Source of the DNA: Arthrobacter sp. Bi83
GTDB lineage: Bacteria > Actinomycetota > Actinomycetes > Actinomycetales > Micrococcaceae
Length of the DNA stretch: 32,000 bases
Assembly (NCBI RefSeq): GCF_918698095.1
Contig: NZ_CAKKLY010000020.1
Span: 1-32,000 of the forward strand
Direction of reading: 5' to 3'
Shown: positions 1 to 32,000 of the stretch, in pieces
How the letters are laid out: the number at the start of each line of letters is the position of its first letter
Position numbering within the stretch: position 1 is the first letter of the stretch
The notes under the pieces: model-generated
The model's input: the letters and a program-made list of their open reading frames with translations, nothing else
Database searches by the model: none
What the model was told of the DNA's origin: nothing
Made by a program: the position numbers and the translations under genes

Positions 1-100
1 CTTCAAGGACGCGACGGCATCTGAGACATATTCCCGGCTGCAGCACGCTCCGGGTAACATTCCATAGGAACAAGTAACCCGGCTCACAGTATCCAGCGCA

Positions 101-2950
101 GTGTACGAGCCAAGTCCGAACCCTCGAAAGATAGTTTCCATGGCTGACACTGCAATGAATTCCGAAACAGATCTCGCCGCAGAACTCCGTGCGGACGTGC
201 GCCGCGTCTCCACCCTGCTGGGTGAATCGCTGGTCCGCCAGCACGGCCCCGAGCTCCTGGATCTCGTGGAGCAGGTGCGCCTGCTGACCAAAGAATCCAA
301 GGAGGCCGCCCGTGGCGGTGCGGATGCCACCGGTCCATGGAGCGCGCACGACGTCGTTGCCCAGGTCCGCGAGTTGCTCGCCTCCCTGCCGCTTGAGCAG
401 GCGACCGACCTGGTCCGCGCCTTTGCCTTTTACTTCCACCTGGCCAACGCCGCTGAACAGGTCCACCGGGTCCGCGGCCTGCGCACGCGGCAGGAGAAGG
501 ACGGCTGGCTCGCCAAGGCCGTCGCCGACATCGCCGGCCAGGCCGGCCCGGCCGTGCTGCAGGAAGTGGTCAACGAACTGGACGTGCGGCCCATCTTCAC
601 TGCCCACCCCACCGAGGCCTCCCGCCGTTCGGTGCTGGACAAGATCCGCAAGCTCTCCGATGTGCTGGCCGAGCCCACGGCGGAGGGCACCACTGCCCGC
701 CGCCGGCAGGACCGCCAGCTGTCCGAGATGATCGACCAGATGTGGCAGACGGACGAGCTCCGCCAGGTCCGGCCCACCCCGGTGGACGAGGCCCGCAACG
801 CCATCTACTACCTCAACAGCATCCTCACCGACGCCCTGCCCGAGATGCTCACGGATCTGTCCGCACTCCTCGGCGAGCACGGCGTCACCCTGCCTGCCCA
901 GAACGCCCCGATCAGGTTCGGTTCGTGGATCGGCGGCGACCGCGACGGCAACCCCAATGTCACCGCGGCCGTGACCCACGACATCCTCCAGCTGCAGAAC
1001 CAGAACGCCGTCCGGATCAGCATTGCCATGCTTGACGAGCTCATCTCGATCCTGTCCAACTCCACGGCCCTGGCCGGCGCGGACCAGGCGCTGCTCGATT
1101 CGATCGACGCGGACCTCGCGAAGCTGCCCGGCCTGGACCGGCGCATCCTCGAGCTCAACGCCCAGGAGCCCTACCGGCTCAAGCTGACCTGCATTAAGGC
1201 CAAGCTCATTAACACGGGCAAGCGGGTGTCGGCAGGATCGGCGCACCAGTCCGGCCGCGACTACACCTCCACCGAGGAGCTCATCTCCGAGCTGGAGCTG
1301 CTGGAACTCTCGCTGCGGAACCACTCGGCGTCGCTCGTCGCGGATGGTGCCCTGGCCCGCGTCCGGCGCGCCATCGCCTCCTTCGGCCTGCACCTGGCCA
1401 CCCTGGACATCCGCGAGCACGCCGACCACCACCATGACGCCGTCGGGCAGCTCATGGACCGCCTGGGCGGCCCTGGCATCCGGTACGCCGAACTGACGCG
1501 CGGCGAGCGTCTTGAGGTGCTGAGCGCGGAACTGGCGTCCCGCCGTCCGCTGTCCGGCCACCCGATTAAGCTCGACGGCGTTGCTGACGGCACGTACGAC
1601 GTCTTCCGCGAGATCCGGCGCGCCCTGCGCACCTACGGCCCCGATGTCATCGAGACGTACATCATCTCCATGACCCGCGGCGCGGACGACGTCCTTGCCG
1701 CTGCCGTCCTGGCACGTGAGGCCGGGCTGGTCAGCCTCTTCGGCGACGCCCCGTACGCAAAGATCGGCTTCGCCCCGCTGCTCGAAACCGTGGAGGAACT
1801 GCGGGCCTCCGCGGAGATCGTGGACCAGCTGCTGTCCGATCCCTCCTACCGCGAACTTGTCCGCCTGCGCGGCGATGTCCAGGAAGTCATGCTGGGCTAC
1901 TCGGACTCCAACAAGGAGTCCGGTGTGATGACCAGCCAGTGGGAGATCCACAAGACCCAGCGCAAGCTCCGCGACATCGCTGCCAAGCACGGCGTCCGCG
2001 TCCGCCTCTTCCACGGCCGCGGCGGATCCGTCGGCCGCGGCGGCGGGCCCACGTACGACGCAATCATGGCCCAGCCCAACGGCGTGCTCGAGGGTGAAAT
2101 CAAGTTCACCGAACAGGGCGAAGTCATCTCGGACAAGTACTCGCTGCCGGAACTGGCCCGCGAGAACCTGGAGCTGTCGCTGGCCGCCGTCATGCAGGGT
2201 TCCGCGCTGCACCGCACCCCGCGGACGTCCGATGACCAGCGTGAGCGCTTCGGGCACGTCATGGAGACCATCTCCGACGCCGCCTTTGCCCGTTACCGCA
2301 GCCTGATCGATCACCCCGACCTGCCGGCGTACTTCATGGCCTCCACGCCCGTGGAGCAGCTCGGCTCACTCAACATCGGTTCCCGCCCGTCCAAGCGCCC
2401 CGACTCGGGCGCCGGCCTCGGCGGCCTGCGGGCCATCCCGTGGGTGTTCGGCTGGACCCAGTCCCGGCAGATCGTGCCCGGCTGGTTCGGCGTGGGCTCC
2501 GGCCTGAAGGCTGCCCGCGAGGCCGGCAACTCAGGCCAGCTCGTGGAGATGATGGAAGGCTGGCACTTCTTCCGCTCGGTGCTCTCCAACGTGGAGATGA
2601 CGCTTGCCAAGACGGACATGGACATTGCCGGCTACTACGTGGACACCCTGGTTCCCCCGGAACTGCACCACCTGTTCCGCGCCATCCGCGAGGAGTACGA
2701 ACTCACGGTCACGGAAATCCAGAACCTCACCGGCGAGAACGTGCTCCTGGACGCCCAGCCCACGCTCAAGCGGTCACTGGAAATCCGCGACCAGTACCTC
2801 GACCCCATTAGCTACCTCCAGGTGGAACTACTGCGCCGTGTGAGGGCCGAAGGGACCAGCATTTCCGGTGCCGAGATCGACGAGCGCCTCCAGCGGGCCA
2901 TGCTCATCACCGTCAACGGAGTCGCGGCCGGCCTGCGCAACACGGGGTAG
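101..2950 (+). CDS. ppc: Phosphoenolpyruvate carboxylase
   Basis: 949-aa ORF with PEPC hallmarks in the translation: [39 protein letters not shown] and C-terminal ...GLRNTG. Start is uncertain: GTG 101 or ATG 140 (MADTAMNSE...). Confidence 0.95.
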
Positions 2951-2970
2951 CGCCGGGCGTTCAACCACCG

Positions 2971-3348
2971 ACGCTCTCTCACTTCCTGCTGTCTTTTCCC
3001 AACGCTCTCTCACTTCCTGCCGTCTTTTCCCAAACGCTCTCTCACTTCCTGCCGTCTTTTCCCAAACGCTCTCTCACCCGGTGAGAGAGCGTTTGGGTTT
3101 TTGGTGCGGTAGGTGAGAGAGCGTTTGGGTTTTTGGTGCGGTAGGTGAGAGAGCGTTTGGGTTTTTGGTGCGGTAGGTGAGAGAGCGTTTGGGTTTTTGG
3201 TGCGGTAGGTGAGAGAGCGTTTGGGTTTTTGGTGCGGTAGGTGAGAGAGCGTTTGGGTTTTTGGTGCGGTAGGTGAGAGAGCGTTTGGGTTTTTGGTGCG
3301 GTAGGTGAGAGAGCGTTTGGGTTTTTGGTGCGGTAGGTGAGAGAGCGT
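2971..3348. repeat. Inverted tandem-repeat array A: 4 forward plus 9 reverse copies of core ACGCTCTCTCAC/GTGAGAGAGCGT at 32-bp period
   Basis: Forward core copies start at 2971, 3002, 3034 and 3066. Reverse copies start at 3081, 3113, 3145, 3177, 3209, 3241, 3273, 3305 and 3337. The reverse unit GGTGAGAGAGCGTTTGGGTTTTTGGTGCGGTA is essentially perfect. The array fills the convergent gap between the ppc stop (2950) and the ABC ATPase stop (3359). Confidence 0.95.
3061..3102 (+). terminator. Intrinsic terminator candidate for ppc at the inversion point of array A
   Basis: Perfect 17-bp stem, CCCAAACGCTCTCTCAC (3061-3077) with GTGAGAGAGCGTTTGGG (3081-3097). Loop is 3 nt, followed by TTTTT (3098-3102). 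Confidence 0.7.
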
Positions 3349-3358
3349 CGTGGCGGGG

Positions 3359-4117
3359 TCAGGGGTGGTCGCCGTATGCCGGGCCGTAGTGCACCACGAT
3401 GGTCCGGCGGCGCGTGTCATCGTCGGCATAGGTGACTGTGCTCAGCGGCACGCCGTAGAGGTCGGATAGCGCCGAGTCCGTGAGCAGCTCCGAAGCCTGA
3501 CCAGTCCGGGCGCCGCTGCGGCCCAGGAGGACCACGCGGTCTGCGAGCTGCAGGGCATGGTCGGGGTGGTGGGTGCTGAGCAGCAGGGCCATTCCGCCGG
3601 CCATCAGTTCGCGCAGGAGGGTCAGGACCCGGACCTGATTTTTCAGGTCAAGGCCCGTAGCGGGCTCGTCCAGCACCAGGACGGGGGAGCCGGATGCGAT
3701 CGCCCGCGCGATGAGAATCAGCTGTTGCTCGCCGCCGCTTAGGGTGGGGAACAACCGGTCCCGCAGGTCGCCGGCGCCCACGCGTTCCATCGCCTCCGCG
3801 GCAGCTGCCCGGTCCGCAGACCCCGGTGTCCGGAAGACACTTACATGCCTCGCCCGTCCCATCAGAACCATGTCCAGCGCGCGGTAGGCGAAGGCGCTGC
3901 CGTGGGCCTGCGGCACGTATCCGGCGCTTTCGGTGCGGCGGACCGTTCCCTCTGCCGGTGCGAGCAGCCCGGCGGCACAGCGCACCAGGGTGGTCTTGCC
4001 GCTGCCGTTGGGTCCGAGCACTGCGGTGGCCGTGCCGGCCGGCACCCGGAAACTGACGTTCCGAAACAGCCACTCCTTCGCCGTGTAGCCGAAGCCCACC
4101 CGCTCCAGTTCAAGCAC
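3359..4117 (-). CDS. ABC transporter ATP-binding protein (FecE/BtuD-like)
   Basis: Walker A GPNGSGKTT, signature LSGGEQQ, Walker B VLVLDEP, H-loop STHHPD. Start is placed at GTG 4117 (VLELERVGF...), overlapping the permease stop (4110-4112) by 8 nt. The longer ORF-track start at 4174 would add a non-conserved extension overlapping the permease. Confidence 0.9.
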   Translation of the reverse strand: MLELERVGFGYTAKEWLFRNVSFRVPAGTATAVLGPNGSGKTTLVRCAAGLLAPAEGTVRRTESAGYVPQAHGSAFAYRALDMVLMGRARHVSVFRTPGSADRAAAAEAMERVGAGDLRDRLFPTLSGGEQQLILIARAIASGSPVLVLDEPATGLDLKNQVRVLTLLRELMAGGMALLLSTHHPDHALQLADRVVLLGRSGARTGQASELLTDSALSDLYGVPLSTVTYADDDTRRRTIVVHYGPAYGDHP

Positions 4118-5249
4118 TGTCCCAGATCCTTTCCCGGTTCCGGCGCAGAAGCAGGAAGAAGGCGGGCGCGCCAATCAGGGCGGTGAGCACTCCCAGCGGA
4201 ATCTCGCCGGCAGTCGCGGTCCGGGCAAGTGTGTCGACCAGGACGATGTAGGCCCCGCCCAGCAGGAAGGACACGGGCAGCAGTACCCTGTGGTCCGGTC
4301 CCACCCACATCCGGGCAAGGTGCGGAACCACCAGGCCCACCCAGCTCACTGCACCGCTGACAGCAACCGCCCCGGCCACGATCAGCGCTACCGCGACCAG
4401 CACAACCCAGCGCAGCGGACCGGGCTGTACCCCCAGGGCGGCGGCGTCGTCGTCGCCCAGTGAAAGCACGTTGATGCGCCAGCGCAATAGCAGGAGTATC
4501 GCGGCGCCACCCAGGACGGGGACCAGCGCCACCAGGACCTTCGTGAACGTGGCTGTGGCAACGCTGCCAAGCAGCCAGAAGACGATGGCCGGCAGGGTGG
4601 TGTTGGGGTCCGCGATGTAGGTGACCAAAGCGACCAGGGCGGAGAAGAACGACCCCGTGACCACCCCGCCGAGCACGATCATCAGCATCGGGGTTCCTGC
4701 CCGGCCCGAGGTGATCAGGAACAGCGTGGCGAGGGCAACCAGGCCAAAAACGAAGGAACCGGCGACCAGCAGGAACGTGCCCAGGCCGAGCAGCAAAGCC
4801 AGGGAACCGCCGAAGGACGCGCCGGCGGAAACCCCGATGATTTCCGGGCTGACCAGCGGATTGCGGAAGATGGCCTGCAGGGCCGCGCCCCCGATCGCCA
4901 GGCCGCCGCCCACCAGCAGGGCGAGCAGGATCCGCGGCATCCGCACGAGCAGAACGACATTCTGCTCCGTGCCGCTTGCCTCGGTGGGGAACGGAACGAG
5001 CTGGGCACCGAGGATCTGGACGACATGCCCCACCGGCACGCTGTACCGGCCGGCTGCCAGTGCCAGCAGTCCTGCGGCTGCCAGGAAAACGGCGGTAAGC
5101 GCGATGGGCCCGAAGATGGCAGGTTCGCGGCGCCGGTCGAGGGGACCCCGCCCCGATGCCTTCCGGTCAGCCCGCAGGCGGCGGCTGTTCAGGCCCCTGC
5201 GGTTCAGGCCCCTGCGGTTAAGGCGCGGAGTCCTCGCTTCATCCAGCAT
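4110..5249 (-). CDS. ABC transporter permease, FecCD/BtuC family
   Basis: 379-aa polytopic hydrophobic protein with many Gly/Ala/Leu-rich helices, sitting between a Peripla_BP_2-like binding protein and the ATPase. ATG 5249 overlaps the binding-protein stop. The N-terminus is Arg-rich and contains a 15-bp tandem duplication. Confidence 0.85.
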   Translation of the reverse strand: MLDEARTPRLNRRGLNRRGLNSRRLRADRKASGRGPLDRRREPAIFGPIALTAVFLAAAGLLALAAGRYSVPVGHVVQILGAQLVPFPTEASGTEQNVVLLVRMPRILLALLVGGGLAIGGAALQAIFRNPLVSPEIIGVSAGASFGGSLALLLGLGTFLLVAGSFVFGLVALATLFLITSGRAGTPMLMIVLGGVVTGSFFSALVALVTYIADPNTTLPAIVFWLLGSVATATFTKVLVALVPVLGGAAILLLLRWRINVLSLGDDDAAALGVQPGPLRWVVLVAVALIVAGAVAVSGAVSWVGLVVPHLARMWVGPDHRVLLPVSFLLGGAYIVLVDTLARTATAGEIPLGVLTALIGAPAFFLLLRRNRERIWDSA

Positions 5250-6390
5250 TGAACTGTTGGTAGTGGGCGGACCCGCCGTTTGCCTCAGTCCAGAGAATCT
5301 TATCCAGCTCCTTTGCCGTCAGCTCATGGTTGTAGAGGAACCGGAAGTATTCGGTGGCTTTGCCACGCAGCCCCGACTGCTGCCGAGGGAAGGCGATGTC
5401 GGCCAGCCAATGCCACATCAGCGGCGACTCCTGGCCGGGCGGGTCCCAGCGGTAGCCGCCGAGCGGCACCTTGTACACACGGCGGGTGCGCACCGCAGAA
5501 ACGTCCTTCCACACGGGATCGGAGTAGATGTCCTGGGGCATGGCCGCATCGAAGTTGCCCAGCAGGATCACCTCGGGGTCCCAGCGCAGGACCTGCTCGA
5601 CGTCGAGACCCACCATGCCGGACCCCGGCAGGGGATCGTTGCCGGTGGCTGGGTTGGTTGCCCCCACGAGCTTGATGTAGAAGTCGTTGTAGCTGTTGGC
5701 TGCAGCAACCTTCAGGCCGCCGGTGAAGCGGTTGAAGTAGAGAACGCTGGGGCCCTTGGTGCCGCGGCCGGCTGCCAGAGATTTGATCTCCGCCAGTTCC
5801 TGGTCGCTGCGGGCCTTGATTTCGGTGGCGCGTTCCGGTTTGCCGAGCATCGCGGCGAACAAGGTCACCCAGGCGTCCACGTCCTCCTGCCTGCCCGTGT
5901 TTTTCAGGCCGATCACCTGCAGGCCGGCCTTCTCCAGCGGTTCGATGAGTTGTTCATCCGACCACTGGATGACGACGTCGGGGTTCAGGGCGCGCACGCT
6001 CTCAACGTTCGCTGTGAAGTCCTGGGTGGCGATTTCATGCGGCAGGTCCAGGGTGCGGGGAAACATGGTGCCCATGATGCCGTCGCGCATCGCCACCCAA
6101 GACACATTGTGCATGGCGGCGAGATGGTCGGCGCTTCGGTCCACGGCCACGAGCAGCGATGCGGAGGGCATGGGGATGGTCACCACGCGGGTGACGGGCT
6201 GGGCGAACGTGAGGGTCTTGCCGCGCTGGTCGGTGACGCTGATGTTTTCCGCGCCGGCTTGGGTGCCGCTGCCGGAAGGGGACGACGGCGGTGCGGAGCC
6301 GGATGCGCCGCATCCCGCCAGAAGGGCTGCTGAACCTCCCGCCACAAACACCTGAAGGGCCGTGCGTCGGTTCAGATCGGCGACTCCCAT
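5239..6390 (-). CDS. ABC transporter substrate-binding lipoprotein (siderophore/corrinoid class)
   Basis: 383 aa. The N-terminus MGVADLNRRTALQVFVAGGSAALLAGC has a twin-arginine-like motif plus a lipobox (LAGC). The body resembles class III (FhuD/BtuF-like) binding proteins. A GGGGG Shine-Dalgarno-like run lies 6 nt upstream of ATG 6390. Confidence 0.85.
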   Translation of the reverse strand: MGVADLNRRTALQVFVAGGSAALLAGCGASGSAPPSSPSGSGTQAGAENISVTDQRGKTLTFAQPVTRVVTIPMPSASLLVAVDRSADHLAAMHNVSWVAMRDGIMGTMFPRTLDLPHEIATQDFTANVESVRALNPDVVIQWSDEQLIEPLEKAGLQVIGLKNTGRQEDVDAWVTLFAAMLGKPERATEIKARSDQELAEIKSLAAGRGTKGPSVLYFNRFTGGLKVAAANSYNDFYIKLVGATNPATGNDPLPGSGMVGLDVEQVLRWDPEVILLGNFDAAMPQDIYSDPVWKDVSAVRTRRVYKVPLGGYRWDPPGQESPLMWHWLADIAFPRQQSGLRGKATEYFRFLYNHELTAKELDKILWTEANGGSAHYQQFNAG

Positions 6391-6574
6391 GTCTGACCCC
6401 CTGAGCTCGGTTCTTCACAGCATCCGCTCGAACCGCATGGCTGTCAACGCTGCCCATCGCAGGCTTCCCATTCGCCGCTTGCCGGGTTGCGGGCTGTCCG
6501 GTACTTGCCTGCCACTTGTCGGTGACAGGGGCCGGTGTTACTTTCAGAGGACCCTTGCAGAAGGTGGCCAGCTG

Positions 6575-7348
6575 ATGGTTATCGACGGTGCCCAATTGTT
6601 TGTCCGCTATGCCTACCCGCCGAATTCGCGCGGCAGCTGCGGGCCCCCGGACAGTGACGCACTCCTTCACTACGGCCAGTCTGGCGTGACCGACGAGGGC
6701 CTGCGCGAATTGGCCAAGGGCTTCGCGGGGGCGTGGCCTTACCTGGAATTGATCGCCGGCTCCCATGGCATACCGGACCCGCTGGACGCCCGCGTCGTCG
6801 AGGCGTATTGGGTGGGCAACAGCCTGCTGGACTCCGTGGGCATCACCAACATCGGCAACTCCATGGAAGACCGCTTCCGTGCACGCACGGGCAGGCAGTT
6901 CCCGCACCTTGTGGAAGGCGTTCTGGCCGGCGGAGTACCGCACCACAGTTTCCATGTCTTCGAGATCTACCCGTGGTTGGGTCTGCTCCGCGATGACCGC
7001 CGGTACGCCACAGCGTTGCACGTGCTGGACCGGTGCCGGATCCGGTGGGGTGAGGTGCTGGCTGTCACCGGCGACGACGCAGTAGTGCGTACCTGGCCGC
7101 TGTCATGGGATGGAACGACGCTGGATGTGGGCGGCCCGGAGGTGGAGTCGGCCAAGTATGCCGTAAACGGCACCGGCTTCGTGGCGGGCCTCGCGGCAGG
7201 GGACGTGGTGTCACTCCACTGGGATTGGGTGTGCGACCGCCTCAGCCCGCATCAGCTGCAGCAGTTGAAGTACTTCACAGCCCGCCACCTCAAGATTGCG
7301 AACAGCGGCGTGGAGCACCGTGGCGCAGCAATAGCGCTGGAGCGGTAG
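6575..7348 (+). CDS. Conserved hypothetical protein, hydrogenase-neighbourhood family (recalled as DUF6390-like, unverified)
   Basis: 257 aa from ATG 6575, preceded by GAAGGTGG. The sequence begins MVIDGAQLFVRYAYPPNSRGSCGP, contains HHSFHVFEIYPW and ends near LHWDWVCDRL. High GC3. The ORF-track start at 6362 overlaps the divergent binding-protein gene and looks non-coding. Confidence 0.7.
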   Translation: MVIDGAQLFVRYAYPPNSRGSCGPPDSDALLHYGQSGVTDEGLRELAKGFAGAWPYLELIAGSHGIPDPLDARVVEAYWVGNSLLDSVGITNIGNSMEDRFRARTGRQFPHLVEGVLAGGVPHHSFHVFEIYPWLGLLRDDRRYATALHVLDRCRIRWGEVLAVTGDDAVVRTWPLSWDGTTLDVGGPEVESAKYAVNGTGFVAGLAAGDVVSLHWDWVCDRLSPHQLQQLKYFTARHLKIANSGVEHRGAAIALER

Positions 7349-7461
7349 AACTGCCTCAGCGTTGCGGATAGCACTGCGCCCGGCGTACAGCGCCCTGCGG
7401 CGGCAACCGGACGTAGGCATGGTCCGGACGTAGACATGGTCCTGGCGGCAGATGCCGAAAG

Positions 7462-7800
7462 CTATGGTGAGTGCGGCGCCGCGCCGTCCGTATCTTCTGG
7501 AGGCTTCACGCCGGTGGAACCGCGCGGAGACGACGTGCCGGTGGGACGCTCAGCCGGAGATTCGTCGGTGCCCGTGTGTTCGCGCCCGGCCTCCGTGCCC
7601 TCCTGTTTGAGCACGTCCTCACCCCGACGGGTGGTGCTCTCGCCGACACCTCGCGGTGGGGGAGCCGCGTCCTCGGGGGTTTCATCAGAGCCGGGGTGTG
7701 CCGGCTCCCTTAGCGGCGGTTCGCTGCCGAACGCGCGCGCCGTGCCCGGGGCTGTCCCTTCGGCCGGCTCGGTCGGAGTGGGTTCATCCGTGGGTGACAT
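7462..7800 (-). CDS. Acidic Pro/Glu/Thr-rich, probably disordered protein (hypothetical)
   Basis: ATG 7800 is preceded by GAGGAGAG. An alternative GTG at 7872 overlaps the hypC end. The translation is low complexity (MSPTDEPTPTEPAEGTAPG...). It is the last ORF of the hydrogenase operon. GC3 is only moderately high. Confidence 0.45.
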   Translation of the reverse strand: MSPTDEPTPTEPAEGTAPGTARAFGSEPPLREPAHPGSDETPEDAAPPPRGVGESTTRRGEDVLKQEGTEAGREHTGTDESPAERPTGTSSPRGSTGVKPPEDTDGAAPHSP

Positions 7801-7858
7801 CTTGCTCTCCTCGCTGTATTTGTGTTCGTCAGCCGCCTCCGGCTGCCCTGACCGGTTT

Positions 7859-8116
7859 CTAGGGGGTATCACCTTCGGGTTCTCTGGGGCGACCCATCAG
7901 TTCCAGGCCGGTCATTGCCCGTTCGGCGCCTGCGTCGTCGACCCGCTCCAGGGCGAAACCCATGTGGATGAGAACCCAGCTGCCCGGCGCCAGCGGGCCG
8001 TCGTCGAGAAGTCCGATATTGATTTTCCGCCGCACACCGGCCACATCAACGAGGGCGAGCTGACCGCCGTAGCCCTCCACGAGCTCAATGACCTGGCCTG
8101 GTATTCCGAGACACAT
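7859..8116 (-). CDS. hypC: Hydrogenase maturation chaperone HypC/HupF family
   Basis: 85 aa starting MCLGIPGQVIEL, the canonical N-terminal Cys2 motif. Located 13 nt downstream of the endopeptidase stop. Confidence 0.9.
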   Translation of the reverse strand: MCLGIPGQVIELVEGYGGQLALVDVAGVRRKINIGLLDDGPLAPGSWVLIHMGFALERVDDAGAERAMTGLELMGRPREPEGDTP

Positions 8117-8129
8117 GACCGCTACCGCC

Positions 8130-8723
8130 TTAGGTTCTGATGGAAGAGTGCCGGACACTGTGCCGGGCAACGAGCGAGCCGACGGCTTCCACTGCCCGCG
8201 GAACGGCGGCCGCAACCGTGGCGGAGAGGCCGAGGCCTTCTGTCACGTCCGCGGGAACGCAGCCCACCACATAAGTGAGGGGCAGCTCTCCGCCGAGGGA
8301 CCGGAGGCGGCCAAGGACGGCTACCGGGTCCATGCCATGCGGGTCGAGGGAAGCGGCGCCGTCCAGATCCTCGCTACGTACATGCAGAACCCGGATGCTT
8401 CCCGGGGCTGACTCCGAAGGCGGTTCGCGTGCCGCTGACGGGTCCGGGTCCGCTGGTCCCGCTGCGTGCAGGTGCCCGTCAGGCGGCACCGCATCCACGA
8501 GCACCAAAACGTCCACGCCGCCCAGCAGGTCGTAGGCCAGATGCATGCCCCGAATGCCGTAGTCGACCACCGTTACGCCCGGCATCGGCAGGGCTGCCTC
8601 CGCGGCCAGCCTCCGTGCGACCTCCGGACCGAACCCGTCGTCACGCAGGAAGATGTTGCCCACTCCGGCCACGAGGACACGGACCGCGGGGGAGGTGGTG
8701 GGGGGCTGGATGCCGGACGTCAC
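8130..8723 (-). CDS. hupD: Hydrogenase maturation endopeptidase (HupD/HyaD/HybD family)
   Basis: Contains VLVAGVGNIFLRDDGFGPEVA (GxGNxxxxDDGxG) and DPHGMDP. Start is assigned to GTG 8723, which forms a GTGA overlap with the upstream micro-ORF stop. The longer ORF-track version to 9053 overlaps two upstream genes. Confidence 0.85.
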   Translation of the reverse strand: MTSGIQPPTTSPAVRVLVAGVGNIFLRDDGFGPEVARRLAAEAALPMPGVTVVDYGIRGMHLAYDLLGGVDVLVLVDAVPPDGHLHAAGPADPDPSAAREPPSESAPGSIRVLHVRSEDLDGAASLDPHGMDPVAVLGRLRSLGGELPLTYVVGCVPADVTEGLGLSATVAAAVPRAVEAVGSLVARHSVRHSSIRT

Positions 8724-8839
8724 ATCCGGCGCACCTTCATGTAGCGCTGGATGTCCGGGACGGAGCGAAGCCCCACGTAAACAGCGCCGAGGGCTACCGC
8801 CGCGAGAACCCAAACGGTGGCCATTCCTACAATTCTCAT
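8720..8839 (-). CDS. 39-aa single-pass membrane micro-protein (absent from the ORF track)
   Basis: Hand translation gives MRIVGMATVWVLAAVALGAVYVGLRSVPDIQRYMKVRRM*. ATG 8839 forms an ATGA overlap with the upstream gene stop (8836-8838). Its TGA (8720-8722) forms a GTGA overlap with the endopeptidase start. GGAAAGGAAGG lies 6 nt upstream. One hydrophobic helix is followed by a basic tail. Confidence 0.7.
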   Translation of the reverse strand: MRIVGMATVWVLAAVALGAVYVGLRSVPDIQRYMKVRRM

Positions 8840-10332
8840 CGCGGGCCTTCCTTTCCATCCTGATCCTGAAACCGGGGACTTGTTCCGGGCGGCATGGGTT
8901 CCAACGGTTCAAGTTCTTCCGGCGCGTAGTAGAAGGACCTGCCGTAACCCTCATGGAGGTCCGCAGCCGGGTCCTGCTCGAGCACCAAGCCAACGTGGGT
9001 GCTGCCATCGACGTCGAAGTGGACGCTCGTGACGCGCCCCGTTTGCCCGGCAAAAAACAGATCCTGGGCGTCCGCCCGCCGGGTGGGATTCACCCTGACC
9101 CGGCTGCCGCGCGACACCGGGACCCCGTTGATCAGGACCGCGTCTTTGTCCGGCTGGACACTGGCGTCCGCCTCGGGGTCCCACCACGGTCTATCACCGG
9201 CGGTCTCATCGCCGGGTGTGGCGTAAAGCGGCGGCCCGTCCGACGGCGGACGGCCCTCCGGCGCAGGGCCCGGGTCACCCAGCGCACGGGGATTACGCAG
9301 GATGCCATGCAGTTGCTGCAGTTCCTCGGCGGACATCGCTTCGCAGCGGTCGATGATCGCCGCCGCACGCGGATCCGTGGCACGGGCTTCCGCTTTTTCC
9401 TCCTCCGTCAGGGTCAGCACCCGCAGCGTGAGGATCTCGTCGATCTCGGTGGAGTCATACAGTGCCACCGAACTTTCCGGCGCTACCGCAGGATGGTCGT
9501 AGAGAATGATGGGGGAAACAAGAAGTACGTCCGTCTGGCCTTCCGGACCGGCCAGCACAGGCCAGCAGCGGTGCTGGGAGCACTCCGAGGCGGCATCCTG
9601 TGCGTCCTGGGGCGGCTCGAGCAGGGAGAGGAAATCCCCGTCCCTCAGGTCCAACAGCAGGTGGGTACCGATGAACGATGCGGCGATGGCGCTGTGACTG
9701 TTGCCCCGCCCGCGGACGTCCGATGCTGCGAAGTCCGTGGCCGTGTTCGCCGCCGACACCCGAAGCCGCACCAGCCGGCCGGTGACGGCGGTGGTTTCAA
9801 GCCTGACTTCACCCCGGAGTGCCCGGCGGCGGCGTACCAGCCGTCCGGCGGACTGCCCCGTCGGCCTTCCCCTGCCGTCGGTAAGTTCCTCGATGTCCTG
9901 GCCTGCCGGGACCTCCACCGGCACGATCAGCGGTGAGTCGGCCCCCGTCAGCTGCGAGAGCGGAAAGGGCCCCAGGGTTATGTCCTGTTCCACTGCCTCA
10001 TCCCAGCTGATCCAGTGAGCGGTACCGATGGTGAGCTCATCCACCGGACTGAACCCGCCGCCGTCGTCCGCTTTTTCCGCGGTGCGCGTCTGAAGCTGCA
10101 GGAAGCGCAGATGCACTTCCACCTCGGCCTGCGGCCCGCGGCTCAGCAGGCAGTCGGCGTACATGCCGGGTTCTTCCCCGGCACCCGAGTCCGCCGCACC
10201 CGGCGGGCCGAGGATGCCAAACTGCCAGCGCGCCTGGTTCTTCTGCGACGAGGCGCGGTAGGGGTACAACAGGTAACCCTCGTAAAGGACGGCATCCGCC
10301 ACCGCCCTGGCAAGGCTCAGACTCATGTTCAT
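8836..10332 (-). CDS. Conserved hypothetical protein, 498 aa, hydrogenase-operon associated
   Basis: ATG 10332 (MNMSLSLARAVADAVLYEGYLLYPYRASSQKNQARWQFGILGP...) forms an ATGA overlap with the upstream stop (10329-10331). High GC3. I recognise no catalytic motif. The ORF-track start at 10455 adds an Arg/Gly-rich extension overlapping the upstream gene. Confidence 0.8.
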   Translation of the reverse strand: MNMSLSLARAVADAVLYEGYLLYPYRASSQKNQARWQFGILGPPGAADSGAGEEPGMYADCLLSRGPQAEVEVHLRFLQLQTRTAEKADDGGGFSPVDELTIGTAHWISWDEAVEQDITLGPFPLSQLTGADSPLIVPVEVPAGQDIEELTDGRGRPTGQSAGRLVRRRRALRGEVRLETTAVTGRLVRLRVSAANTATDFAASDVRGRGNSHSAIAASFIGTHLLLDLRDGDFLSLLEPPQDAQDAASECSQHRCWPVLAGPEGQTDVLLVSPIILYDHPAVAPESSVALYDSTEIDEILTLRVLTLTEEEKAEARATDPRAAAIIDRCEAMSAEELQQLHGILRNPRALGDPGPAPEGRPPSDGPPLYATPGDETAGDRPWWDPEADASVQPDKDAVLINGVPVSRGSRVRVNPTRRADAQDLFFAGQTGRVTSVHFDVDGSTHVGLVLEQDPAADLHEGYGRSFYYAPEELEPLEPMPPGTSPRFQDQDGKEGPR

Positions 10333-11030
10333 GGGACCAGGCTTCCTGCCACACCGTCTCCGGCCGCGCCGTCGCCCGGCACCCGGGCGGCCGCGCCGTC
10401 GCCCGGCACCCGGGCGGCTGCAGTAGCCAGCAGGCTTTCGACGGCGGCATCCCACGATGTGAGGCCGCGTGCGGACTTGTACTGCGCCAGGGCGGCCAGC
10501 ACGTCCCGGTCCAGCCGGACCCAGCCGGCATTCGGGAAATACTGGTCCATCAGCCGGCGCCAGGCATCCACAGGCAGCCGGTAGGAAGCCTCGCGGTCCC
10601 AGGGCACTTGTTCTACGCCGAACCCCGTCTGCCCCTTGGTGAAGACGGTGCCGGAGAACAGCAGCTCCAGCGGAATTTCGCCCTCGCGGAGGGCATGCAG
10701 GTACTTGGCCGCGGCAACGTCGAAGTCAAAGGTGCAGGGCAGCGGCAGGTCGAATTCGGTGCTCCCCGTGAAGCCCTGCACCATGGTGCTGCATTGCATC
10801 CAGAGGAAGGACTTGAGGGTTGTGGGCCACCGGCCGCGGCCGCCGAAAAGGTCGAGCAGCCCTTGCTCTTCTTCGTCCGCGTACCCGCGGCGCTGCGGGA
10901 GAATGCGGACCTGGCACCGCAGGGCGATGGCGTGCACGGCGGCCCCGGTGACCTCGGTCAGCCGCAGCCGGGCTGTAAGTTGTGGTGCCGCCGCGTACGG
11001 CTCGGGCCGGATATCAACGACGGCGAACAT
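10329..11030 (-). CDS. Conserved hypothetical protein (recalled as DUF6084-like, unverified)
   Basis: 233 aa from ATG 11030 (MFAVVDIRPEPYAAAPQLTARLRL...), 8 nt after the upstream stop (11039-11041). The C-terminus carries a perfect 27-bp tandem duplication (AARVPGDGA twice). Confidence 0.8.
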   Translation of the reverse strand: MFAVVDIRPEPYAAAPQLTARLRLTEVTGAAVHAIALRCQVRILPQRRGYADEEEQGLLDLFGGRGRWPTTLKSFLWMQCSTMVQGFTGSTEFDLPLPCTFDFDVAAAKYLHALREGEIPLELLFSGTVFTKGQTGFGVEQVPWDREASYRLPVDAWRRLMDQYFPNAGWVRLDRDVLAALAQYKSARGLTSWDAAVESLLATAAARVPGDGAAARVPGDGAAGDGVAGSLVP

Positions 11031-11038
11031 CAGCTCGG

Positions 11039-11722
11039 TCACGGGAGGCCTCCGGGCACGGGTTTGCTGCGGCTGCTGATCCGGCTGAAGAACGCGGCGA
11101 GCTGGTCGCGGGCCTCCTGGCCGCCGTCGAAACCCCGCCAGCGGCGGCGGAGCTGGCCGACCAGTTCGTAGCACGCGTCGACGGGGACAAGGTGGCAGTC
11201 TGCCTGCGGTTGCGTGGGCCCGGGACCGCGGATCAGGAGGGCTTCGGTGTCCGGGGCGGCCAGGGACAGCGCGGGATTGCGCGCGAGCACGGCGTCCCAG
11301 GCGTCCAACGGCAGCTCCGATTCGGTGGCCCCGGCGGGCCCGGGGTAGAAGGCGACGGTCCGGTCAAGCCTGGAGCTGCGGAAGAAGAAGGCCAGGCCCA
11401 CCGGAATTTCCAGTTCATCCCACTGTCCCGGGCCCAGCTCGAAGTCGGGAAAGGAGAAGTATCTGTCCGGTACCGAGCGGTAGCGGAGGTGGGCGTTGCT
11501 GTCGGTGAAGAGGAGATAGCAGGGGCGGCAGGTGCACATCATGGCGTGGCTCTCGAGGTCCACCACGTGCTGGTGCACGTCCGCGATGGGCTCACCGCAC
11601 ATCTCGCAGCGTTCACCGGGCGGGCCTGCAGGACGGCTGGCGGAGATCCTGCGGAGCAGGGCCACCGGCAGGCCGCCCGAACTGCCGGCGCCGACAGGCC
11701 GGGTCAGCCGCCCGGTCCCCAT
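11039..11722 (-). CDS. Conserved hypothetical Cys-motif protein (recalled as DUF5947-like, unverified)
   Basis: 227 aa. ATG 11722 lies 1 nt after the hhyE-like stop (11724-11726). Contains CEMCGEP...(18 aa)...CTCRPC, suggesting a metal-binding or zinc-ribbon-like site. Confidence 0.8.
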   Translation of the reverse strand: MGTGRLTRPVGAGSSGGLPVALLRRISASRPAGPPGERCEMCGEPIADVHQHVVDLESHAMMCTCRPCYLLFTDSNAHLRYRSVPDRYFSFPDFELGPGQWDELEIPVGLAFFFRSSRLDRTVAFYPGPAGATESELPLDAWDAVLARNPALSLAAPDTEALLIRGPGPTQPQADCHLVPVDACYELVGQLRRRWRGFDGGQEARDQLAAFFSRISSRSKPVPGGLP

Positions 11723-11723
11723 C

Positions 11724-12716
11724 TCAGCCGCCCTGCCCGGAGGCGACGGGTTCGGCGGCGCCCTGCCCGGAGGTGGCGGGTCCGGAAGTGGCCGGTACGG
11801 CGACGGACATCACGCCGCCCCGGACCAGCAGGGGCAACGGCTCCAGGTGCAGGTTCCTGTCCTCGAGGCACGCACCGGCCTGCCTGACATCGAAATGGCC
11901 GCGGCAGGTCGGGCAGCGCAGCAAACCTCCGCCAACTGGCGCCGCGAGGGCACGCTGCAGCGCCGCTCCCGCCATCGAACCGGTGCAGCGCGGGCAATAG
12001 TCGCGGTAGGCGTACACGTCCTGGCCGGTCCGGCAGGCCAGCACCGGGTAGCCGCCGACGAGGAAGCCCGCAACGTCGCCGGGTTCCAGCCCGGCGATCT
12101 CGGGGACAGGTTCCCAGGAACCGCCGGGAAGGTCCCGCCAGCCATGCCCGGCTGTTGCCTCCGCGGGATGGTTCATCCGCACCAGCAGCGCATCCACCGG
12201 GATCAACGCAGGCGTGGCAGCCTGCTTCTCCTGCTCGACGACCTCGATGGCCGTCACCTCCGGCGCGGCGGATTCAATCGCCTCCTCGACGGCGAACTTG
12301 AGCGTGACGGACGACGACGGGCAGCCCTGGCAGGTGCCGAGCAGCTTCAGCCGCACCACGCCCTCCGGGCTGATATCCATCAGTTCGACGTCACCGCCAT
12401 GGGACCCAAGATACGGCCGGACGCTGTCCAGCGCCGCGGCTACACGGGCTTCCATGGACTGCGGATGCAGCCCGTGGATCACCAGCAGGCTGGACACGAG
12501 GTCGTCGGATGTCAGCGCCGCGAGGGTGCCGTCGTCGAGTTTTCCGCGTTCGTCGAGGATTTCCAGCATCCGTTCCAGACCCGAGCCGTACAGGTCCGTC
12601 ACCTCGCGGACCAGGTCCTCGGCGCGCTCGCGGGCAACTGCGCCGCCGGCGCCGAGGGCGTCGAGGAGGGTGCCGATCCGGTCGCCCGTCTGCCGCGGCC
12701 GGTCCCCGCCGTGCAT
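11724..12716 (-). CDS. hhyE: NifU-C-domain / 4-Cys fusion protein, putative hydrogenase electron-transfer or Fe-S protein (HhyE-like)
   Basis: 330 aa. Contains the NifU C-terminal-like motif LLGTCQGCPSSSVTLK and a C-terminal module with CPRC...(27 aa)...CPTCRGH. Starts 5 nt after the hhyL stop. Confidence 0.75.
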   Translation of the reverse strand: MHGGDRPRQTGDRIGTLLDALGAGGAVARERAEDLVREVTDLYGSGLERMLEILDERGKLDDGTLAALTSDDLVSSLLVIHGLHPQSMEARVAAALDSVRPYLGSHGGDVELMDISPEGVVRLKLLGTCQGCPSSSVTLKFAVEEAIESAAPEVTAIEVVEQEKQAATPALIPVDALLVRMNHPAEATAGHGWRDLPGGSWEPVPEIAGLEPGDVAGFLVGGYPVLACRTGQDVYAYRDYCPRCTGSMAGAALQRALAAPVGGGLLRCPTCRGHFDVRQAGACLEDRNLHLEPLPLLVRGGVMSVAVPATSGPATSGQGAAEPVASGQGG

Positions 12717-12721
12717 GGCCG

Positions 12722-14518
12722 TTACTCGCCGGTCAGGGTCTGGGTGGGTGAGTGCATCGTCTCAAGTGTTTGGCCGTTGCCCAGATACATGTGGACGCCG
12801 CAGGGGAGGCACGGGTCAAAGCTGCGGACGGTGCGCATGATGTCGATGCCTTTGAAGTGTTCCCGGTCGTTCTCCTCGAAGATCGGCTGACCCTGCACGG
12901 CATCCTCGTATGGGCCGGCCACGCCCGCCGAGTCTGTGGGGCTGGCGTTCCACGGCGTGGGCGGGTAGGGATGGTAGTTGGCGATCTTGCCGTCGCGGAT
13001 CACCATGTGGTGCGACAGGACGCCGCGCACAGCCTCGGTGAAGCCGCAGCTGATTGCTTCGTCCGGGACCTCGAAGGTTTCCCAGGTCTTGGTGTGGCCG
13101 GCGCGGATTTCCTCCAGTGCCTTTTCCGCGAAGTGCAGCGCGGCTGCGGCGGCATACGCCTGGAAGTAGGTGCGGGCCCGGTTGCGCTCCAGCGTGTTGC
13201 TCCACTGCGGGATGTTCCACTCGAAGGAAACAGGACCCTTCAGCGCGGTCTTGGGCAGGTTGATCTGGACGCTCGTGCCGGTGGACTTGATGTAGCCGAT
13301 GTCCACCAGCCCGGCCAGCGCCGTTGCCCAGAGGCGCGCCAGCGGCCCGCCGCCGGTGTCCAGCGCCAGGTTGTTCTGGCCGTCAAACCAGCGCGGGGAC
13401 ATGACCCAGCTGTACTTTTCCGCGAGGTCCCGCTTCTGCGGCCGCGGATTGGTGTGCTGGTTCCAGGGATGCCGCCGGTCCACCGGGTTGCCCAGTGGAT
13501 CGTGGGTCACGAACATCTCCTGGTCTTCCCAGTCCTCGTAGTAGGAGGAGCCAAGCATGATCCGGATGCCCAGGTTGATCCGCACCAGGTCCGTGGTGAC
13601 CAGGTTGCCGTCCACCACGACGCCCGGGGTGACGAACATCTTCCGGCCCCATTCGGTCATGTCCTTGTACTCGAAATTGCAGTAGTCGGGGTCCTGGAGC
13701 GAGCCCCAGCAGCCCAGCAGCGTGCGCCGCAGCCCCACCTGTTCGTACCCCGGCAGCGCCTCGTAGAAGAAGTCGAAAAGGTCGTCATGCATGGGGACGA
13801 CTTTCTTCATGAACTCCACGTACCGCATGAGCCGCGTGATGTAGTCCGTCATCAGCTGGATGGTGGCAACTGTACCCACGCCGCCCGGGTAGAGCGTGGA
13901 AGGGTGCACGTGGCGCCCCTCCATGAGGCAGAACATTTCGCGGGTTGCCCGGCTGACCTGCAGCGCCTCCCGGTAGAACTCGCCGGTGAAGGGGTTCAGC
14001 GAGCGCATGATGTCGGCGATGGTCCGGTAGCCGTGCTCGCCCTCGTGCGGTGCCCGGGTGTTTTCCGCCTTGGCCAGGACGCCGGGGTTGGTCTCGGACA
14101 CCATCTTTTCGCAGTAGTCCACGCCCACCAGGTTTTCCTGGAAGATGTTGTGGTCGAACATGTACTCAGCCGCTTCGCCCAGGTTCACTATCCACTCACC
14201 CAGGTTTGGCGGCTTCACCCCGTACGCCATGTTCTGCGCATAGCAGGAACAGGTGGCGTGGTTGTCCCCGCAAATTCCGCAGATGCGGCTGGTGATGAAA
14301 TGGGCGTCCCGGGGGTCCTTGCCCTTCATGAAGATGGAGTAGCCCCGGAAGATCGAGGACGTGCTCTTGCACTCCACCACCTGGTTGTTCGCGAAATCGA
14401 TCTTGGTGTAGATGCCGAGGCTGCCGACGATCCTCGTGATCGGGTCCCAGGCCATCTCCACCAGGTTGTTGTTGTTGTCCGCGCCGCTCCGGGAAGGCAT
14501 TGGAATCGTGGAGGTCAT
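12722..14518 (-). CDS. hhyL: [NiFe]-hydrogenase large subunit, group 1h (formerly group 5) high-affinity type
   Basis: 598 aa. N-terminal metal-binding motif TSRICGICGDNH and C-terminal SFDPCLPCGVH, followed by a 22-aa extension (MYLGNGQ...TGE) of the kind removed by the endopeptidase. Confidence 0.93.
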   Translation of the reverse strand: MTSTIPMPSRSGADNNNNLVEMAWDPITRIVGSLGIYTKIDFANNQVVECKSTSSIFRGYSIFMKGKDPRDAHFITSRICGICGDNHATCSCYAQNMAYGVKPPNLGEWIVNLGEAAEYMFDHNIFQENLVGVDYCEKMVSETNPGVLAKAENTRAPHEGEHGYRTIADIMRSLNPFTGEFYREALQVSRATREMFCLMEGRHVHPSTLYPGGVGTVATIQLMTDYITRLMRYVEFMKKVVPMHDDLFDFFYEALPGYEQVGLRRTLLGCWGSLQDPDYCNFEYKDMTEWGRKMFVTPGVVVDGNLVTTDLVRINLGIRIMLGSSYYEDWEDQEMFVTHDPLGNPVDRRHPWNQHTNPRPQKRDLAEKYSWVMSPRWFDGQNNLALDTGGGPLARLWATALAGLVDIGYIKSTGTSVQINLPKTALKGPVSFEWNIPQWSNTLERNRARTYFQAYAAAAALHFAEKALEEIRAGHTKTWETFEVPDEAISCGFTEAVRGVLSHHMVIRDGKIANYHPYPPTPWNASPTDSAGVAGPYEDAVQGQPIFEENDREHFKGIDIMRTVRSFDPCLPCGVHMYLGNGQTLETMHSPTQTLTGE

Positions 14519-14545
14519 TTTTCTCGCCTGTCTGGAAGTGGGTGG

Positions 14546-15604
14546 TTACCAGGTGCGCTGCGCGCCGGTAAGGAGCTCGCGTCCGGGCCGGCGCCATTTC
14601 GGCTCCTGGTCCAGGGTGTGGGTGGTGATGCCGCGCAACGCCCGGATGGCGGATCCGTAAGGCCGGATGGTGTTGGTGGAGAGTTTTCCGCCCGGAGGCT
14701 CGTCCATGAAGGGCATGAACTTGTCCGGGAAGCCGGGCATAGTGCAGCCGATGCAGATGCCGCCGACGTTCGGGCAGCCGCCGATGCCGTTCATCCAGCC
14801 CCGCTTCGGTACGTTGCACTTGACCACCGGGCCCCAGCAGCCGAGTTTGACGATGCACTTGGGGGAGCCGTATTCGGTGGCGAAGTCGCCCTGCTCGTAG
14901 TACCCGGCACGGTCGCAGCCCTCGTGGACTGTCTTGCCGAACAGCCAGGTGGGCCGGAGCGCGTCGTCCAGCGGAATCATCGGTGCCTGGCCAGTGGCCT
15001 GGTACAGCAGGTAAGTCATGGTCTCGGAGAGATTGTCCGGCTGGATCGGGCAGCCCGGGACGCAGACAATCGGGATGCCTGCCTTCGATCTCCAGTCATA
15101 GCCGAGGTAGTCCGGGACTCCCATGGCGCCTGTTGGGTTCCCCGCCATCGCGTGGATCCCGCCGTACGTGGCGCACGTGCCGGCCGCAATGATTGCGGTG
15201 GCTTTCGGCGCCAGGCGGTCCAGCCATTCGCTCGTGGTGATGGGCTGGCCCGTCTCGAGATCGTTGCCGAACCCGCACCAGTAGCCGCCGGGGTCGTGGA
15301 GTTTTTCGTTGGGGATGGACCCCTCGACCACCAGGACGAACGGTTCCAGTTCCCCACGGTCCGCCTTGCGGAACCACTCCAGGAAGTCGTCGGCTCCTTC
15401 CTGGGGTCCGCACTCGAAGTCGATCAGGGGCCAGTGCATGGCAATCCGCGGCAGACCGGGCAGGGCGCCGAGGGCGATCTCTTCGACGCTGGGCTGTGTG
15501 GCCGCCGTCAAGGCAACTGAATCGCCGTCGCAGCTAAGTCCGGCGTTGATCCACAGCACGTGAATAAGGGCTTCTTCGGCCTTGATGGATGCTTCGGTAG
15601 GCAT
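14546..15604 (-). CDS. hhyS: [NiFe]-hydrogenase small subunit, group 1h, no Tat signal
   Basis: Contains LSCDGDS, GTCATYGG, VPGCPIQPDN, KLGCWGPVVKCNVP and CPNVGGICIGC. ATG 15604 is preceded by GAAAGAGG. The ORF-track TTG 15637 overlaps the hypB stop and is less likely. The N-terminus has no RRxFxK twin-arginine motif. Confidence 0.92.
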   Translation of the reverse strand: MPTEASIKAEEALIHVLWINAGLSCDGDSVALTAATQPSVEEIALGALPGLPRIAMHWPLIDFECGPQEGADDFLEWFRKADRGELEPFVLVVEGSIPNEKLHDPGGYWCGFGNDLETGQPITTSEWLDRLAPKATAIIAAGTCATYGGIHAMAGNPTGAMGVPDYLGYDWRSKAGIPIVCVPGCPIQPDNLSETMTYLLYQATGQAPMIPLDDALRPTWLFGKTVHEGCDRAGYYEQGDFATEYGSPKCIVKLGCWGPVVKCNVPKRGWMNGIGGCPNVGGICIGCTMPGFPDKFMPFMDEPPGGKLSTNTIRPYGSAIRALRGITTHTLDQEPKWRRPGRELLTGAQRTW

Positions 15605-15633
15605 CGGTGCCTCTTTCGGTGGCCCGTGAGGGC

Positions 15634-16518
15634 TCAATGTGCGTCTGTCAGAGATTCAGTCAAGGGGTCTGACCGGGATGTCGAACCGTCCAACCAGCCG
15701 TACCAGGCAGCCAGGCCTTCGCCGGTGGCGGCCGAGACGGTCAGGAATTCGGCCCGCGGGTTGACCTGCCGGATGCGGCGCAGGCACTCGTCGACGTCGA
15801 AATCGACATAGGGGAGCAGGTCCGACTTGTTGACGATCACGAGGTCGGCTGCCATGAACATGTGCGGGTATTTCTGCGGTTTGTCATCACCTTCCGTTAC
15901 CGAAACGACCACGACCTTGGCAGTTTCGCCAAGGTCGAAAAGAGCTGGGCAAACGAGGTTGCCCACGTTTTCAATAAAGACTGTGGAGCCGGTTTCCGGG
16001 TCCAGGGCGTCCAGTCCGCGCCGGAGCATGTCGGCATCGAGATGGCAGCCGGCCCCGGTGTTGATCTGGATGACCGGACGGCCCACTGCGCGGATCCGGT
16101 CAGCATCCAGGGACGTTTCCTGGTCCCCTTCAATGACGCCGGCCTGCAAGTGCTCGCCCAGGTCCGTGAGCGTGCGGACCAGGAGCGTTGTCTTGCCGGC
16201 GCCGGGCGAACTCATGACGTTGAAGGCCCGGATTCCGCGGCCGGCAAGCCAGCCGCGATTCCTTGCCGCCAGCAGGTCATTCTTGGCCAGCAGGTTCTGT
16301 TCGAGTGAGATGGTCTCAGGGTGGCAGAGGGCATGCTGATGGCCGGGGTGTTCGTGCTCGTGGCCATGCTCATGCTCGTGCTCGTGCTCGTGCTCGCGTT
16401 CGTGCTCGTGGCTGTGCCCGTGCTGATGCGGATGCTCATGCCCGTGGGTGTGGTGGGGTTCCTCGAGGGTTGAGACCCTGGTGTTCGCCTCATCGCCGCA
16501 GCCGCATGTTGTACACAT
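15634..16518 (-). CDS. hypB: Hydrogenase nickel-incorporation GTPase HypB with His-rich tract
   Basis: N-terminal MCTTCGCG (CxxCGC high-affinity Ni site) and a roughly 45-aa His/Glu-rich tract. P-loop SSPGAGKTTLL; also ENVGNLVCP and the NKSD G4 motif. Confidence 0.95.
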   Translation of the reverse strand: MCTTCGCGDEANTRVSTLEEPHHTHGHEHPHQHGHSHEHEREHEHEHEHEHGHEHEHPGHQHALCHPETISLEQNLLAKNDLLAARNRGWLAGRGIRAFNVMSSPGAGKTTLLVRTLTDLGEHLQAGVIEGDQETSLDADRIRAVGRPVIQINTGAGCHLDADMLRRGLDALDPETGSTVFIENVGNLVCPALFDLGETAKVVVVSVTEGDDKPQKYPHMFMAADLVIVNKSDLLPYVDFDVDECLRRIRQVNPRAEFLTVSAATGEGLAAWYGWLDGSTSRSDPLTESLTDAH

Positions 16519-16521
16519 CTA

Positions 16522-16851
16522 TTACGCCACCTCCACAGACAGCACCATGAGTTCGCGGCCACTGAGAACTTCGACGTCCGCACTTCCGCAGGGGCAAAGC
16601 AGGATCAGGTCGGCAAGTTCGAATTTTTGGGCGCAGGTCCGGCAGCGGGCCAGGCCCTGAGGTTCATCGATCTGGAGCCGGGCGCCGGCCAGGGGCGTGC
16701 CGGCGGAAACAATGTCAAAGCAGAACCGCATGGCGTCCGGAAGCACGCCGGACAAAGGTCCAATTCGAAGGTTGACGCCGGTTACTGTCCGTTCCCCGGT
16801 GCGGTCCAGAACGGTGTCAACAAGGCTCTGCGTGATAGAGAGTTCGTGCAT
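16522..16851 (-). CDS. hypA: Hydrogenase nickel-insertion protein HypA
   Basis: 109 aa from ATG 16851 (MHELSITQSLV...), preceded by GGAAGGAG. Zinc motif CRTC...CPCGS. The ORF-track start at 16962 adds an unlikely 37-aa extension. Confidence 0.9.
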   Translation of the reverse strand: MHELSITQSLVDTVLDRTGERTVTGVNLRIGPLSGVLPDAMRFCFDIVSAGTPLAGARLQIDEPQGLARCRTCAQKFELADLILLCPCGSADVEVLSGRELMVLSVEVA

Positions 16852-16967
16852 GGCGGCACTCCTTCCTGCCAAGATAGGCTCGCCGCGGATAAAGCGCAAC
16901 CATCCAAAATGACTCCGGCGTATACTTCCGCTACATAGCGAAGTCATCCCAGCAGTCTGCATCGCAT

Positions 16968-18119
16968 GTGGAACCCGAGGCTCGAACCATGAAGCAAACG
17001 GTGGCTGCGCGCTCGGCCCGCAGACGCGGCGGCCGCCGCGACCTGACGGGCCGGGAGTGGGCGTCGATCGGCGGCATGACGGCGTTCGTCGTGCTGCTGC
17101 ACATCCTGGGCTGGGGCGTGCTGGCGGGTGTGGCGGCGCCGGAAAACGTCCAGTCTGGATCCGCCGGGGCGTTCGGCATTGGCCTCGGAGTTGCGGCCTA
17201 CACCCTCGGCCTGCGCCACGCTTTCGACGCTGACCACATTGCGGCGATCGACAACATCACCCGCAAGCTCTGCGGCGAGGGCAGGCGCAGGATGTCTGTC
17301 GGATTCTGGTTTTCCCTAGGGCACTCGAGCGTGGTGTTCGGCATGTGCGCCCTGCTCGCGGCGGGCATCCGCAGCCTGACGGACCGGAGCGCGGCCGAAG
17401 CCACCGAAATCCACTCGGCACTTGGACTGATCGGCACCACCGTCTCGGGCCTGTTCCTTTATTGCATTGGCATCCTGAACCTCGGTGTCCTGCTGGGCAT
17501 CCTTAAGTCCGTCCGGCGCATGCGCCACGGCGAAGACGGTGAAACCGAAGCGCAGGAGGTGTCCGGCGGCGGCCTGTTAATCCGGGTATTTGGCCGGGCG
17601 ACACGGTTGATTACGCGCTCCTGGCAGGTGTACGGAGTGGGGCTGCTGTTCGGGTTGGGGTTCGACACCGCCACAGAGGTCAGCCTCCTGATTCTCGCCG
17701 GCGGAGCGGCGGCCTCCACCCTTCCCTGGTATGCGATTCTGACGCTGCCCGTGCTGTTTGCCGCCGGCATGAGCCTGCTGGACTCCATCGACGGCTGCTT
17801 CATGAACTTCGCCTATGGCTGGGCGCTGTCCAGGCCCGTCCGCAGGATCTATTACAACATCGTCATCACGGGACTTTCCGTCGCCGTCGCACTGGGCATC
17901 GGCTCCATCGAACTCATTTCCATCTTCGTGGAAAAGGCCGGGATAAGTTCGGGGCCGCTGGCTGCCATCGGCGGGCTCGACCTCAACTCGGTGGGATACA
18001 CGGTCGTCGCTTTGTTCGTCTCGACCTGGATCCTTGCGCTGGGAGTCTGGCGCTTCGGCCACATCGAGGAGCGGTGGGCGAGTCCCGTCAGGAACGGTGA
18101 CGCCGGCCAACGCAGCTAG
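16968..18119 (+). CDS. hoxN: NiCoT-family nickel/cobalt permease (HoxN/HupN/NixA)
   Basis: Signature LRHAFDADHIAAIDN and second motif LGFDTATEV in a polytopic membrane protein. Transcribed divergently from hypA. Start is GTG 16968 or ATG 16989. Confidence 0.9.
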   Translation: MEPEARTMKQTVAARSARRRGGRRDLTGREWASIGGMTAFVVLLHILGWGVLAGVAAPENVQSGSAGAFGIGLGVAAYTLGLRHAFDADHIAAIDNITRKLCGEGRRRMSVGFWFSLGHSSVVFGMCALLAAGIRSLTDRSAAEATEIHSALGLIGTTVSGLFLYCIGILNLGVLLGILKSVRRMRHGEDGETEAQEVSGGGLLIRVFGRATRLITRSWQVYGVGLLFGLGFDTATEVSLLILAGGAAASTLPWYAILTLPVLFAAGMSLLDSIDGCFMNFAYGWALSRPVRRIYYNIVITGLSVAVALGIGSIELISIFVEKAGISSGPLAAIGGLDLNSVGYTVVALFVSTWILALGVWRFGHIEERWASPVRNGDAGQRS

Positions 18120-18195
18120 CGGGCGGCGGCGCCAGCCCCCGGCAGGTGTCCACGGGAGTTACCTGCCAGTTCGCGCTGACGCTAGGGTGGATCCC

Positions 18196-18501
18196 ATGCC
18201 GTCGTTCCAGACCAGACTCAAGATCACCGGGCTGAAGCCGGGCAACCCTCCCGAGGCCGTCATGGCCGCCGCTGTGGAGGCCCTGGGCACCCGCCATCAC
18301 GTGGAATCGAATCAGCTTGACCTCGCGGGCGGCGTGCCGCAACTGAACCTTCGCTTCCTCGTGGAGGCCACCGAATACAGCGGTGAGAACAGCCAGGCGC
18401 TGGAATCGGCAGCAATGATGCGCGACGCCGTCGAACGCGTTGCGGTGACTGGCTCGCTTTCGGTGCTCCGCCGCAGCCGCGGCCGGTGGGCGCCCGTCTG
18501 A
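18196..18501 (+). CDS. Small hypothetical protein (101 aa)
   Basis: ATG 18196 is preceded by AGGGTGG. High GC3 throughout (MPSFQTRLKITGLKPGNPPEAV...). No Cys and no motif I recognise. Immediately downstream of the nickel permease. Confidence 0.6.
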   Translation: MPSFQTRLKITGLKPGNPPEAVMAAAVEALGTRHHVESNQLDLAGGVPQLNLRFLVEATEYSGENSQALESAAMMRDAVERVAVTGSLSVLRRSRGRWAPV

Positions 18502-18520
18502 CCGTAGCGGCCCCTGCCGT

Positions 18521-19150
18521 TTAGGGGGCAGGCTCTGCCGGACCGCCCGGTTCGTCCACCGGGGACCGGCTGCCGCGGCGCCGGGTGGCGATAATCCCGA
18601 CGACGGCGCCGATCACCAGGCCTGCGGCCACCCCGATGAGCGAACTTGCCCAGAAGGGAAGCCCAGTGGTGGAACCGGTGAAGTAGCCGAGTCCCACGAG
18701 CCAGGTGGCCCAGAGCACCGCGCCCAGCCCGGCGCAGAGGCTGAAGCCGCGCGTCGAGACGTCTGCGATCCCGGCGGCAGCGGACGTCGCGAGCCGTCCG
18801 CCGGGAATGAACCGGGCACCGATGATGGTGCCGTACGTCGAGGATCGGCCCGCTTTGGCAATGGCTTCGTGGATGCCGTGGTGTATTTTCCGGCCCCACC
18901 GCCAGTGGTCCAGGACATGGCTCAGCCGGCGTTTGAAGAGCTGGAACACCACCACGTCGCCCACCCAGGAGGCTGCAGCAGCCAGCAGGCCGATCACGAA
19001 CAGGTTGGCGCGGCCCTCGGCGGAGAGTGCGCCGCCGGTGATCAGGACCATCTCGGACGGGATTGGCGGGAAGATGGCGTCGCCGAGTACCGCCGGAATG
19101 ATCCAGAAGTAGATCGCGGCTCCCCAGGTGTCCGCGTTGCCGAAGTCCAT
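18521..19150 (-). CDS. DedA/VTT-family membrane protein
   Basis: Contains FPPIPSEMVLITGGAL and GARFIPGGR, typical of DedA proteins, plus several hydrophobic helices. Start is ATG 19150 or GTG 19168. Confidence 0.8.
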   Translation of the reverse strand: MDFGNADTWGAAIYFWIIPAVLGDAIFPPIPSEMVLITGGALSAEGRANLFVIGLLAAAASWVGDVVVFQLFKRRLSHVLDHWRWGRKIHHGIHEAIAKAGRSSTYGTIIGARFIPGGRLATSAAAGIADVSTRGFSLCAGLGAVLWATWLVGLGYFTGSTTGLPFWASSLIGVAAGLVIGAVVGIIATRRRGSRSPVDEPGGPAEPAP

Positions 19151-19189
19151 TGGCACAAGGTACCGCACTTGCGCGTCAGGACTTGCGCG

Positions 19190-20305
19190 TCAGGCCCACG
19201 GAGTGACGAGGATGCGCTTGAAAAGAGCGTTGTAGTTGTAGCCGGACGTGCCGTTGGTCATGATCACCGCGCCGAGGTTCCGGCCGGGGTAGAGGCGCAT
19301 GACATTCCAGAACCCGATGCCCGTGCCGAAGTGTTCGACGTAGTTCGCACCGCTGCCGGTTGCGGGTTTCCGGAACCAGCCCTGGCCGTGCCGGAAACGG
19401 TTGCCCTGGACGGTGAGCCTGCGCATCGTTTGTGCGGTGGCCTCCCGGAGAATCCGGTGCTGACCGTGCATGCCGTCGTTGAGGTGAAGCTGGACGAACG
19501 CGGCGGCATCGGTCACAGGTCCCACCAGGCCCCCATAGCCGGCGCCGTCCACCAGGAAGGGATTCAGCGCGGTCTGGGAACCCTGCCGCGGCCCGGCAAT
19601 GCCTTCCGGAAGGACCGCGGAAAGAAGCGGGGTGGCGGTCCGCGGAACCCTCACGTAGCCCGTGGCCGCGGGCCGCCCGGGTGCATAGGCAAACCCGGTG
19701 GCGGCCATTCCCAGCGGGTCCAGGACTGACCGCCGGACGTAGCTGTCAAAGGGCTCACCGGTGACCCGCCGGATGATTTCCGCCACCACCAGATACCCGA
19801 CGTTCGAATATCTGCCGGCCTTGCCCACGGGATACCTGAACGGTCGACGCATCCCCAGGATTCTCCGGAGCATTTCCCCTTGGTCCGGGCCGGGCTCCCC
19901 GGCCCGATGGATCCATTTGAGCGGCAGCGGGTTGCCCAAGCCCGACGAATGCGTGAGGAGGTGCTGAACCGTGGGCTGCCGGTCACCCGGTGCCCGGACA
20001 AGGTCGACGTACTCGCTGACGGGAGCGTCGAGGTCCAGCCGCCCCTCGTCTGCGAGCTTCAACGCTGCGGTTGCGGTCACCGGCTTGGTCATGGAAAACC
20101 AGAGATACGCGGTATCGGCCGTAGCCGGCGTGCCGCGGCCAAGATCGGCGAATCCGAGTGCGTCCGTATGCACCAGGCCGCTCCGGGAGACTACCGCGAG
20201 CGACATCCCGGGAACGTGCGCACGGGTCATGAGCTCCCGCATCTCCGCCCGGATGGCGTCCCGGCGGTCATCCCCGGTGGATTCAGGCGCGGCTGGATCG
20301 GGCAT
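19190..20305 (-). CDS. Serine hydrolase, beta-lactamase/transpeptidase-like (class C/esterase family)
   Basis: SxxK motif (FSMTKPVTA) and YxN motif (RYSNVGY). ATG 20305 (MPDPAAPEST...) is preferred over the ORF-track start at 20368. Confidence 0.85.
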   Translation of the reverse strand: MPDPAAPESTGDDRRDAIRAEMRELMTRAHVPGMSLAVVSRSGLVHTDALGFADLGRGTPATADTAYLWFSMTKPVTATAALKLADEGRLDLDAPVSEYVDLVRAPGDRQPTVQHLLTHSSGLGNPLPLKWIHRAGEPGPDQGEMLRRILGMRRPFRYPVGKAGRYSNVGYLVVAEIIRRVTGEPFDSYVRRSVLDPLGMAATGFAYAPGRPAATGYVRVPRTATPLLSAVLPEGIAGPRQGSQTALNPFLVDGAGYGGLVGPVTDAAAFVQLHLNDGMHGQHRILREATAQTMRRLTVQGNRFRHGQGWFRKPATGSGANYVEHFGTGIGFWNVMRLYPGRNLGAVIMTNGTSGYNYNALFKRILVTPWA

Positions 20306-20494
20306 CGTCAAGGCTCCGTTGTTGCAGGGTCCCGCATTCAGTAGAAGGGCCGGACTCCGGCACGTCAAGCCCTGCCGGTGTCCATGGCCGCGCCCGCTTC
20401 ACGACCTTGGCGCGCGGCTCTTCGCCACTGCCCTTCGCCACTGCCCTTCGCCACCGCTCTTCGCCACTGCCCGCTGCAGTGTCACACTGGCTGC

Positions 20495-21052
20495 ATGCGG
20501 ATTGACATTGTTCAGGGCGACATCACCGCGCGGCAAGTGGAAGCCATTGTGAACGCGGCCAATTCCTCGCTTCTGGGCGGCGGCGGTGTGGACGGCGCGA
20601 TTCACCGTGCAGCCGGGCCGGAACTGCTGGAGGCCTGCCGCCTGCTGCGGGCTGCGGAGCTGCAGCACGGACTGGCGGTCGGTGCGGCCGTGGCCACTCC
20701 CGGATTCCGGCTGCAGGCCCGGTGGGTCATCCACACCGTTGGCCCGAACCGCCATGCCGGGCAGACCAATCCGGCGCTGCTTGCCTCCTGCTTTACCGAA
20801 AGCCTGCGGATTGCGGAGGAGCTCGGCGTCCGGTCCCTGGCGTTTCCTGCCGTCGGTGCAGGCGTTTACGGCTGGGATGCCCGCAAGGTTGCGCAGGTGG
20901 GATTCGAGGCGGTCCGCGCCTACACCAGCCGCCCAGTCGAAGCCGGGGTGCCGAGGGTGGAGCTCGTGGAATTCGTGCTCTTCGGCGATGAGACGGCGGA
21001 AATTTTCCGGGCAGCTCTCGACGAGAGCAGTGGCGGCTCCGGCCCGGCGTAA
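20495..21052 (+). CDS. Macro-domain protein (O-acetyl-ADP-ribose deacetylase / YmdB-MacroD-like)
   Basis: 185 aa from ATG 20495: MRIDIVQGDITARQVEAIVNAANSSLLGGGGVDGAIHRAAG is a canonical macro-domain N-terminus. The ORF-track start at 20378 lies within a 13-bp repeat region. Confidence 0.88.
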   Translation: MRIDIVQGDITARQVEAIVNAANSSLLGGGGVDGAIHRAAGPELLEACRLLRAAELQHGLAVGAAVATPGFRLQARWVIHTVGPNRHAGQTNPALLASCFTESLRIAEELGVRSLAFPAVGAGVYGWDARKVAQVGFEAVRAYTSRPVEAGVPRVELVEFVLFGDETAEIFRAALDESSGGSGPA

Positions 21053-21100
21053 CGCCAACCGGGGCCAGCACACCAGGCCGGACGGTTACGGGCCGGACGG

Positions 21101-22105
21101 TTAACGGGCTTCGCTCAGCTCGAGCCTGCTGCGGTACTCCACGGGCTTCCCGGTGATCGGGTCAACGAAGCGGATGCCCCGGGCGAGGAGCTGGAGGGGC
21201 TTCGTGTAGTCGTCGGGGGCTTTGTCCAGCAGCTCCGGATAAAACGCATCGTGCAGGATGCCCAGGCCCAGCGAGGCCATATGCACCCGCAGCTGGTGCG
21301 TCTTGCCCGAGTGCGGCTCCAGCCGATAAAGTCCGCGGCGCCGTGCGGGGTTGTGGTGGGCAGCTGTGCCGCCGTGCCTGCCGGCGGCGGGGGAGGCAGC
21401 GGCGGGATGACCGCCGTCGGGAGTTCCGGCGTCGAACGTCCTCAGCAGGTCAATCCGGGTCTCGGCGTTGGGTTCGCCGTCGATGACCTCGGCGAGCAGG
21501 TAGCTGCGGGACTTGGTCATCCGGTTCCGGACAACGGCCGGGAACTCGACGGCGGCGTGCCCTGCCGACGGCTTCGCGGCGGCCACGCACTCGTACTCCT
21601 TCTGCACCTGGCGCTTTTCGAAGAGAACCTGATACCTGCCGCGGGTCTCCGGGTTGGTCGAGAGGAGCAGGATGCCGGCTGTCATGCGGTCCAGCCGGTG
21701 CATGGGGATCAGGTCCGGAAGGTTCAGCTGGTTCCGCAGCCGCACCAGCGCCGACTCCTGGATGTAGGTGCCGCCGGGCGTGGTGGGCAGGAAGTGCGGC
21801 TTGTCCACCACCAGGAGATGTTCATTCTGGTGGAGGATGCTCAGCTCGACTGGCAAGCGTGTTTCCGTCGGAAGCGTGCGGTAGTACCAGATGAAAGTGT
21901 GGTCCTCTAGCCTGGTGCGCCGGTCCAGGGGGACGCCGCCTTCGCCCACGATCTCGCCGGCCGCGAACCTGTCCTCGATGCCCTGCGGATCGATGTGCCC
22001 CCAGCGGTGCATCATGTAGTCCATCGCGGTGGTCCACGGCCCTTCGTCCGGCAGGCGGAGGCGGGTCGCGTTCACGCCGTCGCGCACGGGAAGGGGGGAT
22101 TGCAT
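21101..22105 (-). CDS. RluA-family pseudouridine synthase
   Basis: Catalytic motif HRLDRMTAGILLLS and a conserved C-terminal HQLRVHMASLG. Start is ATG 22105, with an adjacent GTG at 22108. Confidence 0.88.
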   Translation of the reverse strand: MQSPLPVRDGVNATRLRLPDEGPWTTAMDYMMHRWGHIDPQGIEDRFAAGEIVGEGGVPLDRRTRLEDHTFIWYYRTLPTETRLPVELSILHQNEHLLVVDKPHFLPTTPGGTYIQESALVRLRNQLNLPDLIPMHRLDRMTAGILLLSTNPETRGRYQVLFEKRQVQKEYECVAAAKPSAGHAAVEFPAVVRNRMTKSRSYLLAEVIDGEPNAETRIDLLRTFDAGTPDGGHPAAASPAAGRHGGTAAHHNPARRRGLYRLEPHSGKTHQLRVHMASLGLGILHDAFYPELLDKAPDDYTKPLQLLARGIRFVDPITGKPVEYRSRLELSEAR

Positions 22106-22213
22106 CACCGGTCCATTCTACGTGCCGTGCCCTGGGCGCCGTTTCGACGGTTCCTGCACTGCTGGATGTTGCGCACATCGAGTAACCGCGAGCTACCGAC
22201 GAGAAAAAAGTTC

Positions 22214-22243
22214 TTGACAAATAAAGTTGTCGGTGGGCAGACT
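22214..22243 (+). promoter_or_regulatory. Candidate promoter/operator of the ArsR-SRPBCC operon
   Basis: TTGACA at 22214-22219 and a CAGACT -10-like hexamer at 22238-22243 (18-nt spacer). A short inverted repeat, GACAA-N6-TTGTC, overlaps the -35 element. Confidence 0.3.
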
Positions 22244-22249
22244 GGAGGC

Positions 22250-22945
22250 ATGTTGGATATCGAAGTGATTGAGGATCCCTCAGCGGCCGAGGCTTCGCTG
22301 GATCCCATCCGCACGCGCATCCTCTGTGAGCTCGCAGAGCCGGGGTCCGCCACGCAGCTTGCAGGCAAGGTGGGGCTGCCGCGGCAGAAGGTGAACTACC
22401 ACCTCAAGGCTCTCGAGCGGCACGGCCTGGTGGAGCTCGTGGAGGAGCGCCGCAAGGGCAATGTCACCGAGCGGGTGCTGCAGGCCACGGCCGCATCGTA
22501 CCTGATCTCACCGGCGGCGCTGGCCTCCGTGGCGCCGGACCCGCACAGGTTCTCGGACCGCTTCTCGGCCTTTTGGCTGCTGGCGCTCGCCGGCCGCATG
22601 GTCCAGGAAGTCGGCAAGCTTATCGCCGGTGCTGCCGCGGCCAGGCAAAAGCTCGCCACGTTCGCGATCGACGGCGAGATCACGTTCCGTTCCGCCGCGG
22701 AGCGTGCGGCCTTCGCCGAAGAGCTCGGTGTCGCTGTCACACGGCTCGTGGACAAGTATCACGACGGCGGTGCTGCCGCCGGCGCACGCAGTGCGGCCTC
22801 GGGCGGGGGCGGACGAAAGCACCGGCTCGTCGTCGCGCTCCATCCGACGCTCAAGCCGGCCGAACCAACATTGGCGGAGCCCAGCCCGGCCACCACCACA
22901 GGCATAACCGCAACATCACCAGCTAAGGAGCAGGACAATGACTGA
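22250..22945 (+). CDS. ArsR-family winged-helix transcriptional regulator
   Basis: ATG 22250 is preceded by GGAGG. wHTH region SATQLAGKVGLPRQKVNYHLKALERHGLV. The stop overlaps the downstream start by 8 nt. Confidence 0.85.
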   Translation: MLDIEVIEDPSAAEASLDPIRTRILCELAEPGSATQLAGKVGLPRQKVNYHLKALERHGLVELVEERRKGNVTERVLQATAASYLISPAALASVAPDPHRFSDRFSAFWLLALAGRMVQEVGKLIAGAAAARQKLATFAIDGEITFRSAAERAAFAEELGVAVTRLVDKYHDGGAAAGARSAASGGGGRKHRLVVALHPTLKPAEPTLAEPSPATTTGITATSPAKEQDND

Positions 22946-23630
22946 CGACCGCGAATTCGAGATTGTTTTCGACACCGAACTGCCTGGCACTCCGGAGCGT
23001 GTCTGGGAGGCCGTCACCAAGGACACCCCGGCGTGGATGTTCCCCACGGACCAGTGGCCCGCTGTCCGCACGGTCGACGAATACCCCGGCCACCTCGTGA
23101 CGCGCATGGTCGGGCCGGACGGCTGGTTCAACCAGCTGGAGCACGTGCTGGAACCGCTCGACGGCGGTCGCACCAAACTCCACTATGTCCACAGCGGCAT
23201 CTTCGTGGACAACTGGGATGAACAGTATGACGGCGCCAGCAAGCACACCGAGTTCTACCTGCACACCCTGGGGCAGTACCTCAGGCACTTCGACGGCAGG
23301 CCGGTGGTGTTTACGGACGTGCAGGCGCCCGCGTCCTCGCAGACGCCGGACGGCTTTATGCAGCTGAAGAAAGCGCTCCGTGTGGAAGGCTCGTCCGCGG
23401 GCGATGCGGTGGAGACAGAGCTCGACGGCGTGGGGCGGTTGTCGGGGGAAGTGGACTTCTCCAATGAGCACTTCCTCGGCCTGCGTACCGGGAACGCCCT
23501 GTACCGGTTCTTCGGCCGCAACTCCTTCGGCGCGCCGGTTGGCATGACTGTGCACGACTTCAGCGGCAGCGGCGATTCCGAGGCCACGGCCGCAGCCTGG
23601 GGCGGCTTCCTGGCCAGGGTCTACGCCTAG
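22938..23630 (+). CDS. SRPBCC/AHSA1-domain protein
   Basis: 230 aa. AAGGAG lies 7 nt upstream. The N-terminus (FEIVFDTELPGTPERVWEAVTKDTPAWM) is typical of Aha1-like SRPBCC proteins, which commonly pair with ArsR regulators. Confidence 0.75.
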   Translation: MTDDREFEIVFDTELPGTPERVWEAVTKDTPAWMFPTDQWPAVRTVDEYPGHLVTRMVGPDGWFNQLEHVLEPLDGGRTKLHYVHSGIFVDNWDEQYDGASKHTEFYLHTLGQYLRHFDGRPVVFTDVQAPASSQTPDGFMQLKKALRVEGSSAGDAVETELDGVGRLSGEVDFSNEHFLGLRTGNALYRFFGRNSFGAPVGMTVHDFSGSGDSEATAAAWGGFLARVYA

Positions 23631-23658
23631 CAGCCTCAGGACCCGAAAACGGTCTGGG

Positions 23659-23907
23659 ACGCCCTCTCACTTCCTGCGGCTTAAACCGGAACGCTCTCTC
23701 ACCTCCTGTCGCTGAAACCGAAACGCTCTCTCACGCGGTGAGGGAGCGTTCCGGTTTCGTGCGTGAGGTGAGAGAGCGTCGGCCCGGATCGTGCGTGAGG
23801 TGAGAGAGCGTCGGCCCGGATCGTGCGTGAGGTGAGAGAGCGTCGGCCCGGATCGTGCGTGAGGTGAGAGAGCGTCGGCCCGGATCGTGCAGGAGGTGAG
23901 AGAGCGT
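23659..23907. repeat. Inverted tandem-repeat array B: 3 forward plus 6 reverse copies of the array A core at 32-bp period
   Basis: Forward cores start at 23659 (ACGCCCTCTCAC, degenerate), 23691 and 23723. Reverse cores start at 23738 (GTGAGGGAGCGT), 23768, 23800, 23832, 23864 and 23896. The reverse unit is GGTGAGAGAGCGTCGGCCCGGATCGTGCGTGA. Lies between the SRPBCC stop (23630) and the MocR stop (23925). Confidence 0.95.
23716..23760 (+). terminator. Hairpin at the inversion point of array B (weak intrinsic terminator candidate)
   Basis: A 19-position stem pairs 23716-23734 with 23738-23756, with one G-U pair and one mismatch. Loop is GCG. Only a short T-run (the terminal TT of the right arm, 23755-23756, plus T 23757) is present, so the T-tract is weak. 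Confidence 0.4.
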
Positions 23908-23924
23908 CAGCAAGCCATTGGGTA

Positions 23925-25409
23925 TCACGCGATGGCTGCGGCCGGGGAGTCCTTGAGTGTTCTGCGCAGCTGCGGGGCCGCGTCCAGCCGCTCTTGGGCG
24001 GAGCGTAAAGCCAGGACGGCCGTTTCGAGCTTGTCCGGCGGCAGGGTGAACGGCACGCGGAGATGGTTCTCAAAGACGCCGCCCACGCCGAAGCGCGGGC
24101 CGGCCGCGAGCCGGATGCCGAACTCGGGCGCGATAACGGTCAGTGCCGTGCTGCTGGCGGCGGGCAGCCGGCACCAGACGGCCAGGCCGCCGGAGGGCCG
24201 TTCAGGCTGCCACTGCGGCAGGTGCGCCCGCAGCAGATCCAGCAGCGCGGCGCGGCTTTCCCTCATCGCGTCCAGCCGGGCCGGCAGGGGCTCTGTGAGG
24301 GTGCGCACCAGATGGGCGGCCGCCAGCTGCTCCACCACCGGTCCGCCCAGGTCCATGGTGGTCCGGGCGGCGGCGAAGCGCTGGATCAGGCTTTCTGACG
24401 CGCGGATCCAGCCGGTACGCAATCCTGCCCAGTGAGACTTGCTCAGTGATCCGATGGAAACCACCGCGGGGCTGAAGGAAGCGAGCGGCGCCGCGGTCCC
24501 GCCGTCGAGGTTCAACTCACGGAGGGTTTCATCCGCCACCAGGACCGTGCCGGACGCGGTGGCGGCGCGGACCAGCCGGCGGCGCTGGGCGTCGGACATG
24601 AGCCGGCCGGTGGGGTTGTGGAAGTCGGGGACCATGTAGGCCAGTCTGGGGCGCTGCTGCATCAGCGCTGCCTCCACGGCGTCCAGGTCCCACCCCATTT
24701 CAGGTGTGGGACGCAGGGCCACCGGAACCATCCGGCAGCCCGTTGCCCGGATGGCATCGAGGGCGTTCGGATAGGTGGGGTGCTCCACCAGCACCTTGTC
24801 CTGCCTGCCCACAATGGCACGCAGCACGATGTTCAGCGCATGTTGCGCACCGGACGTCACCAGGATCTGGGCGGGCGTGGTGGATACCCCGACGGCGGTG
24901 TACCGGCCGGCGATTGCCTCCCGGAGCGCGGGGACGCCCAGTGCGTCATAGCCGAAACCAGGCAGCAGTGCCGGCAGCTCGGTCAGGGCGGCAGCAAACG
25001 CCCGGTGCACTACTTCGCCGCTGGCCGGGAGGGAGGCGTAGGCCAGGTCGATGACACCGTCGGGGACTGCGAGTCCCGGCGCGCCCGACAGTCCCGCGCG
25101 GGCTGCTGCTTCGGTCCCGGGAGCACGGTCCGAGCTGCTGGGCAGGCAGGTGCGTCCGCGGGTGCCCTGGCCGCTGCTGAGAAAGCCCTGCTCGCGCAGG
25201 CTTGAATAGGCCGCTGTCACGGTGGTGCGGCTCACGGCCAGAGTCGCGGCCAGCGTCCGCTCGCTCGGGAGCGCGGTTCCCAGCGGAATGCGTCCGTCCA
25301 GGACGAGGAGGCGGACGACGTCGGCCAGCTCGCGGTAGGCGGGTGTGGCACCGAGGTGCCACTGGCCCAGAAGGCGCGCGAGGGCCGTGGGGCTGAGGGA
25401 TCCGGACAT
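23925..25409 (-). CDS. MocR/PdxR-type regulator (GntR wHTH fused to a fold-type I aminotransferase domain)
   Basis: 494 aa. N-terminal LPSERTLAATLAVSRTTVTAAYSSLREQGFL and a C-terminal aminotransferase-like domain with SLSKSHWAGLRTGW (PLP-lysine context). Confidence 0.88.
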   Translation of the reverse strand: MSGSLSPTALARLLGQWHLGATPAYRELADVVRLLVLDGRIPLGTALPSERTLAATLAVSRTTVTAAYSSLREQGFLSSGQGTRGRTCLPSSSDRAPGTEAAARAGLSGAPGLAVPDGVIDLAYASLPASGEVVHRAFAAALTELPALLPGFGYDALGVPALREAIAGRYTAVGVSTTPAQILVTSGAQHALNIVLRAIVGRQDKVLVEHPTYPNALDAIRATGCRMVPVALRPTPEMGWDLDAVEAALMQQRPRLAYMVPDFHNPTGRLMSDAQRRRLVRAATASGTVLVADETLRELNLDGGTAAPLASFSPAVVSIGSLSKSHWAGLRTGWIRASESLIQRFAAARTTMDLGGPVVEQLAAAHLVRTLTEPLPARLDAMRESRAALLDLLRAHLPQWQPERPSGGLAVWCRLPAASSTALTVIAPEFGIRLAAGPRFGVGGVFENHLRVPFTLPPDKLETAVLALRSAQERLDAAPQLRRTLKDSPAAAIA

Positions 25410-25412
25410 AAG

Positions 25413-25450
25413 GCCAGTATCTCAGACTGGCTATGGAAATCAATGCCAGT
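25413..25450. promoter_or_regulatory. Candidate MocR operator in a 59-bp divergent intergenic region
   Basis: Hexamer GCCAGT at 25413-25418, its inverted copy ACTGGC at 25426-25431, and a third direct copy GCCAGT at 25445-25450. Confidence 0.35.
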
Positions 25451-25468
25451 TGCGGTCAGGATGGTTCA

Positions 25469-26122
25469 ATGATGACTCGCAGACTCCTCCAACTCTTCAC
25501 CGGCCTTGCCATGTACGGCCTTTCCTTGGCGTTGTTCATCCGCGCCGGACTTGGCCTTGATCCGTGGGACGTGTTTCACCAGGGAATTGCCGGCAGGACC
25601 GGGCTGAGTATTGGCCTGGTGGTGATCATCGTCAGTTTCCTGGTGCTGCTGCTCTGGATCCCGCTGAGGCAGTGGCCCGGATTCGGCACACTCTGCAACG
25701 CGGTGCTTGTGGGCGTGTTCGCCGACGTTGGATTGGCGCTGATCCCGGTGTTTTCCCATCTCGGCGGCCAGATTGCCATGCTCGGCGGGGCCGTGGTGCT
25801 CAATGGGATCGCGTCCGCCTGCTACATCGGTGCACGGTTCGGTCCGGGAGCCCGCGACGGACTGATGACCGGCCTGGCCCGGCGCACCGGATGGTCCGTC
25901 CGGATGTCCCGGACCCTCATCGAAGTGGTGGTCCTGGGCACGGGTTGGCTGCTTGGCGGCTCCGTGGGTGTGGGTACCGTGGTGTACGCCCTGGCCATCG
26001 GGCCGTTGGTCCAGGTTCTGTTGCCGCGCTTCATGGTCCCCGCCGCCGGGACGGGGCGCGGTGCCCGCGGGGACGCTGCCGGCCGCGTGGAAGAGGCCGA
26101 AGCGCCGGTGGCCGCGTCCTGA
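25469..26122 (+). CDS. YczE/YitT-like integral membrane protein
   Basis: ATG 25469 (MMTRRLLQLFTGLAMYGLSLALFIRAGLGLDPWDVFHQG...) opens a polytopic protein. Divergent pairing with a MocR regulator is a common arrangement. Confidence 0.65.
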   Translation: MMTRRLLQLFTGLAMYGLSLALFIRAGLGLDPWDVFHQGIAGRTGLSIGLVVIIVSFLVLLLWIPLRQWPGFGTLCNAVLVGVFADVGLALIPVFSHLGGQIAMLGGAVVLNGIASACYIGARFGPGARDGLMTGLARRTGWSVRMSRTLIEVVVLGTGWLLGGSVGVGTVVYALAIGPLVQVLLPRFMVPAAGTGRGARGDAAGRVEEAEAPVAAS

Positions 26123-26153
26123 CGAGGCGGATGGCCCGCCGTGACAAGCAAAT

Positions 26154-26195
26154 GGCGTGGCGACGCGCGAATGCACGCGTCGTCACGCCGTTTCC
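26154..26195 (+). terminator. Hairpin terminator candidate between convergent genes
   Basis: 14-bp stem, GGCGTGGCGACGCG (26154-26167) with CGCGTCGTCACGCC (26176-26189), containing one G-U pair. Loop is 8 nt, followed by GTTTCC. Confidence 0.5.
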
Positions 26196-26223
26196 GTGTA
26201 CCCCTCGCGGTCTGCGCGTCCTG

Positions 26224-27147
26224 TCAGGCCCCGCCGGTTCCAAGCAGGGGCTGGCACTTGGGGCAGAAGTAGATGTCGCGCTCCTCGGTCACCAGGTCCG
26301 GCGCCAAACGCGGAGCGCCCGACTTCGACGCGGTGGATGCGGGCGTGGCTGACCCGGGCGCACCGCCGCGCGGCACGCTCTTGCCCAATACCCCGTGGCG
26401 GATTGGAGTCCGGCAGCGAAGGCACGGCTGGTGTTCACGCCGGTAGACCCAGTACCCCGGACGGCCCGCAGCCCGGCCCACCGGCGTCCCGCGCGCGTTG
26501 AGCACGGTAGTCCGGCGGCCCGGGCCGAGGTTGGCCTCGAGAAGCTGCTTCGCATCTGCGAACATGGCGGGCAGATCCGCCGCGGCCGCGACTGGCGAGG
26601 CCGGGTGGATTCCTGCGAGGAAGCACACCTCGCAGCGATAGATGTTGCCGATGCCGGCAAGGTTGCGCTGGTCCAGGAGGGCGACGCCGATCGGCACCTC
26701 GGGCGCTGAAGCCACGCGCCGCTCCGCCTCGGCCGGATCCCAGCCAGGGCCCAGCAGGTCCGGCCCCAGATGCCCCACGGCCCTGTCCTCCTCGGACGTC
26801 CGGATGACCTCAAGCAGTCCGAGGGAGAAGCCGACGGCGTCTGCCGCGGGAGTGCGGAGCACGCACCGGGCGGTGAATCCCGGTTTCCGCCACCGGCCGC
26901 CGGGCGGGTAGACCTGCCAGCTGCCCTCCATCTTGAGGTGCGAATGGATGGTCAGCCGTTCCTCGGCCGGACTGACCAGGCGCATGAGCAGGTGCTTGCC
27001 CCGCGGCACCACTTCTTCCATGGTCCAGCCCTGAAGGTTCAGCGTGGCGAAGCGCGGCACGCGGAAGTCCGAGGCGATGAGTTTCTGGCCGGCCAGGGCG
27101 CCGTGCAGCTGGTTGGCGGCCCGCCACACGGAATCGCCCTCAGGCAC
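26224..27147 (-). CDS. nei: Fpg/Nei-family DNA glycosylase (endonuclease VIII, Nei2-like)
   Basis: N-terminal (M)PEGDSV with catalytic Pro2, PRGKHLL, H2TH region LLDQRNLAGIGNIYRCEVCF, and a C-terminal CxxC...CxxC zinc finger. GTG 27147 overlaps the lhr stop by 8 nt. Confidence 0.88.
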   Translation of the reverse strand: MPEGDSVWRAANQLHGALAGQKLIASDFRVPRFATLNLQGWTMEEVVPRGKHLLMRLVSPAEERLTIHSHLKMEGSWQVYPPGGRWRKPGFTARCVLRTPAADAVGFSLGLLEVIRTSEEDRAVGHLGPDLLGPGWDPAEAERRVASAPEVPIGVALLDQRNLAGIGNIYRCEVCFLAGIHPASPVAAAADLPAMFADAKQLLEANLGPGRRTTVLNARGTPVGRAAGRPGYWVYRREHQPCLRCRTPIRHGVLGKSVPRGGAPGSATPASTASKSGAPRLAPDLVTEERDIYFCPKCQPLLGTGGA

Positions 27148-30100
27148 GGATCCTCAGTCCTTTCGGGGTGGAGTAGGCGCCGGCCGCCGTCAGCGCCACT
27201 GCGGCCGGCGTGTCCAGGATGCCGTGGCCGTTGACCTTTTCCATAACAAGCTTGTCCACGGCTCCGCGCTTCACGACGTCGACGAGGGCCGCGCCGGCCG
27301 CGGCAAGGACGGGTTCGTCTTCGGTGAAGACGAGGAGTGTCTTGCCGCCGCGTTCGACGTAAAGTGACAGGGCGCCGTCCACCAGGACGACAAGGGCCCC
27401 CGCCTTGCGGCCCGGACGGTGCCCGCTGCCCGCTTCCACGCTCAGGGCCGGCCAGGACAGTGCGGCACCGTACGGGTTGGCAGGGTCAGTGGCGGCCAGG
27501 GCCAAGGCCACCGGCTCCGGCTTGGCCAGCTGTGTGTCCTCGGAGTATGAGCGCAGGCGGTCCACCGTGGCCGGCACGGCGAACTGGGCCGCGCCGAGGT
27601 GTTCGATGAAGTAGCCGCGCCGGCAGCGTCCGGCTTCCTCGAGCCTGGCCAGCACCTTGTACATGAGTCCGAATCCGCCCAGGATGTTCTCCGCCATGAC
27701 CGAGCCGCGGGTGACCACGCCGTACCTGTCCAAAAGCAGCTCCGCGATGGCGCGCGCGTGGATCGTGGGATCGAGCTCCGGGGACGGCAGAGCAGACCAC
27801 CGCCCGGCTGCCAGCGGCGGAGTAGGAGCCGAACCGGTGACTGAGCCGTACCGTCCGCCGGCCAGCCCAGGAGAGCCCAGCAGTCCCGTGCCGTGTGACC
27901 GTCCCAGCCGGCTCATCCGCGGAGCCCGTGATCGGGGTGCCCTGGCTACCTGGCGGTGGGCAGTGTGCCCGCCGGCGATGAGTGACCGTACGGGCGCGAA
28001 CGTGTCGCCGGTGACCCTGCCGGCCCATGCAAGGTCCCACAGCGCGGAGACGACGTCCTGGTCGCTGAGAACTGCATCCATTCCGCCGGCAATGTCCGTC
28101 AGCTGGCGGAAGAAATAGCCGCCGCCGTTGGTCTGCAAATGGTCCAGCAGCCGCTGCTGGGCGTCGCCGGGCTCAAAGTCGATCGCCGGATTCAGCGTCA
28201 GTTCCGCGGAGTCGGCCAGATGCAGGCTGACCCAGCCGTCATTGCCGGGGAGGGAGCCGGCACCGGACCAGAGGACCTCGCCCGCGGCCATGAGCTCGTC
28301 CAGCATGGCTGGCTGGTAGTTGGATACCCGGCTGGCCAGCACCAGGGGTTCCCAGGCCGACGCCGGAATGGGCACGCCGGACAGCTGATCGATGGCCGTG
28401 ACGATGCCGTCCAGGCCGCGCAGGGCGGGCTGGCCGCGGCCGGCCCCGGGGGCGCGGACGTTTTGCCAGGCGGGCAGGAACCGCCCGTACGCAGTGGCGT
28501 CCACCGGCTCCACCTCGGCGCGCAGCGCGGCGAGGGAACGGCGGCGGAGCTTGCGGAGTACCTCGGCGTCGCACCATTCGCTGCCGGCCGGGCCAATGAT
28601 GATTGCCGGTGCGGCAGCGTCCTCGGCAGGGGACGGCTCCGCCGGGGGCTCGACCTCGGCCGCGATCGCAGCATCAGGAGCCTGGGCAGGGCCGGCGCTT
28701 TGACCTTGGGTTACGGGGCCTGTGGTCAGGCTCGCAACCTGCTCGACGTGGGGCCGGAACTCGCCCTCCACCACGCGGCCGTCGGCGGCGAGCCTCTTCA
28801 GTGCCGTGCCGACGACGGCGACACCAAGTCCCAGCCTTGCAGCGGCCTCCGCAGCGGTAAACGGACCGTGCGTGCGCGCGTAGCGTGAGACGAGGTCGCC
28901 CAAGGGATCCGCCACCGGCTCAATGAAGGCAAGGGGCACGCCCATCGGCAGGGGGACCCCGATGGCGTCCCGCAGCCGGGCTGCATCTTCCACCGCGGCA
29001 AATCTCTCGGTGCCGCCGATGCTCACCTTGATGGCGCGGTTCGCGCGCTGGAGGGCGGCGAGGTGCGCGACGGCGTCCGTCAGAGGAGGCTCGGTGGCCC
29101 GGGTTTCGACGGGCTCAACCAGCGAGGTTTCGACGGGCTCAACCAGCGAGGTTTCGACAGGCTCAACCAGCGCGGTTTCGACGGGCTCAACCAGCGGGCT
29201 GGCGACCTGGGTTTCGACGGGCTCAACCAGCGGGCTGGCGACCTGGGTTTCGACGGGCCCAACCGGCGCGGTTTCGACGGGCTCAACCGGCGGAGCCAGC
29301 CTGGCCGCCACCTCTTCCGGCGACAGCGGACCGAGCAGCCGCAGGAGGTCGGCGACGCCTTCGAGTCCGCGGACTTTCCGGTCGGCGGCCAGGCGCTGCA
29401 GTTCCAGCTCCGTGCCCTCAATGACCCTGGCATCCAGCAGTTCCCGCAGTTCTACGCGGCCCAGCAGTTCGTTGAGCAGGGTGGAATCGAGCGCCAGCGC
29501 GGCGGCCCGGCGCTCGGCCAGAGGGGAGTCGCCTTCGTAAAGGAACTGTGCCACGTACCCGAACAACAACGACTTGGCGAACGGCGAAGGCTGCTGGGTG
29601 GTGGTCTGCACGATCCTGAGCTCACGGCGTTCCACGGACGCGGCGATTTCTTTCAGGGCCGGCAGATCGTAGACATCCTGAAGGCATTCGCGGACAGTTT
29701 CCAGCACGATCGGGAAGGTCGGGTATTTCCGGGCGACGTCGAGCAACTGGGCGGACCGCTGGCGCTGCTGCCACAGCGGCTGCCGCTTGCCCGGAGTCTG
29801 TCGCGGCAGCAGCAGGGCGCGGGCTGCACATTCGCGGAAGCGGGAGGCGAACAGGGCGCTGCCGCCCACTTCGGCCGTCACGATCTGTTCGAGCTCCTCC
29901 GGGTCGAACAGGAACAGTTCGGCCCCGGGCGGTTCGTCCTCCATCATCGGAACGCGCAGCACGATGCCGTCGTCCGCGGCCATGGCGGAGCCGTCCAGGC
30001 CGTAGCGCTGGTGAAGCCGCTGGCCCACGGCCAGTGCCCACGGCGCATGCACGGGCATCCCGAAGGGGCTGTGGAGAATGACACGCCAGTCGCCGAGTTC

Positions 30101-32000
30101 ATCGTGGAAGCGTTCCACCACGAGGGTGGTGTCACTGGGCACCACTTCGGTGGCCAGCTTCTGCTCGCTGAGGTACTGCAGCAGGTTGTTGGCGGCGAAG
30201 TCGTCGAGGCCGCTGGCCTTGCAGCGGTCGGTGGCAGGGCCGACGTCGGACGCTGACAGTTCCCGGACGAACGCGCCGAGGGCGCGGCCCAGGTCGACCG
30301 GCCGGCCCAGGGAGTCCCCTTTCCAGAACGGGAGCTTCCCCGGCTGGCCGAAAGCGGGGGAGACAAGCACGCGGTCGTGGGTGATGTCCTCGATCTTCCA
30401 GCTCGTGGCACCGAGGGCGAAGATGTCGCCGACCCGGGACTCGTAGACCATCTCCTCGTCGAGTTCGCCAACGCGCCGCCCGCCCTTGGCCGGGGACGGT
30501 GTGCCGGACGCTCTGCCATCCGCGCCTGGTCCGGCGGGTGAGGCCGCACCCTCCGACTCGGTGCCGATGATGTACACGCCAAACAGGCCCCTGTCCGGGA
30601 TGGTCCCGCCGGACGTGACGGCAAGCCGCTGTGCTCCGGGCCTGCCCTCGATGGTCCCGGCGTTCCGGTCCCAGATAATCCGCGGACGAAGTTCGGCGAA
30701 TTCATCGGAGGGATAACGGCCTGCCAGGAGGTCCAAGGTGGCCTCGAAGGCGGAGCGGGGGAGAGTGGCGAACGGCGCCGAACGCCGTACGGTGGCGAAC
30801 CACTCCTCGACGTCGATGCTGCCAAGCGCGGTGGCCGCAACCGTCTGCTGGGCCAGGATGTCCAGCGGATTGGCCGGAACGCTGAGCCGCTCGATTTTTC
30901 CGCCGAGCATCCGCTCCACGGTGATGGCCGTATGGACGAGGTCCGCCCGGTGCTTCGGAAACAGGACGCCCTGCGAGACTTCGCCCACCTGGTGCCCGGC
31001 GCGGCCCACGCGCTGCAGCCCGCTGGCCACCGAGGGTGGCGATTCCACCTGGACCACGAGGTCAACGGCGCCCATGTCGATGCCGAGTTCCAGCGATGAC
31101 GTGGCCACGACGCAGCGCAGCCGTCCGGACTTCAGATCGTCCTCGATCAGTGCCCGCTGGTCCTTTGACACGGAGCCGTGGTGGGCCCTGGCGAGCAGCG
31201 GCTCGGCGCCTGCGGTGCTCCCGGCCTGGGCCATCATGTGTGCCGGCGTGCCCGTGGACGTCGGGACGCCCCCGGACAGTGCCGGCACCGGGTCCTCCCA
31301 GCCGCCGCCCCCGACGGCCAGGAGCTGCCGTTCGGCGTGGATCTCATTCAGCCGTGCGGTCAGCCGCTCCGCGAGCCGCCGCGAGTTGGCAAAAACAATG
31401 GTGGACTGGTTGGCCAGCACCAGGTCCACGATTTTCTCCTCCACGTGCGGCCAGATGGAGGCCTGGGGCTGCAGCCCCGAGGCAGGGCCGGAGTCGAAGG
31501 CGCCGGCGGCGCCCTGGAGGTCAGACATGTCCTCCACCGGGACTGACACTGTGAGGTCCCAGTTCTTGCGGGAAGGGGGTGCCACGATCTCCACCGGGGC
31601 GGAGCCGGCCAGGAACTGCGCCACGAGCTCCCGTGGCTCTACTGTGGCGGAGAGTCCAATCCGCTGGGCCGGCGTGGGCAGCAGTGCATCAAGCCGCTCC
31701 AGCGACACCGCGAGGTGGGCGCCCCGCTTGGTGCCGGCCACGGCATGGACCTCGTCCACGATGATGGTGTCCACCTCGCTGAGCGTTTCCCGGGCCTTGG
31801 AGGTAAGCATGAGGAACAGTGATTCCGGGGTGGTGATGAGGATGTCCGGCGGGTTGCTGAGCAGGGCCCGCCGGTCGGATGCGGGGGTGTCCCCGGACCT
31901 GACGCCCACGGTGATGAGCGGCGCAGGGAGGTCCAGGCGCTTGGCTGTCTGCGTAATGCCGATGAGGGGTGAGCGGAGGTTGCGTTCGACGTCGACGCCA
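27140..32000 (-). CDS. lhr: Lhr-type large ATP-dependent DNA helicase (5' end outside the window)
   Basis: Helicase motifs IIVDEVHAV, GLSATV, HHGSVS and QRVGRAGH, plus a long C-terminal domain. The frame stays open from 31909 to the window edge (hand translation GVDVERNLRSPLIGITQTAKRLDLPAPLITVGVRSG...). Confidence 0.9.
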   Translation of the reverse strand, partial: GVDVERNLRSPLIGITQTAKRLDLPAPLITVGVRSGDTPASDRRALLSNPPDILITTPESLFLMLTSKARETLSEVDTIIVDEVHAVAGTKRGAHLAVSLERLDALLPTPAQRIGLSATVEPRELVAQFLAGSAPVEIVAPPSRKNWDLTVSVPVEDMSDLQGAAGAFDSGPASGLQPQASIWPHVEEKIVDLVLANQSTIVFANSRRLAERLTARLNEIHAERQLLAVGGGGWEDPVPALSGGVPTSTGTPAHMMAQAGSTAGAEPLLARAHHGSVSKDQRALIEDDLKSGRLRCVVATSSLELGIDMGAVDLVVQVESPPSVASGLQRVGRAGHQVGEVSQGVLFPKHRADLVHTAITVERMLGGKIERLSVPANPLDILAQQTVAATALGSIDVEEWFATVRRSAPFATLPRSAFEATLDLLAGRYPSDEFAELRPRIIWDRNAGTIEGRPGAQRLAVTSGGTIPDRGLFGVYIIGTESEGAASPAGPGADGRASGTPSPAKGGRRVGELDEEMVYESRVGDIFALGATSWKIEDITHDRVLVSPAFGQPGKLPFWKGDSLGRPVDLGRALGAFVRELSASDVGPATDRCKASGLDDFAANNLLQYLSEQKLATEVVPSDTTLVVERFHDELGDWRVILHSPFGMPVHAPWALAVGQRLHQRYGLDGSAMAADDGIVLRVPMMEDEPPGAELFLFDPEELEQIVTAEVGGSALFASRFRECAARALLLPRQTPGKRQPLWQQRQRSAQLLDVARKYPTFPIVLETVRECLQDVYDLPALKEIAASVERRELRIVQTTTQQPSPFAKSLLFGYVAQFLYEGDSPLAERRAAALALDSTLLNELLGRVELRELLDARVIEGTELELQRLAADRKVRGLEGVADLLRLLGPLSPEEVAARLAPPVEPVETAPVGPVETQVASPLVEPVETQVASPLVEPVETALVEPVETSLVEPVETSLVEPVETRATEPPLTDAVAHLAALQRANRAIKVSIGGTERFAAVEDAARLRDAIGVPLPMGVPLAFIEPVADPLGDLVSRYARTHGPFTAAEAAARLGLGVAVVGTALKRLAADGRVVEGEFRPHVEQVASLTTGPVTQGQSAGPAQAPDAAIAAEVEPPAEPSPAEDAAAPAIIIGPAGSEWCDAEVLRKLRRRSLAALRAEVEPVDATAYGRFLPAWQNVRAPGAGRGQPALRGLDGIVTAIDQLSGVPIPASAWEPLVLASRVSNYQPAMLDELMAAGEVLWSGAGSLPGNDGWVSLHLADSAELTLNPAIDFEPGDAQQRLLDHLQTNGGGYFFRQLTDIAGGMDAVLSDQDVVSALWDLAWAGRVTGDTFAPVRSLIAGGHTAHRQVARAPRSRAPRMSRLGRSHGTGLLGSPGLAGGRYGSVTGSAPTPPLAAGRWSALPSPELDPTIHARAIAELLLDRYGVVTRGSVMAENILGGFGLMYKVLARLEEAGRCRRGYFIEHLGAAQFAVPATVDRLRSYSEDTQLAKPEPVALALAATDPANPYGAALSWPALSVEAGSGHRPGRKAGALVVLVDGALSLYVERGGKTLLVFTEDEPVLAAAGAALVDVVKRGAVDKLVMEKVNGHGILDTPAAVALTAAGAYSTPKGLRIRA
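29102..29293 (-). repeat. Intragenic tandem repeat in lhr encoding (L/P)VEPVET units
   Basis: GGTTTCGAC recurs at 29102, 29126, 29150, 29174, 29210, 29246 and 29270, giving 24-bp and 36-bp units. It encodes PPVEPVETAPVGPVETQVASPLVEPVETQVASPLVEPVETALVEPVETSLVEPVETSLVEPVET. Confidence 0.9.

What the first reader, a model, noticed from the sequence alone, without database searches (positions are those of the whole stretch)
2971..3348. Array A: terminator-centred array with 4 forward and 9 reverse copies of a 12-17-nt core at strict 32-bp phasing
The whole 408-bp convergent gap between ppc and the ABC ATPase is built from two unit types, and both contain the core CCCAAACGCTCTCTCAC or its complement. 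Forward units (ACGCTCTCTCACTTCCTGCCGTCTTTTCCCAA) occur 4 times. The sequence then inverts at a perfect 17-bp hairpin plus T5. Reverse units (GGTGAGAGAGCGTTTGGGTTTTTGGTGCGGTA) then occur 9 times with almost no divergence. Any forward core can pair with any reverse core, so a transcript could adopt many alternative hairpins, each followed by a U-run on the plus strand. 32 bp is about three helical turns, which would place every core on the same face of the DNA. The near-identity of units implies recent or ongoing amplification or homogenisation. This is neither a simple terminator nor a CRISPR array, because there are no unique spacers.
Basis: seen in the sequence. Interest (0 to 1): 0.65.

Follow-up and report, generated by a model that had tools for sequence, protein, structure and literature searches.

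The report
Gene-end repeat array with nuclease partner
The array between ppc and the ABC ATPase gene is real. It is one copy of a family of 32-base repeats that sit just after genes in Arthrobacter-type bacteria and probably help end transcripts. The family goes together with a small nuclease-like gene framed by the same repeats, much like the REP/RAYT repeat systems but with an unrelated enzyme.

Summary
Window 2971-3348 holds 4 forward and 9 reverse copies of ACGCTCTCTCAC at a 32-bp period. They meet at a perfect 17-bp hairpin followed by T5.

It is not a one-off. This genome has about 28 such arrays and 86 exact cores (about 0.6 expected by chance). The order is always forward arm then reverse arm, and arrays usually start a few bases after a stop codon. 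Array B in this window is another member. The family is found in Arthrobacter, Pseudarthrobacter and Paenarthrobacter.

Each genome has its own core variant. Where both arms carry A/T runs and the flanking genes run the same way, the T-run lies on the coding strand in 12 of 12 cases. That fits hairpin plus U-run terminators.

There is no RAYT. Instead, a DUF559-like gene of about 320 aa sits between a forward and a reverse arm in every genome examined. The core of its frame matches that genome's scattered arrays, including genomes with two or three gene copies. Genomes without the gene have no arrays or only a few. In this genome the gene is frameshifted.

A pre-set co-occurrence test failed as written and was rescued only after the fact.

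This scan had already noted the same pairing in other genomes, and array B in this window. I found no publication describing it. Sequencing reads could not be examined, so copy number and transcript ends remain untested.

The parts
140..2950 (+). ppc (phosphoenolpyruvate carboxylase). Its stop codon lies 20 nt before the first core.
   Evidence: Pfam PF00311, E = 0, residues 16-936. ORF and codon-score gene call.
2971..3077 (+). Left arm: 4 cores ACGCTCTCTCAC, made of 3 full units of 31, 32 and 32 bp (spacer TTCCTGCCGTCTTTTCCCAA) plus a terminal core. The units read in the same direction as ppc.
   Evidence: Composition on the sense strand: C 0.44, G 0.09.
3061..3102 (+). Central hairpin CCCAAACGCTCTCTCAC-ccg-GTGAGAGAGCGTTTGGG (17 bp, 10 of them G-C) followed by TTTTT. 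This is a predicted intrinsic terminator for ppc. There is no U-run on the minus strand.
   Evidence: Terminator scan and fold.
3081..3348 (-). Right arm: 9 cores, made of 8 identical 32-bp units plus a terminal core. Read on the minus strand, the units are ACGCTCTCTCAC + CTACCGCACCAAAAACCCAA and run in the same direction as the ABC ATPase gene.
   Evidence: TRF gives 100% matches. Composition on the sense strand: C 0.47, G 0.06.
3359..4117 (-). ABC transporter ATPase gene. Its stop codon lies 10 nt from the last core.
   Evidence: Pfam PF00005, E = 1.2e-25. Gene call.
23659..23907 (.). Array B: a second member of the same family in this window, with 3 forward and 6 reverse cores, the same period and different spacers.

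Best explanation
Array A is one locus of a REP/BIME-like family of dispersed repeats. The family is specific to Arthrobacter-group genomes.

**The unit.** Each unit is 32 bp: a 12-nt core (here ACGCTCTCTCAC) and a semi-conserved tail containing an A/T run. Units stand in tandem behind gene ends. Where two arms meet they always face each other, so the innermost cores form a long GC-rich hairpin.

**Shown:**
- the anatomy of the array;
- the spread across the genome and the genus;
- the position at gene ends;
- a different core variant in each genome;
- the pairing with a DUF559-like gene of about 320 aa that is itself framed by a forward and a reverse arm of that genome's own core type.

**Inferred:**
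1. The DUF559-like protein recognises the core, and over evolutionary time it seeds, spreads or homogenises the arrays. This is the role RAYT plays for REPs, carried out by an unrelated enzyme fold.
2. Arms then grow and shrink locally by slippage or unequal exchange. That produced the 8 identical right-arm units of array A.
3. The cell uses, or at least tolerates, the elements as transcript ends. In array A, the hairpin plus U5 terminates ppc, and the outer units offer back-up helices.

In this genome the partner gene (contig C109) carries a 1-nt deletion. The arrays here may therefore be a population no longer tended by its enzyme.
For: **Family**
- 86 exact cores against about 0.6 expected. 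28 arrays, with the order always forward then reverse.
- At least 120 loci in Arthrobacter, Pseudarthrobacter and Paenarthrobacter.
- 131 arrays in other genomes; none has the reverse arm before the forward arm.

**Position at gene ends**
- The median distance from stop codon to first core is 14 nt.
- In this genome 28 arms follow the rule and 8 do not.
- Arrays with both arms lie between convergent genes in 26 cases, tandem genes in 29 and divergent genes in 5.

**Terminator reading**
- 17-bp stem plus T5.
- The T-run lies on the coding strand in 12 of 12 tandem-gene contexts.

**Turnover**
- Downstream of ppc, only a few of 24 same-genus genomes carry an array. The others have plain hairpins or a different palindrome.
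- Orthologous arrays in G002 carry G002's own core.

**Partner gene**
- It is framed by arrays in 9 external loci, in G000, and in 19 further copies. Three copies in G296 and two in G066 each have their own core type.
- Populations of those same types occur genome-wide.
- 7 paralogues (35-52% identity) have no arrays.
- Seven of nine genomes without the gene are at control level.
- Cores read off the gene's frame in G223 and G125 predicted 36 and 26 dispersed hits, against 0 in gene-less genomes.
- The protein is a DUF559 / 'endonuclease domain-containing protein'.
Against: - No activity of any kind was measured.
- My pre-set co-occurrence test failed as written. Two gene-plus genomes showed no excess with the generic pattern. 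The rescue with a core-specific pattern came afterwards.
- G199 and G232 lack the orthologue but keep a few arrays.
- G000 has the most hits of any genome in the narrow-pattern scan, and it has very uniform units. Yet its gene copy is frameshifted and the closest paralogue has a stop.
- Synteny around the gene (fhs upstream) is conserved within the genus. There, association with the gene and association with the locus cannot be separated. Core type also follows the species tree.
- The clade has Q where paralogues have the acidic residue of the nuclease motif, so it may not cut DNA.
- Many arrays lack a U-run after the hairpin, including the orthologous ppc array in G002.
- The structure model was too poor to use (pLDDT 42).
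Confidence: 0.6

Rival explanations
1. The arrays are ordinary cis-acting transcript-end elements (terminators or 3'-end protectors). They arose and are kept by selection and local slippage alone. The DUF559-like gene is only a passenger, for example a homing-type selfish gene that lands in array centres.
For: - Hairpin plus T5.
- 12 of 12 T-run polarity.
- Position at gene ends.
- Other genes also sit between the arms: the 282-aa gene on C22 and a 4.2-kb segment on C16.
- The gene is broken in G000 although arrays are abundant.
Against: - Termination does not need one shared 12-nt sequence at about 30 loci, nor a different one in each genome.
- Gene-less genomes in two genera have no arrays or only a few.
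- Each extra gene copy comes with its own core population.
Confidence: 0.2
2. The arrays are phased binding sites on DNA for a nucleoid-associated or roadblock protein. The 32-bp period places the cores on one face of the helix. The hairpin is incidental.
For: - The strict 32-bp period holds across loci with different spacers.
- An A/T run sits at a fixed position and occurs as either T or A on the sense strand.
Against: - The polarity of the A/T run follows transcription direction, which points to RNA.
- No candidate binder other than the DUF559-like protein emerged.
- The facing arrangement, never the opposite, is what pairing needs.
Confidence: 0.1
3. The sense arms are Rho-loading (rut) tracts: C-rich, G-poor and unstructured RNA behind the gene.
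For: The sense arms of array A have C 0.44-0.47 and G 0.06-0.09. A hairpin follows them.
Against: Across 376 units the skew comes from the core only. Positions 20-32 have C 0.31 and G 0.30. Known rut sites are not defined by a conserved sequence (my own knowledge), so a shared, genome-specific 12-nt core is unexplained.
Confidence: 0.05
4. The array, or at least its copy number, is an assembly artefact of a short-read draft.
For: - The assembly has 121 contigs, and six arrays lie within 300 nt of a contig end.
- 288 bp of perfect tandem repeat is hard to assemble from short reads.
Against: The same architecture recurs in many independent assemblies, including complete genomes. The orthologous locus in G002 has 4 + 4 units.
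Confidence: 0.04

Closest known systems
REP/BIME elements with their RAYT gene (REPtron, REPIN-RAYT) in Proteobacteria
   Same: - Short, species-specific intergenic repeats in tens to hundreds of copies.
- Mostly found behind genes.
- Occur in inverted pairs that form hairpins and in clusters.
- A usually single gene is framed by its own repeats.
- Extra gene copies come with their own repeat type.
   Different: - No Y1/HUH transposase is present (PF01797: 0 hits). The framed gene is DUF559-like, a restriction-endonuclease-type fold.
- The unit of the type present in this genome is not itself a palindrome.
- Units form direct tandem runs at a fixed 32-bp period, arranged as two opposed arms.
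Intrinsic (Rho-independent) terminators
   Same: The centre of array A is a GC-rich 17-bp stem with a 3-nt loop and U5. It lies 110 nt after the ppc stop codon.
   Different: - The stem sequence is shared by about 30 loci.
- It is flanked by up to 8 further copies of each half.
- There is no U-run for the convergent gene.
BoxC / PIT / TMECO 'intrastrand triplex' repeats of E. coli and other bacteria (PMC4666352)
   Same: - Orphan, conserved, strictly intergenic repeats built from pyrimidine and purine blocks.
- Linked to local genome variability.
- In E. coli K-12, one full TMECO copy lies 167 nt after ycjD, a DUF559 gene.
   Different: - The TMECO consensus (CCCTCNCCC-N3-6-GGGNGAGGG-N3-GGGNGAGGG) has 0 hits in this genome.
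- It has a different block order and no 32-bp period.
- According to that paper, an earlier study of these elements (its ref. 41) found no terminator activity.
MIRU (mycobacteria) and BOX (pneumococcus) modular intergenic repeats (from my own knowledge)
   Same: Tandemly reiterated modules in intergenic regions, oriented with the neighbouring genes, with variable copy number.
   Different: Unit lengths and sequences differ. As far as I recall, those elements have no opposed-arm architecture and no framed partner gene.

Membership tests
REP/BIME-RAYT (REPtron) | A RAYT gene (Y1 HUH transposase, Pfam PF01797) is present and flanked by the repeats | tested here: not met
   PF01797 has 0 matches in G000 (100% complete). 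The same search matched 6 of the 14 control genomes.
REP/BIME-RAYT (REPtron) | Each repeat unit is itself an imperfect palindrome | tested here: not met
   The sense units are G-poor, and in the folds they pair only with units of the opposite arm.
REP/BIME-RAYT (REPtron) | Many dispersed intergenic copies with a species-specific sequence | tested here: met
   28 arrays and 86 exact cores in G000. Each genome has its own core variant.
Intrinsic terminator | GC-rich stem-loop immediately followed by a U-run, downstream of a gene | tested here: met
   Plus strand, 3061-3097, followed by TTTTT. Not met on the minus strand.
Intrinsic terminator | Transcripts end at the U-run | not testable with these tools
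CRISPR array | Identical repeats separated by unique spacers of similar length | tested here: not met
   Spacers are identical within an arm, and the two arms are inverted.
BoxC/PIT/TMECO | Three-block consensus CCCTCNCCC-N3-6-GGGNGAGGG-N3-GGGNGAGGG (PMC4666352) | tested here: not met
   0 hits for the three-block form and 0 for the two-block form in G000.
DUF559-framed repeat systems (seen only in this scan's notes; I found no publication) | A DUF559-family gene sits between inverted arrays of a repeat that is also dispersed in the same genome | tested here: met
   G000 contig C109 (gene frameshifted) and about 28 further copies in other genomes. Matching dispersed populations are present.
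DUF559-framed repeat systems (seen only in this scan's notes; I found no publication) | The repeat is present only where the gene is present | tested here: inconclusive
   The pre-set test (note) failed as written. After correcting the pattern for core type, all gene-plus genomes that were re-examined have arrays. Two gene-less genomes keep a few arrays.

The most novel reading that the evidence does not exclude
The DUF559-like protein is a sequence-specific DNA-binding nuclease or nickase that recognises the 12-nt core. It seeds, copies or homogenises the 32-bp arrays across the genome. That would make this a RAYT-independent counterpart of REP systems. By extension, DUF559 proteines such as E. 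coli YcjD would be the missing partners of orphan repeats such as BoxC/TMECO.
Probability: 0.3. Interest if true: 0.85.

Novelty: new variant of a known kind. Interest (0 to 1): 0.64.

Why it matters
- **A second route to REP-like repeats.** REP-type repeats shape transcript ends, mRNA stability and genome rearrangement, but the only enzyme linked to them so far is RAYT. A second, unrelated enzyme family framed by its own genome-specific repeats would show that this way of life arose more than once. It would also give the widespread DUF559 family a first testable function.
- **Practical consequences.** These arrays break short-read assemblies. They also mark rearrangement points, such as the C16 and C22 differences between G000 and G002. 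Their repeat copy number could be tested as a strain-typing marker in soil Arthrobacter.
- **For this locus.** Array A probably sets the 3' end of the ppc transcript.

Tried and rejected
- **Rfam:** only noise-level microRNA matches.
- **RAYT:** not found.
- **Rho rut reading:** the spacer part of the unit is not C-skewed.
- **Anti-Shine-Dalgarno mimicry by the sense unit:** considered from the sequence, then dropped. Positions 15-16 are A in about 35% of units and other genomes have unrelated cores.
- **Phage origin:** 8 hits in 2.9 million viral contigs, by my rough estimate about what chance would give. They come from contigs of other G+C content or from single short runs.
- **Plasmid carriage:** only 35-38% paralogues, on Arthrobacter megaplasmids.
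- **Growth by nested insertion at the array centre:** not supported. Spacers of matching rank in the two arms are not alike.
- **In-situ conversion inferred from conserved spacers:** weakened. The same spacer subfamilies recur at unrelated loci.
- **Adjacent-gene screen:** apart from the DUF559-like gene, the neighbours are ordinary housekeeping genes.
- **Structure prediction:** pLDDT 42, so no fold search was run. The sequence search of solved structures gave nothing significant; the best nuclease-like match was 3r3p at E = 0.68.
- **Literature:** the core sequence is not discussed in any held paper. None of the 22 DUF559 papers listed has a title or abstract about such repeats; I did not read them in full.

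Full report
**1. The observation**

Window 2951-3358 is the 408-bp gap between ppc (Pfam PF00311, E = 0) and a convergent ABC ATPase gene (PF00005). Within it:
- Four cores ACGCTCTCTCAC start at 2971, 3002, 3034 and 3066.
- A CCG loop follows.
- Nine cores GTGAGAGAGCGT then run from 3081 to 3337 at exactly 32 bp.

Tandem Repeats Finder gives 97% matches for the left arm and 100% for the right arm. Twenty-two cores occur in the window against 0.27 expected. The innermost units form a perfect 17-bp stem followed by TTTTT on the plus strand. The minus strand has no U-run. As RNA, the plus strand folds into a ladder of four helices (-206.9 kcal/mol, z -10.5). The minus strand also folds far better than shuffles (z -10.7).

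**2. It is a family**

The genome is 4.89 Mb in 121 contigs with 65% G+C. It has 86 exact cores (about 0.6 expected) in about 28 arrays. The period is 32, and the order is always forward arm then reverse arm. Array B in this window (23659-23907) is one of them.

The pattern of two cores 32 bp apart hit at least 120 loci in Arthrobacter, Pseudarthrobacter and Paenarthrobacter genomes. In those loci I counted 131 arrays:
- 63 with both arms;
- 68 with one arm;
- none with the arms pointing away from each other.

A profile of 376 units shows the conserved features: the core, T14, G18, C19, an A/T run at positions 23-26 and a purine at position 32. Spacer subfamilies are shared between unrelated loci.

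**3. Position and likely use**

I called genes with a codon-score model trained on this genome. Arms start a median of 14 nt after a stop codon. In G000, 28 arms follow a co-directional gene and 8 do not. Two-armed arrays lie between convergent genes in 26 cases, tandem genes in 29 and divergent genes in 5.

The A/T run is informative:
- Single arms carry T on the sense strand in 63 cases and A in 9.
- In two-armed arrays, both arms tend to carry T on the same DNA strand (20 against 10).
- Between tandem genes, that strand is the coding strand in 12 of 12 cases.

So the hairpin is followed by a U-run for the gene that runs into it. This is what an intrinsic terminator needs. In array A, that gene is ppc.

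**4. Turnover and genome-specific cores**

Downstream of ppc, only a few of 24 same-genus genomes carry an array. The rest have plain hairpins or a different palindromic element.

G002 is the closest relative found (89% identity in ppc). At this site it has 4 + 4 units, but with its own core ACGCGTCCTCAC. Of 13 G000 array loci compared with G002:
- some have arrays with G002's core;
- one keeps the G000 type;
- several have no array.

A scan of 301 genomes of the family found the narrow pattern in 3 of 38 genera. Each genome has its own core variant and adjoining bases.

**5. The partner gene**

No RAYT is present. I screened the genes next to arrays and found a DUF559-like gene of about 320 aa (Pfam PF04480 at threshold). 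Databases name it 'DUF559 domain-containing' or 'endonuclease domain-containing protein'.

It lies between a forward arm and a reverse arm in:
- 9 external loci;
- G000 contig C109;
- G002, G004, G247, G276 and G316;
- 14 further copies.

The downstream arm was missing at two copies (G004 and G316) and at a few others could not be read as 32-bp units. The cores of the frame are those of that genome's scattered arrays.

G296 has three gene copies in three different contexts, each framed by its own core type. G066 has two. Both genomes hold dispersed populations of those same types. Seven paralogues of 35-52% identity have no arrays. Orthologues of at least 60% identity occur in the two genera that hold most of the arrays.

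**6. A pre-set test, reported as it fell**

Before running it, I wrote down the prediction (note):
- Gene-plus genomes should show at least 10 excess hits of a generic pattern.
- Gene-less genomes should show at most 5.
- Two failures among the gene-plus genomes would count against the claim.

The results were:
- Seven of nine gene-less genomes were at control level. G199 and G232 kept a few real arrays.
- Three of five gene-plus genomes passed. G223 and G125 did not.

The criterion therefore failed as written. Afterwards I read the gene's frame in G223 and G125 and found cores (ACGCTCGGTTG and ACGCTCGGTTA) that the generic pattern cannot match. A pattern for those cores gave 36 and 26 hits, with controls of 2 and 0. 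It gave 0 hits in three gene-less genomes. This is good evidence, but it came after the fact.

**7. Cautions**

- In G000 the gene has a 1-nt deletion and the nearest paralogue has a stop. Yet G000 has the most arrays, so local expansion does not need the protein.
- Synteny around the gene is conserved within the genus, and core types follow the species tree.
- The array-framed clade has an invariant Q where paralogues have the acidic residue of the nuclease motif.
- The structure model was unusable.
- No reads or transcripts could be examined.

**8. What is known**

- The core sequence appears in no relevant paper. None of the 22 DUF559 papers listed has a title or abstract about such repeats, though I did not read them in full.
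- The nearest described systems are REP/BIME with RAYT, and the orphan BoxC/TMECO repeats (PMC4666352).
- The TMECO consensus is absent from this genome. In E. coli K-12, one TMECO copy lies 167 nt after ycjD, a DUF559 gene.
- Notes of this scan had already recorded array B in this window, the same pairing in another Arthrobacter genome, and similar pairings elsewhere. One of those notes was later priced low for the enzyme claim. I reached the pairing before reading those notes, but they are not independent evidence.

**Verdict**

Array A is a real member of an apparently unpublished gene-end repeat family. It is probably the ppc terminator with amplified spare parts. The family's link to a DUF559-like gene is strong as a pattern and unproven as a mechanism.

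Noticed in passing
L128, L131, L138 (downstream of ppc in other genomes); L176:1400-1500 (G247): A second palindromic family (for example GCTCTATCACTTTTGGTCCCTAAA ... TTTAGGAACCAAAAGTGATAGAGC) occupies the same gene-end positions in genomes or loci that lack the 32-bp arrays. The two element types seem interchangeable as gene-end hairpins.
   Followed up: no
L173 (G000 C109):190-215; L020:6105-6125; all copies: Nearly every copy of the DUF559-like gene examined has CCTGTGGATAACTTC about 50-60 nt before its start codon; two copies differ by one base. The motif contains TGTGGATAA, which from memory is the complement of the DnaA-box consensus.
   Followed up: no
G000 C16:61327-65858 and C22:47359-48769, compared with L162 and L166 (G002): A 4.2-kb segment and a 282-aa gene lie between array arms in G000. 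In G002 those arms stand on either side of one short intergenic gap, and the segment sits elsewhere. Rearrangement breakpoints therefore fall at array centres.
   Followed up: partly
L020:6159-7115, residues 248-256; alignment: The array-framed clade has an invariant QYDG(G)HH. Array-less paralogues of 35-41% identity have (E/D)YEG at the same place.
   Followed up: partly
G000 C8:100567-100893 and C59:24147-24513: Two arrays at contig ends share a central insert of about 75 nt (…CGACGGCGGCGTGCTKGCCTGGGTGCCCGGGCCGACCTTGGTGGG). This is probably one repeated locus that broke the assembly.
   Followed up: no
table: In metagenome assemblies, most close homologues of the DUF559-like protein sit on contigs of only 1-2 kb. 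This is what one expects if the gene is framed by repeats that stop assembly.
   Followed up: no
L216 (E. coli K-12 NC_000913.3):4206-4240: One full BoxC/TMECO motif lies 167 nt after the stop codon of ycjD (DUF559). The paper (PMC4666352) reports only 23 copies in this genome, so such closeness is unlikely by chance.
   Followed up: partly
L179 (G316), 3' end of the 703-aa gene: One arm mixes two core types. The units nearest the gene are GTGAGAGAGCGT and the inner ones are GTGAGCGAGCGT. This may record the order in which the units were added.
   Followed up: no

What the first reader, a model, noticed from the sequence alone, without database searches (positions are those of the whole stretch)
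8720..11722. Block of four translationally coupled genes of unknown function inside the high-affinity hydrogenase operon
Four ORFs lie between the HhyE-like Fe-S protein and the maturation endopeptidase: 227 aa, 233 aa, 498 aa and 39 aa. Their junctions are a 1-nt gap (11722/11724), an 8-nt gap (11030/11039), an ATGA overlap (10329-10332), an ATGA overlap (8836-8839) and a GTGA overlap (8720-8723). That pattern argues for co-translation and fixed stoichiometry with the enzyme. Only the first shows an obvious cofactor motif (CEMC...CTCRPC). I recognise no catalytic signature in any of them. From memory, equivalents occur next to group 1h/5 hydrogenases in other Actinobacteria and Acidobacteria, as 'hha' or DUF-type conserved hypotheticals, with no experimentally assigned role. 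This enzyme class lacks a Tat signal, a cytochrome b partner and the HoxOQRTV-type helpers of other O2-tolerant hydrogenases. The block is therefore a candidate dedicated accessory module. Possible roles are aerobic Fe-S or NiFe maturation, or tethering and electron delivery to the menaquinone pool.
Basis: partly seen in the sequence, partly recalled or inferred. Interest (0 to 1): 0.75.

Follow-up and report, generated by a model that had tools for sequence, protein, structure and literature searches.

The report
Hydrogenase helper genes of unknown function
Four small overlapping genes sit inside the operon for an air-tolerant, hydrogen-scavenging enzyme; they are real, widely conserved and still uncharacterised, and natural gene fusions link them to the enzyme's maturation protease, which suggests they help build the enzyme rather than form part of it.

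Summary
Four minus-strand genes lie between hhyE and the hupD endopeptidase of a group 1h [NiFe]-hydrogenase operon. One correction: gene B most likely starts at GTG 11042 (237 aa, GTGA overlap), not ATG 11030.

A is Pfam DUF5947, B is DUF6084 and D is DUF6893. C has no Pfam model but about 4,400 relatives at 50% clustering. The block equals the literature's "hhaABC" conserved hypotheticals plus an overlooked 39-aa membrane microprotein. Gene order is identical in 80 actinobacterial loci and in Cupriavidus, Methylocystis and Streptomyces plasmids.

New evidence:
- Natural fusions HhyE::A, B::C and C::HupD tie all of them to the maturation protease.
- A has nine invariant candidate ligand residues (six Cys, two His, one Asp).
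- B models as an Ig-like sandwich.
- C models as a beta-rich core plus an SH3-like domain.
- None resembles an enzyme or a known Hox/Hya helper.
- D is one transmembrane helix with a basic, conserved tail.

Best reading (about 0.45): a dedicated assembly and maturation module for the cytoplasmic, air-matured enzyme, with D as membrane tether. The main rival (about 0.25) is that they are electron-transfer or tether subunits of the mature enzyme. The block is a known unknown and no function has been tested.

The parts
11039..11722 (-). Gene A (HhaA-type, 227 aa), Pfam DUF5947. A soluble protein with a zinc-ribbon-like Cys/His-rich N-terminal motif.
   Evidence: PF19372 E 4.7e-73. Orthologue of the C. 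necator gene annotated 'DUF5947 family protein'. Maximum 19-residue hydropathy 0.79, so no TM helix.
11519..11608 (-). Metal-binding motif of A, residues 39-68: C-x2-C-x7-H-x-H-x10-C-x-C-x2-C.
   Evidence: C39, C42, H50, H52, C63, C65 and C68 are invariant in 35 sequences spanning Actinomycetota and Alpha- and Betaproteobacteria and at least 97% conserved in 79 sequences. Members give weak recurring hits to C4 zinc-finger and metal-binding domains: zf-dskA_traR, ATPase-cat_bd, Rhodanese_C.
11171..11179 (-). Second invariant pair in A, D182-x-C184. A possible extra ligand pair.
   Evidence: Invariant in alignment A3.
10329..11042 (-). Gene B (HhaB-type), Pfam DUF6084. Revised start GTG 11042 gives 237 aa. 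Modelled as an Ig-like beta-sandwich with helical inserts. The tail after residue 213 has pLDDT below 50 and is probably disordered.
   Evidence: PF19562 E 3.9e-97, profile 1-210 aligned to residues 1-210. GGAGG lies 6 nt upstream. The 4-nt A/B overlap is conserved in 61 of 76 loci. AF2 pLDDT 75. Foldseek hits to Kir cytoplasmic Ig-like domain, ApaG, TMEM106B lumenal domain and GH3 FnIII domain have probability 0.99-1.0 but TM only 0.25-0.5. Conserved residues are mainly Arg, Trp, Phe and Tyr, with no conserved Cys or His site.
8836..10332 (-). Gene C (HhaC-type, 498 aa). No Pfam or NCBIfam family, yet a very large family.
   Evidence: No hits. More than 8,000 homologues, all named 'hypothetical'. 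4,382 representative clusters at E <= 1e-3.
10204..10320 (-). C residues 5-43: near-invariant N-terminal motif (LYEGYLLYPYRAS..KN..RWQFG) that AF2 models with low confidence. A candidate partner-binding segment.
   Evidence: Invariant columns. pLDDT below 50 for residues 19-36.
9517..10203 (-). C residues 44-272: confidently modelled beta-rich core.
   Evidence: pLDDT about 85-95. Foldseek gives E 1.4e-4 to DrmA (7s9v_A) but TM only 0.19. The PADLOC DrmA HMM gives E 0.04 for residues 66-289. No functional inference is possible from this.
9295..9516 (-). C residues 273-346: the most conserved segment (SPIILYDHP..APES...DSTEIDEILTLR..T..EK.EAR.TD.RA), helical and modelled with low confidence.
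   Evidence: Weak Phage_TAC_7 (tail assembly chaperone) hits in 38 of 42 closely related members, best E 6e-4.
8905..9186 (-). C residues 383-476: SH3-like beta-barrel domain following a variable linker.
   Evidence: Foldseek hits to PetP (7r0w_V: TM 0.78 normalised to target, rmsd 2.3 A, probability 1.0; also 2n5u). Weak sequence hit to the CarS SH3-like domain 2kss, E 0.033.
8720..8839 (-). Gene D (39 aa), Pfam DUF6893. A single-pass membrane microprotein.
   Evidence: PF21833 at 47.1 bits against a cut-off of 24.6. Present in all 78 related loci that hold C and hupD. Length is 39 aa in 78 of 79 loci and an SD-like site is present in 79 of 79. 1,233 clusters, almost all 39-40 aa, named 'DUF6893 family small protein' by NCBI. 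Found in the same operon context in Streptomyces and Nocardia.
8777..8833 (-). D residues 3-21: the hydrophobic transmembrane segment IVGMATVWVLAAVALGAVY.
   Evidence: Mean Kyte-Doolittle hydropathy 2.12 over 19 residues.
8723..8767 (-). D residues 25-39: conserved basic tail RSVPDIQRYMKVRRM. The 18-residue segment after the TM core carries five positive and one negative charge. It is inferred to be cytoplasmic by the positive-inside rule.
   Evidence: D, R, Y and the terminal M are invariant and P and R nearly so. Charge count. The terminal Met is kept even where the next gene does not overlap (L089).
8130..8723 (-). hupD-type maturation endopeptidase (197 aa, GTG start overlapping D's stop). 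Context and functional partner.
   Evidence: TIGR00072 E 2.3e-30 and Pfam HycI. Found fused to the C-terminus of C in 7 of the top 150 representative clusters of the C family.
11724..12716 (-). hhyE (330 aa): NifU-like domain with C129-x2-C132 plus a C-terminal Rieske-like fold carrying CPRC241 and CPTC268. Context and functional partner of A.
   Evidence: Pfam NifU E 1.3e-22 and Rieske_2 E 1.5e-4. Cys positions. Found fused to A in L090/L091.
12722..14518 (-). hhyL, the group 1h large subunit with a 22-residue C-terminal extension after the CGVH motif.
   Evidence: L1 and L2 motifs and C-terminus. Its only PDB sequence match is 5AA5 HofG, 1064 bits.
14546..15637 (-). hhyS, the small subunit, with no Tat motif.
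   Evidence: Pfam Oxidored_q6 and NiFe_hyd_SSU_C. N-terminus shown.
7859..8116 (-). hypC, the last gene of the operon in this window.
   Evidence: Pfam HupF_HypC E 1e-21.

Best explanation
A, B and C, together with HhyE and the HupD endopeptidase, form one dedicated cytoplasmic assembly and maturation module for the group 1h hydrogenase.

This enzyme is folded and loaded with cofactors in air. It has no Tat signal and none of the HoxO/Q/R/T/V- or HyaE/F-type helpers.

Proposed roles:
- A is the metal-binding member. It has a zinc-ribbon-type Cys4 site plus an invariant His-x-His/Cys/Asp set. It works with the Nfu-like HhyE on cofactor or metal handling.
- B (Ig-like sandwich) and C (beta core, conserved helical segment, SH3-like domain) are non-catalytic scaffold or adaptor proteins. 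They hold the precursor subunits and present pre-HhyL to HupD for removal of its 22-residue C-terminal extension.
- D is a single-pass membrane microprotein. Its basic cytoplasmic tail docks the module, or the finished enzyme, at the inner face of the membrane.

Shown here: the gene structure, the conservation, the fusions, the ligand-type residues, the predicted folds and the TM segment.

Inferred only: that these proteins bind the precursors, which metal A binds, and what D tethers.
For: 1. Rosetta-stone fusions were found in independent assemblies.
- C::HupD proteins of 606-682 aa carry a complete protease domain, starting (R/V)LVAG(I/V)GNxFLGDDGFG, directly after C. They make up 7 of the top 150 representative clusters. 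One comes from an Acidimicrobiaceae MAG and from JGI metagenomes with identical length.
- A B::C protein of 765 aa has 28 cluster members across NCBI, ENA, Logan and JGI.
- An HhyE::A protein of 375 aa is confirmed by blastp on both halves.
- All of these sit in hhySL operons. The only partner with a known activity, HupD, is a maturation enzyme.

2. The chain of 4-nt overlaps runs hhyE-A-B-C-D-hupD here. It is conserved at hhyE/A, A/B and B/C. The structural pair hhyS/hhyL is not coupled in related loci.

3. No PDB chain is homologous to A, B or C. The PDB sequence set includes 5AA5, the C. necator group 1h structure found with HhyL. That organism's operon encodes all three proteins. The 5AA5 large-subunit chain is 579 residues against a 603-residue gene product, as expected after C-terminal processing.

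4. B and C have binding-type folds, not enzyme or redox folds, and no conserved Cys/His site.

5. A to C diverge at the rate of maturation proteins. Median identity to mycobacterial-type loci is A 59%, B 59% and C 54%. For comparison, HupD is 50%, HypB 56% and HypC 64%, while HhyS and HhyL are 85-86%.

6. The position matches that of accessory genes in classical operons, between the structural genes and the endopeptidase/hyp genes (established knowledge of hoxKGZ-MLOQRTV and hyaABC-DEF).

7. The field now cites the HucE/HhyE work under 'additional assembly and maturation proteins' (PMC10657181). Purified Huc contains HucS, HucL and HucM only (PMC10017518).

8. For D: it has a TM segment and a basic tail. 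It is always adjacent to hupD, before it here and after it in L089/L090. [quoted passage not shown]
Against: - There is no experiment on any of the four proteins.
- Fusion to HupD shows functional linkage, not which step is served.
- HhyE, the fusion partner of A, co-migrates with HhyL and HhyS on native gels and was proposed as an electron acceptor (PMC6883350).
- A's Cys/His set could bind an Fe-S cluster. Its C. necator homologue PHG067 was proposed as the electron acceptor (PMC6883350, citing Schafer 2013).
- A membrane anchor (D) and an SH3-like domain resembling PetP, a peripheral subunit of a membrane redox complex, would also fit a structural tether.
- In some lineages D is followed by a YceI-like, putatively polyisoprenoid-binding protein. 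That points to quinone coupling rather than maturation for D.
- Verrucomicrobial group 1h enzymes appear to function without the block (PMC5364354, PMC6688271), so it is not a general requirement of the enzyme class.
- Both AF2 models are only moderate (pLDDT 70 and 75) and were built from shallow alignments. Only Foldseek against the PDB could be run, and TM-scores for B and for the core of C are low.
Confidence: 0.45

Rival explanations
1. A to D are genuine subunits or the physiological redox partner of the mature enzyme. A (Fe-S) accepts electrons from HhyS, possibly via HhyE. B and C are structural scaffold. D anchors the complex in the membrane, so electrons reach menaquinone. This would be the functional equivalent of the cytochrome b subunit of group 1d enzymes or of HucM in Huc.
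For: - Invariant Cys/His set in A.
- PHG067/MSMEG_2717 was proposed as an electron acceptor (PMC6883350).
- D has a TM helix and Hhy is membrane-associated without a known anchor (10.1101/769216).
- PetP-like SH3 domain in C.
- A YceI-like gene follows D in L089/L090.
- Tight coupling to hhyE, whose deletion reduces H2 oxidation (PMC6883350).
- hhaABC transcripts rise 5.5-fold in T. roseum, between the structural genes (12.6-fold) and the maturation genes (3.1-fold) (PMC6776052).
Against: - C is fused to the maturation protease in several lineages and B is fused to C. A permanent structural subunit fused to a protease that acts once is hard to rationalise.
- No homologue of A, B or C is in the PDB sequence set, which includes the C. 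necator structure 5AA5.
- B and C have no cofactor-type conserved residues.
- A's motif matches zinc-ribbon-type domains rather than any Fe-S family.
- D is absent from the C. necator, Methylocystis and S. fungicidicus operons, which keep A to C.
- Sequence divergence is like that of maturation factors.
Confidence: 0.25
2. Split roles. A to C (with HhyE and HupD) are maturation factors, but D has nothing to do with maturation. It is the membrane dock or quinone-site partner of the finished enzyme, working with the extra C-terminal domain of long HhyE or with YceI-like proteins.
For: - D is lineage-restricted while A to C are not.
- D co-occurs with long HhyE in 71 of 71 loci and is absent with short HhyE in 4 of 4 loci.
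- In a third lineage D is followed by cytoplasmic YceI-like proteins.
Against: - D is always adjacent to hupD and usually close to it. Gaps are 30 nt or less in 46 of 62 loci, and 13 of 62 overlap by 1 or 4 nt.
- L089 breaks the link between long HhyE and D, because it has a short HhyE together with D.
- There is no direct evidence for any partner.
Confidence: 0.15
3. The proteins stabilise or protect the finished enzyme during dormancy or desiccation (spores, starved cells) rather than building it or wiring it.
For: - Hhy is a persistence-phase enzyme (10.1101/769216).
- One of many Ig-like Foldseek hits for B is a LEA14/WHy-type protein, 1yyc.
Against: - The LEA hit is one generic beta-sandwich match among hundreds.
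- The fusions to HupD and HhyE are not explained.
- The block is present in non-sporulating autotrophs such as C. necator.
Confidence: 0.05

Closest known systems
hhaABC / PHG067-PHG069 (C. necator pHG1) / MSMEG_2717-2715 (M. smegmatis) / trd_1876-1874 (T. roseum): the 'conserved hypothetical' genes of group 1h (formerly group 5) hydrogenase operons
   Same: Same families and same order. C. necator pHG1 has small subunit, large subunit, NifU-like, DUF5947, DUF6084, hypothetical (476 aa) and protease, all overlapping by 1-8 nt. Identity to the window proteins is 42%, 43% and 35%. The window block is an orthologue of this set.
   Different: The window and its actinobacterial clade add the 39-aa DUF6893 gene and a long HhyE with an extra Cys4 Rieske-like domain. 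C. necator, Methylocystis and S. fungicidicus lack both. None of these genes has an experimentally assigned function.
HoxM-L-O-Q-R-T-V / HyaD-E-F / HupD-F-G-H-I-J-K accessory sets of O2-tolerant group 1d membrane-bound hydrogenases
   Same: Same operon logic. Enzyme-specific helper genes sit between the structural genes and the hyp genes, next to the specific endopeptidase. The proposed roles are also alike: subunit chaperones, a Cys-rich metalloprotein (HoxR rubredoxin) and a scaffold.
   Different: No sequence or profile similarity. A to D match none of the corresponding Pfam or NCBIfam models. Group 1d helpers serve Tat export, which group 1h lacks.
HypA (Ni metallochaperone with a Zn(Cys)4 site) as an analogue for A
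   Same: Both are small proteins with two Cys knuckles plus a separate His-containing candidate site, encoded in a hydrogenase cluster.
   Different: hhalign probability against the window's own HypA is below 1%. A bona fide hypA is already present at 16522-16962. A has five clustered Cys plus H-x-H and a distal D-x-C.
HucM and HucE of the group 2a Huc hydrogenase
   Same: Both are operon-encoded extra proteins of an atmospheric-H2 oxidiser. HucM gives membrane association and quinone access. HucE is the paralogue of HhyE and is not part of purified Huc (PMC10017518, PMC6883350).
   Different: HucM is a 189-residue coiled-coil tube former and D is a 39-aa TM helix. No homology between them was tested here. 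A, B and C have no described Huc counterparts.
PetP, the SH3-fold peripheral subunit of cyanobacterial cytochrome b6f
   Same: The C-terminal domain of C superposes on PetP (TM 0.78 normalised to PetP, rmsd 2.3 A).
   Different: Only 14-19% identity and no Pfam match. The SH3 fold is generic. This is a resemblance of fold, not evidence of shared function.

Membership tests
Pfam DUF5947 (PF19372) | Whole-protein score above the curated gathering cut-off (25 bits) | tested here: met
   A scores 245 bits, E 4.7e-73, covering profile positions 1-176 of 177.
Pfam DUF6084 (PF19562) | Whole-protein score above the curated gathering cut-off (25 bits) | tested here: met
   B scores 324.4 bits, E 3.9e-97, covering profile positions 1-210 of 213.
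Pfam DUF6893 (PF21833), 'DUF6893 family small protein' | Score above the cut-off (24.6 bits); a protein of about 39 aa with one hydrophobic helix and a PDxxRY-type tail | tested here: met
   D scores 47.1 bits. Length, TM segment and tail are shown.
hhaABC block of group 1h/5 hydrogenase operons (defined by synteny in the literature) | Located downstream of hhyS-hhyL(-hhyE) and upstream of the specific endopeptidase | tested here: met
   Window order. Identical order in 80 loci and in C. necator, Methylocystis and S. fungicidicus.
hhaABC block of group 1h/5 hydrogenase operons | The adjacent large subunit is group 1h (L1 TSRICGICGDNH, L2 SFDPCLPCGVH) | tested here: met
   Both motifs are present in HhyL. 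The motifs are as given in PMC5364354. The only PDB sequence match is 5AA5 HofG.
HoxO/HyaE, HoxQ/HyaF/HupH, HoxT/HupJ, HoxV/HupK helper families | Match to the family's Pfam or NCBIfam profile | tested here: not met
   No such hit for A to D at E <= 0.01, nor for A to C against Pfam at E <= 10.
Rubredoxin (HoxR/HupI type), considered for A | Rubredoxin profile match; two CxxCG-type knuckles about 29 residues apart binding Fe | tested here: not met
   No rubredoxin hit. A has CxxCG and CxCxxC 20 residues apart. Metal identity cannot be tested here.
HypA-type Ni metallochaperone, considered for A | HypA profile or profile-profile similarity | tested here: not met
   No PF01155 hit. hhalign of A3 against the window HypA gives probability 0.6%.
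Fe-S electron-transfer protein, the role proposed for PHG067/MSMEG_2717 | Binds a redox-active Fe-S cluster and accepts electrons from HhyS | not testable with these tools
   Only the ligand-type residues can be shown. Weak profile hits point to C4 zinc-finger-type domains.
SH3-like / PetP-like domain, considered for the C-terminal domain of C | SH3-type beta-barrel fold | tested here: met
   Foldseek to 7r0w_V: probability 1.0, TM 0.78 normalised to target, rmsd 2.3 A over 73 columns. This is a fold-level match on a predicted model only. There is no sequence-family membership.
DrmA (DISARM) N-terminal region, considered for the core of C | Significant profile or structural match | tested here: inconclusive
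   PADLOC DrmA HMM E 0.04 for residues 66-289. Foldseek E 1.4e-4 but TM 0.19 and rmsd 21 A. No function is described for that region (PMC9142583).
HucM-type scaffold or quinone tube, considered for D | Homology to HucM; tetrameric amphipathic coiled coil | not tested
D is far shorter (39 aa against 189 aa; PMC10017518).

The most novel reading that the evidence does not exclude
HhyE, A, B, C and HupD constitute a previously unrecognised, self-contained maturation machine that replaced the Tat-linked HoxOQRTV-type helpers in cytoplasmic, air-assembled group 1h hydrogenases. The overlooked 39-aa DUF6893 microprotein is the missing membrane anchor, which would explain why Hhy is membrane-associated although no subunit has a transmembrane segment.
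Probability: 0.3. Interest if true: 0.75.

Novelty: new member of a known kind. Interest (0 to 1): 0.55.

Why it matters
Group 1h hydrogenases are a main biological sink for atmospheric H2 and are wanted as air-stable catalysts. Two questions remain open. How is the enzyme assembled in air without the known helpers? How does it reach the membrane and the quinone pool?

These four genes are the obvious candidates, and they are probably needed for heterologous production.

The fusions give a concrete, testable wiring: HhyE with A, B with C, and C with HupD. The 39-aa membrane protein gives a specific candidate for the unexplained membrane association. C is also a family of about 4,400 clusters with no Pfam model.

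Tried and rejected
- **PDB by sequence.** Searches with A, B, C and a 35-sequence profile of A gave only chance-level hits: TFIIIA and telomere zinc fingers, and CarS.
- **Profile-profile comparisons.** B vs C, A vs HypA and A vs HhyE showed no relationship.
- **PADLOC.** The scan gave only a marginal DrmA hit for C. A defence-system reading is rejected because synteny with hhySL is strict.
- **'D occurs only with long HhyE'.** This looked perfect (71/71 and 4/4) but is broken by L089, which has a short HhyE plus D.
- **D as an ORF-calling artefact.** Rejected, because length, motif, SD site and Pfam model are all conserved.
- **YceI-like genes near D.** Looked for in the window and in the 80 loci; none were found.
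- **Other scans of the window.** Promoter and terminator scans found nothing above shuffle expectation inside the block, and Rfam and tRNA scans found nothing.
- **Direct search with D.** An alignment was used instead.
- **Literature.** Searches for the DUF names, PHG06x and MSMEG_271x tags, and Hhy structure or purification found no functional study of these proteins up to mid-2026.

Full report
**What is there**

The window is high-GC DNA (about 0.63-0.72) from an Arthrobacter-like actinobacterium. HhyL and HhyS are 96-97% identical to Arthrobacter sp. ISL-72. C is 100% identical to a JGI metagenome protein and 73-76% identical to named Arthrobacter and Pseudarthrobacter proteins.

On the minus strand lies one gene string: hypA (16962-16522), hypB, hhyS, hhyL, hhyE, A, B, C, D, hupD and hypC (8116-7859). 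A divergent nickel transporter gene nicO lies at 16968-18119. HhyL carries the group 1h L1 and L2 motifs and a 22-residue extension after CGVH. HhyS has no twin-arginine motif.

**Check of the observation**

The four ORFs and their junctions are as described, with one correction. B's reading frame has a GTG at 11042 that overlaps A's stop (GTGA) and has GGAGG 6 nt upstream. The DUF6084 profile aligns from residue 1 of that 237-aa form. A 4-nt A/B overlap is the rule in relatives, in 61 of 76 loci. So every junction from A to hupD is an overlap, and hhyE/A is separated by a single nucleotide.

The overlaps are conserved at B/C (59 of 79 loci) and hhyE/A (39 of 74). The hhyS/hhyL junction is not coupled in related loci, and hhyL/hhyE has a short gap. 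No terminator-like site above shuffle expectation interrupts the block.

**Identity of the proteins**

- A is Pfam DUF5947, B is DUF6084 and D is DUF6893, all far above the curated cut-offs.
- C matches nothing in Pfam or NCBIfam. It nevertheless has more than 8,000 homologues, all named 'hypothetical', and 4,382 representative clusters at 50% identity.
- No PDB chain is homologous to A, B or C.
- None matches a HoxO/Q/R/T/V-, HyaE/F- or rubredoxin-type model.

The literature knows the block as the conserved hypotheticals hhaABC (PMC6776052). MSMEG_2717 is noted as a homologue of C. necator PHG067, a 'proposed electron acceptor' (PMC6883350). A 2026 comparative paper still lists them as hypothetical proteins (PMC13332983). 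I found no functional study.

**Conservation**

A scan of one genome per species found at least 589 loci encoding C. The 80 best are Actinomycetota plus one MAG labelled Sericytochromatia. All show hypB-hhyS-hhyL-hhyE-A-B-C-(D)-hupD-hypC wherever the contig reaches.

The same order occurs on C. necator pHG1, a Methylocystis parvus plasmid and a Streptomyces fungicidicus plasmid, with a short NifU-like HhyE and without D.

The block is not universal. Verrucomicrobial methanotrophs have hhyS-hhyL-hupD contiguous and no hhyE anywhere (PMC5364354, PMC6688271). S. cattleya pSCAT has a rearranged cluster with no detectable B in the 17-kb stretch examined.

**Anatomy of A**

A has nine invariant ligand-type residues across Actinomycetota and Alpha- and Betaproteobacteria: C39, C42, H50, H52, C63, C65, C68, D182 and C184. 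Weak recurring profile hits go to C4 zinc-finger and metal-binding domains. It is not related to the window's HypA or HhyE.

**Anatomy of B**

The AF2 model has pLDDT 75. It is an Ig-like beta-sandwich with helical inserts. Foldseek finds only generic sandwich domains. Its conserved residues are Arg, Trp, Phe and Tyr, not Cys or His.

**Anatomy of C**

The AF2 model has pLDDT 70.

- It has a confident beta-rich core at residues 44-272.
- It has an SH3-like C-terminal domain that superposes on PetP.
- Two near-invariant segments, residues 5-43 and 273-346, are modelled poorly. I read them as candidate partner-binding regions, which is an inference.
- The core gives a marginal, unexplained match to the N-terminal region of DrmA.

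**Anatomy of D**

D is 39 aa in 78 of 79 loci. It has a 19-residue hydrophobic segment and an invariant basic tail of the form PDxxRYxKxRxM. An SD-like site precedes its start in all 79 loci. In the window that site lies within the last codons of C (G-K-E-G), a motif that recurs at the C-terminus of many C homologues. NCBI names relatives 'DUF6893 family small protein'. Streptomyces and Nocardia copies are in the same operon position.

**The decisive new evidence: natural fusions**

Long members of the C family turned out to be fusions.

- **C::HupD.** The complete protease domain follows C directly. This occurs in 7 of the top 150 representative clusters and in independent assemblies with identical lengths.
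- **B::C.** A 765-aa protein with 28 cluster members from four sources.
- **HhyE::A.** In the operon that carries B::C, hhyE and A are one 375-aa gene.
- **Context.** All of these sit in hhySL operons.

In those lineages D (34 aa) comes directly after hupD and is followed by a cytoplasmic YceI-like protein (PF04264). So HhyE, A, B, C and HupD are linked pairwise by fusion into one functional module. The only member with known chemistry is a maturation enzyme.

**Mechanism**

I commit, at about 0.45, to a dedicated assembly and maturation module.

- A with HhyE handles a metal or cofactor.
- B and C scaffold the precursors and present pre-HhyL to HupD.
- D tethers the module or the product to the membrane.

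Support comes from five sources:

- The fusions described above.
- The coupling pattern, which includes hupD but not hhyS/hhyL.
- The absence of any homologue of A, B or C from the PDB sequence set. That set includes 5AA5, the C. necator group 1h structure, whose large-subunit chain is C-terminally shortened (579 against 603 residues).
- The non-enzymatic folds of B and C.
- Divergence rates like those of HupD, HypB and HypC rather than HhyS and HhyL.

The field has also shifted to citing HucE/HhyE as assembly factors (PMC10657181). HucE is absent from purified Huc (PMC10017518).

The main rival, at about 0.25, is that they are electron-transfer or tether subunits. It is supported by A's Cys/His set, the TM helix of D, the PetP-like domain, the YceI neighbour, and HhyE co-migrating with HhySL (PMC6883350). 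A split model, with A to C in maturation and D in docking or quinone coupling, gets about 0.15. A protective role in dormancy gets about 0.05.

**Novelty and interest**

The block is an orthologue of a known but uncharacterised gene set. It is therefore a new member of a known kind, not a new kind. Specialists know these genes exist.

What is added here:

- The corrected start of B.
- Recognition of D as a conserved membrane microprotein, in an enzyme described as membrane-associated without TM regions (10.1101/769216).
- The fusion network tying the block to HupD.
- The ligand set of A.
- Fold assignments for B and C.
- The size of the unmodelled C family.

Nothing has been tested experimentally. 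Interest is 0.55.

Noticed in passing
window 6362-7348 (+): An ORF with Pfam DUF6390 (E 1e-88) lies convergent to the hydrogenase operon. tblastn finds it beside the cluster in 62 of the 84 loci held at that point. It follows hypE on the same strand in Streptomyces (L085-L087). This is another hydrogenase-linked protein of unknown function.
   Followed up: partly
L089 8935-9565; L090 4252-4873: In lineages with C::HupD or B::C fusions, the DUF6893 microprotein (34 aa) comes after hupD. It is followed by a YceI-like protein (PF04264) of 170-173 aa with no obvious signal peptide at its N-terminus. This is a possible quinone or isoprenoid-binding partner of group 1h hydrogenases. No YceI-like gene is present in the window or in the 80 actinobacterial loci.
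   Followed up: partly
window 11724-12716 (-), hhyE: The C-terminal 'Rieske-like' domain of HhyE has CPRC241 and CPTC268, which is Cys4 rather than the Cys2His2 of true Rieske centres. C. necator HhyE (192 aa) lacks even the NifU CxxC motif. Fe-S binding therefore cannot be the universal role of HhyE.
   Followed up: partly
window 1-32000: hypD, hypE and hypF are not in this window. After hypC come a DUF6390 gene, an iron-siderophore-type ABC transporter (3359-6390) and PEP carboxylase (101-2950). The rest of the maturation set must lie elsewhere in the genome.
   Followed up: no
L083 (S. cattleya pSCAT) 6000-14200: The cluster is rearranged: hupD, hypB, C, an unidentified 181-aa ORF, hhyS, hhyL, hhyE, A. 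No B is detectable in 17 kb. This is an exception to the otherwise fixed order.
   Followed up: partly
L081, L082, L084 (RefSeq annotations): The group 1h small subunit is annotated 'hydrogenase expression protein HypE' in C. necator, Methylocystis and Streptomyces records. The R. equi paper PMC13332983 notes the same. This is a systematic misannotation.
   Followed up: no
window 9517-10203 (-), C residues 44-272: A marginal but two-method similarity of the beta-rich core of C to the N-terminal region of the DISARM helicase DrmA (Foldseek E 1.4e-4 with TM 0.19; PADLOC HMM E 0.04). It is unexplained and possibly a shared ancient fold.
   Followed up: partly
window 9295-9516 (-), C residues 273-346: Weak Pfam Phage_TAC_7 (phage tail assembly chaperone) hits to the conserved helical segment in 38 of 42 closely related members, best E 6e-4. 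All are below the gathering score.
   Followed up: no
window 7462-7872 (-): A 136-aa ORF directly after hypC with a Pro/Glu-rich low-complexity N-terminus. It is conserved only in 5 close Arthrobacter loci and has no Pfam hit. Similar acidic low-complexity ORFs fill an extra insert of about 550 nt between D and hupD in about 7 other loci (for example L015 11456-12104).
   Followed up: partly
P0006; L023: Actinobacterial-type copies of C are labelled 'Burkholderia sp. RS01' (75% identity to C) and 'Candidatus Sericytochromatia' MAG (55%). These are likely contamination or mis-binning, or possibly recent transfer.
   Followed up: no
window 15600-15637 (-): The longest hhyS ORF starts at TTG 15637, overlapping the hypB stop (15634). 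An ATG eleven codons downstream (MPTEASIK...) is an alternative start. This was not resolved.
   Followed up: no

What the first reader, a model, noticed from the sequence alone, without database searches (positions are those of the whole stretch)
8720..8839. Unannotated 39-aa transmembrane micro-ORF coupled at both ends, the only obvious membrane segment I noticed in the operon
The 112-bp apparent gap between the 498-aa gene and the endopeptidase encodes MRIVGMATVWVLAAVALGAVYVGLRSVPDIQRYMKVRRM. Its ATG overlaps the upstream stop (ATGA) and its stop overlaps the downstream GTG (GTGA). A GGAAAGGAAGG ribosome-binding site precedes it. It has one hydrophobic helix plus a basic amphipathic tail. 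Reading by eye, I saw no other clear transmembrane helix in the operon products. Group 1h hydrogenases are reported to be membrane-associated despite lacking an anchor subunit. This micro-protein could be the missing anchor or a quinone-site component. It falls below typical ORF-calling thresholds and is missing from the supplied track.
Basis: partly seen in the sequence, partly recalled or inferred. Interest (0 to 1): 0.6.

Follow-up and report, generated by a model that had tools for sequence, protein, structure and literature searches.

The report
Hydrogenase-cluster membrane micro-protein (DUF6893)
The 39-codon frame is a real, strongly conserved gene for a one-helix membrane peptide of the catalogued but untested family DUF6893, found almost only in gene clusters for the hydrogenase that consumes atmospheric hydrogen, which makes it a testable but unproven candidate for how that enzyme is held at the membrane.

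Summary
A 39-codon ORF lies on the minus strand at 8839..8720. Its ATG overlaps the stop of the upstream 497-aa gene (ATGA), its stop overlaps the GTG of the hupD-type endopeptidase (GTGA), and GGAAAGGAAGG lies 6 nt upstream.

It is a real gene. It scores 47.1 bits against Pfam DUF6893 (cut-off 24.6). Among Arthrobacter-type relatives dN/dS is 0.06-0.35 in this frame, against a pooled pN/pS of at least 1.1 in the other two frames. A homologue follows the 497-aa gene in 79 of 79 assessable related loci. In other lineages it sits after hupD, so it is not a hupD N-terminus.

It is not new. NCBI names homologues 'DUF6893 family small protein', the Cupriavidus necator H16 homologue is PHG071, and this exact protein is already in NCBI nr. 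This scan reached the same reading on other genomes.

It is the only operon product with a transmembrane-grade hydrophobic segment. The helix sequence varies, while the basic C-terminal tail is conserved, with invariant R, Y and terminal M. No searchable paper assigns a function, and a 2026 paper says group 1h hydrogenase still has no identified anchor.

The anchor idea stays plausible and untested. Against it, eight genuine 1h clusters lack the gene, it lies among maturation genes, and C. necator, whose enzyme is reported cytoplasmic, has a homologue.

The parts
8720..8839 (-). DUF6893-family small protein gene: 39 codons plus TGA.
   Evidence: Translation. Pfam PF21833 at 47.1 bits against a cut-off of 24.6. 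Whole-genome scan gives this one copy only, at 45.9 bits. dN/dS is 0.06-0.35 in this frame.
8846..8856 (-). Shine-Dalgarno-like GGAAAGGAAGG, 6 nt upstream of the ATG, lying inside the 3' end of the upstream gene.
   Evidence: Sequence. An SD-like motif sits at the same place in 78 of 78 homologous loci and in the genus relatives.
8768..8833 (-). Residues 3-24: the hydrophobic, predicted transmembrane helix.
   Evidence: KD19 maximum is 2.12. The uncharged stretch is mostly 21-27 residues in the 39-aa subfamily. Residue identity varies but stays hydrophobic. The AF2 model is a single helix over residues 2-38 with pLDDT 94.
8723..8767 (-). Residues 25-39: the conserved basic C-terminal tail (R-S-x-P-D-x-x-R-Y-x-K-x-R-x-M-stop), predicted to face the cytoplasm.
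   Evidence: In 120 unique family sequences, R(-8), Y(-7) and M(-1) are invariant, D(-11) occurs in 113, P(-12) in 108 and R(-3) in 111. The terminal Met is kept with TAG, TGA and TAA stops alike.
8836..10329 (-). Upstream partner gene ('p498', 497 aa, no Pfam family). Its stop overlaps the micro-ORF start (ATGA).
   Evidence: Homologous to C. necator pHG1 locus H16_RS31865 at 35% identity. The AF2 model (pLDDT 78) shows a beta-sandwich, a helical region and a C-terminal SH3-like domain. Its stop overlaps or abuts the small gene's start in most of 78 loci.
8130..8723 (-). HupD/HyaD-type hydrogenase maturation endopeptidase. Its GTG start overlaps the micro-ORF stop (GTGA).
   Evidence: TIGR00072 at 105.5 bits, with the match starting at residue 17. 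Pfam HycI.
12722..15637 (-). Context: the group 1h [NiFe]-hydrogenase structural genes, hhyS (15637..14546) and hhyL (14518..12722).
   Evidence: Pfam hits. HhyL scores 1064 bits against PDB 5AA5 chain C, the C. necator group 1h large subunit. HhyS has no Tat signal and no C-terminal membrane helix.

Best explanation
The ORF encodes a DUF6893-family micro-protein dedicated to group 1h (Hhy) [NiFe]-hydrogenase gene clusters. It is most likely a bitopic membrane peptide. Residues 3-24 would span the cytoplasmic membrane, the very short N-terminus would face outward, and the strongly basic, conserved 15-residue C-terminal tail would face the cytoplasm. The tail is the conserved part and the helix needs only to be hydrophobic. 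I therefore infer that the peptide acts as a membrane tether. Its tail would dock a soluble product of the Hhy cluster at the inner face of the membrane. That partner could be the HhyS/L enzyme, possibly with the HhyE-like Fe-S protein, or the late assembly complex around the 497-aa protein and HupD.

Shown here: the gene is real, under purifying selection and translationally coupled; it is the only transmembrane-grade segment in the operon; it is linked almost exclusively to Hhy clusters; the tail is conserved.

Inferred only: the topology, the docking, the identity of the partner, and any effect on Hhy localisation or electron transfer to menaquinone.
For: The gene is real. It matches Pfam DUF6893 at 47.1 bits against a cut-off of 24.6. 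Pooled pN/pS is 0.40 in frame, against 1.10 and 1.39 out of frame, and third codon positions vary in 31 of 39 codons against 18 and 16 for the first and second positions. The length is a fixed 39 aa with no indels across Arthrobacter, Mycobacterium, Rhodococcus, Nocardia, Nocardioides, Streptomyces and Asanoa.

It is linked to Hhy. In one 401-genome sample of the phylum, 33 of 37 genomes with a DUF6893 match also have the cluster marker DUF6084. Two of the four exceptions are decayed Hhy clusters. The other two are weak matches inside very long open frames. All 30 fetched loci place it beside hupD and the p498 homologue. Homologues also occur in proteobacterial 1h clusters, in C. necator pHG1 (PHG071) and, weakly, in Methylocystis parvus.

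It has membrane character. Its KD19 is 2.12 while every other operon product stays at or below 1.55. The model is a single helix with pLDDT 94. The C-terminal flank carries net +4 against about +1 at the N-terminus in the window protein.

Conservation sits in the tail.

The need is open. M. smegmatis Hhy is found only in the membrane fraction and resists 5% cholate although it has no predicted membrane segment (10.1101/769216, section 6). [quoted passage not shown] No PDB chain matches the family, and 5AA5 is the only 1h structure.
Against: Eight intact-looking 1h clusters lack any DUF6893. Their HhyL is 63-66% identical to the window's and their order is hhySL-hhyE-DUF5947-DUF6084-p498-hupD-hypAB. 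They show no consistent replacement membrane ORF. It therefore cannot be a universal anchor.

The gene always lies in the accessory and maturation part of the cluster, next to hupD or p498 and never next to hhyS/L. Its coupling to those genes suggests their expression level rather than that of the structural subunits.

C. necator H16 has a homologue, yet its group 1h enzyme is reported cytoplasmic (PMC7174314), and the crystal entry 5AA5 contributes no chain matching this family. This is mitigated in part: the C. necator peptide and the whole 'after hupD' subfamily have hydrophobic stretches of only about 12-18 residues, 8 in C. necator by the strict count.

No experiment or complex prediction was available here, so the partner is unknown.
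Confidence: 0.45

Rival explanations
1. It is a maturation-only helper. The peptide would work with HupD and the 497-aa protein during the last steps of large-subunit assembly, for example by holding processing at the membrane. It would not be part of the mature enzyme.
For: It is always adjacent to hupD or to p498, on either side of hupD depending on lineage. It is translationally coupled to both neighbours here. It persists next to hupD and hyp genes in two decayed clusters that have lost the structural genes. Soluble, active C. necator enzyme exists without it in the crystal (PMC7174314).
Against: There is no precedent in the searchable literature for a membrane step in HupD-type processing. 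Clusters that lack DUF6893 still keep hupD and p498, so those proteins do not need it. The persistence in decayed clusters may only reflect recent decay, since hupD in G384 is itself truncated.
Confidence: 0.3
2. It is a component of the quinone-reduction site. The helix would form part of a menaquinone-binding or menaquinone-delivery site together with HhyS or HhyE.
For: Hhy feeds electrons to the menaquinone pool, as shown by HQNO inhibition (10.1101/769216). The peptide is the only membrane-embedded product in the operon.
Against: The membrane helix is the least conserved part. It has no conserved polar or aromatic residue apart from G5, which is unlike a cofactor or quinone site. The gene is absent from eight genuine 1h clusters.
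Confidence: 0.08
3. It is a small accessory subunit or modulator of another membrane complex that is co-expressed with Hhy, such as a terminal oxidase or a nickel transporter. This would resemble CydX-type micro-subunits.
For: Single-helix micro-proteins commonly serve respiratory complexes (general knowledge). In the decayed mycobacterial locus it lies in a nicO-hypB-...-hupD-hypF neighbourhood.
Against: Its distribution follows Hhy clusters, not oxidases or transporters. There is only one copy in this genome, inside the operon. No transporter gene is consistently adjacent.
Confidence: 0.1
4. It is not a separate gene. The stretch would be spacer, or the N-terminal extension of the endopeptidase read in another frame.
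For: In this G+C-rich DNA the hupD frame stays open upstream as far as 9053.
Against: Purifying selection is found only in the micro-ORF frame. The hupD family model starts matching at residue 17 of the GTG-8723 protein. In relatives hupD starts downstream of the peptide's stop. In many lineages the peptide gene lies after hupD. The exact protein and its homologues are called by public annotation.
Confidence: 0.02

Closest known systems
Pfam PF21833 (DUF6893), named 'DUF6893 family small protein' by NCBI. It includes PHG071 of Cupriavidus necator H16 megaplasmid pHG1.
   Same: The window protein is a member by HMM score. It shares the architecture of a short hydrophobic helix followed by P-D-x-x-R-Y-x-K/R-x-R-x-M at the C-terminus. 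It shares the genomic home, a group 1h hydrogenase cluster beside hupD.
   Different: There is no difference in kind. The Arthrobacter/Mycobacterium subfamily is a fixed 39 aa, has a long helix (mostly 21-27 uncharged residues) and lies before hupD. The C. necator and 'after hupD' subfamily is 33-36 aa with a shorter hydrophobic stretch. The family has no assigned function, and no searchable paper mentions DUF6893 or PHG071.
HylTM1-5, the small predicted transmembrane proteins of group 1l [NiFe]-hydrogenase clusters, and the two 82-92-aa single-helix proteins of group 1m clusters.
   Same: These are small predicted membrane proteins encoded inside clusters for high-affinity, Tat-less uptake hydrogenases related to group 1h. 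They were proposed, speculatively, to form a membrane complex with the enzyme (10.1101/2020.08.06.239558; PMC9561532).
   Different: HylTM genes lie between the small- and large-subunit genes, and there are five of them. DUF6893 is single and lies beside hupD. Sequence relationship was not tested, because no HylTM sequences were on hand. Function is untested in both cases.
Canonical anchors of membrane-bound group 1 hydrogenases: the C-terminal helix of the small subunit together with cytochrome b (HyaC/HoxZ).
   Same: The proposed role is the same, holding a [NiFe]-hydrogenase at the cytoplasmic membrane and linking it to quinone (PMC6883350, introduction).
   Different: Those enzymes are periplasmic and exported by Tat. 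Their cytochrome b has four helices and haem-ligating histidines. DUF6893 has one helix and no histidine, and its partner enzyme is cytoplasmic.
HucM, the scaffold and stalk subunit of the group 2a hydrogenase Huc of M. smegmatis.
   Same: It is a small extra subunit that explains the membrane association of an atmospheric-H2 hydrogenase that lacks predicted membrane segments (PMC10017518).
   Different: HucM is about 189 aa. It forms a tetrameric amphipathic coiled-coil tube that touches the membrane peripherally, and it is encoded with the structural genes. DUF6893 is a 39-aa hydrophobic helix. Hhy's membrane binding resists cholate while Huc's does not (10.1101/769216).

Membership tests
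Pfam DUF6893 (PF21833) | The score against the family HMM is above the curated gathering cut-off. | tested here: met
   47.1 bits against 24.6, E 2.4e-12, covering residues 11-39. The six-frame genome scan gives 45.9 bits and a single copy.
Pfam DUF6893 (PF21833) | A protein of about 33-40 aa with one hydrophobic helix and the conserved C-terminal R-Y...R-x-M end. | tested here: met
   Alignment A3 of 40 sequences has 39 columns and no gaps, with invariant M1, G5, D29, R32, Y33 and M39. Across 120 unique sequences R(-8), Y(-7) and M(-1) are invariant.
Pfam DUF6893 (PF21833) | The genomic context is a group 1h hydrogenase cluster, next to hupD. | tested here: met
   30 of 30 loci. 79 of 79 assessable loci. 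The window operon runs hypAB-hhySL-hhyE-DUF5947-DUF6084-p498-DUF6893-hupD-hypC. HhyL scores 1064 bits against 5AA5.
Membrane anchor subunit of group 1h hydrogenase (hypothetical role) | A membrane-spanning segment. | tested here: met
   KD19 is 2.12 and the hydrophobic stretch is 22 residues. The AF2 model is a single helix. This is prediction only.
Membrane anchor subunit of group 1h hydrogenase (hypothetical role) | Presence wherever the enzyme is present. | tested here: not met
   Eight 1h clusters with HhyL 63-66% identical to the window's lack it and have no consistent substitute. In the 401-genome sample, 33 of 45 genomes carrying the cluster marker DUF6084 matched the Pfam DUF6893 model. 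A custom profile found one more divergent copy.
Membrane anchor subunit of group 1h hydrogenase (hypothetical role) | Physical association with HhyS/L, and a requirement for membrane localisation. | not testable with these tools
   No complex prediction or experiment was available. No PDB chain matches the family.
Cytochrome b-type hydrogenase anchor (HyaC/HoxZ) | Four transmembrane helices with haem-ligating histidines. | tested here: not met
   The protein has 39 residues, one helix and no histidine.
HylTM proteins of group 1l clusters | Position between the small- and large-subunit genes, and sequence similarity to HylTM. | tested here: inconclusive
   The position differs: here it lies between p498 and hupD. 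Similarity could not be tested because no HylTM sequence was held.

The most novel reading that the evidence does not exclude
DUF6893 is the long-sought integral membrane subunit of actinobacterial-type (group 1h) hydrogenase. Its helix would anchor, and its invariant R-Y...M tail would dock, HhyS/L (with HhyE) at the cytoplasmic face of the membrane. This would explain the cholate-resistant membrane binding of Hhy and position the enzyme to reduce menaquinone. Lineages lacking the gene, or carrying only the short-helix form as in C. necator, would then have loosely bound or soluble, lower-affinity enzymes.
Probability: 0.22. Interest if true: 0.75.

Novelty: already known. Interest (0 to 1): 0.42.

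Why it matters
Group 1h hydrogenases are a major biological sink for atmospheric H2. How they attach to the membrane and pass electrons to the respiratory chain is still open; a 2026 paper (PMC13332983) states that no anchoring subunit has been identified. The only membrane-type product of these clusters is a 33-39-residue peptide that no searchable paper discusses. This gives a cheap, direct test: delete or tag one micro-gene in M. smegmatis or C. necator and ask where the enzyme goes. If the peptide proves to be only an assembly helper, that would still be the first function for a gene conserved in most of these clusters. For this window specifically, the result is ordinary. It is one more copy of a catalogued family, and this scan has met it several times before.

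Tried and rejected
- The search of protein representatives with the single peptide gave only 24 hits at E up to 1e-3, mostly 39-aa proteins. The one apparent fusion, P0004 (275 aa), is a garbled, frameshifted p498 tail read into the peptide frame, not a true fusion. It gives no Rosetta-stone evidence.
- The AF2 model of the 497-aa neighbour and its fold search gave only a generic SH3-like C-terminal domain, PetP-like with TM-score 0.62-0.77 on the target. The top 'DrmAB' hit was meaningless. Neither gives a functional clue for the peptide.
- I looked for a replacement membrane ORF, or a membrane helix fused to another subunit, in the eight clusters that lack DUF6893. None was consistent; there was one 70-aa two-helix ORF in one locus only.
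- The two 'DUF6893 without DUF6084' genomes looked at first like evidence that the peptide follows hupD/hyp rather than Hhy. Both turned out to be decayed clusters: a large deletion in G243 and an N-terminally truncated hupD in G384.
- I rejected the idea that the invariant terminal Met is forced by the GTGA overlap. It is kept with TAG (37), TGA (34) and TAA (7) stops, and also where no gene follows directly.
- I did not attempt to build an artificial fusion for a pseudo-complex prediction.

Full report
**What is there.** Read on the minus strand, 8839..8720 is an ATG-to-TGA frame of 39 codons (P0001). The ATG (8839-8837) overlaps the TGA (8838-8836) of the upstream gene. The TGA (8722-8720) overlaps a GTG (8723-8721) that opens the hupD-type endopeptidase. 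GGAAAGGAAGG (8856-8846) lies 6 nt before the ATG.

**The operon.** All genes are on the minus strand, in this order:
- hypA and hypB
- hhyS and hhyL
- a NifU+Rieske HhyE-like protein
- DUF5947 and DUF6084
- a 497-aa protein with no Pfam family ('p498')
- this ORF
- hupD and hypC

HhyL scores 1064 bits against PDB 5AA5 chain C, the Cupriavidus necator group 1h enzyme. The group 1h assignment is therefore sound. The closest homologous loci are from Arthrobacter.

**It is a real gene.**
- The peptide matches Pfam DUF6893 (PF21833) at 47.1 bits against a cut-off of 24.6. It is the only such match in the 4.9-Mb genome.
- Seven same-genus sequences give pairwise dN/dS of 0.06-0.35 in this frame. Pooled pN/pS is 0.40 in this frame and 1.10 and 1.39 in the other two. 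Third codon positions vary in 31 of 39 codons, against 18 and 16 for the first and second positions.
- I fetched 80 loci with a p498 alignment. They come from Arthrobacter, Mycobacterium and Mycolicibacterium, Rhodococcus, Nocardia, Nocardioides, Streptomyces, Asanoa and many MAGs. In 79 of the 79 loci that extend past p498, a DUF6893 gene follows p498 directly.
- In 78 of those loci the start codon is ATG (73) or GTG (5), and an SD-like motif is present in 78 of 78. The p498 stop usually overlaps the start, by 4 nt in 27 loci, 13 nt in 21 and 10 nt in 8.
- The 39-aa subfamily aligns without a single gap (A3).

**It is not the N-terminus of hupD.**
- The hupD family model begins matching at residue 17 of the GTG-8723 protein.
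- In two relatives hupD starts a few bases after the peptide's stop.
- In most other actinobacterial lineages, and in C. necator and Methylocystis, the order is p498-hupD-DUF6893.

**It is already catalogued.** NCBI names homologues 'DUF6893 family small protein'. The C. necator H16 homologue is PHG071 (AAP85824.1 / WP_011153993.1). The exact window protein is held in NCBI nr. No paper in the searchable library mentions DUF6893 or PHG071. Other agents of this scan reached the same identification on other genomes. I read those notes only after forming my own reading.

**Anatomy.**
- With a 19-residue Kyte-Doolittle window the peptide reaches 2.12. None of the other 11 operon products exceeds 1.55.
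- AF2 with the 40-sequence alignment gives one continuous helix over residues 2-38, with pLDDT 94.
- Across 120 unique family sequences the hydrophobic part varies freely in identity. The last 15 residues are highly conserved: R(-8), Y(-7) and M(-1) are invariant, D(-11) occurs in 113 of 120, P(-12) in 108, S(-14) in 100 and R(-3) in 111.
- The terminal Met is kept with all three stop codons and where no gene overlaps. It is therefore a protein-level constraint.
- The tail carries net +4 and the N-flank is 2-4 residues long. By the positive-inside rule (established knowledge; inference here) the tail faces the cytoplasm, where the Tat-less Hhy enzyme sits.
- The 39-aa subfamily mostly has 21-27 uncharged residues. 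The 33-36-aa 'after hupD' subfamily, which includes C. necator, has only about 12-18, and 8 in C. necator by the strict count.

**Distribution.** I searched one 401-genome sample of the phylum with both family models.
- DUF6893 matched in 37 genomes and the cluster marker DUF6084 in 45. Both matched in 33.
- Of the four genomes with DUF6893 only, two are weak matches inside 795-aa and 840-aa open frames. The other two are decayed clusters.
  - G243 is a PE-PGRS-bearing mycobacterium. It keeps nicO-hypB, a small-subunit remnant, a p498 remnant, DUF6893, hupD and hypF.
  - G384 has an N-terminally truncated hupD and only a 444-aa non-1h large subunit elsewhere in the genome.
- Of the 12 genomes with DUF6084 only:
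  - one has a divergent copy after hupD;
  - two are cut by contig ends;
  - one is degraded (a partial p498 and no hupD);
  - eight lack the gene.
- Those eight share the order hhySL-hhyE-DUF5947-DUF6084-p498-hupD-hypAB. In the seven that are not frameshifted, HhyL is 63-66% identical to the window's, and none has a consistent substitute membrane ORF. The eighth (G236) is itself frameshifted.
- The gene is therefore nearly exclusive to 1h clusters but is not universal in them.

**Function.**
- M. smegmatis Hhy is found only in the membrane fraction and resists 5% cholate, although it has no predicted membrane segment (10.1101/769216, section 6).
- The Methylacidiphilum 1h enzyme is membrane-associated, and its affinity drops on isolation (PMC7174314).
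- A 2026 paper states that no anchoring subunit has been identified (PMC13332983).
- The PDB holds only the two-subunit 5AA5 structure and no chain like DUF6893.
- Sister groups 1l and 1m have small membrane proteins in their clusters that were proposed, speculatively, to bind the enzyme (10.1101/2020.08.06.239558; PMC9561532).

A variable helix joined to an invariant cytoplasmic tail is what a tether should look like. I therefore favour a tether role, at confidence 0.45. The docked partner could be the enzyme or its late assembly complex.

Three things weigh against a simple 'missing anchor':
- the eight clusters without the gene;
- its fixed place beside hupD and p498 rather than beside hhyS/L;
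- C. necator, which has PHG071 but a reportedly cytoplasmic enzyme (softened by the short hydrophobic stretch of PHG071).

A maturation-only role is the main rival, at 0.30. I could not run a complex prediction or read any expression data, so the partner remains unknown.

**Side results.**
- The AF2 model of p498 (pLDDT 78) shows an N-terminal beta-sandwich, a helical region, a disordered linker and a C-terminal SH3-like domain. Fold search gave nothing functionally informative.
- By gene order in a published microarray table, MSMEG_2714 ('hypothetical protein', between MSMEG_2715 and the M52 peptidase MSMEG_2713) is probably the M. smegmatis orthologue (PMC5445863). This is an inference and was not checked by sequence.
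- This genome and three other Hhy-bearing genomes of the genus, one of them closed, give no HypD match. This genome also gives no HypF zinc-finger match. A mycobacterial genome and a genome of another genus of the class both have HypD.

**Verdict.** It is already catalogued as DUF6893 with unknown function. The anchor interpretation is plausible, testable and unproven, and there is real counter-evidence.

Noticed in passing
Whole genome G000, and genus relatives G417, G009 and G402: There is no HypD (PF01924) match in this 100%-complete genome, and none in three other Hhy-bearing genomes of the genus, one of which is a closed single contig. This genome also has no HypF zinc-finger (PF07503) match. 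A mycobacterial genome (G069) and a genome of another genus of the class (G054) both have HypD. Even so, the hhy operon genes here are under purifying selection. This agrees with the earlier scan note e1-2464228.
   Followed up: partly
L063:2952-3519, L069:5204-5815, L082, L097, L098, L114 and L125; compare window 7462-7872 (-): In about ten related loci, one or two small, acidic, disordered ORFs of about 65-115 aa lie between DUF6893 and hupD. They carry recurring motifs such as EEPQxERG...SRDTGSDEP and PPYEGR. They have no Pfam match. The window has a compositionally similar acidic, Pro-rich ORF after hypC.
   Followed up: partly
L031 (G243:C1:2938000-2957000): A PE-PGRS-bearing mycobacterium keeps a decayed Hhy cluster. 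It has nicO, hypB, a 119-aa small-subunit remnant, a 40-aa p498 remnant, then an intact DUF6893, hupD and hypF.
   Followed up: partly
L024 (G190) and L030 (G349): Two DUF6893 paralogues lie in one hydrogenase cluster. In L030, one lies before hupD and one after it.
   Followed up: no
window 8836-10329 (-): The 497-aa protein has no Pfam family although it is conserved from Arthrobacter to Cupriavidus and Methylocystis (35-55% identity). Its AF2 model shows a beta-sandwich, a helical region and an SH3-like C-terminal domain that resembles PetP of cytochrome b6f only at fold level.
   Followed up: partly
window 6575-7348 (+): The ORF convergent with the end of the operon is a DUF6390 family protein (298.6 bits).
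   Followed up: no
L071: A contig labelled 'Candidatus Sericytochromatia' MAG carries a mycobacterium-like Hhy accessory block with a 39-aa DUF6893 gene. This suggests either a binning error or horizontal transfer.
   Followed up: no

What the first reader, a model, noticed from the sequence alone, without database searches (positions are those of the whole stretch)
23659..23907. Array B: second locus with the same core, period and polarity but different 20-bp filler, implying a dispersed element family
Array B lies about 20 kb from array A, in another convergent gap (SRPBCC gene versus MocR gene), and the architecture recurs. There are 3 forward cores, an imperfect hairpin (23716-23756), then 6 reverse cores at 32-bp spacing. 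The 12-nt core GTGAGAGAGCGT is identical to array A. The remaining 20 nt of each unit (CGGCCCGGATCGTGCGTGAG versus TTGGGTTTTTGGTGCGGTAG) are unrelated, yet the unit length is still exactly 32 bp. Both arrays begin soon after a plus-strand stop codon and end 10-17 bp before a minus-strand stop codon. A conserved core and period with locus-specific filler argues for selection or a mechanism acting on the core and its spacing. Candidates are a REP/BIME-like element, a phased protein-binding array, or a templated amplification process. Random slippage does not explain it well. I do not recognise this element from described repeat families.
Basis: seen in the sequence. Interest (0 to 1): 0.7.

Follow-up and report, generated by a model that had tools for sequence, protein, structure and literature searches.

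The report
Arthrobacter 32-bp gene-end repeat family
Array B is one copy of an apparently undescribed family of 32-base repeat arrays that sit just after genes in Arthrobacter-type soil bacteria, point the same way as the gene, and most likely help end or protect its transcript.

Summary
Array B (23659-23907) has 3 cores ACGCTCTCTCAC, a central hairpin, then 6 inverted cores. Array A (2971-3348) has the same build. The 12-mer occurs 22 times against 0.27 expected by chance.

A genome scan hit its 120-locus limit, and every hit lies in the Arthrobacter, Pseudarthrobacter and Paenarthrobacter group. Spacing is exactly 32 bp in 256 of 271 distinct intervals. The opposite polarity never occurs (68 to 0).

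- The conserved block is about 19 nt, and the filler has a family consensus, so it is not "unrelated".
- Each arm reads ACGC..CAC in the sense of the gene whose stop codon lies about 17 nt away (119 of 155 arms).
- Sense arms are C-rich, G-poor, unstructured RNA.
- In two-armed arrays the T-run stays on one strand, giving a hairpin plus U-run facing a gene end.
- Copy number varies between species. Array B is absent from the same gap in relatives, whereas the array A site is conserved.

Most likely this is a lineage-specific, REP/BIME- or MIRU-like gene-end element acting in transcription termination or 3'-end formation, with local expansion by slippage. The function is inferred, not shown. 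I found no description in Rfam or the searchable literature.

The parts
23659..23734 (+). Array B, left arm. Three units ACGC(C/T)CTCTCAC plus 20 nt, in the sense orientation for the SRPBCC gene that ends at 23630.
   Evidence: Period 32.
23715..23757 (.). Array B, central hairpin. The innermost cores plus 8 nt on each side form a stem of about 20 bp with 2 non-Watson-Crick positions and a GCG loop. There is no separate U-tail; TTT lies inside the stem end.
   Evidence: sequence. (MFE -152 and -138 kcal/mol, z -5.5 and -6.0). Not listed by the terminator scan.
23738..23907 (-). Array B, right arm. Six cores GTGAGAGAGCGT on the + strand, that is, the sense orientation for the minus-strand MocR-type gene that ends at 23925. 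The first interval is 30 bp, then four of 32 bp. Three identical units are followed by one variant.
22938..23630 (+). SRPBCC/AHSA1-type gene. Its stop lies 28 nt upstream of array B.
   Evidence: names given by sources. No Pfam hit.
23925..25409 (-). GntR plus aminotransferase (MocR-type) regulator gene. Its stop lies 17 nt beyond array B.
2971..3077 (+). Array A, left arm. Four cores, in the sense orientation for PEP carboxylase (101-2950).
3061..3102 (+). Array A, central hairpin: 17-bp stem, 3-nt loop, followed directly by TTTTT. It is the best terminator-like site in the window.
3081..3348 (-). Array A, right arm. Nine cores with 8 identical 32-bp units, in the sense orientation for the minus-strand ABC-ATPase gene (3359-4174).

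Best explanation
Array B is a member of a dispersed intergenic repeat family specific to the Arthrobacter group of Micrococcaceae.

Unit. The building block is a 32-nt unit. Read in the sense of the neighbouring gene it is ACGCTCTCTCAC-TT(AA/CC)YGC-NSS-(T-run)-NSSSSR. Units are laid head to tail, starting about 17 nt after a stop codon and preceded by a short C-rich leader.

Two arms. Where two genes converge, or where a second arm is present, an oppositely oriented arm meets the first, and the innermost cores form a GC-rich hairpin of 12-20 bp.

Proposed mechanism (inferred). The element is a transcription 3'-end module.
- The sense arm gives a stretch of at least 64-100 nt of C-rich, G-poor, unstructured RNA, the kind of substrate on which Rho loads.
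- The inverted cores give a strong hairpin. In about half of the arrays it is followed by a U-run on the strand of an upstream gene, which would act as an intrinsic terminator, a pause site or a 3'-end protecting structure.

Shown here: copy number within a locus changes by tandem duplication and deletion (slippage or unequal recombination). Elements are gained at new gene ends (array B) and can persist at a site across species (array A).

The confidence of 0.5 is for the whole statement including the mechanism. That array B belongs to a dispersed family is close to certain.
For: Family and period. The period is 32 bp in 172 of 188 arms. The polarity rule holds 68 to 0.

Orientation. The outer side of an arm faces a gene 3' end in 119 of 155 cases (p about 1e-11), a median of 17 nt after the stop. 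The inner side of single arms shows no bias, 19 to 20.

RNA properties. Sense arms fold weakly: array A arms have MFE 0 to -0.2 kcal/mol over 76 nt. Across the family the median is -12.2 against -25.9 kcal/mol for random 76-nt windows, and the C/G ratio is 2.5. The leader is C-rich.

Hairpin and U-run.
- The array A hairpin is the best terminator-like site in the window.
- In two-armed arrays the T-run lies on the same strand in both arms in 22 cases and is palindromic in 6, although single arms carry T in the sense strand 87 to 15.
- A T-rich tail follows the stem on exactly one strand in 26 of 52 arrays, and that strand faces a gene 3' end in 20 of 21 scorable cases.
- Transition mismatches beside the stem are G.U on the T-run strand 21 times and A.C 3 times.

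Other hairpins. Single arms are often followed by an unrelated strong hairpin. In relatives that lack array B, the same convergent gap holds other palindromes. That fits a terminator niche.

Evolution. The core after ppc is kept in four species while the spacer diverges. One orthologous locus in 7 species keeps the array with different fillers and copy numbers. Copy numbers of 12+3 against 2, and the amplification of a mutated core, show local expansion.
Against: There are no transcript data, so termination, Rho dependence and RNA stability are all inferred.

Array B itself has no U-tail and is not called by the terminator scan. Only half of the two-armed arrays have a T-rich tail within 2 nt of the stem.

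A generic rut site or hairpin needs no invariant 12-mer and no exact 32-nt period. The strong sequence and length constraint therefore suggests a specific recognition that this model does not explain.

A lone sense core is conserved in a 29-bp gap with no hairpin partner (L132).

The G.U signal may partly reflect T-richness of that strand.

Gene calls came from a crude GC3-based caller. The loci were ascertained through exact core pairs, which inflates apparent core conservation.
Confidence: 0.5

Rival explanations
1. A selfish, non-autonomous mobile element (REPIN- or MITE-like) is copied to new gene ends by an unidentified enzyme acting in trans. It has no host function. Orientation and position only reflect where insertions are tolerated.
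For: Array B is present in the window strain but absent from the same gap in five relatives. These include Arthrobacter sp. ISL-5, which carries family arrays elsewhere.

A discrete 101-bp '2+2' form with a conserved 13-nt loop occurs at 24 independent loci.

Fillers at unrelated loci can be 18-19 of 20 identical.
Against: No target-site duplication is visible at array B, although the flanks are too diverged to be sure.

No transposase or recombinase lies between or beside the arms. The intervening genes are DUF559, GH16 and DoxX.

The family is not found on plasmids, phages or viral contigs.

The two arms of one array are no more alike than random family members, which argues against simple inverted duplication of a mobile unit.

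The site after ppc is conserved across species.
Confidence: 0.2
2. A phased DNA-level array: repeated asymmetric binding sites for a nucleoid-associated protein, for gyrase, or for a polar roadblock or terminator protein. One site and one A-tract occur every three helical turns, placed at gene ends to handle supercoiling or to stop polymerases.
For: The period is fixed at 32 bp, close to 3 x 10.6.

The core is near-invariant, non-palindromic and 12-19 nt long.

The A/T run keeps the same strand through both arms, 22 to 6.

Inner-core spacings fall into classes of 15-17, 25 and 35-37 bp, about 10.5-bp steps.

A lone conserved core exists without a hairpin partner.

From established knowledge: E. 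coli BIMEs bind gyrase and IHF.
Against: Single arms carry the T-run on the sense strand 87 to 15, and arms are oriented with the upstream gene 119 to 36. Both point to a strand-specific process linked to transcription.

The spacing classes are dominated by one subfamily, so the helical-phase statistic is not informative.

No candidate protein has been identified.
Confidence: 0.15
3. A CRISPR-like or other small-RNA-producing array.
For: There is a regular repeat of fixed length with a conserved part and a variable part.
Against: The variable part is identical from unit to unit within an arm, so there are no spacers. The units are only 32 nt. The arrays meet head to head. There are roughly a hundred or more per genome at gene ends. 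The ten flanking window ORFs checked against Pfam include no cas family. Rfam gives no match.
Confidence: 0.02
4. A chance resemblance, or independent local slippage at two loci, with no family.
For: Units within an arm are identical, as slippage would give.
Against: The 12-mer occurs 22 times against 0.27 expected. There are 120 or more loci in about 60 genomes with the same core, period and polarity.
Confidence: 0.01

Closest known systems
REP/BIME elements of enterobacteria and REPINs of Pseudomonas
   Same: High-copy, extragenic and lineage-specific. Concentrated at gene 3' ends and in convergent gaps. Form hairpins. Occur in clusters of variable copy number. Proposed roles in termination, mRNA stabilisation and protein binding.
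   Different: The unit here is not itself a palindrome. Units are head to tail within an arm, with a single switch of orientation, rather than alternating. The period is exactly 32 bp. No RAYT has been identified.
MIRU (mycobacterial interspersed repetitive units) and other intergenic VNTRs of Actinobacteria
   Same: An actinobacterial host. Tandem head-to-tail units in intergenic regions. The same orientation as the adjacent gene. Copy number varies between strains or species.
   Different: MIRU units are 46-101 bp, lie within operons and carry short ORFs overlapping stop and start codons (my knowledge of Supply et al. 1997, not checked here). Here the unit is 32 bp, not a multiple of 3, and arrays have two opposed arms forming a hairpin.
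BOX elements of Streptococcus pneumoniae
   Same: A modular intergenic element in which an internal module is tandemly repeated a variable number of times. The whole element can fold into a stem-loop.
   Different: BOX has three distinct modules (A, B, C), of which only boxB repeats. Here one unit type builds both arms. There is no sequence relationship.
Conserved-sequence terminator hairpins (TRIT of Mycobacterium tuberculosis; inverted DUS pairs of Neisseria) and ordinary intrinsic terminators
   Same: A conserved sequence reused as the stem of hairpins just after stop codons, often between convergent genes. The array A centre is a canonical stem plus T-run.
   Different: Those are single hairpins without tandem 32-bp arms. 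Many members here, array B included, lack a proper U-tail. DUS function in DNA uptake, which was not tested here.
Rho utilisation (rut) sites
   Same: The sense arms are C-rich, G-poor and unstructured over 64-160 nt just downstream of a stop codon.
   Different: rut sites are not sequence-conserved, repetitive or of fixed period. Rho dependence is untested.

Membership tests
REP/BIME | The unit is itself an imperfect palindrome of about 20-40 nt | tested here: not met
   Sense units fold with MFE 0 to -0.2 kcal/mol (array A) and z > 0. There is no intra-unit pairing covariation.
REP/BIME | Many copies, extragenic, dispersed on the chromosome | tested here: met
142 arrays of 2 or more cores in 120 blocks of 8 kb or less, and 2 arrays in the 32-kb window. 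All lie between predicted genes.
REP/BIME | Clusters made of units in alternating orientation | tested here: not met
   Units are head to tail within arms. There is one orientation switch per array, always rc-core then forward core.
REP/BIME | A cognate RAYT (Y1 transposase) gene flanked by the repeats | not testable with these tools
None was seen in the roughly 1 Mb of loci inspected around arrays, but this was not searched systematically.
MITE | Terminal inverted repeats with a target-site duplication and a discrete length | tested here: inconclusive
   A discrete 101-bp form occurs at 24 independent loci. No duplication is visible at array B against the empty site in L122, but the flanks are too diverged to be sure.
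CRISPR array | Conserved repeats separated by unique spacers | tested here: not met
   Fillers are identical between successive units.
Intrinsic (Rho-independent) terminator | A GC-rich hairpin followed directly by a U-tract, downstream of a stop codon | tested here: inconclusive
   Met for array A. Array B has the hairpin but no U-tail. Family-wide, 26 of 52 arrays have a T-rich tail, on one strand only.
Intrinsic (Rho-independent) terminator | Transcript 3' ends map to the site | not testable with these tools
   No transcript data are available.
MIRU-type intergenic VNTR | Tandem intergenic units, co-oriented with the flanking gene, with variable copy number | tested here: met
   orientation; copy number from 1 to 12 or more at orthologous sites.
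MIRU-type intergenic VNTR | Unit of 46-101 bp carrying a short ORF that overlaps neighbouring stop and start codons | tested here: not met
   The unit is 32 bp, not a multiple of 3. The definition is taken from my own knowledge.
Rho utilisation site | About 70 nt or more of C-rich, G-poor, unstructured RNA after the stop codon | tested here: met
   C/G ratio 2.5. Median MFE -12.2 against -25.9 kcal/mol for background. 66% of arms are weaker than the 95th percentile of background.
Rho utilisation site | Termination depends on Rho | not testable with these tools
   Needs bicyclomycin treatment or Rho depletion with 3'-end mapping.

The most novel reading that the evidence does not exclude
The near-invariant, asymmetric core of 12-19 nt, the exact 32-nt period and the strict orientation relative to the upstream gene are read by a dedicated factor, either a protein or an RNA. 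The arrays would then be a sequence-specific, polar gene-end signal peculiar to the Arthrobacter group. That would be a bacterial counterpart of repeated polar terminator boxes such as the TTF-I 'Sal box' arrays, rather than generic hairpins or rut sites.
Probability: 0.12. Interest if true: 0.8.

Novelty: new variant of a known kind. Interest (0 to 1): 0.55.

Why it matters
If the reading is right, a large group of soil actinobacteria marks on the order of a hundred gene ends per genome with one reusable, oriented sequence module.

- It would give a handle on how transcription ends in high-GC Actinobacteria, where canonical terminators are scarce and the division of labour between Rho and hairpins is still debated.
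- It would supply ready-made, tunable terminator parts for Arthrobacter engineering.
- It would provide VNTR markers for strain typing.
- It would explain recurrent contig breaks in draft assemblies of these genera.

The unexplained constraints (invariant core, exact period, non-inverting T-run) could point to a specific recognition factor.

Tried and rejected
- Rfam at gathering score (whole window) and at E <= 1 (array B): nothing except a spurious plant miRNA hit at E 0.057.
- BLAST of array B against plasmid and phage collections, and a pattern scan of viral contigs: no match. The family looks chromosomal.
- Literature: the 12-mer occurs in no relevant paper. Searches for Arthrobacter with REP, MITE, intergenic, tandem or terminator terms found no description. 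The RepRanger paper only lists an Arthrobacter genome in a table. The Renibacterium VNTR paper does not describe this unit.
- Transposase between separated arms: rejected. The intervening genes are DUF559, GH16 and DoxX.
- Intra-unit RNA structure: rejected. There is no covariation, only neighbour-position subfamily effects, and MFE is near zero.
- 'Arms are inverted copies of each other': rejected. The arms of one array are no more similar than random members, except at positions 15-16 and 31-32.
- Helical-phase test of inner-core spacing: not informative, because one subfamily (25-bp spacing) dominates.
- Integron-like 'gene plus 3' arm' cassette idea: rejected. It fits L059 but not L030, where the inserted gene abuts an antisense arm.
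- Two further ortholog look-ups (L135, L136) were not comparable, because ppc is not adjacent there.
- A look-up of the 100%-identical ABC protein found no record.

Full report
**Observation.** Array B is in the sequence as described. Three cores ACGCTCTCTCAC lie on the + strand at 23659 (1 mismatch), 23691 and 23723. A central hairpin spans 23715-23757. Six inverted cores GTGAGAGAGCGT lie at 23738 (1 mismatch), 23768, 23800, 23832, 23864 and 23896. The first right-arm interval is 30 bp and the rest are 32. Array A (2971-3348) has 4 left and 9 right cores of the same build. TRF gives period 32 for all four arms. The 12-mer with up to 1 mismatch occurs 22 times in the window, all within the two arrays, against 0.27 expected. 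Both arrays fill convergent gaps: PEP carboxylase and an ABC ATPase for A, an SRPBCC gene and a GntR/aminotransferase regulator for B. The gaps to the stop codons are 20 and 10 nt for A, and 28 and 17 nt for B.

**Anatomy of the unit.** I oriented all units as ACGC..CAC and made a profile from 285 distinct internal units of related loci. It reads ACGCTCTCTCAC, then Y-T, then AA or CC, then Y-G-C, three variable mostly G/C positions, a four-base run (T in about 70% of units, A in about 20%), five mostly G/C positions, and a purine. The conserved block is therefore about 19 nt. ACGCTCTCTCACTTMMYGC matches every full unit of arrays A and B with at most 2 mismatches, 18 hits against 0.02 expected. 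The rest of the filler follows a degenerate consensus, TTAAYGCGGGTTTTTCGGCG, and fillers at unrelated loci can be 18-19 of 20 identical. The fillers of A and B share 10 of 20 positions in register, so 'unrelated' is too strong. No pair of filler columns covaries like a helix. Tandem sense units are essentially unstructured as RNA: MFE 0 to -0.2 kcal/mol for the two array A arms.

**Census.** One scan of 185,579 species genomes used GTGAGAGAGCGT, a gap of 10-40 nt, then GTGAGAGAGCGT. Every locus comes from Arthrobacter, Pseudarthrobacter, Paenarthrobacter, or MAGs labelled Micrococcaceae, Specibacter or Actinomycetota, about 60 genomes in all.
- Although the gap could vary by 30 nt, 256 of 271 distinct core-to-core intervals are exactly 32 bp and all are 31-33. 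The modal period is 32 in 172 of 188 arms. Longer intervals are mostly near multiples of 32.
- Where both orientations occur within 200 bp, the order is always reverse-complement core then forward core, 68 to 0.
- Besides the ascertained arrays, the 120 blocks of 8 kb or less hold 22 further arrays, and the window holds 2 in 32 kb. By rough inference this means on the order of 100 or more arrays per genome.
- The family was not found in plasmid, phage or viral-contig collections.
- The window itself matches Arthrobacter sp. Bi83 (ABC protein 100% identical). A read-set assembly (ERR7113781) is identical up to the point where its contig breaks inside array B.

**Orientation rule.** I called genes with a simple GC3-based caller. 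The outer side of an arm faces the 3' end of a gene in 119 of 155 cases (p about 1e-11), a median of 17 nt from the stop. For single-armed arrays the ratio is 47 to 12, while their inner side shows no bias, 19 to 20. Each arm thus reads ACGCUCUCUCAC in the sense of the gene it follows. This explains the invariant polarity, and why two-armed arrays are enriched in convergent gaps (19 of 33, against 21% of all adjacent gene pairs). The 10 nt before the first core are C-rich, with C about four times G.

**Features that point to transcription.**
1. Sense arms are C-rich, G-poor and unstructured. The C/G ratio is 2.5, and the median MFE is -12.2 against -25.9 kcal/mol for random 76-nt windows of the same loci. 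Of the sense arms, 66% are weaker than the 95th percentile of background.
2. The innermost cores of two-armed arrays form GC-rich hairpins. The whole of array B folds with z about -5.5 to -6 on either strand. The array A centre (17-bp stem, 3-nt loop, TTTTT) is the best terminator-like site in the window.
3. The A/T run does not invert with the arm. Single arms carry T in the sense strand 87 to 15, but in two-armed arrays the run is on the same strand in both arms 22 times and palindromic only 6 times. One strand therefore reads hairpin then U-run.
4. A T-rich tail within 2 nt of the stem is present on exactly one strand in 26 of 52 arrays and never on both. That strand faces a gene 3' end in 20 of 21 scorable cases.
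5. Transition mismatches in the 5 positions flanking the core stem are G.U on the T-run strand 21 times and A.C 3 times. Inside the core the counts are 6 to 2, which is not significant. This may partly reflect T-richness of that strand.
6. Single arms are frequently followed by an unrelated strong hairpin.

Array B itself has a stem of about 20 bp but no separate U-tail, and the scan does not call it.

**Evolution.**
- *Array B site.* I retrieved the SRPBCC/MocR gap through protein homologues, so the sample is unbiased with respect to the repeat. It carries no family unit in Arthrobacter sp. ISL-5 (90% protein identity), in a second relative at 89%, in Pseudarthrobacter sp. N5, in a JGI metagenome contig, or in Paenarthrobacter histidinolovorans. 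In ISL-5 the gap is 45 bp, the same as the 28 + 17 bp of non-array spacer in the window. The other species hold unrelated palindromes there. ISL-5 has family arrays elsewhere (L014, L081, L091). Array B is therefore most simply a gain in the window lineage.
- *Array A site.* After ppc the element is old. A relative at 80% protein identity has 3+3 units. A. methylotrophus has two sense cores (ACGCTCGCTCAC). A. bambusae has one core in a 29-bp gap. The core sits at the same place while the spacer has diverged.
- *Other loci.* Another locus is occupied in 7 species, with different fillers and 2 to 7 cores. Copy number can differ widely between close relatives: 12+3 against 2, and 5+3 against 2+2. 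A mutated core (ACGG..) has been amplified about 10 times, which shows local tandem expansion.
- *The arms.* The two arms of one array are no more alike than random family members, except for subfamily positions 15-16 and the two positions next to the core. They are not simple inverted copies.
- *Indels between arms.* Gene-sized presence/absence differences lie exactly between the arms in three comparisons: a GH16 gene, a DoxX gene and a small ORF. No transposase is present.

**Mechanism.** The best-supported reading is a gene-end module acting during transcription. A C-rich unstructured sense arm resembles a Rho loading site. It is followed by a strong hairpin, often with a U-run, that would terminate or pause RNA polymerase or protect the 3' end. 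The arms expand and contract by slippage or unequal recombination.
- *Shown:* the anatomy, the family, the period, the orientation, the composition and folding, the strand rule of the T-run, copy-number change, and gain at one site with persistence at another.
- *Inferred:* termination, Rho involvement and RNA stabilisation.
- *Not explained by this model:* why a 12-19-nt sequence and an exact 32-nt period are kept, and why a lone core is conserved without a partner.

These gaps leave room for a specific recognition factor. They also leave room for the two main rivals: a selfish REPIN/MITE-like element, and a phased DNA-binding array with one site and one A-tract per three helical turns.

**Comparison with known elements.** In role and location the family is closest to REP/BIME and REPIN elements, but it fails two defining features: the unit is not palindromic, and orientation does not alternate. 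In host, tandem build, co-orientation with genes and VNTR behaviour it is closest to mycobacterial MIRUs, but the unit length and the absence of an ORF differ, and MIRUs lack opposed arms. It also resembles BOX elements (a repeated internal module) and conserved terminator hairpins such as TRIT. It is not a CRISPR array, because it has no unique spacers. Rfam has no matching family, and the open-access literature searched contains neither the core sequence nor a description.

**Caveats.**
- Loci were ascertained through two exact cores, which inflates apparent core conservation.
- The scan was cut at 120 rows, so counts per genome are rough.
- Gene calls are crude.
- Many source assemblies are short-read drafts in which such arrays collapse or break contigs (L013, L042, L121). 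Copy numbers, including the 9 identical cores of array A, may not be exact.
- The literature search covers only open-access text.

**Verdict.** The element is an apparently undescribed, lineage-specific variant of the intergenic repeat and terminator-hairpin kind. Its function is inferred with moderate confidence.

Noticed in passing
window 29102-29292: Overlapping 24-bp and 36-bp tandem repeats (GGTTTCGACGGGCTCAACCAGCGA and variants, 95-96% matches) lie inside the large Lhr-type helicase gene (27140-31909, minus strand). They are in-frame coding repeats.
   Followed up: no
window 16348-16424, 20420-20472 and 10361-10418: Three other tandem repeats: the hexamer GTGCTC x12.8, the 13-bp unit CTTCGCCACTGCC x4.1 (not a multiple of 3), and a perfect 27-bp unit x2.1. 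They have no relation to the 32-bp family.
   Followed up: no
L003 about 4547-4601; L015 about 205-245; L051 about 7291-7370: A related palindrome built on a shorter core, AACGCTCCTGCA ... TGCAGGAGCGTT, sits at the centre of, or next to, family arms. It looks like the 19-nt motif with an internal deletion and may be a sister subfamily.
   Followed up: partly
L127:3194-3313 (also L123, L126 and L128, same gap): In species that lack array B, the same convergent gap holds unrelated palindromes. In L127 the hairpin is again flanked on both sides by direct repeats of about 19-20 nt of a different sequence. The 'hairpin with tandem arm repeats' architecture may therefore recur beyond this family.
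   Followed up: no
L123:3180-3213: The last 17 bp of the SRPBCC gene, including its stop codon (CCAAGGTCTACGCCTAG), are duplicated in tandem directly after the gene.
   Followed up: no
L030:877-1860 vs L065:3094-3106; L059:2990-3520 vs L009:4330-4397; L040:3766-4171: Gene-sized presence/absence differences (a GH16 gene, a DoxX gene and a small ORF) lie exactly between the two arms of orthologous arrays. The arm junction may be a hotspot for insertion or deletion. No transposase is present.
   Followed up: partly
L130:3274-3285 and L132:3275-3286: At the ppc/ABC gap of A. methylotrophus, the TGA stop codon of the ABC-ATPase gene lies inside the core (G-TGA-GCGAGCGT). In A. bambusae the core starts directly after the stop. 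Both use the variant core ACGCTCGCTCAC.
   Followed up: partly
L020 about 6110, L022 about 6190, L036 about 4580, L043 about 3700: A perfect DnaA-box-like 9-mer (TGTGGATAA / TTATCCACA) is conserved next to the start of a DUF559 gene that lies between two separate family arms in several species.
   Followed up: no
L042:919-1504; L013 end; L121 end: A run of N sits inside an arm of 12 or more units, and contigs end inside arrays. The family breaks short-read assemblies, so published copy numbers are unreliable.
   Followed up: partly
L068:1439-2469 and L025:3476-3976: About 1 kb and 0.5 kb lie between a left arm and a right arm with no convincing ORF of at least 60 codons at high GC3 (none in L068, only one 60-aa ORF in L025). 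The content is unknown.
   Followed up: no
L035:5598-5680: After a two-unit left arm comes a right arm with a degenerate core (GTGAGTGAGGGT, 3 mismatches), still at a 32-bp period. A threshold of 1 mismatch therefore undercounts arms, and some 'single-armed' arrays are really two-armed.
   Followed up: no
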